From: an uncultured Oscillospiraceae bacterium
GTDB lineage: Bacteria; Bacillota; Clostridia; Oscillospirales; Oscillospiraceae
Length of the DNA: 32,000 nucleotides
Reading direction: 5' to 3'
NCBI GenBank assembly: GCA_900759385.1
Contig: CAAEUZ010000090.1
Coordinates: 12,672-44,671 of the forward strand
A model generated the notes under the pieces. The model was not told where the DNA came from, ran no database searches, and saw only the letters and a list, made by a program, of their open reading frames with translations. This document shows, piece after piece, positions 1 to 32,000 of this stretch. The position numbers and the translations under genes were made by a program. The first letter of the stretch is position 1. Each line of letters opens with the position of its first letter.

Positions 1-354
1 ATCCGGGGAAAACATGCAGCTGGAAGGCTTTTTTTACTACCTTTTCACCGGTGTTTTTGAGGCCGTGATCATTCATTATGCCGTGGCCAAAATCTTCGGT
101 CCTCTTGTCTTCGGCCGCGGCTGGTGCGGCTACGCCTGCTGGACGGCCATGGTCCTCGATTTTCTGCCCTTCAAGGTGCCCTCCAGCCATACGCGCAAAG
201 GGCTTGGCAGGATGCGGTACGCGGCTTTCGCGCTCTCGCTGTCGTTTGTATCCGCGCTGTTCCTGTCCGGCACAGGAGGGCTGGAGCGCATAATGTTCCC
301 GGCCTTCATCGTCGGAAACATAATCTATTATATATCAGGCGCGGCGCGCTGTAA
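1..354 (+). CDS. Partial integral-membrane protein with a GRGWCGYACW Cys motif, possibly NapH/Fer4_5-like. The 5' end may lie outside the window and the 3' end is unresolved.
   Basis: The frame of ORF 14..991 is open from base 2 and its first ~110 codons are hydrophobic and helix-rich. This frame has no stop before the terminator hairpin at 376..401. It would overlap convergent mltG by ~580 nt, so the true end is probably near 354, where a TAA lies in the neighbouring frame. Confidence 0.35.
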
Positions 355-375
355 AACAACAGTCACAAATGCAAT

Positions 376-411
376 GAGAGGGAGCCCTGCGGCTCCCTCT
401 CTGCTTGTTTT
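376..411. terminator. Bidirectional rho-independent terminator between the partial membrane-protein ORF and mltG
   Basis: GAGAGGGAGCC-ctgc-GGCTCCCTCTC forms an 11-bp perfect stem. It is followed by TGCTTGTTTT on the + strand and a moderately T-rich stretch on the minus strand. Confidence 0.7.
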
Positions 412-1855
412 ACTGGTTCTGACTGGTGTAGTCCTGAGTGGCCGTGAAGGCCTCGAACTCCGCGTAGTTGGTGAAGAACTCGTGCTCTCCCGTCTCGGTG
501 TTGAGCGCATAGTAGAGGTAATTCGTGCTCTCCGGGTTGAGCGCCGCGTTTATGCTGGCCAGGCCGGGATTGCAGATGGGGCCGGCCGGCAGACCGGTGT
601 TCAGGTAAGTGTTGTAGGGGCTGTCCACCTGCAGATCCTCCTCGGTGAGGTAGTCCTTGTGCTCGCCCAGGGCGTACATGACGGTCGCGTCTATCTGCAG
701 CGGCATGCCGGCGGCAAGCCTGTTGTATATGACGGACGCTATCAGTGCGCGCTCGCTGTCGTTGGCGGCCTCGGACTCGATCATGGAGGCGATTATCACC
801 GCCTGGTGCAGGGTTATCTGCAGTTCCTCGGCCTGGGCATACATATCCGCCGTCAGCTTGCCATGGAAGTTGAGCAGGAAGCGGTTGATGGCGCTGGACG
901 CCTGCATGCCCTGATAGAACTCATAGGTATCCGGGAAGAGGTAGCCCTCCAGTCTGGAGGCGTCGCCCGTCTCGGCCCAGTCGAGGAATGAGTAATTGTA
1001 GGTGTACTCCGCCGCGGCGTCATAGAGCTCCTCAACCGTGCAGATGCCGTTCTCCTCCAGGCGTTCAAATATCTCCTGCATGGTGAAGCCCTCGGGGAAG
1101 GTTACGGTCGTCGTTACCATGCTGCCGGAGGCGGTCTGCATATTGGAGACCAGGGCACGGTAATCGAGGTCGGTGGTGAGCGTGTATGTGCCCGGGTCCA
1201 CCTTGGTCGTGGCGTCCGCAAACCAGCAGAAGGCCTTGAAGAGCCACTTGTACTCGATGATCCCGGCCTCCTTGAGCGTGTCGGCCACATAGTCGATGTC
1301 CGCGTAGGAGACGGTCTCCGTCGCCATGGTGCCGTCGGACTGCTCCACCTCCTCATCGCGGTACTCGAATATGTCCTCGGGGAGGGTGATGGTGCTCTCC
1401 ATGTGCTCCTTGTTAAGGGCCAGCACGTCCGTAGCCGCCATCCATCCCAGGCAGGCCAGCACCACCGACAGGCTGACGACAAACACGAAATACATCAGCC
1501 CGCCCAGGCAGCCTGTCTTTCCGTCGCGCCTGCGCCGTATCGGCTTGAAGTCGCGCTCCTCCAGCTCGGTCGGGTCTTCGTCGTCTATCCCGTCCACGTC
1601 GTCTGAGTGGCGCTCAGGGCTGTAGAGCATGCTGTCGAGCTTCTCCAGCAGCTTGCGCCCACGGCTCTCGACGTCGTCGTTCTCGTCCTCTGCGGCGGCC
1701 GTCTCTCCGGGCTGCACCGGCTCCGCTTCGGGCTTCTGCGCCTGAGCCCCGATGGCAGGGACCACCACAGTGTCTTCGACGGGCGGGTTCTCCGGCTTTT
1801 GCCCGGCATCCTGTGCGGGGAATATTTCGTTGAGCTTGTCCTGATTGTTTTCCAT
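410..1855 (-). CDS. mltG: Endolytic murein transglycosylase MltG (YceG family) with a long acidic/Pro-rich N-terminal tail and one TM helix
   Basis: YceG hallmarks are present: LFPDTYEF, ASMIESEA, VIYNRL, LQIDATVMYALGE and SPYNTYLNTGLPAGPICNPG. I prefer the ATG at 1855 (MENNQDK) because GGGAG lies 9 nt upstream. The ATG at 1897 has no SD. Confidence 0.9.
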   Translation of the reverse strand: MENNQDKLNEIFPAQDAGQKPENPPVEDTVVVPAIGAQAQKPEAEPVQPGETAAAEDENDDVESRGRKLLEKLDSMLYSPERHSDDVDGIDDEDPTELEERDFKPIRRRRDGKTGCLGGLMYFVFVVSLSVVLACLGWMAATDVLALNKEHMESTITLPEDIFEYRDEEVEQSDGTMATETVSYADIDYVADTLKEAGIIEYKWLFKAFCWFADATTKVDPGTYTLTTDLDYRALVSNMQTASGSMVTTTVTFPEGFTMQEIFERLEENGICTVEELYDAAAEYTYNYSFLDWAETGDASRLEGYLFPDTYEFYQGMQASSAINRFLLNFHGKLTADMYAQAEELQITLHQAVIIASMIESEAANDSERALIASVIYNRLAAGMPLQIDATVMYALGEHKDYLTEEDLQVDSPYNTYLNTGLPAGPICNPGLASINAALNPESTNYLYYALNTETGEHEFFTNYAEFEAFTATQDYTSQNQ

Positions 1856-2010
1856 TCCTGGGTTCTCCCTAAGTAACGAGTTTGACGCCGCGGGCATAAT
1901 ATGGCTCAGACGGCGCGAGAGCGTGCGTCAAGGCCCACGATAACTGCCGCCTCTCCCCCCGCGCGGGGTCTGGCCGGGGAAATCACATAGCGCGGAGAAA
2001 GGGTCATAAA

Positions 2011-2154
2011 ATGTTCTGCGGAAACAATAACAGCGGCTGCTTCTGGATTATAATCATTCTCCTGCTCCTCTTCATGTGCGGAGGCTGGAGCGGCAACAGT
2101 TGCTGCTGCAACACCAACAACTGCTGTGACAACAACTGCAGCTGCGGCTGCTGA
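2011..2154 (+). CDS. 47-aa Cys-rich single-TM micro-protein (MFCGNNNSGCFWIIIILLLLFMCGGWSGNSCCCNTNNCCDNNCSCGC), resembling YjcZ / tiny-TM sporulation-type peptides
   Basis: Hand translation; the ORF is absent from the track because it is under 60 aa. An SD GGAGAAAGGG ends 7 nt before the ATG, and a hairpin terminator follows the TGA. The 88-aa antisense ORF 1906..2172 is its mirror artefact. Confidence 0.65.
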   Translation: MFCGNNNSGCFWIIIILLLLFMCGGWSGNSCCCNTNNCCDNNCSCGC

Positions 2155-2171
2155 ACAGACAGCAAACACCA

Positions 2172-2202
2172 ACGGGGCCCGTTCAGGGCCCTGTCTTTAT
2201 TA
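2172..2202 (+). terminator. Putative terminator of the Cys-rich micro-ORF
   Basis: ACGGGGCCC-gttca-GGGCCCTGT stem followed by CTTTATTA. It overlaps the last codons of the convergent cyclo-ligase gene. Confidence 0.45.
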
Positions 2203-2746
2203 TACGCTCTTCCGTTATGACGTAACCGGGGCGGACATCGTTCCACTCCACGGGTACTTTTTCGCTGAGGAGCCGCTCCCGGCAGAGGCAGACAGTGACC
2301 GCATCGGGATACCTGGCGAGATACCTGTCATAGTATCCGCCGCCCTGTCCCAGCCGCGCGCCGCTCCTGTCGCAGCAGACCGCAGGGACGATTATCACGT
2401 CCTCCCTGCCGGGCTCCAGCGCCGGCAGAGAGCCGTCCGGCTCCGGTATGCCGTAGCGGGCCACATGCAGCCCGGCGGAGATATCGGCGAAGTCCATTTC
2501 CCCACCGCCCCCGGTCCTGGGCAGGCAAACCCGCTTTCCTTCCGCCACCGCACTTTCAATTATGCCTTTAGTGTCCACCTCGCGCCCCACCGAGGCGTAA
2601 GCAAACACGGTTTTGGCGCTCCTGAACACCTCCAGGGCGAGGACTTGTTTCATTATCCCCGCGTCGGAGCTGCGGATATACTCCTCAGGCAGTTGCTTTA
2701 TCTTTGCGCGCACCCGCGCGCGGAAGGCAGTCTTTTCATCGGACAC
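2183..2746 (-). CDS. 5-formyltetrahydrofolate cyclo-ligase (MTHFS family)
   Basis: Family-typical sequence: KKQLRxx-like N-terminus, FASVGREVDT, GIPEP and GQGGGYYDRYL. There is no in-frame ATG near the N-terminus. A GTG at 2746 is preceded by GAGGAG 8 nt upstream. Confidence 0.85.
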   Translation of the reverse strand: MSDEKTAFRARVRAKIKQLPEEYIRSSDAGIMKQVLALEVFRSAKTVFAYASVGREVDTKGIIESAVAEGKRVCLPRTGGGGEMDFADISAGLHVARYGIPEPDGSLPALEPGREDVIIVPAVCCDRSGARLGQGGGYYDRYLARYPDAVTVCLCRERLLSEKVPVEWNDVRPGYVITEERIIKTGP

Positions 2747-2775
2747 GGTCTCAGCTCCTCGCCTGCCGCCATTGG

Positions 2776-3438
2776 TCACAGCAGCTCCCTGACTATTGAG
2801 AATATCTCCTCGTGCTTTTCGTCCACCGCGCGCTCCATGCCGTCCTTCTGGAAATCCACCACCCTCCAGCCGTAGTGCCTTGCGGCACGGTGCCCGGTGT
2901 CCAGGCAATGCTGGAGGTAGGCGGCGTCGCGCTCGTGGATATCGCCGCTCCTGCCGGTCTTGGCCTCGCGGCGGCGCATGCGCGCCTCGCTGGTCGCCAG
3001 ATCCACGTCGAGGAAGATCACGAGGTCCGGCCTCGGCAAGCCGAGCTTAACATACTCCAGGTCGTACAGCCAGTCGAAAAAAGCCGGCTGTTCCGCCGCC
3101 GGGAGCTTTGCGCCCTGGTGGACGGCGTTTGAAGTGGTATAGCGGTCCGAGAGGATTATGCCGCCGCCCTCGTACGCGCTCTTCCAGTCGGTCATATACG
3201 AGGCGTAGCGGTCCACGGCATAAAAAATGCTTGCGGCGCAGGGGTTTACGTCGTCCGGCTTCTCGCCGAAGTCGCCGTTCAGGTACATGCGTATAAGCGC
3301 CGAGGACTCCTGATCATAGCGTGGGAAGACGATACTGTGGTAATCTATGCCCTCGCGCTCGAACCTCGCGCAGAGCCTTCTGTACTGCGCGCTCTTGCCC
3401 GAGCCGTCTATGCCTTCGAGGACTATGAGTTTACCCAT
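2776..3438 (-). CDS. tmk: Thymidylate kinase
   Basis: MGKLIVLEGIDGSGKS P-loop and a DRY motif (SDRYTTS). The SD GGAGGGAAGGAGAAG lies upstream of the ATG at 3438. The longer ORF start at 3600 overlaps the upstream gene and lacks an SD. Confidence 0.92.
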   Translation of the reverse strand: MGKLIVLEGIDGSGKSAQYRRLCARFEREGIDYHSIVFPRYDQESSALIRMYLNGDFGEKPDDVNPCAASIFYAVDRYASYMTDWKSAYEGGGIILSDRYTTSNAVHQGAKLPAAEQPAFFDWLYDLEYVKLGLPRPDLVIFLDVDLATSEARMRRREAKTGRSGDIHERDAAYLQHCLDTGHRAARHYGWRVVDFQKDGMERAVDEKHEEIFSIVRELL

Positions 3439-3442
3439 ACGC

Positions 3443-4165
3443 TTATCTTCTCCTTCCCTCCGCCGCCGCTTCCAGTACGAAAAGCGGCAGCCTGGCCACG
3501 CGCCCCAGGCGCTTGGGCTCTTTGATGACGCGGTAGAGCCATTCCAGGCCCAGCTTGCGCCAGGCCTCCGGCGCGCGCTGCACGTTGCCGGCCAGCACAT
3601 CCAGGCTCCCTCCCAGCCCGGCCATGAGGCCGCAGCTGAGCCTGCCCGCGTTCGCGCTCATCCAGCGCTCCTGCTTCGGAGAGCCGAGGCAGACCATGAG
3701 GAAGTCCGGGCTGGATGCGTTTATTTTTTCTATGATGGGGCCATCGTCGGTAAAATACCCGTCGCTTGTCCCGGCTATGGACAGGCCGGGATAGGCCTCC
3801 GTCAGCCTGGCAGCCGCGGCCTCGGCCACGCCGGGCCTGGCGCCGAAGAGGTATACGCTGCCGCCGCGCTCCGCCAGCCGGGCGATTACGGCAGTGGCAA
3901 AATCTATGCCCGGGACACGCGCTTTCAGCGGGGTCTTGAGCATGGCGGCCGCCTTGGTGACGCCCACGCCGTCGGCCAGGACCAGGTCGGCCTGCCCGAG
4001 AGCCGAGCGCAGGGCGGCATCCTTTTTTGCGGCCATGACTATTTCCGGGTTGGGCGTGCACACATAGTGCGCCCCACGTGTGTTCATAAAACCCAGCGCG
4101 GCCTCGACGGCCTCCTCCATTGTGAGGTCGTCAAAGCCCACGCCGAGCACGTCAGTACGGCTCAT
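3443..4165 (-). CDS. WecB/TagA/CpsF-family glycosyltransferase (N-acetylmannosaminyltransferase-like)
   Basis: Family-typical GVGFDDLTMEEA, PNPEIV, ADGVGV, GSPKQERW and LEWLYR motifs. The start overlaps the cobB stop (ATGA). Confidence 0.85.
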   Translation of the reverse strand: MSRTDVLGVGFDDLTMEEAVEAALGFMNTRGAHYVCTPNPEIVMAAKKDAALRSALGQADLVLADGVGVTKAAAMLKTPLKARVPGIDFATAVIARLAERGGSVYLFGARPGVAEAAAARLTEAYPGLSIAGTSDGYFTDDGPIIEKINASSPDFLMVCLGSPKQERWMSANAGRLSCGLMAGLGGSLDVLAGNVQRAPEAWRKLGLEWLYRVIKEPKRLGRVARLPLFVLEAAAEGRRR

Positions 4166-4881
4166 ACCTGCGAAAACACCTCGCCTATCTTCTCATGGAT
4201 GACCAGATTCGCGTACTTGTCGTACGGCGTGTCGGAGAGGTTGACCAGCGCAAGCTTGTCGCCCTCGTAGTAGTTGATCAGGCCCGCCGCGGGGTAGACG
4301 CCCAGCGAGGTGCCGCCCACAATGAGCACGTCCGCATTGCGGATGAAGCGGACCGCGCTCGTGAGCACGTTCTCATCCAGCATCTCCTCGTATAGCACTA
4401 TGTCAGGCCGGATGACGCCGCCGCACTTTTCGCAGCGCGGCACACCGCTGCAGTGGTTCATGCGGTCGGCCGGGTAGGGCGCGCGGCACTTGGTGCAGTA
4501 TGCGCGCAGGATGCTGCCGTGCAGTTCGAGCACGTTTTTGCTGCCCGCCGCCTGGTGCAGCCCGTCTATGTTCTGCGTTATGACAGCCCGGAGCCTGCCC
4601 TCCCGCTCCAGCTCGGCCAGACGCAGGTGCGCCCGGTTGGGTTTGGCACCGTCCACCACGAGCTTGGCGTGGTGGAAGCGGTAATACTCCTCGGGGTCAC
4701 GCCGGAAAAACGTGGCCGAGAGGATGGTCTCGGGCGGGTAATCCCACTGCTGGTTGTAGAGCCCGTCCACGCTGCGGAAATCTGGTATGCCGCTCTCCGT
4801 GGACACTCCCGCGCCGCCGAAAAAGACGATGTTATCGCTCGCGGCTATCCAGTCGCGGAGGGTTTTGACCTTATCGTCCAT
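4162..4881 (-). CDS. cobB: NAD-dependent protein deacylase (SIR2/CobB family)
   Basis: GAGVSTESGIPDFRS, TQNIDGLH and a Zn ribbon CTKC...CEKCGG. The 239-aa single-domain size is that of a housekeeping sirtuin. Confidence 0.9.
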   Translation of the reverse strand: MDDKVKTLRDWIAASDNIVFFGGAGVSTESGIPDFRSVDGLYNQQWDYPPETILSATFFRRDPEEYYRFHHAKLVVDGAKPNRAHLRLAELEREGRLRAVITQNIDGLHQAAGSKNVLELHGSILRAYCTKCRAPYPADRMNHCSGVPRCEKCGGVIRPDIVLYEEMLDENVLTSAVRFIRNADVLIVGGTSLGVYPAAGLINYYEGDKLALVNLSDTPYDKYANLVIHEKIGEVFSQV

Positions 4882-4917
4882 TTAATCAGTCCTTCAACAA
4901 GTACGGCTTCTGAAGCG

Positions 4918-6405
<1,488 letters not shown>

Positions 6406-6464
6406 TCACGCACCCCCGTAAGTATAAGTAGTTTATTTCTAGGTCTCCCGCTGGGATTCTAATT

Positions 6465-6493
6465 ATTTTATCATAGATATAGTTGAAGTCAAC
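6465..6493 (-). promoter_or_regulatory. Sigma-A type promoter for guaB
   Basis: On the minus strand: TTGACT, 16-nt spacer, TAAAAT. It lies ~60 nt upstream of the guaB ATG. Confidence 0.55.
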
Positions 6494-6539
6494 AGATAAA
6501 GTGTGAACGCCGCATCATGCGCAGCTGCGCGCTGTCGCT

Positions 6540-7160
6540 TCAGTCGAAAAGCACAGTCCAGTTCGGGCTGCGGTATGCCGCAAAGCACATTCTGACCTGC
6601 TCAGCCGTATTTTTGCTTTCGCTCAGCGGCGGAAGGCTGTCCTCAGGGAAATACGCCGACTGAGTAGTCTCGATGTTTTCCCTGAACCCGCCTCCCAGCG
6701 CGGTACAGAGGAAAAACAGCTTGCAGACGCTGTGGGCCAGCACGGGCCTGTTGTGCCTCGCCCGGTCCTGAACGGCGATCAGCCGCTCGACCCTGACCTC
6801 CAGTCCGGCCTCCTCCCGCACCTCTTTGGCCGCGTTCTCGGCGGCGGATATGCCTATGTCCGCCCATCCCCCAGGCAGCGACCAGAGCCCGTCATTCTCA
6901 CGCACGAGCAGAATCCTGTCATTTTCAAAGACGGCCGCGCGGGTATCGAGCTTCGGCGTCTGATAGCCGCTCTCGTCGCAAAAGAGCCCGCGCACCTTCT
7001 CCACAGGCATGTCCGACATATGTGAGACCATCTCCGCCGCAATCCCGCGGATGCGCTCAAAGCGTTCAAGATCGTAAGGGTCCCTGCTGTACTCCAGCCC
7101 CGCCTGAGCAAGGCTCTGCAGCTCGGCGGCCCAGTTCAGCCAGCGCAGGCTGCCGCTCAT
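6540..7160 (-). CDS. NUDIX hydrolase with a NUDIX N-terminal helical domain (ADP-ribose pyrophosphatase-like)
   Basis: Nudix box GGWADIGISAAENAAKEVREEAGLEV. The N-terminal WLNWAAELQSLAQAGLEYSRDPYDLERF segment is typical of the Nudix_N_2 subgroup. Confidence 0.85.
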   Translation of the reverse strand: MSGSLRWLNWAAELQSLAQAGLEYSRDPYDLERFERIRGIAAEMVSHMSDMPVEKVRGLFCDESGYQTPKLDTRAAVFENDRILLVRENDGLWSLPGGWADIGISAAENAAKEVREEAGLEVRVERLIAVQDRARHNRPVLAHSVCKLFFLCTALGGGFRENIETTQSAYFPEDSLPPLSESKNTAEQVRMCFAAYRSPNWTVLFD

Positions 7161-7987
7161 GTCAGCATCCCTCTTGCAGACCGCTCACGCTCGGCAAAGA
7201 ACATATACTGCTGGGCGAGCCCGGCGTACTCACCGAGAGACGCAGGGTCAAAGTCCGCGGGCATGTGCTCCTTGAGCGCCCGCTTTATCCACACGTCCAC
7301 GGGGAAGGCGTCCATCCTGTGCAGCCCGAACAGGACCGCGCAGTTCGCTACCTTGTCGCCGACGCCGTTCAGGCCCTTCAGATACTTCCGGGCCTCGTTC
7401 CCACAGAGCGAAGCGGCGTACTCCAAATCCACCTCTCCCGAGGCGACGGCGCGCGCGGCGCCTATTATGTATGCCGCCCTGTAGCCTGCGCGCAGCGGAG
7501 CCAGCTCCGGCTCCTCCAGCAGCGCGACACGGCTCGCCGACGGGAAGGAATACCTGACACCCCACGGCGTGTTGAACGCCTCTCCAAACAGGGCGCAGAG
7601 CTTTTCGACTATGCCCTTTATGCGCGGTATATTGTTGCACTGGGATATTATGAACGAGCAGAGCGCCTCCCACTTGTCCTGACGGAGGATGCGTATCCCG
7701 GCGCCGTACTCGGCGCACTCCGTGAGATAGTCGCCGATCATGACGCTCTCGCGTGCAGCGGCGTAGTCGGTATCCATGTCCAGATATACGCGCCAGAAAT
7801 CGAGGTCGCCGTCCGCACACTCTATGCGCGCCGCGCCATCTGCGGCGTACACCCTCGCCGCCCGTCCCGAGGCCACGCCCACGTAGGCGCCGCTGCCGTC
7901 GTCATTCCAGCGGAAGCACTGTCCGCACTCAAAGGTCTTGTAAGGGGAGAGTTCCGCCTCCGGGCAGAGCTCAAAAGTCTTATACAT
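7157..7987 (-). CDS. 8-oxoguanine DNA glycosylase / AP lyase (OGG1-like HhH-GPD family)
   Basis: FECGQCFRW N-terminal domain and HhH-GPD region LNGVGDKVANCAVLFGL...FPVDVW. The ATG at 7987 (MYKTFEL) has an upstream GGCGGGA. The stop overlaps the NUDIX start (ATGA). Confidence 0.85.
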   Translation of the reverse strand: MYKTFELCPEAELSPYKTFECGQCFRWNDDGSGAYVGVASGRAARVYAADGAARIECADGDLDFWRVYLDMDTDYAAARESVMIGDYLTECAEYGAGIRILRQDKWEALCSFIISQCNNIPRIKGIVEKLCALFGEAFNTPWGVRYSFPSASRVALLEEPELAPLRAGYRAAYIIGAARAVASGEVDLEYAASLCGNEARKYLKGLNGVGDKVANCAVLFGLHRMDAFPVDVWIKRALKEHMPADFDPASLGEYAGLAQQYMFFAERERSARGMLT

Positions 7988-8009
7988 ATCCGTCCCGCCT
8001 TTCGCAGGT

Positions 8010-8038
8010 ATTATAACAGACGTGTCCAAATCCGGCAA
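8010..8038 (-). promoter_or_regulatory. Putative promoter for the glycosylase-NUDIX pair
   Basis: On the minus strand: TTGCCG, 17 nt, TATAAT. Confidence 0.5.
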
Positions 8039-8079
8039 GCCGTGATATAATGTCCGCACAACCACATCAGGAGGCTGAC

Positions 8080-8544
8080 ATGGGCACATACGAAATTATA
8101 AACATACGCAGCCGCGCCGGGCTCAGGGACGACGCCGCGCGCTGGTTCCACGAAAAGTGGGGCGTGCCGGAGGGAGAATACCTGTCCAGCATGGACGAAT
8201 GTATTGCCGGCGGCTCCGCCGTGCCGCAGTGGTACCTGGCGCTGAGCGGCGGAGCCATCGCCGCAGGTGTCGGCGTGATTGAAAACGACTTTCACGAGCG
8301 GCTCGACCTGGCCCCCAACGCCTGCGCGCTCTTCGTGGAACCAGGTCACCGCGGCCGGGGGCTTGCTCGTGCCCTCCTCGAGCACGCCTGCCGCGACATG
8401 GCCGCGCTGGGCGTGGCCACTCTGTACCTCATCACAGACCACGACGCGCTCTATGAACGCCTGGGATGGGAGTTTATAGCCATGGTCAACTGCACCGACG
8501 GCTCCGCCCCGGCCAGGCTCTACCGGCGCACGACGGACATCTGA
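8080..8544 (+). CDS. GNAT-family N-acetyltransferase
   Basis: Acetyl-CoA binding loop VEPGHRGRGLARALL. AGGAGG lies 6 nt before the ATG at 8080. An extended -10 TGATATAAT sits at 8043..8051. Confidence 0.85.
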   Translation: MGTYEIINIRSRAGLRDDAARWFHEKWGVPEGEYLSSMDECIAGGSAVPQWYLALSGGAIAAGVGVIENDFHERLDLAPNACALFVEPGHRGRGLARALLEHACRDMAALGVATLYLITDHDALYERLGWEFIAMVNCTDGSAPARLYRRTTDI

Positions 8545-8557
8545 GGAGGCTATAGAT

Positions 8558-9319
8558 ATGGACAATTGGTTCACCGTAGACCAGATTGACAGCAGTACCT
8601 ATATATTCAGTGAATACCGCCACTGGGAGGAGACCCATTGCTACCTCCTCAACGGCACGGAGCGCAGCCTGCTCATAGACACAGGCCTGGGCATACGGAA
8701 CATACGCGAGCTGGCTGAGCGGTACACCGACAGGCCCATCACTGCCGTGGCCACACACGTCCACTGGGACCACATCGGCTCCCACAGGTACTTCCCCGAT
8801 TTCTACGCCCATGAGGATGAGCTGGACTGGCTCAGCGGCGGCTTCCCCCTCCCGCTCAGTGCCATCCGGGAGATGGTGCTGGACCGCTGCGACGCGCCGG
8901 ACGACTTCGACATAAATTCCTACGAGTTCTTCCAGGGCACGCCCACGCGGGTGCTGGCGGACCGCGACACAATAGATCTGGGCGGCCGCAGCGTGGAGGT
9001 GCTGCACACGCCCGGCCACTCTCCGGGACACATGTGCTTCTGGGAGGCGGAACGCGGCTGGCTCTTCACCGGCGACCTGGCCTACAAGGACATGCTGCTC
9101 GCCTATTACCCCTCCACCGACCCGGAGGCCTATCTCGCCTCGCTGGAGAGGGTCGCCGCCCTGCCCGCAGAGCGCGTCTTCCCCGCTCACCACTCACTGG
9201 ACATGTCCCCGGAAATACTCGTGCGCATGCGGGACGCGCTCAGGCAGCTCAAGGCCGAAGGCCGTCTGCGCCACGGCACGGGCAAGCTGGACTACGGCGA
9301 CTGGGGCATATGGCTGTGA
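8558..9319 (+). CDS. MBL-fold metallo-hydrolase
   Basis: THVHWDHIG (HxHxDH) and HTPGHSPGH motifs. GAGGAGG SD upstream. Confidence 0.88.
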   Translation: MDNWFTVDQIDSSTYIFSEYRHWEETHCYLLNGTERSLLIDTGLGIRNIRELAERYTDRPITAVATHVHWDHIGSHRYFPDFYAHEDELDWLSGGFPLPLSAIREMVLDRCDAPDDFDINSYEFFQGTPTRVLADRDTIDLGGRSVEVLHTPGHSPGHMCFWEAERGWLFTGDLAYKDMLLAYYPSTDPEAYLASLERVAALPAERVFPAHHSLDMSPEILVRMRDALRQLKAEGRLRHGTGKLDYGDWGIWL

Positions 9320-9444
9320 CCCTGTGAGCCGCGCCGGCAATTCAGGAAGGGCTCTTCCTGTTCACGCGGCGAATCTCCTTTTAAACTAAAACGCAAAGGT
9401 TAAGAGGAGGTGAATCCCGGCGGACGAGCGCACCGGCGCTGCGT

Positions 9445-9735
9445 ATGCCGCCGGGGACAATGGAAGAACAAAACCGGACCAGGGTGCATGTCCGCCTTGC
9501 ACCCGCATCCAGGTCCCTGCTCAGGCAGCTGAGCTACCGTCAGTCCATGGCCGTCACACACATGCTGGTGCTGCGCACGCCGGAGGGCCCCTCCTGCTAC
9601 GCCCTTTGTCCCAGGTGTGGCATATCGCTCGAGCGTGAATACATGTCCTTCTGCGACCGCTGCGGCCAAAAGCTGGACTGGGACAGCTATGATGAAGCGT
9701 CGCCGGTTTTCCCCGGGCACCCCTCTCTGCCTTAG
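9445..9735 (+). CDS. Hypothetical small protein with a CPRC...CDRC zinc-ribbon. The start is uncertain (9445 or 9460).
   Basis: Open frame with a Cys4 pattern and a downstream hairpin. There is no good SD at either ATG. Confidence 0.4.
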   Translation: MPPGTMEEQNRTRVHVRLAPASRSLLRQLSYRQSMAVTHMLVLRTPEGPSCYALCPRCGISLEREYMSFCDRCGQKLDWDSYDEASPVFPGHPSLP

Positions 9736-9747
9736 CCCTCCAACGAA

Positions 9748-9779
9748 TGACGCCGGGATCTGCACAGGTCCCGGCGTCA
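9748..9779 (+). terminator. Putative terminator after the zinc-ribbon ORF
   Basis: TGACGCCGGGA-10 nt-TCCCGGCGTCA stem. The T-run (TATTTT) is delayed by ~8 nt. Confidence 0.4.
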
Positions 9780-9790
9780 AAGCTGTATTT

Positions 9791-9833
9791 TGAAAACAAA
9801 GAAGCTCTGAAACCAAATGGCTTCAGAGCTTCT
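9791..9833 (-). terminator. Rho-independent terminator of the tRNA operon
   Basis: On the minus strand: AGAAGCTCTGAA-loop-TTCAGAGCTTCT followed by TTGTTTTCA, starting 2 nt after tRNA-Thr. Confidence 0.8.
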
Positions 9834-9834
9834 C

Positions 9835-9910
<76 letters not shown>

Positions 9911-9944
9911 ATACTTTACCCCACGGGGTTTAACCCGTGGGGTG

Positions 9945-10021
9945 TGGCGACCGAGAAGGGACTTGAACCCTCGGCCTCTAGCGTGACAGGCTAGCGTTCT
10001 AACCGACTGAACTACTCGGCC
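9945..10021 (-). tRNA. tRNA-Asp (anticodon GTC), CCA encoded
   Basis: Hand-folded cloverleaf: acceptor GGCCGAG/CTCGGTC (one G-U), anticodon stem CTAGC/GCTAG with loop CTGTCAC, T arm GAGGG-TTCAAGT-CCCTT. Confidence 0.93.
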
Positions 10022-10056
10022 ACATTCATTCGCTCGCTCCCGCAAGCGGCTTTTGT

Positions 10057-10085
10057 AATATACCAAACTCTTTTGCATTTGTCAA
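10057..10085 (-). promoter_or_regulatory. Strong sigma-A promoter for the tRNA-Asp/Thr operon
   Basis: On the minus strand: TTGACA, 17 nt, TATATT, with an A/T-rich UP-like tract upstream. It lies ~35 nt before tRNA-Asp. Confidence 0.75.
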
Positions 10086-10121
10086 TAGGTATTTTAAAAA
10101 AATCTTGTTTTTTCTCTGACC

Positions 10122-10150
10122 TTGCCTCAGGGGCTCGCATGTGGTAAAAT
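10122..10150 (+). promoter_or_regulatory. Promoter for the secreted NodB-like protein gene
   Basis: TTGCCT, 17 nt, extended -10 TGgTAAAAT. Confidence 0.55.
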
Positions 10151-10178
10151 CAAGTCAGTTATCCCCGGGAGGTGTGCG

Positions 10179-11231
10179 ATGAAAAAAGCCGTATGTGTCA
10201 TGCTCGTACTGCTGCTGGCTCTCCTGCCGCTGGCGGCCTTCGCGGCGGACTCCTACGTGTGCTTCATAGCGCTGAACGAGAGCCTTCTGCCGCTGAGCAG
10301 CCAGGCATATTCGCAGGGCGGGCAGTACTATGTGCCCATAGGCGTGTTCAGCGAGTTCCACCTGTACAAAGACTATCACGCGACATCCAATACGGCCAGA
10401 CTCTATTCGTCGTCCACGCAGATGTTCTTCAACGTGGCCACCGGCGAGACCTATGACGCCAACTATAACTACTATACCTCCAGCGCCATAATGCGCGGCG
10501 GCACAGTCTACGTACCGGTGGATTTTGTCTGCCGCCAGTTCGGCCTCTCCTGGTCGTACATACGCGGCAGCGGCTACGGCGACGTGTGCCGTATCACCAA
10601 CGGCTCCGCCGCGCTGACGGACGAACAGTTCCTCATCGCCGCCCGGCCGCTCATGGCCAGCCGCTACGCTGAGTACACCGGCTCCGTCCTCTCCCCCAGC
10701 GTTGACTCCGGGGACACCGAGGATGCTGAGAGCGTCATTTTCCTCTCTTTCCAGGGCCTGCCCAGCATGGAGATACTGGACACGCTGGAGACCTACAGCA
10801 TCAAGGCTGCCTTCTTCGTAACCGCCGACGACATACTTGAGAGCCCGGAGACCATCCGCCGCATCGTCGGGCAGGGCCACAATATAGGCGCGCTCTGCTC
10901 CGCCGCCCCGGCCTCCGATTTCACCGAGGTCTCCGACCTGCTCTGGGAGGCCGCCAGCGTCTCAACCGTAATGCTGGCCTCCCCCTCACGCGAGTACGAC
11001 GCCGCCTGCGACACATACGCCTTCTCCGCCGGCCTTGTCTTCTGCGACTACACCATAGGCGGCAGCATGAGCTCCGCCTCCGTTTCCGAGGCCCTGTCCG
11101 GCAGCCGTTCGCCCATCATGTACCTGCGCCTCCAGTGCGGGCGCACCACCGAATCCAGCCTTAACAGCATAATAACCATGCTCATAAACGGCAGCGTGAT
11201 TCTCGCCGCCTGTGAGACCAGCGAGCCGTAG
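10179..11231 (+). CDS. Secreted protein: signal peptide, copper-amine-oxidase-N-like (stalk) domain, and a polysaccharide-deacetylase (NodB)-like domain with degenerate catalytic motifs
   Basis: MKKAVCVMLVLLLALLPLAAFA signal peptide, with GGGAGGTG SD. The C-terminal half has NodB-like IKAAFFVTADD and GQGHNIG segments. Confidence 0.75.
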   Translation: MKKAVCVMLVLLLALLPLAAFAADSYVCFIALNESLLPLSSQAYSQGGQYYVPIGVFSEFHLYKDYHATSNTARLYSSSTQMFFNVATGETYDANYNYYTSSAIMRGGTVYVPVDFVCRQFGLSWSYIRGSGYGDVCRITNGSAALTDEQFLIAARPLMASRYAEYTGSVLSPSVDSGDTEDAESVIFLSFQGLPSMEILDTLETYSIKAAFFVTADDILESPETIRRIVGQGHNIGALCSAAPASDFTEVSDLLWEAASVSTVMLASPSREYDAACDTYAFSAGLVFCDYTIGGSMSSASVSEALSGSRSPIMYLRLQCGRTTESSLNSIITMLINGSVILAACETSEP

Positions 11232-11262
11232 CGCCTTGCGCGCTCCACAGCGCAGAAACACC

Positions 11263-11300
11263 AGAGCCGCCGATTTCCTATCGGCGGCTCTTCGCTTTAT
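11263..11300 (+). terminator. Rho-independent terminator
   Basis: AGAGCCGCCGA-tttccta-TCGGCGGCTCT followed by TCGCTTTATT. Confidence 0.75.
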
Positions 11301-11306
11301 TGGCTG

Positions 11307-11335
11307 TTGACACGGGGCACTTTATGGGCTATACT
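11307..11335 (+). promoter_or_regulatory. Promoter of the marR-MATE operon
   Basis: TTGACA, 17 nt, TATACT. Confidence 0.65.
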
Positions 11336-11382
11336 GCAACAGTCCTGTTTGGGACTAATTATTTGTCAAACGGAGGCACCGT

Positions 11383-11847
11383 ATGCGAACGCCGGAAAAC
11401 GATCTGAGACGCCTGAGAGAGTATTACAGCCTCTGGCACGACACCGTTATACTATACGAGAACTGGGCCCGACTCCACGGGCTGACATATAACAGCCTCA
11501 CCGTACTGCTCGCCATATCCGGAGGCGAAGACAGCCCCTGCACGCAGAAGTCCATAGCCGAGCGCCACGCCCTGCCCAAGCAGACGGTCAACAACATTCT
11601 GAAGGAGTTCCGCGTACAGGGACTGCTTGAACTGGTGCCCGTAGACACCGACCGGCGCAACAAAGAGATCGTGCTCACGGACCGCGGCCGCGTGTTTTCC
11701 GCGCAGGTGCTCGGCGAGCTGCAGGAGGTTGAGCTCTCCGCCGTGGGTGAAATGGACGAGGGCAAAATGGAGGCCATGATTGAGGGCATGGAGCTGTTCT
11801 GCCATCACTTCAGGAAGGGCATGGAGGCTGCGGATGGCTCTCTGTAA
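11383..11847 (+). CDS. MarR-family transcriptional regulator
   Basis: Winged-helix core SLTVLLAI...QKSIAERHALPKQTVNNILKEFRVQGLLELVPVDTDRRNKEIVLTDRG. Confidence 0.88.
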   Translation: MRTPENDLRRLREYYSLWHDTVILYENWARLHGLTYNSLTVLLAISGGEDSPCTQKSIAERHALPKQTVNNILKEFRVQGLLELVPVDTDRRNKEIVLTDRGRVFSAQVLGELQEVELSAVGEMDEGKMEAMIEGMELFCHHFRKGMEAADGSL

Positions 11848-13147
11848 GGAATTTTTCAGCTATGTGATCCCCTCCCTGCTGGCGTTCGCCCTGTCCGGCG
11901 TCTACTCCATAGTAGACGGATTTTTCGTCGGGCACAGCATCGGCGACGCCGGGCTTACTACCATAAACATAGCATACCCCGTCGTCGCCTTCCTCCAGGC
12001 CGCCGGTACCGGTATCGGCATGGGCGGCGCCGTGCATTATTCCATCCGCCGCGCCGAGGGCAGGCAGGCGGAGGCAGAGCTGTATGCCGGCGGCATAATG
12101 CTGCTGCTGTTGCTGTCATCCATAGTATCCACCGTCTTTTTTTATTGCGCCATACCCTATATTCTGCAGCTGCTGGGCGCTGCCGGGGATATACTTGTCC
12201 TGGGCACCGATTACCTGGAGGTCATCGTGCTCGGCTCCGTGTTCCAGATATTCGGTACCGGCCTGGCGCCGCTGATCCGCAACATGGGCGGCGCACTCTT
12301 CGCCATGTCCATCATGGTGGCCGGTTTCCTGGCCAACATCCTGCTCGACTACGTATTCGTCTGGGTTATGGACACCGGCGTAGTGGGAGCCGCCATAGCC
12401 ACCGTGCTCGGGCAGGCCGTGACCATGCTGGGCGGGCTGATATACTTCCTGCGCCGCTCATCAGGCCGGCCCGGCATGCGCGCTCTGCTCCCGCGCAGGG
12501 GCACCGCCGGGACCATGCCCGGCATCCTCAAAGTAGGACTGTCCCCCTTCGGCATAACCTTTTCCAATAACATCACCGTCATCCTGATGAACCGCTTCCT
12601 CATCAGCTACGGCGGCAACCAGGCCGCGGCGTGCTATGCCTGCATCGTCTATGTCATAGTTGTAGTGTACCTGCTGCTCCAGGGCGTGGGCGACGGCTGC
12701 CAGCCGCTGGTCAGCAGATATTACGGCGTGCGCGATTTCCAGCTGATGAAAAAGACCAGAAACCTGGCTTACATAAGCGGGATGGCCATCTCCGCCGTCT
12801 GCATGGTGCTTCTCTTCCTCTGCCGCTATCAGGCCGGCGGCCTGTTCGGCTCCTCCGACAGCGTGCGCATCGAGACCGGAAACGTGCTGCCCTACTTTAT
12901 CGCCGGGCTGCCGTTCTTCGCCTTCCTGCGCGTCACCACGTCCGTGTTCTACGCGACCAAGCGTACGGCCATGTCGTACATCCTCGTGTACATCGAGCCG
13001 GCCTTCCTCCTGGTTTTGCTGCTCACCCTCCCCCCTGTCCTGGGCCTGCCCGGCGTGTGGCTGGGAATACCTCTTTCCCAGGGCCTGACCGCCGCAGTCG
13101 CGCTGATCCTGCCGAAGCTCAGGCCTAAAACGGATGACAGCCGGTAA
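11834..13147 (+). CDS. MATE-family efflux transporter
   Basis: About 12 TM helices with the MATE N-terminus KEFFSYVIPSLLAFALSGVYSIVDGFFVG. The ATG at 11834 has GGAGG 6 nt upstream and overlaps the marR end by 14 nt. Confidence 0.88.
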   Translation: MALCKEFFSYVIPSLLAFALSGVYSIVDGFFVGHSIGDAGLTTINIAYPVVAFLQAAGTGIGMGGAVHYSIRRAEGRQAEAELYAGGIMLLLLLSSIVSTVFFYCAIPYILQLLGAAGDILVLGTDYLEVIVLGSVFQIFGTGLAPLIRNMGGALFAMSIMVAGFLANILLDYVFVWVMDTGVVGAAIATVLGQAVTMLGGLIYFLRRSSGRPGMRALLPRRGTAGTMPGILKVGLSPFGITFSNNITVILMNRFLISYGGNQAAACYACIVYVIVVVYLLLQGVGDGCQPLVSRYYGVRDFQLMKKTRNLAYISGMAISAVCMVLLFLCRYQAGGLFGSSDSVRIETGNVLPYFIAGLPFFAFLRVTTSVFYATKRTAMSYILVYIEPAFLLVLLLTLPPVLGLPGVWLGIPLSQGLTAAVALILPKLRPKTDDSR

Positions 13148-13246
13148 TCCAGCCACAGTCTTAATACAAAGCCGAACCTGGAGGGCGCCGACTACAGGGG
13201 CAGCGAGGCTGTCCGCGATCACCTGCAGCGGAAGCTGTTCCCGCCC

Positions 13247-13669
13247 ATGGCCTGCTACAAGGCCCTGTGCGAGCGCGGCGCACCCGCAGAACAGGCGCTG
13301 GAGTATGTCAGGCAGGAGACACGCAAAAGCGCGCTGGCAAAGCGCGGCGAGATGAAAAAGCTGGCGGGTATACCCTTTGCATACACCATGTACCGCCTGG
13401 GCGTCAAAAAACACATGGCGAAGAATTTCCCGGACGCCGGCTGGGAGACCGAATGGGTCCGGTGCGACGGCAGGGAGATACATTTTAACCTCCACCGCTG
13501 CATTTACTGGGAGCTCACCAGGCAGTACGGCTGCCCCGAGCTCTGCTGCGTGTACTGCGAAAACGACGACATCGCCTTTTCCGGCCTGCTGCCCAAAATA
13601 CGCTTTGAACGGAGCGGCACCCTGGGCAGCGGCGCTGCGTACTGTGACTTCCACTTTATAAAGGCGTAA
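13247..13669 (+). CDS. L-2-amino-thiazoline-4-carboxylic acid hydrolase-family protein, apparently N-terminally short
   Basis: The C-terminal Cys cluster CPELCCVYCENDDIAF...YCDFHF is typical of the ATC_hydrolase family. The reading frame stays open and protein-like for 33 codons upstream, back to the MATE stop codon. Confidence 0.6.
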   Translation: MACYKALCERGAPAEQALEYVRQETRKSALAKRGEMKKLAGIPFAYTMYRLGVKKHMAKNFPDAGWETEWVRCDGREIHFNLHRCIYWELTRQYGCPELCCVYCENDDIAFSGLLPKIRFERSGTLGSGAAYCDFHFIKA

Positions 13670-13778
13670 GCGCCTATCGCCCATGCCGCCGTGGGTAACA
13701 TCCAGCGCGGCATCCGGAACATACAGCACAGACCGTACTTATTGCCCGGTCGAAAACTCCACGTACCAGACCGACTGC

Positions 13779-13816
13779 AAAAAGCGCCCCCTCTGACTCC
13801 CGTCAGAGGGGGCGCT
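13779..13816 (-). terminator. Rho-independent terminator of the SLH-protein gene
   Basis: On the minus strand: AGCGCCCCCTCTGAC-ggga-GTCAGAGGGGGCGCT (15-bp perfect stem) followed by TTTTTG. Confidence 0.85.
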
Positions 13817-13831
13817 GCCTGCGCGCAAAGC

Positions 13832-16800
13832 TTATTTCACGTTCTCACAGAACCGCTGAAGCATCGCCGCCGCCTGGGCCCTGGTCGCAGTGCCCTGCGG
13901 CACCAGCGTGGACTCCGTTACACCGGTGATGACGCCCTCGCCGCAAGCCCACTGCAGTGCGGACACGGCGTACTCGCTCACAGCGTCAAAGTCCGTAAAG
14001 CTGAGTATGTTAGTGCTCTCGCCTATAGACACGTCATAGCCCTTGTACTGCGCGTAGCGGTACAGAATCGCCGCGAACTGCTCACGGGTCACATCAGCGC
14101 CTGGCGCAAACTCCGTGTCGCTCACGCCGTTGACGATGCCCTCGCTGGCCGCCCAGCGGACGGCCTCGGTGTACCACTCGCCCTCCGCCACGTCGGTGAA
14201 CGGCAGCAGGTAATTCACCGCCGGCCCGCCGTCCAGGCGCCAGAGGATGGTCACCAGCTGTGCGCGGGTGACGGTGCCGTCCGGCGCAAAGCGCGCATCG
14301 CTCACGCCGTCCATCAGGCCGTTCTCGTAAACGTACACCACGCAGTCATAGAACCAGTCGCCGCTGTCCGCGTCGTCGAACGGCTCCCAGCCGGCGTAGA
14401 CGGTTTTGTCTTTGTCCATGTAAATCTCGTCTATGCTGCCCGTGAAGTCCTCGTCCGGGTACCAGCCCGCGAAGTCAAAGCCGCTCCGCTCGCTCAGGTA
14501 CTCGGTCAAATCAACCGTGGTGCCGGCGGGCACGCGCAGCTTGTCCAGCTCGCTGCCGCCGCGCGGCTCAAAGGTCAGCGTGACATACCGCGTGCCGGTG
14601 CCGCCGCCGGGGTTCCACGGCCAGTCCGGGTCAGGGTCAGGATCGGGGTCGTCGGAGGCCACTTCGCTGTGGAAATAGAAGCCGGAATCGACCGATTTGG
14701 TCACATCCGTGCTCGTGCTGAAGGGCGAACCGTCGATTTCCGGCGCGGTCTGGGCGTCAACGCCCGACCAGGCCCTTATCTGCGTCTCCGCCGCAGGGTC
14801 GATTACAACGGTGCCGCCATTCAAATCCATGCTGCCGATCGCGCCGGTTATGGTCACCGTGCCGCCGGTAATCAGCACATCCGCGCTGCCGTTGGCGGAC
14901 GCGGCCATTGCCCCGGCAGAATTCGTGCCAGATGCCGTGTTGTGCAAAGCCAGGCCGTAGCTGGCCCGGGTATCCGGCGCACCGGTAAAGCTGCCGCCCT
15001 CGGCGGTAAGCTCTCCGCCATTGACGGTCAGCCCGGCTGCAGCGATGCCGACGCTGTTCGCGTTATCAGCGCCCGCGGCGGTCACTGTGCCGCTGTTGAC
15101 AATTACTCTGGACGCCGCCAAGATACCGACGCTGTTCTGCCCGGCCCCGCCGGCGGCATTCAGGCTGCCGGAACCGCTGACGGTTATATCGCCGCCGGCG
15201 TAGACGCCAAAGCTGAATGCTATTTCGTCCGTGCAGTCCGGCCCGGTGACGGTGTTCTCGCCGTTCAGCACTATTGTCAAACCGTTCTCACCGTAAATGG
15301 CCGCAGCTGCTTTGGTTTTATCATAACTATCATACTCAAACTTATGCCCGGCGGTGACGTTCACGCCGTTTAGCGTCAGCGCAGTGCCGTCCCATTTGAC
15401 GTTGTAGTTGCTCTCGTCGGCGCCATCGGCCGTGACGCTGCCGCTGCCGTCGTTAACAGCGTAAGCCGGCTCGCCATTAGCGCCGACGCTCAGTCCCACT
15501 CCGCCGACGTAGATGTCATAGTTGGTCGGAGGCTCGGGGCTGGGGCCTGACGCCCCTGTGCTGTGGAAGTATTTGGCGTCGGAGATGCGGTCGGTGATAT
15601 CGCCATCATCAGGAATGTCAATGCTTACCGTGTCGTTTGCGTTCTCTCCGGCCTCTACCGCGATCGCCAAGCCGTCCTCCGGGTTAATGACGACGCTGTT
15701 ATATGTGGCTATAGCAGCGTCTCTGCCCGTGGCCGTTACCTCGCCGCCGGAGATGGTGAGGTCATCTACATCGAGGCCGAAGCTCTCCTTACCCGTGCCT
15801 TTAGCCTCGCCTCCAGCAGCGTTGAGCATACCCCCGGAAATTTCAAGGTCCGCGTCGGCATAAATGCCGCTGCTGTAAGCGTAGCTGCCGCTCCCGGCAG
15901 CGGTAGCATCACCGCCAGTGGCCGTTACCTTGCCGCCGGAGATGGTGACATCAACGGCGTTAATACCCTCACTGCAGGCGTCTGCACCTTCGCCGTTGGC
16001 TGTGGCCGAGCCGCCCTCGGCCGTTACCTCACCGTCGGTGATTTTGATTTCAAAAGCATTAATACCATAGCTTTCCGCGTCATTGCTGCCGGACGTGGCC
16101 GTGCCGCCCTTGGCCGTTACCTCACCGTCGGTGATTTTGATTTCAAAAGCATTAATACCATAGCTTTTCGCGTCATGGCTGACGGACGTGGCCGTGCCGC
16201 CGGTGACGTTCAGTGTGCCGCCGCCGGAGATGGTGAACATGGTATTTACCTCACCGCGGATGCCGTAGCTCCAGCCATCCTGCGTGTTGCTCGGCCCGGT
16301 GACGGTGTTCTCGCCCACCAGCACAATGGAAACGCTGTCATCCGGCTCAGAACTGCTCAGCCACGTGTAGATAGCGGCGCTTTTATACGCGCCCTGCGTT
16401 ATTTTCGCGTTGTTCAGCGTCAGGGTGCTGCCGTCCCACTTGATGTTGTAGTTGTCGTCATCCGGCACAGTCTCAAGGAGGTGCACCTCGCCGTTGACCG
16501 TTGTCGCGTAAGCGGGAGCATCCTCGCTGCCGCTCAGGCCCACGCCGCCAACGTAGATTTCATGCTCGGGCAGAGTAATGGTGATTTTTAGGTATTTATC
16601 TGTACGATTTTCATAGTCACCTTCATCTTTGACTTCAATCGCACCCAAGCCGCCCTTATTCTCGCCAGCCATGACCTCAACTTCCGCGACCGTGGCGGCG
16701 GGATAAATTCTGTAGTTGTCATTGCCGGTGTTAACGCCAACGGCCTGAGTCCCGCCCCAAGCTGTGACCGTACCGCCGGATATGCTGACACCTGCATTAA

Positions 16801-17851
16801 AGCTGTTTCCACAGAGGCCGTAGCTTTTTGCGCCGTCCGTGACTTCGCCGCCCGTGGCCGTGACCGTGCCGCCCGTGGCCGTGACCTCGCCGCCGGATAT
16901 GCTGATACCGGTAGGCACACCTCCGCTGCTGCCGTAGATGCCGCAGCTGACAGCTTCGTCCGATGAGACCTTTCCGCCCGTGGCTGTGACGTTGCCGCCG
17001 GTGATGGTCACTCCGGTTTTGCCACTTTCATCTTTAACGGTTTTATATGTGCCGCAGATGCCGTAGCTGCTGCCGCCGGCCTCGCCGCCGATCGCTTCGA
17101 CCGTACCGCCGCTTATGTTGACGCTGCCATCATCTGCACAGATGCCGCAGCTGTCGCCGCCGGCCTCGCTGCCCGTCGCTTCGACCGTACCGCCGCTTAT
17201 GGTGACGATGCCTTCATATGCTTGGATGCCGTAGCTGCTGCCGCCGGCCTCGCCGCCGGTCGCGGTGACGTCGGCATCCTCAACTGTTACATCACCGCCC
17301 GCATAGATGCCATAGCTGGATTTATATTCGGCCTCGCCGCCGCGGGCGGTGACGGTGGCACCCTCAACTGTGACATTACCGCCCGCGTAAATGCCATAGC
17401 TGGCGTCATCTATGGCATTACCGCCGCTGACCGCCAAAGTTCCGCTGCCGCTTATGGTGATGTCGCCTTTAGATTCAATGCCGCGGCTGCTCCCGGGAGA
17501 GTTCGTTCTGGTAACAGTATTGGCGCCCATCAGCTCAATCTTCAGGTTGCCGGTGCAGGAGATGGCAGCTCTGCTATCAACACCCTCATCGTATATAATT
17601 TTCGCACCGTTGAGCGTCAGAGTCTCGCCGTCCCACCTGATGTTCCAAGGGTCTGTGTCGGGATTAATAGGGGTAATTGCACCCGTTTCCGCGTCCGTCG
17701 TGGCGTAGGCAGGATTGTCCTTGCTGCCCGGCACATAATATCCGCCGATTGAGATAGACACCCCATCCTCATCCGCCGCCAATGCAGCTGCGGGGAGCAG
17801 AGACACTATCAGGCACAGGCACATAAGCGCCGCGAAAAGTCGTTTTCTCAT
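13832..17851 (-). CDS. 1339-aa cell-surface protein: signal peptide, three super-modules of Gly-rich beta-helix-like repeats, a DP-repeat linker, a Listeria-Bacteroides (Flg_new) repeat, and three C-terminal SLH domains
   Basis: MRKRLFAALMCLCLIVSLLPAAALA signal peptide. There are many GGxAxxxSYGI repeats. The Flg_new-like segment is YVTLTFEPRGGSELD...FAGWY, and three FTD...W(Y)...GI..G SLH units follow. SD GGAGGAGGA upstream. Confidence 0.9.
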   Translation of the reverse strand: MRKRLFAALMCLCLIVSLLPAAALAADEDGVSISIGGYYVPGSKDNPAYATTDAETGAITPINPDTDPWNIRWDGETLTLNGAKIIYDEGVDSRAAISCTGNLKIELMGANTVTRTNSPGSSRGIESKGDITISGSGTLAVSGGNAIDDASYGIYAGGNVTVEGATVTARGGEAEYKSSYGIYAGGDVTVEDADVTATGGEAGGSSYGIQAYEGIVTISGGTVEATGSEAGGDSCGICADDGSVNISGGTVEAIGGEAGGSSYGICGTYKTVKDESGKTGVTITGGNVTATGGKVSSDEAVSCGIYGSSGGVPTGISISGGEVTATGGTVTATGGEVTDGAKSYGLCGNSFNAGVSISGGTVTAWGGTQAVGVNTGNDNYRIYPAATVAEVEVMAGENKGGLGAIEVKDEGDYENRTDKYLKITITLPEHEIYVGGVGLSGSEDAPAYATTVNGEVHLLETVPDDDNYNIKWDGSTLTLNNAKITQGAYKSAAIYTWLSSSEPDDSVSIVLVGENTVTGPSNTQDGWSYGIRGEVNTMFTISGGGTLNVTGGTATSVSHDAKSYGINAFEIKITDGEVTAKGGTATSGSNDAESYGINAFEIKITDGEVTAEGGSATANGEGADACSEGINAVDVTISGGKVTATGGDATAAGSGSYAYSSGIYADADLEISGGMLNAAGGEAKGTGKESFGLDVDDLTISGGEVTATGRDAAIATYNSVVINPEDGLAIAVEAGENANDTVSIDIPDDGDITDRISDAKYFHSTGASGPSPEPPTNYDIYVGGVGLSVGANGEPAYAVNDGSGSVTADGADESNYNVKWDGTALTLNGVNVTAGHKFEYDSYDKTKAAAAIYGENGLTIVLNGENTVTGPDCTDEIAFSFGVYAGGDITVSGSGSLNAAGGAGQNSVGILAASRVIVNSGTVTAAGADNANSVGIAAAGLTVNGGELTAEGGSFTGAPDTRASYGLALHNTASGTNSAGAMAASANGSADVLITGGTVTITGAIGSMDLNGGTVVIDPAAETQIRAWSGVDAQTAPEIDGSPFSTSTDVTKSVDSGFYFHSEVASDDPDPDPDPDWPWNPGGGTGTRYVTLTFEPRGGSELDKLRVPAGTTVDLTEYLSERSGFDFAGWYPDEDFTGSIDEIYMDKDKTVYAGWEPFDDADSGDWFYDCVVYVYENGLMDGVSDARFAPDGTVTRAQLVTILWRLDGGPAVNYLLPFTDVAEGEWYTEAVRWAASEGIVNGVSDTEFAPGADVTREQFAAILYRYAQYKGYDVSIGESTNILSFTDFDAVSEYAVSALQWACGEGVITGVTESTLVPQGTATRAQAAAMLQRFCENVK
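16021..16206. repeat. Two tandem 93-nt (31-codon) units inside the SLH-protein gene
   Basis: 16021..16113 and 16114..16206 are identical over the first ~55 nt and differ at only ~3 positions over ~88 nt. They encode ...SYGINAFEIKITDGEVTA(K/E)GG... Confidence 0.9.
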
Positions 17852-18174
17852 TTTCCGTTTTCCTCCTCCAGGTCTTGCCTTTTTTCTCTATTCCGGTACT
17901 TCATGCACAGCGCCGTGACTATCACCGCCACGGTGAATGACACGACGCCGACCAGTACGTAGCCTCCCGCGCCGTCATACAGCAGCATGGTGCCGTACAT
18001 CCCCTGCTCCATGGCCGGCGCACCGCCCGTCACCGCACTCAGCGCCCTGACAAGCGACGCCGCCAAAAGCAGACACAGAGCGGACAGCGCCCCGATGGCG
18101 CGTTTTTCCCGCCTGCGCCGCAGCTGCCGTACGCGCACCTTCACCCGGGCTACCCGGGCCGACGTGTCGTACAT
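17848..18174 (-). CDS. Small basic membrane protein (2 predicted TM helices), translationally coupled to the SLH-protein gene
   Basis: GGGAAGGAGG SD. The stop overlaps the downstream ATG (ATGA at 17848..17851). Arg-rich N-terminus followed by hydrophobic helices. Confidence 0.65.
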   Translation of the reverse strand: MYDTSARVARVKVRVRQLRRRREKRAIGALSALCLLLAASLVRALSAVTGGAPAMEQGMYGTMLLYDGAGGYVLVGVVSFTVAVIVTALCMKYRNREKRQDLEEENGK

Positions 18175-18284
18175 CCATGTGACCTCCTTCCCGAAATGGT
18201 TCTGTTACTATAGGTACATTTGCCGGGGAAAACTCTCAGTCCGGACAGAAATTTTTTTAAAAAACTTTTGCGCCGCCCTCCGGC

Positions 18285-18325
18285 CCGGAAAAACCGCGGG
18301 CCCCTTTTGTGGCGCGGCCCGCGGA
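18285..18325 (-). terminator. Second minus-strand terminator downstream of the ancestral guaA position
   Basis: On the minus strand: CCGCGGGCC-loop-GGCCCGCGG followed by TTTTTCC. Confidence 0.6.
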
Positions 18326-18390
18326 CGTGACGGTTAGCTTCCTCCCCCCCAGTTCATCCGCCTCCGCCCACCACCGCCAGCAGCCAGCCC

Positions 18391-18437
18391 AAATAAAAAA
18401 ATAACCGCAAGCCCCCAATAAAAAGGCTCGCGGTTAT
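18391..18437 (-). terminator. Orphaned rho-independent terminator, the presumed original guaA terminator
   Basis: On the minus strand: AUAACCGCGAGCC-11 nt-GGCUUGCGGUUAU (13 bp, one G-U) followed by TTTTTTTATTT. It begins 23 nt downstream of the displaced copy of the guaA 3' end. Confidence 0.8.
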
Positions 18438-18459
18438 CACGATTAATATCCACTTTTCG

Positions 18460-18472
18460 CTTATTCCCACTC
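18460..18472. repeat. attL core: displaced copy of the guaA 3' end (CTTATTCCCACTC)
   Basis: Identical to 28489..28501, which encodes ...EWE-stop of guaA on the minus strand. Confidence 0.8.
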
Positions 18473-18574
18473 AAGTCACGGCGCAGTATTCATCGTGAAT
18501 ATACGCACTTTTAATTCGCTTTTTACGCATTTAATCCACCTTATCTGTCTTATACACGACGTCCGCGGAATTTT

Positions 18575-18592
18575 TGTAGCCAAAGTGTAGCC
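18575..18592. repeat. Left arm-type repeat pair TGTAGCCAAAGTGTAGCC
   Basis: Two TGTAGCC copies phased by 11 bp. It matches 28401..28418 at 16 of 18 positions in the same orientation. Confidence 0.7.
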
Positions 18593-18643
18593 ACTCGAAT
18601 TCACCTCAAAACCAGCCGAAATTACTGCAAAGGAGTAAGTACC

Positions 18644-18820
18644 ATGAGCAAACTCATATCCCGCGAGTTTAACATTGACACCGCCTGCGTCGAGCTGCGC
18701 TATGCCGGTGGTAGCGGCATAAATATCTACTGTCCAGGTGTTGAGGACAGCTTCGACGCCACGCCGGCCATGCGCACTGAGATGGACCGGCTTATAGTAT
18801 GCAGGGATGGTACTGTATGA
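18644..18820 (+). CDS. 58-aa hypothetical protein at the island left end (MSKLISREFNIDTACVELRYAGGSGINIYCPGVEDSFDATPAMRTEMDRLIVCRDGTV)
   Basis: Hand translation; the ORF is below the track cut-off. AAAGGAG SD lies 8 nt before the ATG. Confidence 0.5.
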   Translation: MSKLISREFNIDTACVELRYAGGSGINIYCPGVEDSFDATPAMRTEMDRLIVCRDGTV

Positions 18821-18921
18821 TATGTTGGAGGGATGTCTCAGAGGAACATCAGGAATACACAGCTTAGATAGTTAGTCTCAGCGCAAGGGTTTTGCCCTTG
18901 TAAGGAGCCGCAGCGACGCAA

Positions 18922-18953
18922 AACATCCCGGATGCTCAGGCACCCGGGATGTT
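18922..18953 (-). terminator. Weak putative terminator after the LacI-family gene
   Basis: AACATCCCGG-12 nt-CCGGGATGTT followed on the minus strand by TTGCG. The T-run is short. Confidence 0.35.
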
Positions 18954-19005
18954 AAACGCACATACATGGTAACTATGTATAGAAGTGCACCCTTGCGCGC
19001 CGACG

Positions 19006-20004
19006 TCAAATCAGGTGGGTGCTTTTTCCTACAATCAGGCTCGGCAGGGTGGTAAAACTCTGAACTCGCAGCTCGGGCTTTTTCAGTTCCTGCAAAAGCT
19101 GCTTTGCGGCCACGCGACCCATGTCGCGCACGTCTATCTGCACCAGAGTCGGTTCGGGCACAATGAGCGGGCTGTACGGGTAACGGTCAAAAGTTATAAG
19201 CTGCACGCCGTCAGGGATACTCACTCCGAGCTCATGCGCCGCCTCGGCGAAGGCAAAGGCGAGCAGGTTGCTGCTGCACACCACGGCATCCGGCCTGTCC
19301 GGAGCCGTCAGCAGCTCCAAAGCGGCGGCGCGCCCAGATTGCAGCGTGCCGTCCGTGTGCTTTATCCAGTTCTCGCGATATTCGCAGCCATTCTCCTCCG
19401 CAGCGGCGCGGAAGCCCGCAAGACGCTCATTGGATATGTCATCCGTCTCCAGCGCGCCGATAAAAGCCACGTCACGGCAGCCGCACCCTGAGAGGTGCTC
19501 GACCGCGATACGCCCTCCGAGGGCGTTGTCCGTATCAACCCAGTTTATGCGCGTGTCGCTCGGATGGCCTATCACTATGTGGGGGAATTTCCGGGTGACA
19601 AGGAGCTGATGGATTGGCTTTGTCAGCGCGCCGCCATGGACTATGAGCCCATCTGCGGCTCGCGACAGCATTATCTGCTCCACATCCGTAATCGTCGCGT
19701 CCAGCAGCATCAGGCTGTACCCTTTTTTGCTCAGTGCCTCCTGAACCCCGCACATGATGTCAAAAAGGTGCGGATTGGTGTACGGCTCAAACTCTTCGAG
19801 CTTGGCCAAGAAAGCGATGCAGCGCGCGCTTTTCCTGGCAAGCCCAGCAGCGCGGCTGTTTGGGGCATACTCAAGCCGCCGCATTATTTCCTTTACCCTC
19901 AGCGTTGTCGCCTCGGATATACCGGGCATGTCGTTTATTACCCTGCTGACGGTGGAAATACTGACCCCGGCTTCACGGGCGACGTCTTTAATGGTAACTG
20001 GCAT
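19006..20004 (-). CDS. LacI-family transcriptional regulator
   Basis: N-terminal HTH MPVTIKDVAREAGVSISTVSRVIN with a periplasmic-binding-protein-like core. GGAGGG lies 6 nt before the ATG at 20004. The upstream ATG at 20010 abuts the SD. Confidence 0.9.
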   Translation of the reverse strand: MPVTIKDVAREAGVSISTVSRVINDMPGISEATTLRVKEIMRRLEYAPNSRAAGLARKSARCIAFLAKLEEFEPYTNPHLFDIMCGVQEALSKKGYSLMLLDATITDVEQIMLSRAADGLIVHGGALTKPIHQLLVTRKFPHIVIGHPSDTRINWVDTDNALGGRIAVEHLSGCGCRDVAFIGALETDDISNERLAGFRAAAEENGCEYRENWIKHTDGTLQSGRAAALELLTAPDRPDAVVCSSNLLAFAFAEAAHELGVSIPDGVQLITFDRYPYSPLIVPEPTLVQIDVRDMGRVAAKQLLQELKKPELRVQSFTTLPSLIVGKSTHLI

Positions 20005-20073
20005 TTTCATCCCTCCACAGCATTATAGTATAACGTTTTCATAAATAAATCAAGAGAAATATTGCAATTTCTA

Positions 20074-20102
20074 TTGACTTACACAAATATTGTAGTTATA
20101 CT
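20074..20102 (+). promoter_or_regulatory. Promoter of the sugar ABC / GH13 operon
   Basis: TTGACT, 17 nt, TATACT. Confidence 0.65.
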
Positions 20103-20158
20103 TCAAATCAAGAGGTGCGTATTGTACAAGTTTTTCGCTTATAGCAAGCATTATCTAA

Positions 20159-20172
20159 GTAAAACGTTTTAC
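20159..20172. promoter_or_regulatory. LacI/CcpA-type operator: perfect 14-bp palindrome GTAAAACGTTTTAC
   Basis: It lies between the -10 box and the SD of the binding-protein gene and fits the central-CG palindrome typical of LacI-family operators. A weaker copy, GTATAACGTTTTCA, sits at 20028..20041 next to the lacI-family gene start. Confidence 0.7.
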
Positions 20173-20200
20173 TATATTGATCAGAACGGAGGATGAAAAA

Positions 20201-21469
20201 ATGAAGAAATTCCTTGCCATACTGCTCAGCGCCCTGATGCTTATGACACTGCTCGCAGCCTGCGGAACCTCAAACGAACCCAGCGGTGAGAGCGCCGCGC
20301 CCGCATCGGAAGCGCCGGAGTCGGAAACGCCGGCTGAACCCGTAGAGCTTACAGTCTGGCACGACAACGACGAAGCCCTCATGCAGGCGATGGCCGACGC
20401 CGCAAACGCAAAGCTCGAGGGGACGGGTGTGACGCTTACCTTTGAAAAGCGCACCGGCCTTTCCGACCAGCTCAAGCTCTACGGCGGCGACGCGGCCAAC
20501 GGCCCCGACATGTACCTCTGGGCGCATGACAGTCTCGGCACATTTGTGGCGATGGACATTCTCGAACCGCTCACTAACCTCATTGACGAGAGTGTACTTG
20601 CCGACGACCTGCCGCTGACCGTTGAAGCCGGTCAGATAGACGGCACTCAGTACCTGCTCCCCGTGTACTTCGAGACTCTGCTCTTCCTCTACAACAAGGA
20701 CCTCTGGCAGGGCGACATACCCGCGACGACCGAGGAGCTATATGAGTACATGGTAGCAAACACAGATACCGCCGCCGGTACATACGCAGTCGTCAACCAG
20801 CACTCGACTTCGTATAACGTCTCGCCCTTTATAAACGGTTTCGGCGGGTACATACTCGACGATGATGGCAACCCGGGACTCAACGACCCCAAAACCATCG
20901 AGGCTGTGGAGTACAACAAGAAATTCGCCGACCTGGAAGCCGACGGAGATTACAACACTGTCACGACCCTCTTCAATGAGGGCAAGGCTCAGGCCATAAT
21001 CGGCGGGCCTTGGCTCGTCGCTGGGATTCGTGCCGCTGGCATTGACCTCGGTGTGGCGTCGCTCTCCGACATGACTCTTCCCAACGGAGAGCCGCTGGCC
21101 CCCTTCTCCGGCGTCCAGGGCATCGGCGTCATGAAAGTAGCCGCGGAGACGAAGGGCGACGCGATTGCGCTGGCTCTTGAGGCTCTCGCTTCGCCCGAGG
21201 TGGGCACCGCCCTCGCGAAGGCCGGTGGATGCGCCCCGGCGAACTCGCTCTCTTATGATGACCCGGACGTTGCTGCCGACGAGATAATAGCGGCGATTGA
21301 GCACACGGCAGATACCGCCCAACCCATGCCTAACGCTGCAGAGATGAACGTTATGTGGGGTCCGGTTGACAGCATGCTTGCCGCTGTCAACAAAAACGGC
21401 CAGGACGCGGCGTCTGCTGCTGAGGAAGCTCAGGCCGCGGCTCTTCAGGCCATAGCGGATATGCAGTGA
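20201..21469 (+). CDS. MalE-like extracellular solute-binding lipoprotein (maltodextrin-type ABC substrate-binding protein)
   Basis: Lipobox LLAAC, and the MalE-like DMYLWAHDSLG and GGPW motifs. GGAGGA SD lies 7 nt before the ATG at 20201. Confidence 0.85.
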   Translation: MKKFLAILLSALMLMTLLAACGTSNEPSGESAAPASEAPESETPAEPVELTVWHDNDEALMQAMADAANAKLEGTGVTLTFEKRTGLSDQLKLYGGDAANGPDMYLWAHDSLGTFVAMDILEPLTNLIDESVLADDLPLTVEAGQIDGTQYLLPVYFETLLFLYNKDLWQGDIPATTEELYEYMVANTDTAAGTYAVVNQHSTSYNVSPFINGFGGYILDDDGNPGLNDPKTIEAVEYNKKFADLEADGDYNTVTTLFNEGKAQAIIGGPWLVAGIRAAGIDLGVASLSDMTLPNGEPLAPFSGVQGIGVMKVAAETKGDAIALALEALASPEVGTALAKAGGCAPANSLSYDDPDVAADEIIAAIEHTADTAQPMPNAAEMNVMWGPVDSMLAAVNKNGQDAASAAEEAQAAALQAIADMQ

Positions 21470-21484
21470 GAATGGATGAATTAA

Positions 21485-21512
21485 GGGGCGGCGGCTTCGC
21501 CGCCCCATTTTT
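21485..21512 (+). terminator. Intra-operon hairpin (partial terminator / mRNA stabiliser) after the binding-protein gene
   Basis: GGGGCGGCG-gctt-CGCCGCCCC followed by ATTTTT. The next gene's SD (GGAGG) follows immediately. Confidence 0.65.
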
Positions 21513-21524
21513 GGAGGCCTTGCC

Positions 21525-22409
21525 ATGAGCCTTAGACGCAAATTGAAGCCCTGGTGCTGGTGCGTACCGGCGGTGCTGCTCATACTCATCATCATCGTCT
21601 TTCCCATCATCTACACCGGGTACATTTCACTTACCAATATGAACCTCTATCACTGGCAGGACTACGAGGTGATAGGGCTGGACAACTATGCCCGCGCGCT
21701 TTTCAAGTTTGACTCAGGATTTCTGTCCGCTCTTGGTACGACGCTGCTCTGGACCGTGCTCAACATGGTCATACAGCTTGCGCTGGGCTTTCTCATAGCC
21801 CTGGGGCTCAACGCACCCAAGCTGAAGCTCAGCCGATTGTACAAGACGCTACTGATGGTGCCCTGGGCGATGCCGGCGTATATTTCCATCCTGCTTTGGC
21901 GCGTAGGAATGTTCAACACCGAACTCGGTCTGCTAAACAAGTGGATCACGGCGTTGGGATTTGAAAAGGTGGACTTCCTCGCTACCAACGGCATAGCCTT
22001 TGTGTCCTGTCTCGTGCTCAATCTCTGGATGGCGCTGCCGTTTATGATTTCCACGATCGACGGAGCTCTGCAGAGCGTTGACCGCAGCTTGTATGAGAGC
22101 GCCACGCTCGACGGCGCAGGATTCTGGACACGCACATGGAAAATAACAATTCCAAGTATACGGCCCGTAATAGCCCCTGCCGCCGTTATGACGACGTTCA
22201 TAACTTTTAAACAGTTCGATATCATCTATCTGCTCACGCAGCAGCGCGGCTACATGACCGGCGCGACGCTTAACACAGTGATAACCTACGTCCACCAGAA
22301 CGCCTTCGTCTCGAACAATTACGGCCTGTCCAGCGCAGTGAGCATGCTGCTCTTCGTGATTATAATCATCTTCTCGCTGGCCACCAACCGAAGCCTGAGG
22401 GAGGACTGA
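21525..22409 (+). CDS. Carbohydrate ABC transporter permease (MalF-like)
   Basis: Six TM helices and the EAA loop YESATLDGAGFWTRTWKITIPSIRP. Confidence 0.9.
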   Translation: MSLRRKLKPWCWCVPAVLLILIIIVFPIIYTGYISLTNMNLYHWQDYEVIGLDNYARALFKFDSGFLSALGTTLLWTVLNMVIQLALGFLIALGLNAPKLKLSRLYKTLLMVPWAMPAYISILLWRVGMFNTELGLLNKWITALGFEKVDFLATNGIAFVSCLVLNLWMALPFMISTIDGALQSVDRSLYESATLDGAGFWTRTWKITIPSIRPVIAPAAVMTTFITFKQFDIIYLLTQQRGYMTGATLNTVITYVHQNAFVSNNYGLSSAVSMLLFVIIIIFSLATNRSLRED

Positions 22410-22411
22410 GC

Positions 22412-23254
22412 ATGAAACGTAAAACTAAAGAGCGCATAGGGTATATAGCCCTCAATATTGCCTTCATTCTCCTGTGCCTGGTCACGCTGATACCGATATA
22501 CTACGCGGTAAACGTGTCCTTCTCCGGGCCGGGCAGCTCGCTCTCCGGGGATTTTTCGTTTCTTCCAGAGAACCCCTCGCTGGAAAATTACCGCGCCATC
22601 CTTTTTGACGAGCCATTTTTGCTATGGCTCAAAAATTCGCTGCTGCTTAGCGTGGGTACAGTCGCCATAGCCATGCTCTGCGCCGTGACGGCGGCCTACG
22701 CCTGCTCTCGCTGGAGATTCAAAGGCCGCAGGCCACTGCTCATGGCTTTACTCGTACTCAACGCCTTCCCGCAGGTGCTCTCGCTCTTTGCATATTACCG
22801 CATACTGCGTCTTGCCGGGCTGCTGAATTCCCACATAGGGCTGATGCTCATATACGCGGGGAGCATGTGTGTCTTTGCCGTCTGGAACATGAAGGGATAC
22901 TTCGATTCCATACCGGTCGAAATAGAGGAGGCGTCAAAGATAGACGGTGCAAACGACGCTCAGATGATATGGCGTATCGTCCTGCCGCTTGCGAAACCGG
23001 CCATCGTCGTCACCTGTGTCATGGTGCTCATAACCGTCTGGAACGAGTACCTGTTTGCGACTACCTTCCTGCTGGACAGCGATTACTATTCGCTCTCGGC
23101 GGGGCTTTATCAGCTGCAAAGCAACGACTACACCCGCTCTTGGCCGCTGTTCACGGCGGCAAGCATACTCGCGTCGATACCGCTGCTGCTGATTTTCTTC
23201 AAGATACAAAAATACATGGTCTCCGGTCTCACCGCCGGCGGCGTGAAAGGATAA
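22412..23254 (+). CDS. Carbohydrate ABC transporter permease (MalG-like)
   Basis: EAA loop EEASKIDGANDAQMIWRIVLPLAKP. The start lies 2 nt after the preceding stop. Confidence 0.9.
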   Translation: MKRKTKERIGYIALNIAFILLCLVTLIPIYYAVNVSFSGPGSSLSGDFSFLPENPSLENYRAILFDEPFLLWLKNSLLLSVGTVAIAMLCAVTAAYACSRWRFKGRRPLLMALLVLNAFPQVLSLFAYYRILRLAGLLNSHIGLMLIYAGSMCVFAVWNMKGYFDSIPVEIEEASKIDGANDAQMIWRIVLPLAKPAIVVTCVMVLITVWNEYLFATTFLLDSDYYSLSAGLYQLQSNDYTRSWPLFTAASILASIPLLLIFFKIQKYMVSGLTAGGVKG

Positions 23255-23256
23255 AC

Positions 23257-24927
23257 ATGAAAAAGGAAGCGATATTTCACCGGCCAATGAGCGAATACGC
23301 CTTTGGCCTGGACGAGGACACCACAGTATTCCGGCTGCGCAGCGCTCCCGGTGACGTCGAGCGCTGCACGCTCTGGTACGGCGACACTTCAAGTCCGGAG
23401 ACACCTGTGCCTGTATTTCATGCGGAAATGGCGCTCAAGTATCACGGTGAAAACTGCGACTGGTGGGAGACCGAGCTGCGCGGTACTTTTCACCGACTCT
23501 ATTACTACTTTGAGCTCACGGGCGACGAGACGCTGTATTACTCCGGTGAGGTATTTTTCACTCAGCCAAGTGCAGAGCGCGCTGAATACTTCAAGTTCCC
23601 ATTCAACCACCGCGCGGATATCGCCCGCGTCCCTGATTGGGTGTCGGATGCCGTGGTGTACAATATTTTCCCCGACAGCTTTGCAAGTTCCCGGCGCGCG
23701 ATTGCCGGAAGTGGGACCGAAAAACATACCAGCGGCGCTCTTTCCCGCTCGCGTCTCGGCGGCACGATAAACGGCATACGCGAAAATCTCGATTACATAT
23801 CCGCTCTCGGAGCCAACTGTATCTATCTGAATCCCATCTTTGCCGCCGGGCAGTATCACAAGTACGACACGATAGACTACCTACACATTGACCCCTGCTT
23901 AGGTACGGACGAGGATTTCCGCGCTCTTGTGGACAAGTGCCACGCACGCGGGATACGCGTCATACTTGACGGCGTGTTCAACCACTGCGGCGCACAGTTT
24001 TTTGCCTTCCGCGACGTGCTCGAAAGGCAGGAGCGCAGCCGCTACGCAAGCTGGTTTTACCGTCTGCAGTTTCCCGTTGCATACCCCGAAGCAGGCGAAC
24101 GGCCAAATTATGAATGCTTCTGTTATGAACGGCTTATGCCCAAGCTTGATACGTCAAACCCAGAAGTATGCGACTACCTCTGCGCCGTCGGTGAGCACTG
24201 GCTGCGCGAATTTGACACAGACGGATGGCGTCTCGACGTAGCAGACGAGCCGAACGACGGATTCTGGAGGGAGTTTCGCCGGCGCTGCAAATCCGTCAAG
24301 AGCGACGCGCTGCTCATAGGCGAAGTTTGGGGCAGCGCAAGGCATTGGCTAAGCGGAGATATGCTCGATTCCACCATGAACTACGACTTCCGCAATCACT
24401 GCCGGCACTTTTTCGCCGAGGGCAGCATCGACGCGCGCACCTTCGCCGGACGTTGCTCGGATATGCTCATGCGCTATAAACGTCAGATTGCCGCAGCACA
24501 GCTGAACCTGCTTGACAGCCACGATGTCAGTCGCTTCCTTAATCTATGCAGAGGCGATGTGCGGCGCTTGAAGCTGGCAGTTATGTTCATGTGCTGCTTT
24601 CCGGGTATGCCCTGTGTATTCTATGGCGATGAGCTTGGCGTCTCCGGCATAGACGAATTGGATTTCCGGCGCGCCATGCCCTGGCAGAGCGGAGACGCGG
24701 AGCTGCTGGAGTTTTACCGCGACGCGATATCCCTGCGACGAAATCACCCCGCGCTTCGTCACGGCGAGCTGCGCTTTCTCCGCGCCGAGCCGGGTGAACG
24801 CGTGCTTGTGTTTGAGCGAAAATTGCCAAGTGATAAGCTGATAGTAGCTATCAATTCAGCAGAAACCGAGTATAATTATTCCGGTCATAAGATCCCGCCG
24901 CTCTCATGGGTAATAGTAGAGCAATAA
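23257..24927 (+). CDS. Intracellular GH13 alpha-glucosidase of the neopullulanase / cyclomaltodextrinase / maltogenic amylase type
   Basis: The four GH13 regions are present: DGVFNH, GWRLDVADE, GEVW and LLDSHD. There is an N-terminal IFHRP...FRLR domain and no signal peptide. The true start is the ATG at 23257 (MKKEAIFHRP, AAAGGA SD). The 130 extra codons of ORF 22867.. overlap the malG-like gene. Confidence 0.9.
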   Translation: MKKEAIFHRPMSEYAFGLDEDTTVFRLRSAPGDVERCTLWYGDTSSPETPVPVFHAEMALKYHGENCDWWETELRGTFHRLYYYFELTGDETLYYSGEVFFTQPSAERAEYFKFPFNHRADIARVPDWVSDAVVYNIFPDSFASSRRAIAGSGTEKHTSGALSRSRLGGTINGIRENLDYISALGANCIYLNPIFAAGQYHKYDTIDYLHIDPCLGTDEDFRALVDKCHARGIRVILDGVFNHCGAQFFAFRDVLERQERSRYASWFYRLQFPVAYPEAGERPNYECFCYERLMPKLDTSNPEVCDYLCAVGEHWLREFDTDGWRLDVADEPNDGFWREFRRRCKSVKSDALLIGEVWGSARHWLSGDMLDSTMNYDFRNHCRHFFAEGSIDARTFAGRCSDMLMRYKRQIAAAQLNLLDSHDVSRFLNLCRGDVRRLKLAVMFMCCFPGMPCVFYGDELGVSGIDELDFRRAMPWQSGDAELLEFYRDAISLRRNHPALRHGELRFLRAEPGERVLVFERKLPSDKLIVAINSAETEYNYSGHKIPPLSWVIVEQ

Positions 24928-24942
24928 AACCTCGCAAGTGGG

Positions 24943-24962
24943 GCGAGTGGCTAGCCACTCGC
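24943..24962. repeat. Perfect 20-bp palindrome GCGAGTGGCTAGCCACTCGC, which shares TAGCCACTCG with the left arm region
   Basis: Read directly from the sequence. It lies at the junction between the sugar cassette and the int/rep module. Confidence 0.6.
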
Positions 24963-25005
24963 GAAAAACACCTTGTTGGGATTTTATCCCAAACCCTAAA
25001 AACTC

Positions 25006-25037
25006 AGAACAGCCCGACCGTGCGGTCGGGCTGTTCT
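25006..25037. terminator. Bidirectional terminator between the convergent GH13 and RepA-like genes
   Basis: AGAACAGCCCGACC-gtgc-GGTCGGGCTGTTCT. It is followed by TTTC on the + strand and TGAGTTTTTAGGG on the minus strand. Confidence 0.75.
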
Positions 25038-25076
25038 TTCGGCGGCGCACCCTTACGGGCGCTTATTTTATCCTCC

Positions 25077-25140
25077 GCGACGGTTGCAACGGTTGCGACG
25101 GTTAAATTGGCAGTGCTCAGGCTATCGTTGCAACCGTCGC
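25077..25140. repeat. 15-bp inverted repeat (GCGACGGTTGCAACG / CGTTGCAACCGTCGC) plus ACGGTTGC direct repeats spanning the 3' end of the RepA-like gene
   Basis: Read directly from the sequence. The arms are at 25077..25091 and 25126..25140. ACGGTTGC occurs twice in tandem, then GACGGTT. Confidence 0.7.
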
Positions 25141-26223
25141 AAGCGTCGCGCTCTCCGATTCCGCGACTACAACAGCGCCGGTCAGCCTGATGCGCCGTCC
25201 CTCGTGCCGAGCCAGGCTCTCGTATTTCACATTATACTCGTCGAGCAGCCGTCCCGCATTTACGTTCAAATGCCGCGTCAGCCGGTTGACCGCCATGTCC
25301 GAGCCCAGCGCGAGCGCCAGCTCCGAGGGGCTTCCCTCCCAATGACCACCGCGCTCTTCTACAAGTCTTCTCACAGAATCGAGCACCGCGTCGGGTGGCT
25401 TCTTCCACAACTCTGTCTCGGCGCTCTCAAGGTTCCACACAAGGCTGTCACGCTCTTTCACAATATGCAGCCGCTGGTCGGGCTGGTCGCGCCCGACAAC
25501 ATCCAGCGTCGCCGTGAGGTCGGTGCGCTTTTCCTTGCGCATCAGCAGCGCTCCGTCAGCGCAGCCCAGCAGCCCGTTTGTCCCCGATAGCATCTCGAAG
25601 CAGTCTCCTGCGGCCTGCTTTCTCGTGTGATGTACCGCCAGCACGCAGAGCTTGTGCTTGTCCGCAAAAGATTTCAATCGCGTCACGAGTTCATAGTCGC
25701 TGCCGTAGCTGTAGTCCCTCGACGCCTCCCTCACCTTTTGCAGCGTGTCGAGCACGATGAGCTTGGTGTCCGGGTGCTCGCGGACGAAGTATTCAAGCTG
25801 CCCGTCAAGGCCGTCGGAAAGCAGCTTGGCTTGGACAGAGAAGAACACGCTGCCTTCAGCGGCCACGCCGAACATCCGCGACATTCGCCCCTGCAAACGA
25901 CCGTAGTCGTCTTCCAGTGCGAGATAGAGCACGGAACCCTGATGTACGTCGTAACCCCACAGCGGCTGGCCTGTGCCGACGTGATACGCTATCTGCGCAA
26001 CGAGAAACGACTTGCCTATTTTCGGCGCACCAGCGAGAAAGTACGCGCCCGCGTACAGCAGACCGTCTATTATAGACGGCCTGCTTTCGTACACGTTGTC
26101 AAAGAGTTCATTCAACGATACAGTATGCAGATAATCCGGGTTGTTCATCTGTCTCATCTTCCTGAGCAACCTGTTCATATCCATTTCTTCAGATTTACAT
26201 TCGCTCATTTGACTCACCGCCAA
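25117..26223 (-). CDS. RepA-like / RecA-fold AAA ATPase (AAA_25-type replication helicase of small mobile elements) with a C-terminal winged-helix-like region
   Basis: Walker A GAPKIGKSF, Walker B LIVLDTL, and VLAVHHTRK. The start is either the TTG at 26223 or the ATG at 26208. Either overlaps the end of the upstream HTH gene. Confidence 0.8.
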   Translation of the reverse strand: MAVSQMSECKSEEMDMNRLLRKMRQMNNPDYLHTVSLNELFDNVYESRPSIIDGLLYAGAYFLAGAPKIGKSFLVAQIAYHVGTGQPLWGYDVHQGSVLYLALEDDYGRLQGRMSRMFGVAAEGSVFFSVQAKLLSDGLDGQLEYFVREHPDTKLIVLDTLQKVREASRDYSYGSDYELVTRLKSFADKHKLCVLAVHHTRKQAAGDCFEMLSGTNGLLGCADGALLMRKEKRTDLTATLDVVGRDQPDQRLHIVKERDSLVWNLESAETELWKKPPDAVLDSVRRLVEERGGHWEGSPSELALALGSDMAVNRLTRHLNVNAGRLLDEYNVKYESLARHEGRRIRLTGAVVVAESESATLATVATIA

Positions 26224-26398
26224 TCTGCATCCCGTAAAACTTCTTCTGAAAGTATTGAACCGGACACTTGCCAGAAACCGTTATGTATCCCATCCCTTTT
26301 AACTCCCGATTCATGTCCCTGACGATTTGATACGCCTTACTCCTGCTTACTCCCATGATTTCTGCCACATCGGCTGCCGTGATAAACTGCGCTCTCAT
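26195..26398 (-). CDS. 67-aa helix-turn-helix protein, excisionase-like (HTH_17/MerR-type)
   Basis: MRAQFITAADVAEIMGVSRSKAYQIVRDMNREL. GGAGG lies 5 nt before the ATG at 26398. The longer ORF start at 26614 would run through the promoter region. Confidence 0.75.
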   Translation of the reverse strand: MRAQFITAADVAEIMGVSRSKAYQIVRDMNRELKGMGYITVSGKCPVQYFQKKFYGMQIGGESNERM

Positions 26399-26482
26399 TT
26401 TGCCTCCATTATTTAATTTGTGCATCTCTAATGCGCTCATTTCCACCAGTCTTTCATAATGCGCACTTTTAATACGTCTTGC

Positions 26483-26511
26483 ATTATACGCTTTATGCGC
26501 ATTCTTGTCAA
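26483..26511 (-). promoter_or_regulatory. Consensus sigma-A promoter driving the xis-like/repA-like genes
   Basis: On the minus strand: TTGACA, 17 nt, TATAAT. The palindrome ATGCGCAT sits inside the spacer. Confidence 0.7.
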
Positions 26512-26534
26512 TATCATTTTTGAGAAATACGTAC

Positions 26535-26563
26535 TTGCAATTCGCTTTTGTTTCTGCTATACT
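26535..26563 (+). promoter_or_regulatory. Promoter of the XRE-regulator/integrase genes
   Basis: TTGCAA, 17 nt, TATACT. GAGGTGA SD precedes the ATG at 26583. Confidence 0.6.
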
Positions 26564-26582
26564 CATCTCGAGGTGAATTTGA

Positions 26583-27260
26583 ATGGCACATTTCGATGAA
26601 TCAGATGATTTCAACTATGAGGCACAAAGCTCTGAGTCATACGACGCGAAGGAAATCGGTCGCCGAATAAAACTGGCTCGGAAGGCAAGACGTATAAGCC
26701 AGAAAGAGCTGGCTGAAATGCTCAACCGCTCACTCAGGACAATCCAGAAATATGAGAGCGGTGATATTGAAGTTTCAGTCGCGGCACTTGTTTCCGTCTG
26801 CCAAGCGCTGCGCGTCCCGCTTTCGTATCTGGTGGGTCTTGGGACACGCAAGGCTCTTATCACGAGTCTTGCCGACGTAATGGACTTCCTGTTCATGCTT
26901 GAAAAAGTGAAAGAACTCCACTTTGCAATCGAAGTTGAAAAGCCACCAAAGGACAGGGACTGGAGATGCTCCGTCTCTTTCAGCGGCACAGGTACGAACG
27001 CCAAACACAATGCCGCGCTCTGCCTTCTGCTTGAACAGTGGCAAGACCAACGCGAAAAACTCGCCGCGGACAAAATTACGGATAAGGACTATTCCGACTG
27101 GAAAGACCAGACCATATCCTACTGCTCCTTTGAGCGTATTGAACCTGTCGGGAGCAAAAATTCTGATCCCATGGGGCGTCCGTCCGATGAAGCATCCGAA
27201 GAAACAAATGTTCTCTCCGGGGATGAAATGGCAGCGTTGCGTAATCTGCTGAGTAAATAA
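26583..27260 (+). CDS. XRE-family HTH regulator (cI/Stl-like repressor candidate) with a ~140-aa C-terminal domain of unknown function
   Basis: HTH_3 core IGRRIKLARKARRISQKELAEMLNRSLRTIQKYESGD. It is divergent from the xis/rep genes and lies directly upstream of int. Confidence 0.85.
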   Translation: MAHFDESDDFNYEAQSSESYDAKEIGRRIKLARKARRISQKELAEMLNRSLRTIQKYESGDIEVSVAALVSVCQALRVPLSYLVGLGTRKALITSLADVMDFLFMLEKVKELHFAIEVEKPPKDRDWRCSVSFSGTGTNAKHNAALCLLLEQWQDQREKLAADKITDKDYSDWKDQTISYCSFERIEPVGSKNSDPMGRPSDEASEETNVLSGDEMAALRNLLSK

Positions 27261-27303
27261 GCGAATTGAATACAGACCGTGACTTGGGAGAAAGGAGCGA
27301 TTC

Positions 27304-28379
27304 GTGTCAGTAACGAAGGACAGTAAAACAGACAAGTGGATGGCTCAGCTCCGTGTCAAGGATTGGACGGGCAAGGTCATCCACAAGAAAAAGCGCGGCT
27401 TCGCGACTAAGCGGGAGGCGCTGCAATGGGAAAGGGACTTCATAGCTCAGGCAAGCGCCAGCCTCGGCATGACGTTCAGGGACTTCATTGAGCTGTACAA
27501 ACAGGACATGGAAAAGCGGCTCAAGCCCTCGACCATCGCGGGCAAGAAATGGCTCATAGATTTGAAGATAACCCCTTTCTTCGGCAAGATACCTCTCAAT
27601 GAAATTAAGCCCACAGACATACGCCGTTGGCAAAATGGCCTGAGCAGCCATCGCGATGGGAACGGGAAACCATACTCCCAGACCTATCTGCGTTGTATCA
27701 ACAATCAGCTCACAGCGATTTTCAACTATGCGGTAAAATACTACGGCCTGAAAGAAAACCCCTGTCACAAGGCTGGGAGCATGGGTAAGAAAAACGCCGA
27801 CGAATGTTGTTCTGGACAAAGGACGAATTCTCTCAGTTCATAGCTGCACTCAAAGAGCGCCCCGCGTCCTACGCAGCGTTTATGACCCTGTACTACACGG
27901 GAATGCGCGAAGGAGAACTGCTGGCGCTGACTCCTGCCGACATAGACTTTGAAAAATCCATCATCATAAACAAGAGCTACCAGCGGCTCGGCAAAGAGGA
28001 CGTAATCTCAACGCCAAAGACCGAAAAGAGCAGACGCACAGTGACCATACCCTCCGTTCTTAGCGACTGTCTCAGGGAGTATATAGGCAAGTGCTATGGG
28101 CTTCAACCGACTGACCGGCTGTTCCCGTACACGAAAAGCTTCCTGTATCGCGAGATGGAATACGCCTGCAAGACCAGCGGCGTCAAGCGCATCCGCGTAC
28201 ACGACATTCGTCACAGCCACGCGGGCCTGCTTGTAGAAATGGGCTGTTCCCCGCTGCTCATAGCCGAGCGGCTCGGCCATGAGCGCGTCCAGACTACAAT
28301 GGAAACCTACAGCCATCTCTACCCCAACAAACAGGCCGAAGTAGCACGTCAGCTCGACGGCATATTCGCCGCAGGCTGA
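27304..28379 (+). pseudogene. int: Tyrosine recombinase / integrase (Tn916/phage-integrase type), split by a 1-nt frameshift near 27804
   Basis: ORF 27304..27843 carries the N-terminal SAM-like/core-binding part. ORF 27804..28379 carries the catalytic domain (R in YTGMREGEL, HDIRHSHA, Y in ETYSHLY). The two frames join as ...KKNADE|MLFWTKDEF if one A is restored in GAATG. Confidence 0.85.
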
Positions 28380-28400
28380 TGGCTACAACATCCTGCAAAG

Positions 28401-28418
28401 TGTAGCCAATTTGTAGCC
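28401..28418. repeat. Right arm-type repeat pair TGTAGCCAATTTGTAGCC, plus an inverted GGCTACA at 28381..28387
   Basis: It has the same 11-bp phasing and orientation as 18575..18592. It lies between the int stop and the attR core. Confidence 0.7.
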
Positions 28419-28420
28419 GC

Positions 28421-28469
28421 TAAAAATAGCAAAATCCCTGAAATGCCTGTAAGTACAGGCATTTCAGGG
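28421..28469 (-). terminator. Element-borne terminator now serving guaA
   Basis: CCCTGAAATGCCTGT-4 nt loop-ACAGGCATTTCAGGG (15-bp perfect stem). On the minus strand it is followed by ATTTTGCTATTTTTA, starting 20 nt after the guaA stop. Confidence 0.75.
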
Positions 28470-28488
28470 ATGTAAGGTATATTAAATT

Positions 28489-28501
28489 CTTATTCCCACT
28501 C
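28489..28501. repeat. attR core (CTTATTCCCACTC), containing the guaA stop codon
   Basis: Identical to 18460..18472. Confidence 0.8.
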
Positions 28502-29473
28502 GATCGTTGCGGGCGGCTTGGGGGTCAGGTCGTAGAGGACGCGGTTTACGCCGGGGACTTCGTTTGTTATGCGCTCGGTCAGGCGCTTCATCAGCGGCCA
28601 GGGGAGTTCTTCGACCTCGGCGGTCATGGCGTCGCGGGTGTTCACGGCACGGATGACGACCGGCCAGGCGTCCACGCGCTTGCCGTCGCGCACGCCGGTG
28701 CTGGTCACGGGCGGGACAACGGTGAAGTACTGCCAGACCGTCTTGTCCAGGCCCTCGCGGGCGAACTCCTCGCGCAGGATGGCGTCGCTCTCGCGCACGG
28801 CCTCGAGCCTGTCGCGGGTGATGGCACCGACGCAGCGCACGCCCAGGCCGGGGCCCGGGAAAGGCTGGCGGTAGACCATGGAGTCAGGCAGGCCCAGGGC
28901 CTTGCCGACCACGCGCACCTCGTCCTTATAGAGGAACTTGAGAGGCTCGACCAGCTCAAAGTGCATATCCTCCGGCAGACCGCCGACGTTGTGGTGGCTC
29001 TTTACAGGCCCGGACTCCACGATGTCAGGATAGATGGTGCCCTGGGCGAGGAAGCCGATGCCCTCCAGCTTGCGGGCCTCCTCCTCAAAGATGCGGATAA
29101 ACTCCTCGCCGATAATCTTGCGTTTGCGCTCCGGGTCGGCCACGCCGGCGAGCCTGTCCAGGAAGCGGTCAACCGCATCCACATATGTAAGGTTCGCGCC
29201 CAGCTGGTTGCGGAACACCTCTATGACCTGCTCGCTCTCGCCCTTGCGCATCAGCCCGTGGTTGACGTGCACGCACTCGAGCTGCCTGCCCACCGCCTTG
29301 ATGAGCAGCGCCGCCACGACGGATGAATCCACGCCGCCGGAGAGCGCGAGCAGGACTTTGCCCCCGCCGATCTGCGCGCGCAGCGCGGCGGTCTGCTCGG
29401 CAATGAACGCCTCGGCCAGCTCGGGAGTGGTGATACGCTCCATTTCAGGTCTTTTGTTTGATGAATTAGTCAT
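28490..29473 (-). CDS. guaA: GMP synthase, ATP-pyrophosphatase (PP-loop) plus dimerisation domains only; no glutamine amidotransferase domain
   Basis: PP-loop [11 protein letters not shown], the C-terminal ...KPPATIEWE, and 327 aa in total. GGAGG lies 5 nt before the ATG at 29473 (MTNSSNK). Confidence 0.9.
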
Positions 29474-29506
29474 AACAGCCTCCAAAATTGGTAATTATAT
29501 GTCCGG

Positions 29507-30193
29507 GTGATTCACTTGACGATTGTAATTATCAGGACGCTTATCGTATATTTTGCCCTGCTGCTGTTCATGCGCCTCATGGGCAAGCGTCAGCTCAGCG
29601 AGCTGGAGCTGCCCGAGCTGGCAGTCGCCGTGCTCATAGCCGACCTCGGCGCGCACCCGCTGCAGGACATAGGCATACCCCTCATGAACGGGCTGCTGCC
29701 CATGGTCGTCCTCTTCTGCTGCGAGGTATTGATATCCGGCGCGGCGATGAAGAGCCCGCGCCTGCGCTCAGTGCTGTTTGGGCGGCCCAGCTTCCTCATA
29801 CGCAACGGCAAGATTGACCAGCGCGAAATGCGCCGCAGCCGCTTTACCCCCGATGAGCTGACGGAGCAGCTGCGCAGCAAGGACATCACTGACCTGTCCC
29901 ATGTGCAGTACGCCATCCTGGAGACGGACGGCGAGCTGAACGCCGTGCTCTATCCCCAGTACCGCCCCGCCACGGCCCAGGACCTGGGCCTCACGCCAAC
30001 AGGCGGCGGATACCCGGTCATAGTTGTCAACGACGGGCGCATCATGGGCGACAACCTCCGGTATCTAGGCCGGGACGAAAACTGGCTGCGCCGCGAGCTA
30101 AAGCGCTGGGGCCTGCGCTCGGCGCAGGAGGTATACCTGCTGGTAGCGGACGAGCGCGGCGCGCTTTTTTGCGCACCCAAGGAGGACAAGTGA
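29507..30193 (+). CDS. DUF421 (YetF-like) membrane protein
   Basis: LLLFMRLMGKRQLSELELPELAVAVLIADLG and a YetF-type C-terminal domain. The start is the GTG at 29507 or the TTG at 29516, which has GGGTGA 5 nt upstream. Confidence 0.85.
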   Translation: MIHLTIVIIRTLIVYFALLLFMRLMGKRQLSELELPELAVAVLIADLGAHPLQDIGIPLMNGLLPMVVLFCCEVLISGAAMKSPRLRSVLFGRPSFLIRNGKIDQREMRRSRFTPDELTEQLRSKDITDLSHVQYAILETDGELNAVLYPQYRPATAQDLGLTPTGGGYPVIVVNDGRIMGDNLRYLGRDENWLRRELKRWGLRSAQEVYLLVADERGALFCAPKEDK

Positions 30194-30573
30194 TGAAAAA
30201 GGAGATAGCCGCCCTCATTCTGCTCGCCGCGCTCGTGGCGGGAGGTTTTTACAACACGCACTACCTGGGTCAGTTCACCGGCGGCCTGAACGAGACTCTC
30301 TCGCTCTCGCGCGCGTACTGCGAAAACGGGGAATACGCAATGGCCCTTGAAGAAGCCGGCCGCGCCTCCGACGAGTGGCGCACGCACGAGTCATACTCGG
30401 GCATATTCCTGCGCCACACCGAAATCGACGCCGTCGGCTATGGCCTGCGTGACCTGACCGCCACACTCGCCTCAGATGAGCCGGAGGGGGCCGTGCCCCT
30501 CTACGCGAGCCTGATTGCGCACATTGAGAGCCTGTATGAGATGGAGCGTCTGAGCTTATCCAGTATTTTCTAG
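30193..30573 (+). CDS. DUF4363-family protein
   Basis: N-terminal TM helix and the HTEID...L..L..E...LSSIF pattern, in the usual pairing with DUF421. AAGGAGG SD upstream. The ATG overlaps the preceding TGA. Confidence 0.75.
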   Translation: MKKEIAALILLAALVAGGFYNTHYLGQFTGGLNETLSLSRAYCENGEYAMALEEAGRASDEWRTHESYSGIFLRHTEIDAVGYGLRDLTATLASDEPEGAVPLYASLIAHIESLYEMERLSLSSIF

Positions 30574-30824
30574 TGGCTTCTGCACACGCGCCGGCAGAGC
30601 CAGAGCAAAAACAGCACGGCAGTGAGCGCAAGCGCCAGCCAATAGACGACCATCCTGCCCACCGCAAATGCCAGCACCACACCGGCCGCCGGCACGGCAG
30701 CCAGGGCAAAGAGCGCGTTGGCCGCGCCTCCCAGCCTGCTTTGCCGGCTGCGTTTCAGCAGCACTCCCATGAGTAACAGAACCGCGCACACGCCGGCGGC
30801 CAGGGCAATCCAACGTACGTCCAT
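30570..30824 (-). CDS. 84-aa hypothetical membrane protein (3 predicted TM helices)
   Basis: GGAGG lies 7 nt before the ATG. The protein is strongly hydrophobic and the gene sits directly downstream of nrdR. Confidence 0.55.
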   Translation of the reverse strand: MDVRWIALAAGVCAVLLLMGVLLKRSRQSRLGGAANALFALAAVPAAGVVLAFAVGRMVVYWLALALTAVLFLLWLCRRVCRSH

Positions 30825-30886
30825 GGCAAAACCTCCAAGTCAGCATACTCTGCGGGCAGCATAGCTGCCGGGAGACGGGGTATATA

Positions 30887-31348
30887 TCAACTGTCCTTCT
30901 GCTTGAGCAGCTTGGTCAGCTCCTCCATAAACGTGTTTATGTCCTTGAAAGACCTGTACACGCTGGCGAAACGGACGTAGGCAACCTCGTCCACGTCCTT
31001 CAGCCTGTCCATCACCATCTCGCCTATCTCCGTGGTGCTTATCTCGCGCTCCAGGTTGCTCTGCAGCTCCTGCTCGATGTCGTCCGCTATCTGCTCGAGC
31101 GCATTGAGCGCCACGGGGCGTTTTTCGCAGGCGCGCACCATGCCGTTGATGAGCTTGACCTTATCAAAGGTCTGCCGGGAGCCGTCGCGCTTGATGACCA
31201 CCAGTGGCAGGCGCTCTATGATCTCATACGTGGTAAAGCGCTTCTGGCAGGCCAGACACTCGCGGCGGCGGCGGATGGTCGCCCCCTCTTCGGCGGGGCG
31301 GGAATCTATAACGCGGCTCTCGGAATAGCCGCAGAACGGGCATTTCAT
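30887..31348 (-). CDS. nrdR: Transcriptional repressor NrdR
   Basis: MKCPFCG...[12 protein letters not shown] zinc ribbon followed by an ATP-cone domain. Confidence 0.95.
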
Positions 31349-31494
31349 TGTGAGTAAACCTCCCAGTATTCACAGCTTTACATAATTATATCACACATGT
31401 TTACCGAGCGCCACAGGCAATAAGGGCCTGCTGGCAATTTTTTTGCGTTGTTTTGCCCCGCCTTGCGGCGGTACAATGGGCCCAGGTGATACAT

Positions 31495-31737
31495 ATGAAA
31501 ACCATGAGGAGGATCCTCGCCATGTCCGCTCCCGCCTGGGAGGTAACCCTGCGCTCGCTTCAGCTCAGCTGCTGCATGCTCTTCTGCGCATTTATGCTCC
31601 TCATCGACGCAGGCACATATACCGCCGACACGAGCTACGCCTACAATCTCGCCTATGAGCTGGCTCTGATGCCGCAGGCTGTCCTGCTCATAGGCATGAT
31701 AGCAGGTGCCGTCATTGAGGAGCGGTCAGCTCAGTGA
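31495..31737 (+). CDS. 80-aa hypothetical membrane protein
   Basis: AGGTGA lies 5 nt before the ATG at 31495. There are two hydrophobic segments. The 3' end overlaps the convergent rnmV by 26 nt. Confidence 0.45.
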   Translation: MKTMRRILAMSAPAWEVTLRSLQLSCCMLFCAFMLLIDAGTYTADTSYAYNLAYELALMPQAVLLIGMIAGAVIEERSAQ

Positions 31738-32000
31738 CCGCTCTCTCCAGCTCTTCGCGCGTATAGAGCGCCCCCAGCACGTCACGCAGGGCGCCGCCCT
31801 TGAGCTTGTCCGGCAGCCCCAGCTTCGCAAGAAGCGCGGAGCGCAGCGCGGCGCTGCCCGGCTTCCCGCTCAGGCCCAGGGCATAGAGGTCGGCCGCGCT
31901 GATGTCCCCCGCCCCGCCCCGGGACGCTTCTTCGCCATCAAAGGTGGCCCCGGCGCGGCGCAGGGCTTCGATCAGCACCTCCGGCTTCATTCCCTCGACT
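31712..32000 (-). CDS. rnmV: Ribonuclease M5, C-terminal part (5' end outside the window)
   Basis: DISAADLYALGLSGKPGSAALRSALLAKLGLPDKLKGGALRDVL aligns by eye with the C-terminal region of B. subtilis RnmV (DISAEDLIHAGLIGGPAAK...). The frame is still open at base 32000. Confidence 0.65.
   Translation of the reverse strand, partial: VEGMKPEVLIEALRRAGATFDGEEASRGGAGDISAADLYALGLSGKPGSAALRSALLAKLGLPDKLKGGALRDVLGALYTREELERAVTELTAPQ

Follow-up and report, generated by a model that had tools for sequence, protein, structure and literature searches.

A probable decayed and composite member of a guaA-targeting IME family, with a sugar-uptake operon, in an uncultured gut Clostridia lineage

SaPIs use guaA as an integration site. 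The 3′ end of this gene is also a known target of IMEs, for which accretion and CIMEs have been described; the elements that enter it include streptococcal IMEs with Tyr_3-family integrases, for which guaA is an established site as the original prediction of an island at this locus had stated, as well as ATE-1, GIsul2 and the Brucella IncP island (PMC5357655, PMC5704250). In the integrase tree of PMC5341023, which includes the SaPIbov1/2 integrases, guaA is given as an integration site of a group of tyrosine integrases (Fig. 4). The fate of elements that lose their mobility is described by the ICESt1/CIME model of Streptococcus thermophilus, taken here in the form in which PMC5704250 presents it (Pavlovic 2004, Bellanger 2011).

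The stretch of DNA analysed here (32,000 nucleotides, referred to as the window) comes from an uncultured Oscillospiraceae bacterium. Positions 18473–28488 very probably represent an integrated member of a large family of guaA-targeting IMEs of gut Clostridia, here decayed, composite and situated at an integration hotspot. Judging from the anatomy of the locus and from its relatives, an arm-binding tyrosine integrase and a small Xis-like protein would have joined attP to the final codons of guaA by recombination at the core GAGTGGGAATAAG, which would have duplicated the 13 bp of the core, stranded the guaA terminator of the host on the far side and placed a terminator carried by the element behind guaA. 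The part that appears to have been retained under selection is a LacI-regulated ABC importer with an intracellular GH13 enzyme. An element of an ordinary and well-understood kind would thus be turning into a permanent part of the chromosome, having imported an operon for the uptake and breakdown of starch fragments (maltodextrin type).

Borders of the island and the guaA terminators

The target gene, guaA (28490–29473, minus strand), encodes a stand-alone 327-aa protein that comprises only the ATP-pyrophosphatase part of GMP synthase, and its real start is the ATG at 29473, with GGAGG ahead of it. The 13-mer CTTATTCCCACTC occurs twice in the window as a direct repeat, at 18460–18472 and 28489–28501, and in none of 100 shuffled sequences, and the perfect recurrence of the 13-mer of the guaA end, the starting point of the original prediction, was thereby reproduced. 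With three mismatches allowed, no further copies beyond chance are found inside the island. The proximal copy, read as its reverse complement, is GAG TGG GAA TAA G, that is, the last three codons of guaA, its stop codon and one base, and TTATTCCCACTC is kept there in four related elements; the distal copy forms a junction common to ~40 conspecific contigs.

The direct repeat at the 3′ end of guaA is accompanied by arm-type repeats at both ends of the island, together giving the anatomy of att sites. There are exactly two copies of TGTAGCCAANNTGTAGCC, one at 18575 and one at 28401 (0 expected; 0/100 shuffles), and the paired TGTAGCC repeats noted earlier inside both ends are real. The left arm-type integrase sites (18575–18592, plus strand) are two TGTAGCC units phased by 11 bp and are perfectly kept in L104, a related copy, though the surrounding region is just 75% identical. 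On the right (28381–28418, plus strand), an inverted GGCTACA (28381–28387) is followed by two TGTAGCC units (28401–28418), and all three sites are kept in five family members. The window contains seven copies of TGTAGCC, five of them at the ends of the island; one of these five, the inverted copy at 28381, had been absent from the original prediction. The composition also changes at the borders, as had been estimated by hand: the GC content is 54.2% in the island vs 61.1% in the left flank and 62.3% in the right, and GC3 is 0.53–0.73 in island genes vs 0.73–0.86 in flanking genes.

Read on the guaA strand, the distal core is followed by a 23-nt spacer and then by an orphaned intrinsic terminator (18400–18438, minus strand), a 17 bp hairpin of −25.7 kcal/mol that is far stronger than shuffled sequences (z = −5.8), as had been claimed; a second terminator claimed at 18285–18325 proved no better than shuffles (z = −1.6). 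In other Clostridia, unoccupied guaA genes have a terminator at most about 20 nt past the stop codon, and the orphaned hairpin would be the original terminator of guaA. The gene is not terminator-less today; it is ended by a hairpin supplied by the island (28434–28471, minus strand; z = −9.2), which lies just past the integrase gene and 17 nt after the guaA stop codon, and whose stem is preserved in relatives by compensatory changes.

Strains that carry other elements in tandem with the island, directly at its ends, confirm both of its borders. In L002, the right border abuts another element rather than guaA, in the order guaA, element A, 13-mer, and the element of the island with an intact integrase. 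In L101–L103, the left border abuts element D instead of the host terminator, in the order left end of the element, core, element D. An arrangement with no insertion at all, in which the gene order is ancestral and the repeats are a product of chance or of a local duplication, would fit the absence of any observed empty site, but it is extremely improbable: the tandem junctions in L002 and L101, which set both borders, contradict it, and it is opposed by the 0/100 shuffles that yield either repeat, by the compositional change and by an integrase family specific for guaA.

A search of >100 contigs from five congeneric lineages gave no empty guaA site, and one metagenome scan gave no virtual empty junction; the junction of an excised circle was also looked for, and none was found. 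The pre-insertion state is therefore inferred. Among the observations that the original prediction had named as speaking against it were relatives that all carry the block without flanking repeats and an empty site that never appears, and both were formally encountered: the empty site was never seen, and the sugar block is carried by every conspecific contig examined, with mobility genes that vary. The insertion stands all the same, because the site is always taken up by one or more elements, from at least four families, and the flanking repeats are there.

Mobility genes, relatives and the guaA hotspot

The tyrosine integrase gene (27304–28379, plus strand) is a pseudogene split into ORFs of 179 aa and 191 aa, the result of a 1-bp deletion in an A-run at 27803–27804 (GAAATG to GAATG, compared with intact copies). 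The integrase is intact, at 359 aa, in L101 and in the conspecific copies L002, L010 and L115, and the 191-aa fragment is found on 23 contigs. The N-terminal Arm-DNA-bind_4 and SAM_3 domains and the C-terminal catalytic domain (PF14657, PF14659 and PF00589), together with GMREGE, HDIRHSH and SHLY motifs readable in the translation, identify an arm-binding (lambda-type) enzyme. The tyrosine integrase predicted at the guaA-proximal end is thus present in its domains, but not as a single open gene. Upstream of it lies a gene for a 225-aa XRE-family regulator (26583–27260, plus strand), divergent from that of a 67-aa HTH protein (26195–26398, minus strand) that resembles the ICEBs1 excisionase (phrog_989; NF047858 at E = 2.8e-15, below the curated cut-off). 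An AAA_25 ATPase (25117–26223, minus strand; PF13481, 6e-28) resembles replication proteins of the primase/helicase type (phrog_239 DNA primase/helicase, 9e-17), and a backbone tail (24931–25116) with a terminator inside it (25006–25037, minus strand) separates this gene from the sugar cassette.

None of the island ORFs contains a relaxase domain (Mob_Pre, MobA_MobL or other), and there is no T4SS or coupling-protein gene among the nine genes of the island. Set against the definition of an IME, the island has the genes of an integration/excision module, with a frameshifted integrase and an Xis-like gene; neither a relaxase nor an oriT was identified in it, though Mob_Pre is present in relatives; and it is without a complete conjugation (mating-pore) module. 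In other strains that keep the cassette, mobility genes have been deleted or replaced. The present copy would not be autonomous, because its integrase is frameshifted, the MobV relaxase of its relatives is absent and its DUF6061 gene is truncated.

The tyrosine integrase places this integrative element in a very large family. Homologues of the integrase were found beside guaA, a location that the original prediction had proposed to check; at 72–79% identity, they are encoded convergently to guaA in three other species, next to genes for XRE, small HTH, AAA_25 and Mob_Pre proteins and cargo. The GGCTACA / TGTAGCC-N4-TGTAGCC arms recur in the related elements, as do the hairpin and the TTATTCCCACTC core, and this comparison supports site-specific integration at the guaA 3′ end through an arm-binding tyrosine integrase. 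The family members in other Clostridia are IMEs, since they carry an XRE regulator, an ICEBs1-like Xis, an AAA_25 helicase-like protein and a MobV relaxase.

A phage-inducible chromosomal island of the SaPI/PICI type, whose transfer would depend on a helper phage and not on conjugation, would agree with the listing of guaA among the sites in the PMC5341023 tree that includes the SaPIbov1/2 integrases. This origin is very unlikely: the island lacks terS, capsid-remodelling, interference and phage structural genes, its Xis-like protein matches the ICEBs1 excisionase, and close relatives of the integrase are accompanied by Mob_Pre or MobA_MobL relaxases, which serve conjugative mobilization.

Transfer of the island between lineages is supported by sequence identities of 94–99%, compared with 88% for guaA. 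L101 is 97.2% identical to the window in the cassette, about 94.7% in the backbone and 88.3% in guaA, and L127 is 99.1% identical in the cassette and 87.7% in guaA; L003, 100% identical to the window, may share its source and does not count as independent support. The guaA end is a hotspot at which elements of at least four families accumulate in tandem. It is occupied by one or more elements, with tandem arrays in L002 and L101, and the families share a common core while each has private arm repeats with 11-bp phasing. Cross-recognition between tandem elements is doubtful because their arm repeats differ.

The sugar cassette and the composite structure

The sugar cassette, ‘S’ (about 18639–24930, 6.3 kb, plus strand), has ACTGCAAAG/GAGTAAGTACC as its left junction and AATAGTAGAG/CAATAAAACC as its right one. 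It begins with a DUF6061 pseudogene (18644–18820, plus strand), in which a 17-bp deletion has shortened the product from 82 aa in the intact form to 58 aa, and continues with a LacI-family regulator (19006–20010, minus strand), a sugar ABC importer for which the cassette has no ATPase gene (20177–23254, plus strand) and a GH13 enzyme (23260–24927, plus strand) that is intracellular and belongs to the maltodextrin glucosidase / cyclomaltodextrinase type. The importer consists of a MalE/GanS-like binding protein (20177–21469, plus strand) and two permeases of the MalF/G type (21525–22409 and 22412–23254, plus strand), and this gene content is that of a maltodextrin-type operon. The substrate is probably maltodextrin or cyclodextrin-type alpha-glucans, as suggested by family matches below equivalog cut-offs.

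The island is a composite, in which a ~3.8-kb backbone (left arm, AAA_25, xis, XRE, int and right arm) holds the 6.3-kb cassette at a core-like secondary site, GAG/CAATAA. In L104–L106, the backbone is compact, with ACTGCAGAG/CAATAAAACC uninterrupted, and the cassette lies inverted between two core-like sites, with the same end points as here. The left arm belongs to the backbone, because in L104 it is joined directly to the AAA_25 side.

It could instead be argued that only a ~3.6-kb integrase module (about 24931–28488) was mobile, and that the sugar operon and the DUF6061 remnant are older residents; the 10-kb unit would then never have moved whole, and the operon would belong to the chromosome or be left over from an earlier element. 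The presence of the cassette in all conspecific contigs examined, with variable mobility genes, the separate neighbouring units of backbone and cassette in L104, and the somewhat different GC contents of cassette and backbone (55.5% vs 52.5%) all point this way. It is nevertheless unlikely, as B-type arm repeats and a second core lie beyond the cassette (18460–18592), the left arm is that of the backbone, and L101 has backbone and cassette in the same arrangement at 94–97% identity, against 88% for guaA.

Within the composite island, there is about an even chance that site-specific recombination of the same kind moved the cassette, its mobility being deduced from just two arrangements; these fit movement either into or out of the backbone. 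A third rearranged copy of the cassette, in L119, breaks elsewhere (window position 24822). A more specific and rather tentative proposal is that the cassette is an integrase-less mobile module that hops between the guaA att core and GAG/CAATAA with integrases borrowed from the array, and with a rebuilt GH13 end; the last two GH13 codons and the stop codon would be rebuilt from each landing target. If this were true, the guaA end, with its four integrase lineages that have one core in common and private arm repeats, would serve gut Clostridia as a platform for the modular exchange of glycan-utilisation genes.

The composite make-up, the broken integrase and the missing relaxase had all been overlooked in the original prediction.

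Comparison with described elements

As in other guaA-targeting IMEs, the integrase lies at the target-proximal end, the reading frame of guaA is restored when the element inserts at its 3′ end, adaptive genes are carried on about 10 kb of DNA, and tandem accretion is frequent. The island copy differs in having no relaxase and a frameshifted integrase, and in its host, an uncultured gut Clostridia lineage whose nearest named relatives are Candidatus Scatomorpha. The likeness to streptococcal Tyr_3 IMEs is drawn at the level of anatomy and target.

In the left-end module of ICEBs1 (int, immR/immA, xis), as in the island, the integrase and an XRE-type regulator are co-directional and a small Xis is divergent, and the Xis-like protein of the island matches the ICEBs1 excisionase model with a score below the curated cut-off. 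The island differs in lacking an ImmA protease gene and conjugation genes and in targeting guaA, whereas ICEBs1 targets a tRNA-Leu gene. The regulatory layout resembles that of SaPI/PICI satellites, and the AAA_25 gene may correspond to their primase/replication module; its protein matches primase/helicase PHROGs, but neither a primase domain nor ori repeats were seen. The island, in contrast, has no packaging or interference genes, with none for terS, capsid-size redirection or ppi among its ORFs, and its relatives carry relaxases.

The present copy is inferred to be a CIME-like fixed island, its inactivity being read from its sequence: attL and attR are kept, and recombination and transfer genes appear lost or inactive. 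The same retention of att sites beside lost or broken genes characterises the CIME model, in which other elements also enter the flanking att sites to form tandem arrays; cis-mobilization of the island in this way is putative. The cassette here differs in being also nested in the backbone, at a secondary core-like site and in the opposite orientation, whereas in L104 the sugar cassette is bounded by core-like sites without an integrase of its own, as in the CIME model.

Borders of the island at the guaA stop codon

The segment at window positions 18473-28488 is, judging by its ends and gene content, an IME-type integrative element that targets guaA and has decayed to a CIME-like fixed island. 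Its ends are marked by the 13-mer CTTATTCCCACTC, which occurs in exactly two copies in the window (18460-18472 and 28489-28501) and in 0 of 100 dinucleotide-preserving shuffles, confirming the recurrence of guaA-end sequence noticed earlier. Reverse-complemented, the right copy reads GAG TGG GAA TAA G, comprising the final three codons of guaA, its stop and one more base. The paired TGTAGCC arm repeats proposed inside both ends are likewise present: the 18-bp unit TGTAGCCAANNTGTAGCC is found exactly twice, at 18575 and 28401, where 0 are expected, and the window contains seven TGTAGCC copies, of which five, including an inverted one at 28381, are located at the ends of the island. That the repeats arose by chance is excluded by the shuffles and by the tandem junctions found at other loci. 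Within 18473-28488, no near-match to the 13-mer above chance was found that could serve as a second, degenerate core, and a division of the island into two tandem elements by an internal core was rejected on this ground.

Two host terminators had been proposed beyond the distal core copy. The first was retained as an orphan hairpin at 18438-18400 on the guaA strand, with a 17-bp stem followed by a T-run (-25.7 kcal/mol, z = -5.8) and a 23-nt spacer to the core copy; the second (18285-18325) was discarded, as its hairpin does not outdo shuffled sequence (z = -1.6). A very strong hairpin (28434-28471, z = -9.2) lies 17 nt past the guaA stop, so that the island provides guaA with a replacement terminator. 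The lower G+C content estimated by hand was recovered by computation, at 54.2% in the island versus 61.1% and 62.3% in the flanks, and third-position GC is also lower.

The target gene, guaA, lies on the minus strand (28490-29473). Its correct start codon is an ATG (29473) located six bases downstream of GGAGG; a 331-aa ORF starting from TTG gave no hit in an exact look-up, and the 327-aa product from the ATG is on record. This product is the ATP-pyrophosphatase/dimerisation part of GMP synthase alone (positions 197-512 of the full-length model), and neither a glutamine amidotransferase domain in guaA nor an adjoining GATase gene was found. Split GMP synthases have mostly been described in archaea. 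The guaA products of congeners are 325-327 aa long, and the species of comparison locus L107 carries a 511-aa fused gene.

Gene content and guaA specificity of the integrase

The cargo of the island is, by its family matches, probably an alpha-glucan utilisation cassette. From left to right, it contains a truncated DUF6061 gene (18644-18820, plus strand), a LacI regulator (19006-20010, minus), a MalE/GanS-like solute-binding protein (20177-21469, plus), two ABC permeases (21525-22409 and 22412-23254, plus), and an intracellular enzyme of family GH13, of the maltodextrin glucosidase/cyclomaltodextrinase type (23260-24927, plus). The remaining genes encode an AAA_25 ATPase matching phage primase/helicase families (25117-26223, minus), a 67-aa HTH protein matching the ICEBs1 excisionase model at E = 2.8e-15, under the curated cut-off (26195-26398, minus), an XRE regulator (26583-27260, plus), and a split tyrosine integrase (27304-28379, plus) in which Arm-DNA-bind_4, SAM-like, and catalytic domains are recognised. 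No relaxase was found among the island genes. The layout of integrase, XRE, xis, and helicase agrees with that of a phage satellite of the PICI/SaPI type, but packaging, structural, and interference genes are absent from the island, and close relatives carry relaxases; the satellite reading was rejected, as was a prophage for want of any packaging or structural gene.

The integrase is divided into two ORFs of 179 and 191 aa, and alignment with intact 359-aa copies reveals that the A-run at 27803-27804 has lost one base (GAAATG to GAATG). The 191-aa fragment is recorded on 23 contigs, which makes the frameshift an allele rather than a read error. At E <= 1e-20, the intact integrase has more than 7,500 relatives. 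Three relatives of 72-79% identity, on long contigs from other species, were located, and all three adjoin guaA in a convergent orientation about 115-140 bp away. Upstream of these integrase genes lie an XRE gene, a 64-78-aa gene, AAA_25, a small ORF, and a Mob_Pre (MobV) relaxase, followed by cargo consisting of restriction-modification or other genes, a content that makes the three integrative mobilizable elements. When five members are aligned between the integrase stop and guaA, the TGTAGCC-N4-TGTAGCC pair, the inverted GGCTACA, and TTATTCCCACTC prove conserved, and the hairpin is kept through compensatory changes. The proposed integration at the guaA end by a tyrosine integrase is thus supported by relatives at guaA, by conserved arms and core, and by borders defined in tandem arrays.

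Tandem arrays and the nested sugar block

Both island borders are fixed by tandem arrays, without recourse to any empty site. At comparison locus L002, guaA is followed by element A, the 13-mer, and then the integrase end of the island's own element family (B); element A encodes a 357-aa integrase, 52% identical overall to the B integrase, together with a NikA-like protein, AAA_25, an intact DUF6061, and a restriction-modification gene. At the other end, an island-type left end and core in the loci L101-L103 are separated by 14 nt resembling host sequence from an element of a fourth type (D). A third type (C) occupies the site at L005 and L007-L009, where the guaA stop is changed to TGA. Each type has a pair of 11-bp-phased arms about 75-110 bp from the core: GGCTACA in B, GGCAAC in A (as in L002), TTGATAC in C, and TTGATAGC in D. 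The arm repeats lie at about 11060-11085 and 19610-19640 in L002, 11045-11070 in L005, and 10800-10825 in L101. The occurrence of types A-D at one core marks the guaA end as a hotspot for at least four families, each with private 11-bp-phased arms, and such private arms on a common core might keep co-resident elements from excising one another. In relatives, other glycoside-hydrolase cargo lies behind att remnants at the guaA site: L138 (6985-12984) carries GH65, GH125, TetR, and LacI genes after an A-type right end, and in L102 (14-4213) a B-type left end precedes genes for a 776-aa Listeria-Bacteroides-repeat protein and a GH5-like enzyme.

The empty site expected in related genomes was not found. 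Every contig that includes this guaA or the 108-aa gene flanking the distal end of the island has an element at the site, and a metagenome scan with the virtual empty junction (AACGATYGAGTGGGAATAAGCRAAAAGTGGATATTAATCG) gave 0 matches. In congeners with GuaA 90-94% identical, either an A-type IME or the att remnant of one always occupies the site; the nearest named relatives (guaA 93-94% identical) belong to Candidatus Scatomorpha. The matches listed in a genome-collection scan comprise relatives of at most 79% identity and include neither the species' representative nor its nearest neighbours; among these distant matches, several guaA genes are directly followed by a terminator, and a related integrase lies within 4 kb of guaA in 5 of 28. 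The excised circle was not recovered either: neither the attP junction (GTGACTTGAGTGGGAATAAGAATTTAATATACC) nor the junction of a cassette circle (AATAGYRGAG-GAGTAART) was present in the metagenome matches or in any locus retrieved.

The island is composite. The loci L104-L106, with an integrase 84% identical, contain a compact element (about 3.8 kb) whose left arm (matching window 18465-18638) is joined straight to the AAA_25 side (matching 24971-28470), with ACTGCAGAG meeting CAATAAAACC. The sugar block (88.5% identical, window 24927-18632) lies inverted directly past the integrase-side core of this compact element; beyond the block come a core-like sequence and the left end of an A-type element. 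Read along the guaA strand, the window junctions are ACTGCAAAG to GAGTAAGTACC-ATG (left) and AATAGTAGAG to CAATAAAACC (right), and those of L104 are GAGCGAGTGG to GAGTAAATTCC-ATG (left) and AATAGCGGAG to GAATAATG (right), so that the block keeps identical two end points in two contexts. In both, it sits within a core-like site, GAG/TGG followed by (C/G)AATAA, and the target supplies the final two codons and stop of GH13; the junctions bear only a loose likeness to the canonical core, GAGTGG followed by GAATAAG. The block (about 18639-24930) may, with a chance somewhat short of even, be a cassette that is separable, has no integrase of its own, and is shifted by site-specific recombination, the two arrangements being compatible with either direction. 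If a circular form of the block recombined with a site of opposite polarity, the polarity of the core would predict just such an inversion. A reading in which the integrase module is the sole mobile part does not square with B-type arms lying beyond the cassette, nor with L101, which holds the whole composite in the same arrangement. L119 was considered as a possible third setting for the ends of the cassette and rejected as an unrelated rearrangement, because homology ends inside GH13, at window 24822. Adjoining this truncated gene, a 622-aa ORF (L119 59-1927) combines a MobA/MobL relaxase domain with the C-terminal half of an integrase resembling the A type, a fusion that looks like the product of a rearrangement within the array.

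Strain variation and relation to known elements

In L101, guaA DNA is 88.3% identical to that of the window, versus 97.2% for the sugar block and about 94.7% for the backbone; in L127, the values are 87.7% for guaA and 99.1% for the sugar block. These contrasts are evidence that the element moved horizontally. L003, 100% identical across the window and probably from the same source, was left out as independent support.

All conspecific contigs retain the sugar block and the distal junction, and their mobility genes vary by strain. These genes are intact in L010 and L115, and the integrase is frameshifted in the window and L113. In L001 (11793-13018), L114, L116-L118, and L120, unrelated sequence of about 1.2 kb stands in place of window 25458-27685, a common allele in which the AAA_25 N-terminus, xis, XRE, and the integrase N-terminus give way to genes for 206-297-aa and 107-aa proteins lacking a Pfam match. 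Sequence past 25048 is replaced by TetR and an old-yellow-enzyme-type oxidoreductase in L017 and L127, and L119 is broken within GH13. The DUF6061 gene has a 17-bp deletion in the window and an extra stop in L001, and is intact (82 aa) in L101 and L104. Such a strain pattern would be expected under selection on the cargo while mobility functions erode.

Beside the island, a giant SLH/beta-helix surface protein is encoded on the minus strand (13832-17851), with homologues in L012-L019 and L113-L122. It measures 1307-1442 aa across strains and contains internal repeats, giving multiple off-diagonal BLAST matches of 73-87% identity, and looks like a hypervariable repeat-array surface protein.

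Contigs from Oscillospiraceae-like metagenome-assembled genomes (MAGs) often break precisely at the guaA site. Many metagenome contigs of the species (among them L007, L008, L009, L018, L019, L121, and L122) stop about 50-550 bp from the att cores, either just past guaA or within DUF6061; these breaks seem to stem from strain-level variation and repeated element ends. The exact att cores and arm motifs could allow automatic delimiting of such islands in Oscillospiraceae-like MAGs.

The locus appears to record a carbohydrate-utilisation operon entering, and then becoming fixed in, an abundant uncultured lineage of human-gut Clostridia, brought in by an integrative element that targets guaA and is now losing its mobility genes in different ways across strains. 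The guaA site seems to be a repeated entry point for glycan-utilisation genes in the genus. The 3' end of guaA is a known IME target in streptococci and elsewhere, and tandem accretion and decay into cis-mobilizable elements have already been described (PMC5357655, PMC5704250); according to a figure legend, guaA is also among the tyrosine-integrase integration sites in a tree containing the SaPIbov1/2 integrases (PMC5341023, Fig. 4). As guaA integration, accretion, and CIME decay are already established, the island raises no new mechanistic question and belongs to a known class rather than a new kind of system, with the possibly mobile nested cassette as a modestly novel detail.

Follow-up and report, generated by a model that had tools for sequence, protein, structure and literature searches.

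Several described elements come close to the locus analysed here. Some SaPIs use guaA as their attachment site, and these islands combine a pri-rep-ori segment with the order int-repressor | xis-rep. SCCmec, likewise integrative, has no transfer genes and encodes Cch, a replicative helicase that loads itself. Among the IMEs of Firmicutes, ATE-1 also targets guaA (PMC5704250, Table 1). GIsul2, which lacks a relaxase, is believed to need the help of a plasmid (PMC5704250, sections 2.2 and 3.2, Table 1), and mobile islands that have no relaxase form a recognised category (PMC5704250, section 3.2).

The present island lies in a stretch of 32,000 nucleotides (the window) from an uncultured Oscillospiraceae bacterium (GCA_900759385.1 CAAEUZ010000090.1:12672-44671). 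A sequence-only reading had likened its core to a phage-inducible chromosomal island without packaging or transfer genes, and had left the choice between a new type of replicative element, a reduced satellite and a decaying relic. The explanation that we consider probable, taken as a whole, is that of a guaA-targeting IME core whose mobilization module has been lost and whose int is broken.

Ends, switch and replication module of the island

The island comprises 10.0 kb (18473-28488) and is flanked by exact 13-bp repeats, the 3' end of guaA being the integration site. The attR core CTTATTCCCACTC (28489-28501) overlaps the stop codon of guaA (28490-29485, minus strand, GMP_synt_C domain), while the attL core (18460-18472), an exact match to it, repeats the final 12 bases of guaA and one base more. 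Host genes follow directly beyond attL, and the window holds no tandem partner. The attL-proximal arm (18473-18643, plus strand), upstream of the DUF6061 gene, is 71% identical to the far ends of L004, L005 and L009, relatives of the architecture termed type B, beside their att copy. It carries an operator-like 23-mer (18501-18523), similar to two repeats of the regulatory region (26459-26481 and 26527-26549), and a pair of TGTAGCC sites (18575-18592). The attR-proximal arm (28380-28488), 77-92% identical to the equivalent position of type B relatives, has its own TGTAGCC pair (28401-28418), so that paired sites with 11-bp spacing lie close to both island ends. An 18-bp perfect hairpin in this arm (28434-28471) supplies guaA with a terminator.

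The int gene (27304-28379, plus strand) encodes a tyrosine integrase with Arm-DNA-bind_4, SAM_3 and Phage_integrase domains (Pfam). It is broken in two by a 1-bp deletion in an A run (27803-27804), which leaves the ORFs 27304-27843 and 27804-28379. At 27800-27807 the window reads GACGAATG, where L001 and L010 have GACGAAATG; int of L001 is intact (347 aa), and L010 keeps the A, its contig stopping just beyond the site. Sitting in a short A run, the frameshift could be an assembly error. In an alignment of the window with L011 that spans about 8.5 kb, net indel columns number only about two, which indicates that the assembly is not indel-rich. With int frameshifted, the island is probably locked in place in this genome as a cargo island. 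The term decaying relic is therefore apt in part, on account of the frameshift. The exact island ends, the split int and the DUF6061 gene had escaped the sequence-only reading, although all the elements that it listed were found where it had placed them.

On the same strand as int lies the gene of an XRE-family repressor (26583-27260, plus strand, 225 aa; HTH_3, E 1.1e-11, Pfam), which joins an N-terminal HTH to a C-terminal alpha/beta domain. The regulatory region (26459-26563) contains the two operator-like repeats mentioned above and two promoters placed back to back: P(xis-rep) on the minus strand (26511-26483; TTGACA-17-TATAAT, a 12/12 match to the sigma-70 consensus) and P(XRE-int) on the plus strand (26535-26563; TTGCAA-17-TATACT with an extended TG). 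The stretch 26525-26597 is kept in type B relatives. The xis gene (26195-26398, minus strand, 67 aa) encodes an ICEBs1-Xis-like excisionase that matches the NCBIfam ICEBs1 excisionase model NF047858 with an E of 2.9e-15 and 55.7 bits, below the curated cutoff of 100 bits, phrog_989 with an E of 1.5e-23 (PHROGs) and, weakly, HTH_17. The HTH of the repressor superposes on the DNA-binding domain of ImmR (7t8i; TM-score normalised to target 0.90, Foldseek). No ImmA-type protease stands beside XRE: int and XRE are direct neighbours, and a peptidase domain was not found. The C-terminal domain of XRE, formerly regarded as devoid of recognisable motifs, turned out to be a conserved alpha/beta domain, kept in 27 homologues with relatives down to 31% identity; it had no match in the PDB. 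That remark is partly superseded. A hypervariable Stl-like sensor was considered for this domain and rejected, since the domain is conserved and not diversified.

The rep gene (25117-26208, minus strand, 363 aa from the ATG at 26208), which shares its first 14 nt with the end of xis, encodes an SF4 (DnaB/RepA-like) helicase with an AAA_25 domain (PF13481, E 6.4e-28). The Walker A motif GAPKIGKS is conserved in Rep and the RecA-fold helicase core is present; its Foldseek matches include DnaB, T7 gp4, Twinkle and RSF1010 RepA (1nlf). The element encodes no primase, as judged by the lack of a primase domain in Pfam searches. The C-terminal third, also said to lack recognisable motifs, is now explained in part. 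Residues 279-349, predicted as H-E-H-H-E-E with a block-mean pLDDT of 83-92, are confidently modelled as a winged-helix-like domain, and the tail behind it consists of translated repeats.

These repeats form the putative origin (25077-25149). Three direct copies of the 9-mer GCRACGGTT (GCGACGGTT GCAACGGTT GCGACGGTT, 25077-25103) and three inverted copies (25123-25149) flank the rep stop codon, which sits in the 19-nt spacer between them. Of 83 distinct related loci, about 73 have a 3+3 inverted array that starts no more than about 10 nt from the rep stop. In addition, at least 24 of 37 symmetric positions are complementary in 49 of 82 loci versus 0 of 82 shuffles, and together these figures place the repeats far beyond chance. 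They adjoin nearly every rep stop, whether a relaxase or NikA-like gene is present or absent. Every ninth position is non-complementary between the arms. Positions 16 and 25, counted from the centre and separated by 9 nt, mostly fail to pair, which points to repeated protein sites rather than a stem. A change of the iteron unit from GCGAC to GTGAC occurs in both arms together, and residue 311 of Rep, in the C-terminal winged helix, is the sole alignment column that separates the two iteron classes. Coupling to rep, covariation of the two arms and the predicted winged helix fit a Rep-specific origin, so the repeat cluster previously noted next to rep seems to behave as a Rep-coupled one. The spacer of the window, short and, unlike that of many relatives, not AT-rich, counts against the explanation that we prefer, as does the missing primase.

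Between rep and the GH13 gene lies a bidirectional terminator hairpin (25006-25037), which has a perfect stem of 15 bp and, on the rep strand, a T run behind it. It falls in a block conserved with L001 and L002, where homology ends at 24964 and 24973, respectively, about 150 nt past rep. Beyond that, L001 and L002 have other genes and show no homology to the cargo segment of the window (19006-24927), which is also found in L010 and L011. This cargo comprises, by Pfam, a LacI regulator (19006-20010, minus strand) and, on the plus strand, an ABC sugar-binding protein (20177-21469), two permeases (21525-22409 and 22412-23254) and a GH13 alpha-amylase-family enzyme (23257-24927). On its other side stands the last backbone gene, DUF6061 (18644-18820, plus strand, 58 aa; Pfam PF19537, E 7.2e-16), which many relatives possess, in type A directly after rep or the relaxase and in type B inverted at the far end. 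A backbone segment with a terminator-like hairpin (18904-18994, minus strand) is 84.6% identical to L002:1919-2008, which adjoins rep and not DUF6061; as the segment stands beside different genes in the two elements, their cargo entered at different points.

A guaA-targeting family and the loss of mobilization

More than 100 related loci constitute one guaA-targeting family in the Oscillospiraceae and relatives. Its full backbone consists of the core, the repeats, a small ORF, a Mob_Pre (MOBV) or MobA/MobL relaxase and then DUF6061 or TnpV, plus variable cargo with resistance and restriction-modification genes among it; L041-L043 and L055 have the complete rep-ori-orfQIPY-Mob_Pre-orfTGLT-DUF6061-HTH_26 backbone. 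Both architectures, type A and type B, adjoin guaA, measure 8-11.5 kb and are bounded by the GAGTGGGAATAA duplication, the same as the att repeat of the window. The rep family is represented by at least 7957 database proteins, and at least 576 of 600 candidate genome stretches examined encode a rep relative. In relatives with the same core and guaA site, rep is 55-66% identical (71% in one partial match).

What lies beyond rep, a survey of which had been suggested earlier, includes a Mob_Pre or MobA/MobL relaxase in 41 of the 70 relatives with classified architecture and at least 3.5 kb downstream of rep; it is missing from 24 of the 60 loci of type A and from 5 of the 10 of type B. The int<-XRE<-|xis->rep layout of the window occurs together with Mob_Pre in, for example, L036, L037, L039, L040, L044, L048, L070, L095, L096 and L098 (Pfam E 4.9e-30 in L048 and 6.9e-34 in L070), and MobA_MobL is present in L013. 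Packaging or capsid genes were found in none of the related loci examined (Pfam, PHROGs, precomputed Pfam context), and conjugation or type IV secretion genes neither in the island nor in the elements of its relatives. While the int-repressor | xis-rep-ori layout proposed by the sequence-only reading is borne out by Pfam domains, promoters and repeats, the proposed affinity to PICIs and the idea of an undescribed element type both lack support in view of these relaxase-bearing relatives. By the standard which that reading had set itself, the element belongs with the IMEs. Judged from sequence comparison, the four-gene core most likely represents the unit for integration, switching and replication of a family of small mobilizable islands that is very common in gut Clostridia. 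No published description of this family was found, so the IME label is drawn from domain content and context.

In this copy, Pfam, PHROGs, NCBIfam and tblastn with the relaxases of relatives detected no relaxase, NikA-like, TnpV, terminase or capsid gene in the island, in agreement with the earlier statement that packaging and transfer genes are lacking. A relaxase within the ATPase or the small ORFs, raised as a possibility at that time, was searched for in the window and not found, and tblastn revealed no remnants of a relaxase, NikA-like gene, orfQIPY or TnpV there. The window clade also lacks the conserved non-coding block of other relaxase-less relatives, and no candidate oriT was identified in it, an oriT not being recognisable by sequence. 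This copy and its close relatives thus appear to have lost the mobilization module, with cargo in its place (here the sugar-uptake and GH13 operon), and the island is probably an IME-family member immobilised in this genome.

How the island and its lineage may move

In the mechanism that we propose, XRE would repress the consensus P(xis-rep), and derepression would allow the island to be cut out by Xis and Int through the 13-bp core in the 3' end of guaA, as homology and the att repeats suggest. Rep, by way of its own winged-helix domain, would bind the 3+3 9-bp iterons, open the DNA and load itself, and primase and polymerase of the host would then copy the excised circle; the link between rep and the repeats, the covariation and the structure model speak for these steps. 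Full-length relatives have a gene for a MOBV or MOBQ relaxase directly past the origin, and this enzyme would pass the circle to a helper conjugative element. Having lost this module, the window lineage could spread only on borrowed functions, most plausibly those of sibling IMEs in tandem at guaA.

Whether this copy still moves depends on how its defects are read. It could be a functional relaxase-less hitcher of the MGI or CIME kind, with the frameshift an assembly error or complemented in trans, moving by tandem co-excision or through a sibling or ICE relaxase that nicks an unrecognised oriT; we regard this as possible but rather doubtful. Between species the core has diverged less than the flanking host genes: the window and L001 share 95.9% identity in int, 96.2% in XRE and 91.2% in rep versus 83.4% in guaA and 75.9% in DUF421, a difference that could partly stem from different selective constraints and not from transfer. 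The window-clade core carries three different cargos, and the relaxase-less relatives, common as they are, have backbones 80-91% identical across hosts whose guaA genes are 67-84% identical. At L004, L039, L048 and L141/L142, family members stand in tandem with a relaxase-bearing sibling, whereas the partner at L028 is itself relaxase-less. At L141/L142 a window-clade copy (94% identical) stands behind a Mob_Pre and tet element at guaA, but it is full of indels. The window keeps its att sites and shows no tandem partner, such partners being seen in relatives only; the missing non-coding block and a frameshift in an otherwise clean assembly likewise weigh against continued mobility. A bolder proposal, which we consider unlikely, is that relaxase-less lineages, the window clade included, are not wrecks but second-tier parasites, minimal excise-and-replicate cargo platforms that ride tandem sibling IMEs at guaA or the relaxases of siblings. 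The siblings would then themselves ride on conjugative elements, and the replication module would raise the copy number of the circle while the helper is active.

A minimal phage satellite (PICI- or PICMI-like) would have XRE repression lifted by a helper phage protein, followed by excision, replication from its own origin and packaging by the helper without packaging or interference genes of its own. The SaPI-like layout and guaA site, the putative Rep-specific origin directly 3' of rep and a repressor with an extra C-terminal domain but no ImmA-type partner agree with it, as does the presence of a few relatives in IMG/VR and in faecal 'Bacteriophage sp.' scaffolds, a set which we take to come from a virus-like-particle study. 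However, those scaffolds are relaxase-bearing elements, IMG/VR contigs with a rep more than 50% identical number 26 against the at least 576 confirmed genome stretches, and the XRE C-terminal domain is not diversified. Genes like terS, capsid, ppi and cpm are absent from the element and all relatives examined, many of which bear relaxases and NikA-like accessory proteins instead, and we hold a satellite to be very improbable. We give still less credence to a new type of autonomous replicative integrative element, which would be maintained by excision and replication alone and would need neither conjugation nor phage to spread, moving, e.g., by transformation. The complete excision and replication core without transfer genes and the SCCmec precedent are in its favour, but relaxase-bearing elements at the same site share this core and explain it without a new category, and nothing here supports a non-conjugative route. 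The IME core with a lost mobilization module and a broken int accordingly remains our preferred reading.

Comparison with known elements

SCCmec resembles the island as an integrative, transfer-gene-less element with a self-loading replicative helicase; it differs in its serine recombinases (Ccr), the MCM-like or SF3-type class of Cch and its site, orfX/rlmH. GIsul2 and the IncP island of Proteobacteria, compared by description only, likewise integrate at the guaA 3' end and have a RepA protein of theta plasmid replication, presumably of the AAA_25 helicase family, but they belong to a different phylum and carry RepC and TrbJ, TrbK and TrbL. ICEBs1 (int-immA-immR | xis) shares the divergent repressor and excisionase next to int; the island, by contrast, has no immA or conjugation genes, its Xis scores under the family cutoff, and its repressor extends into a C-terminal domain of 100 aa with no counterpart in ImmR.

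With the SaPIs and other Gram-positive PICIs the island has in common the gene order, with int, a divergent repressor and xis all present though int is frameshifted, and a putative helicase-initiator followed by its own candidate iteron origin in two opposed sets. Unlike them, it has a helicase of another superfamily, DnaB/RepA-like SF4 (Foldseek), and no primase, packaging-hijack or interference genes, and its relatives appear to be conjugatively mobilizable and not phage-packaged.

A close likeness exists to the IMEs of Firmicutes with MOBV relaxases (IMESag-rpsI; Tn4451 with TnpV and TnpZ; ATE-1), although ATE-1 and Tn4451 are likened by description and not by sequence. They measure 8-12 kb, have variable cargo and enter the 3' end of a conserved gene by means of a tyrosine integrase, and the window's relatives share their Mob_Pre relaxases and TnpV. 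The window copy itself has the integration and excision module of such an element (13-bp att repeats, arm-type sites, xis and the disrupted int) and, like an IME, no complete T4SS or mating-pore set; it differs in having neither a relaxase nor an identified oriT. Beyond this known plan, its family possesses an SF4 helicase with a putative iteron origin as well as an XRE|Xis switch of the ICEBs1 type. What is new is this member; its kind, the IME, is already known.

Layout and limits of the guaA island

The sequence-only reading had placed guaA, int, an XRE repressor, divergent promoters, a small HTH gene, an AAA ATPase and repeats in this order, and the same order emerges from the ORF map, the domain searches and the sequence. 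By ORF map and domain search, guaA (28490-29485, minus strand) encodes a stand-alone 331-aa ATP-pyrophosphatase/GMP_synt_C protein. The GMP synthase is thus a split one, no glutamine amidotransferase domain being found upstream of guaA, and several related loci are alike in this (324-342 aa). The same two methods show int (27304-28379, plus strand) to lie in two frames. It shares its strand with the XRE gene (26583-27260), next to which comes a regulatory gap. The 67-aa HTH gene, xis (26195-26398, minus strand), has a stop codon overlapping the start of the AAA_25 ATPase gene, rep (25117-26208, minus strand; ORF map and domain search). In a promoter scan, the xis-rep promoter turned out to be a 12/12 sigma-70 consensus, back to back with a TG-extended XRE-int promoter. 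The small HTH protein matched the NCBI ICEBs1 excisionase model with an E value of 2.9e-15, under the curated cutoff, and phrog_989 was also matched.

Two exact copies of a 13-bp repeat, CTTATTCCCACTC, flank the island, one at 18460-18472 and the other, which is the end of guaA, at 28489-28501; TGTAGCC pairs lie slightly inward of either island end. From the core leftwards to its end, the island carries an operon of LacI, ABC sugar transporter and GH13 genes, together with a 58-aa DUF6061 gene. The G+C content is 0.46-0.59 within the island vs. about 0.61-0.64 for most of the flanking DNA. A 23-nt operator-like sequence stands by each divergent promoter (26459-26481 and 26527-26549) and occurs again a little inward of attL, ahead of the DUF6061 gene (18501-18523). 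Its placement suggests that the XRE repressor also acts at the attL end, or at the attP region once the island is excised as a circle. An Rfam scan of the island returned only sub-threshold chance hairpin matches.

Outside the island, genes for tRNA-Thr(GGT) and tRNA-Asp(GTC) are found at 9835-10021 (minus strand), 8 kb away, and are not used as an att site. The gene at 13832-17851 (minus strand) encodes a 1339-aa surface protein with SLH domains, beta-helix repeats and a Listeria-Bacteroides repeat. It contains many internal direct repeats of 84-93 nt, and it is just 88% identical in L010, a contig with a closely related island, vs. 97-100% for the island.

Rep, its iterons and the XRE repressor

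On the plus strand, 25077-25103 reads GCGACGGTT GCAACGGTT GCGACGGTT, and three inverted copies follow at 25123-25149, past a 19-nt spacer that contains the rep stop codon. The sequence after the rep stop was taken from 89 related loci. Almost all of them have three 9-mers, a spacer of 19-45 nt and three inverted 9-mers, starting less than about 10 nt from the rep stop. At least 24 of 37 symmetric positions are complementary in 49 of 82 loci, the maximum in shuffled controls being 21. The repeat unit depends on the clade (GCGACGG vs. GTGACGG), and both arms switch jointly. Just 24-33% of loci show complementarity at positions 16 and 25 from the centre, which are a single unit apart; such a pattern is expected of repeated protein sites in which a position is free, rather than of a continuous stem. 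The array is kept alike before a relaxase, DUF6061 or cargo, with or without a NikA-like gene upstream of rep, and being independent of both neighbours it travels with rep. In the window island and its close relatives (the window clade), the rep reading frame enters the first repeat arm, which accounts for the odd ...ATLATVATIA tail of Rep.

Two other roles for the repeats were considered and rejected. As a terminator of rep they would lack a T run, and a separate canonical terminator lies downstream. As an oriT or as sites for the NikA-like protein they would not be expected to persist where both the relaxase and the NikA-like gene are missing, nor always to abut rep. The helicase and iteron module makes a clean candidate for an initiator of replication that loads itself.

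The model of Rep has a mean pLDDT of 72, and Foldseek matched its RecA-type core to DnaB, T7 gp4, Twinkle and RSF1010 RepA. Residues 279-349 are modelled as helix-strand-helix-helix-strand-strand with block-mean pLDDT of 83-92, which we read as a putative winged helix. When Rep proteins are grouped by iteron class (48 GCGAC, 26 GTGAC), the single separating column corresponds to window residue 311 (A vs. K). A link between this residue of the C-terminal domain and the iteron class is suggestive and is confounded by phylogeny. The HTH of the XRE protein is ImmR/C-protein-like, Foldseek matches of its model being confined to the HTH part; a match to Stl (6h4c) is weak, also lies in the HTH region only, and was set aside. 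The XRE C-terminal domain (alpha-beta-beta-alpha-alpha) is conserved among homologues down to 31% identity, which argues against a rapidly diversifying, Stl-like sensor.

Both C-terminal regions had been described as lacking recognisable motifs. This stands as far as profiles go: a profile search of the Rep domain against PDB sequences gave nothing meaningful and Pfam nothing on the isolated domain, and the XRE domain has no PDB match in the profile search or Foldseek and no Pfam match in isolation. The models nevertheless show ordered domains, the XRE one being conserved.

Relatives of the island in gut Clostridia

The protein database holds at least 7957 relatives of Rep, and at least 576 genome stretches were confirmed as carrying one (576 of 600 candidates examined). 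Among the matches listed, the genomes are mostly Oscillospiraceae, Flavonifractor, Pseudoflavonifractor, Lawsonibacter, Faecalibacterium and Butyricicoccus. The ORFs of 140 loci, labelled by reference proteins, reveal two architectures, both adjoining guaA and both bounded by duplicated GAGTGGGAATAA. Type A reads (XRE<-) xis-int-NikA-like-rep; type B, the window's own, is divergent, int<-XRE<- / xis->rep. The full backbone, as in loci L041-L043 and L055, comprises rep, iterons, a small ORF (MKNVQIPYDLF..., orfQIPY), the relaxase Mob_Pre, a second small ORF, DUF6061 and HTH_26.

The core had been described as organised like that of a phage-inducible chromosomal island (PICI); kinship with PICIs is not borne out by these relatives. 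With Pfam, type B relatives match Mob_Pre (4.9e-30 and 6.9e-34) and one other relative matches MobA/MobL, and no terminase, capsid or other packaging gene occurs in any context examined. Where at least 3.5 kb follows rep, a relaxase lies within 4 kb of it in 36 of 60 type A and 5 of 10 type B loci. Relaxase-less relatives carry mostly restriction-modification and defence genes, and no relaxase family is among the 25 listed of the 46 Pfam families matched in them; other relatives carry resistance genes. The evidence places the window element in a family of integrative mobilizable elements (IMEs) and shows the window copy to be a derivative with cargo and no relaxase. The steps proposed for its cycle (switch, excision, Rep-origin) draw on homology and context, on covariation and on a structure model.

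A search of a plasmid collection yielded only distant or unannotated matches, and a rep more than 50% identical is present in just 26 IMG/VR contigs. Two human faecal GenBank scaffolds named 'Bacteriophage sp.', L012 (MT838829.1) and L013 (MT836902.1), are relaxase-bearing type A members and contain no phage genes. Their gene orders are int-NikA-like-rep-Mob_Pre and XRE/xis-int-NikA-like-rep-MobA/MobL-TnpV. The scaffold set presumably comes from a virus-like-particle study. Family members filed in public phage collections under such a name matter for virome annotation. Literature on AAA_25 with integrase/excisionase, on DUF6061 and on the att core yielded no description of this family. The very abundant family of small guaA-targeting elements is apparently unnamed, and the genes it moves among gut Clostridia serve sugar use, restriction-modification, defence and resistance.

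The window copy and its comparison with known systems

L010 and L011 hold the same element as the window island, with the same cargo. In L001, the host guaA and DUF421 genes are 83.4% and 75.9% identical to those of the window, as compared to 95.9% for int, 96.2% for XRE and 91.2% for rep; the cargo differs past 24964, and L002 has a third one. The core has thus moved between hosts and swapped cargo, though relaxase-less. In tblastn searches, no remnants of a relaxase, NikA-like gene, orfQIPY or TnpV were found in the window. About 35 other relaxase-less relatives have a non-coding block of 160-240 nt at the position of the mobilization module, 89-98% identical across genera (L015:11253-11490, L005:3842-3997, L030, L026, L014, L020, L028 and others). 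Its sequence includes the hairpin CACAGAATGAAATTCTGTG and, twice in tandem, a unit made up of a GTGTG...CACAC hairpin with GCATTGCTTGCC after it. The block, which has no Rfam match and is absent from the window and its clade, might serve as an orphan oriT or encode a small RNA.

Tandem arrays at guaA were also observed. In L141:8386-20660 and L142:1836-14110, the leading element is of type A and carries Mob_Pre as well as a ribosomal-protection tet gene; the one behind it belongs to the window clade (94% identity, 18 indels), and its int, XRE and rep are each broken into fragments. Some of these indels may be errors of the long-read contigs. SbcCD-like genes and a type III-A CRISPR-Cas locus lie beyond the array. 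Further arrays are present in L004, L028, L039, L048, L067 and L082.

In the alignment, the window int reads GACGAATG vs. GACGAAATG in both closest relatives. The frameshift may be an error, since the site lies in a short A run. Against this, a metagenomic copy with 98.5% identity could be aligned to the remainder of the island across about 8.5 kb with only about two net indel columns, so the assembly is not error-ridden. The frameshift is probably real, and the window integrase is probably inactive. The L010 contig, whose island copy is 95% identical, spans the site with the A intact and ends about 25 bases beyond it (L010:1 corresponds to window 27828), which may be a coincidence or reflect population heterogeneity there. 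The XRE homologues P0146 and P0124 match the window XRE exactly in the first half, after which they are encoded by the +1 frame of that DNA; frameshifts therefore affect different core genes in different window-clade copies. Most likely the island is fixed in place and carries an operon for starch or maltodextrin-type utilisation. The PICI-looking island is put in its right category, and the practical message for the window genome is modest.

IMEs are known to accrete in tandem and to be mobilized in cis or in trans, and islands that have no relaxase are recognised as a category (PMC5704250, sections 2.3 and 3.2). That review also lists RepA-type replication genes in IMEs, and it names guaA as the integration site for ATE-1, GIsul2 and the IncP island (PMC5704250). 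IME_Rho_tet (PMC12904643) turned out to belong to a different, serine recombinase-based family. The resemblance of the window element to PICIs reflects a shared logic and is no evidence of kinship. The att core of SaPIbov1 may contain TTATTCCCACTCGAT. What PICIs and the window element have in common is a way of life: to excise, to replicate and to be carried by a helper.
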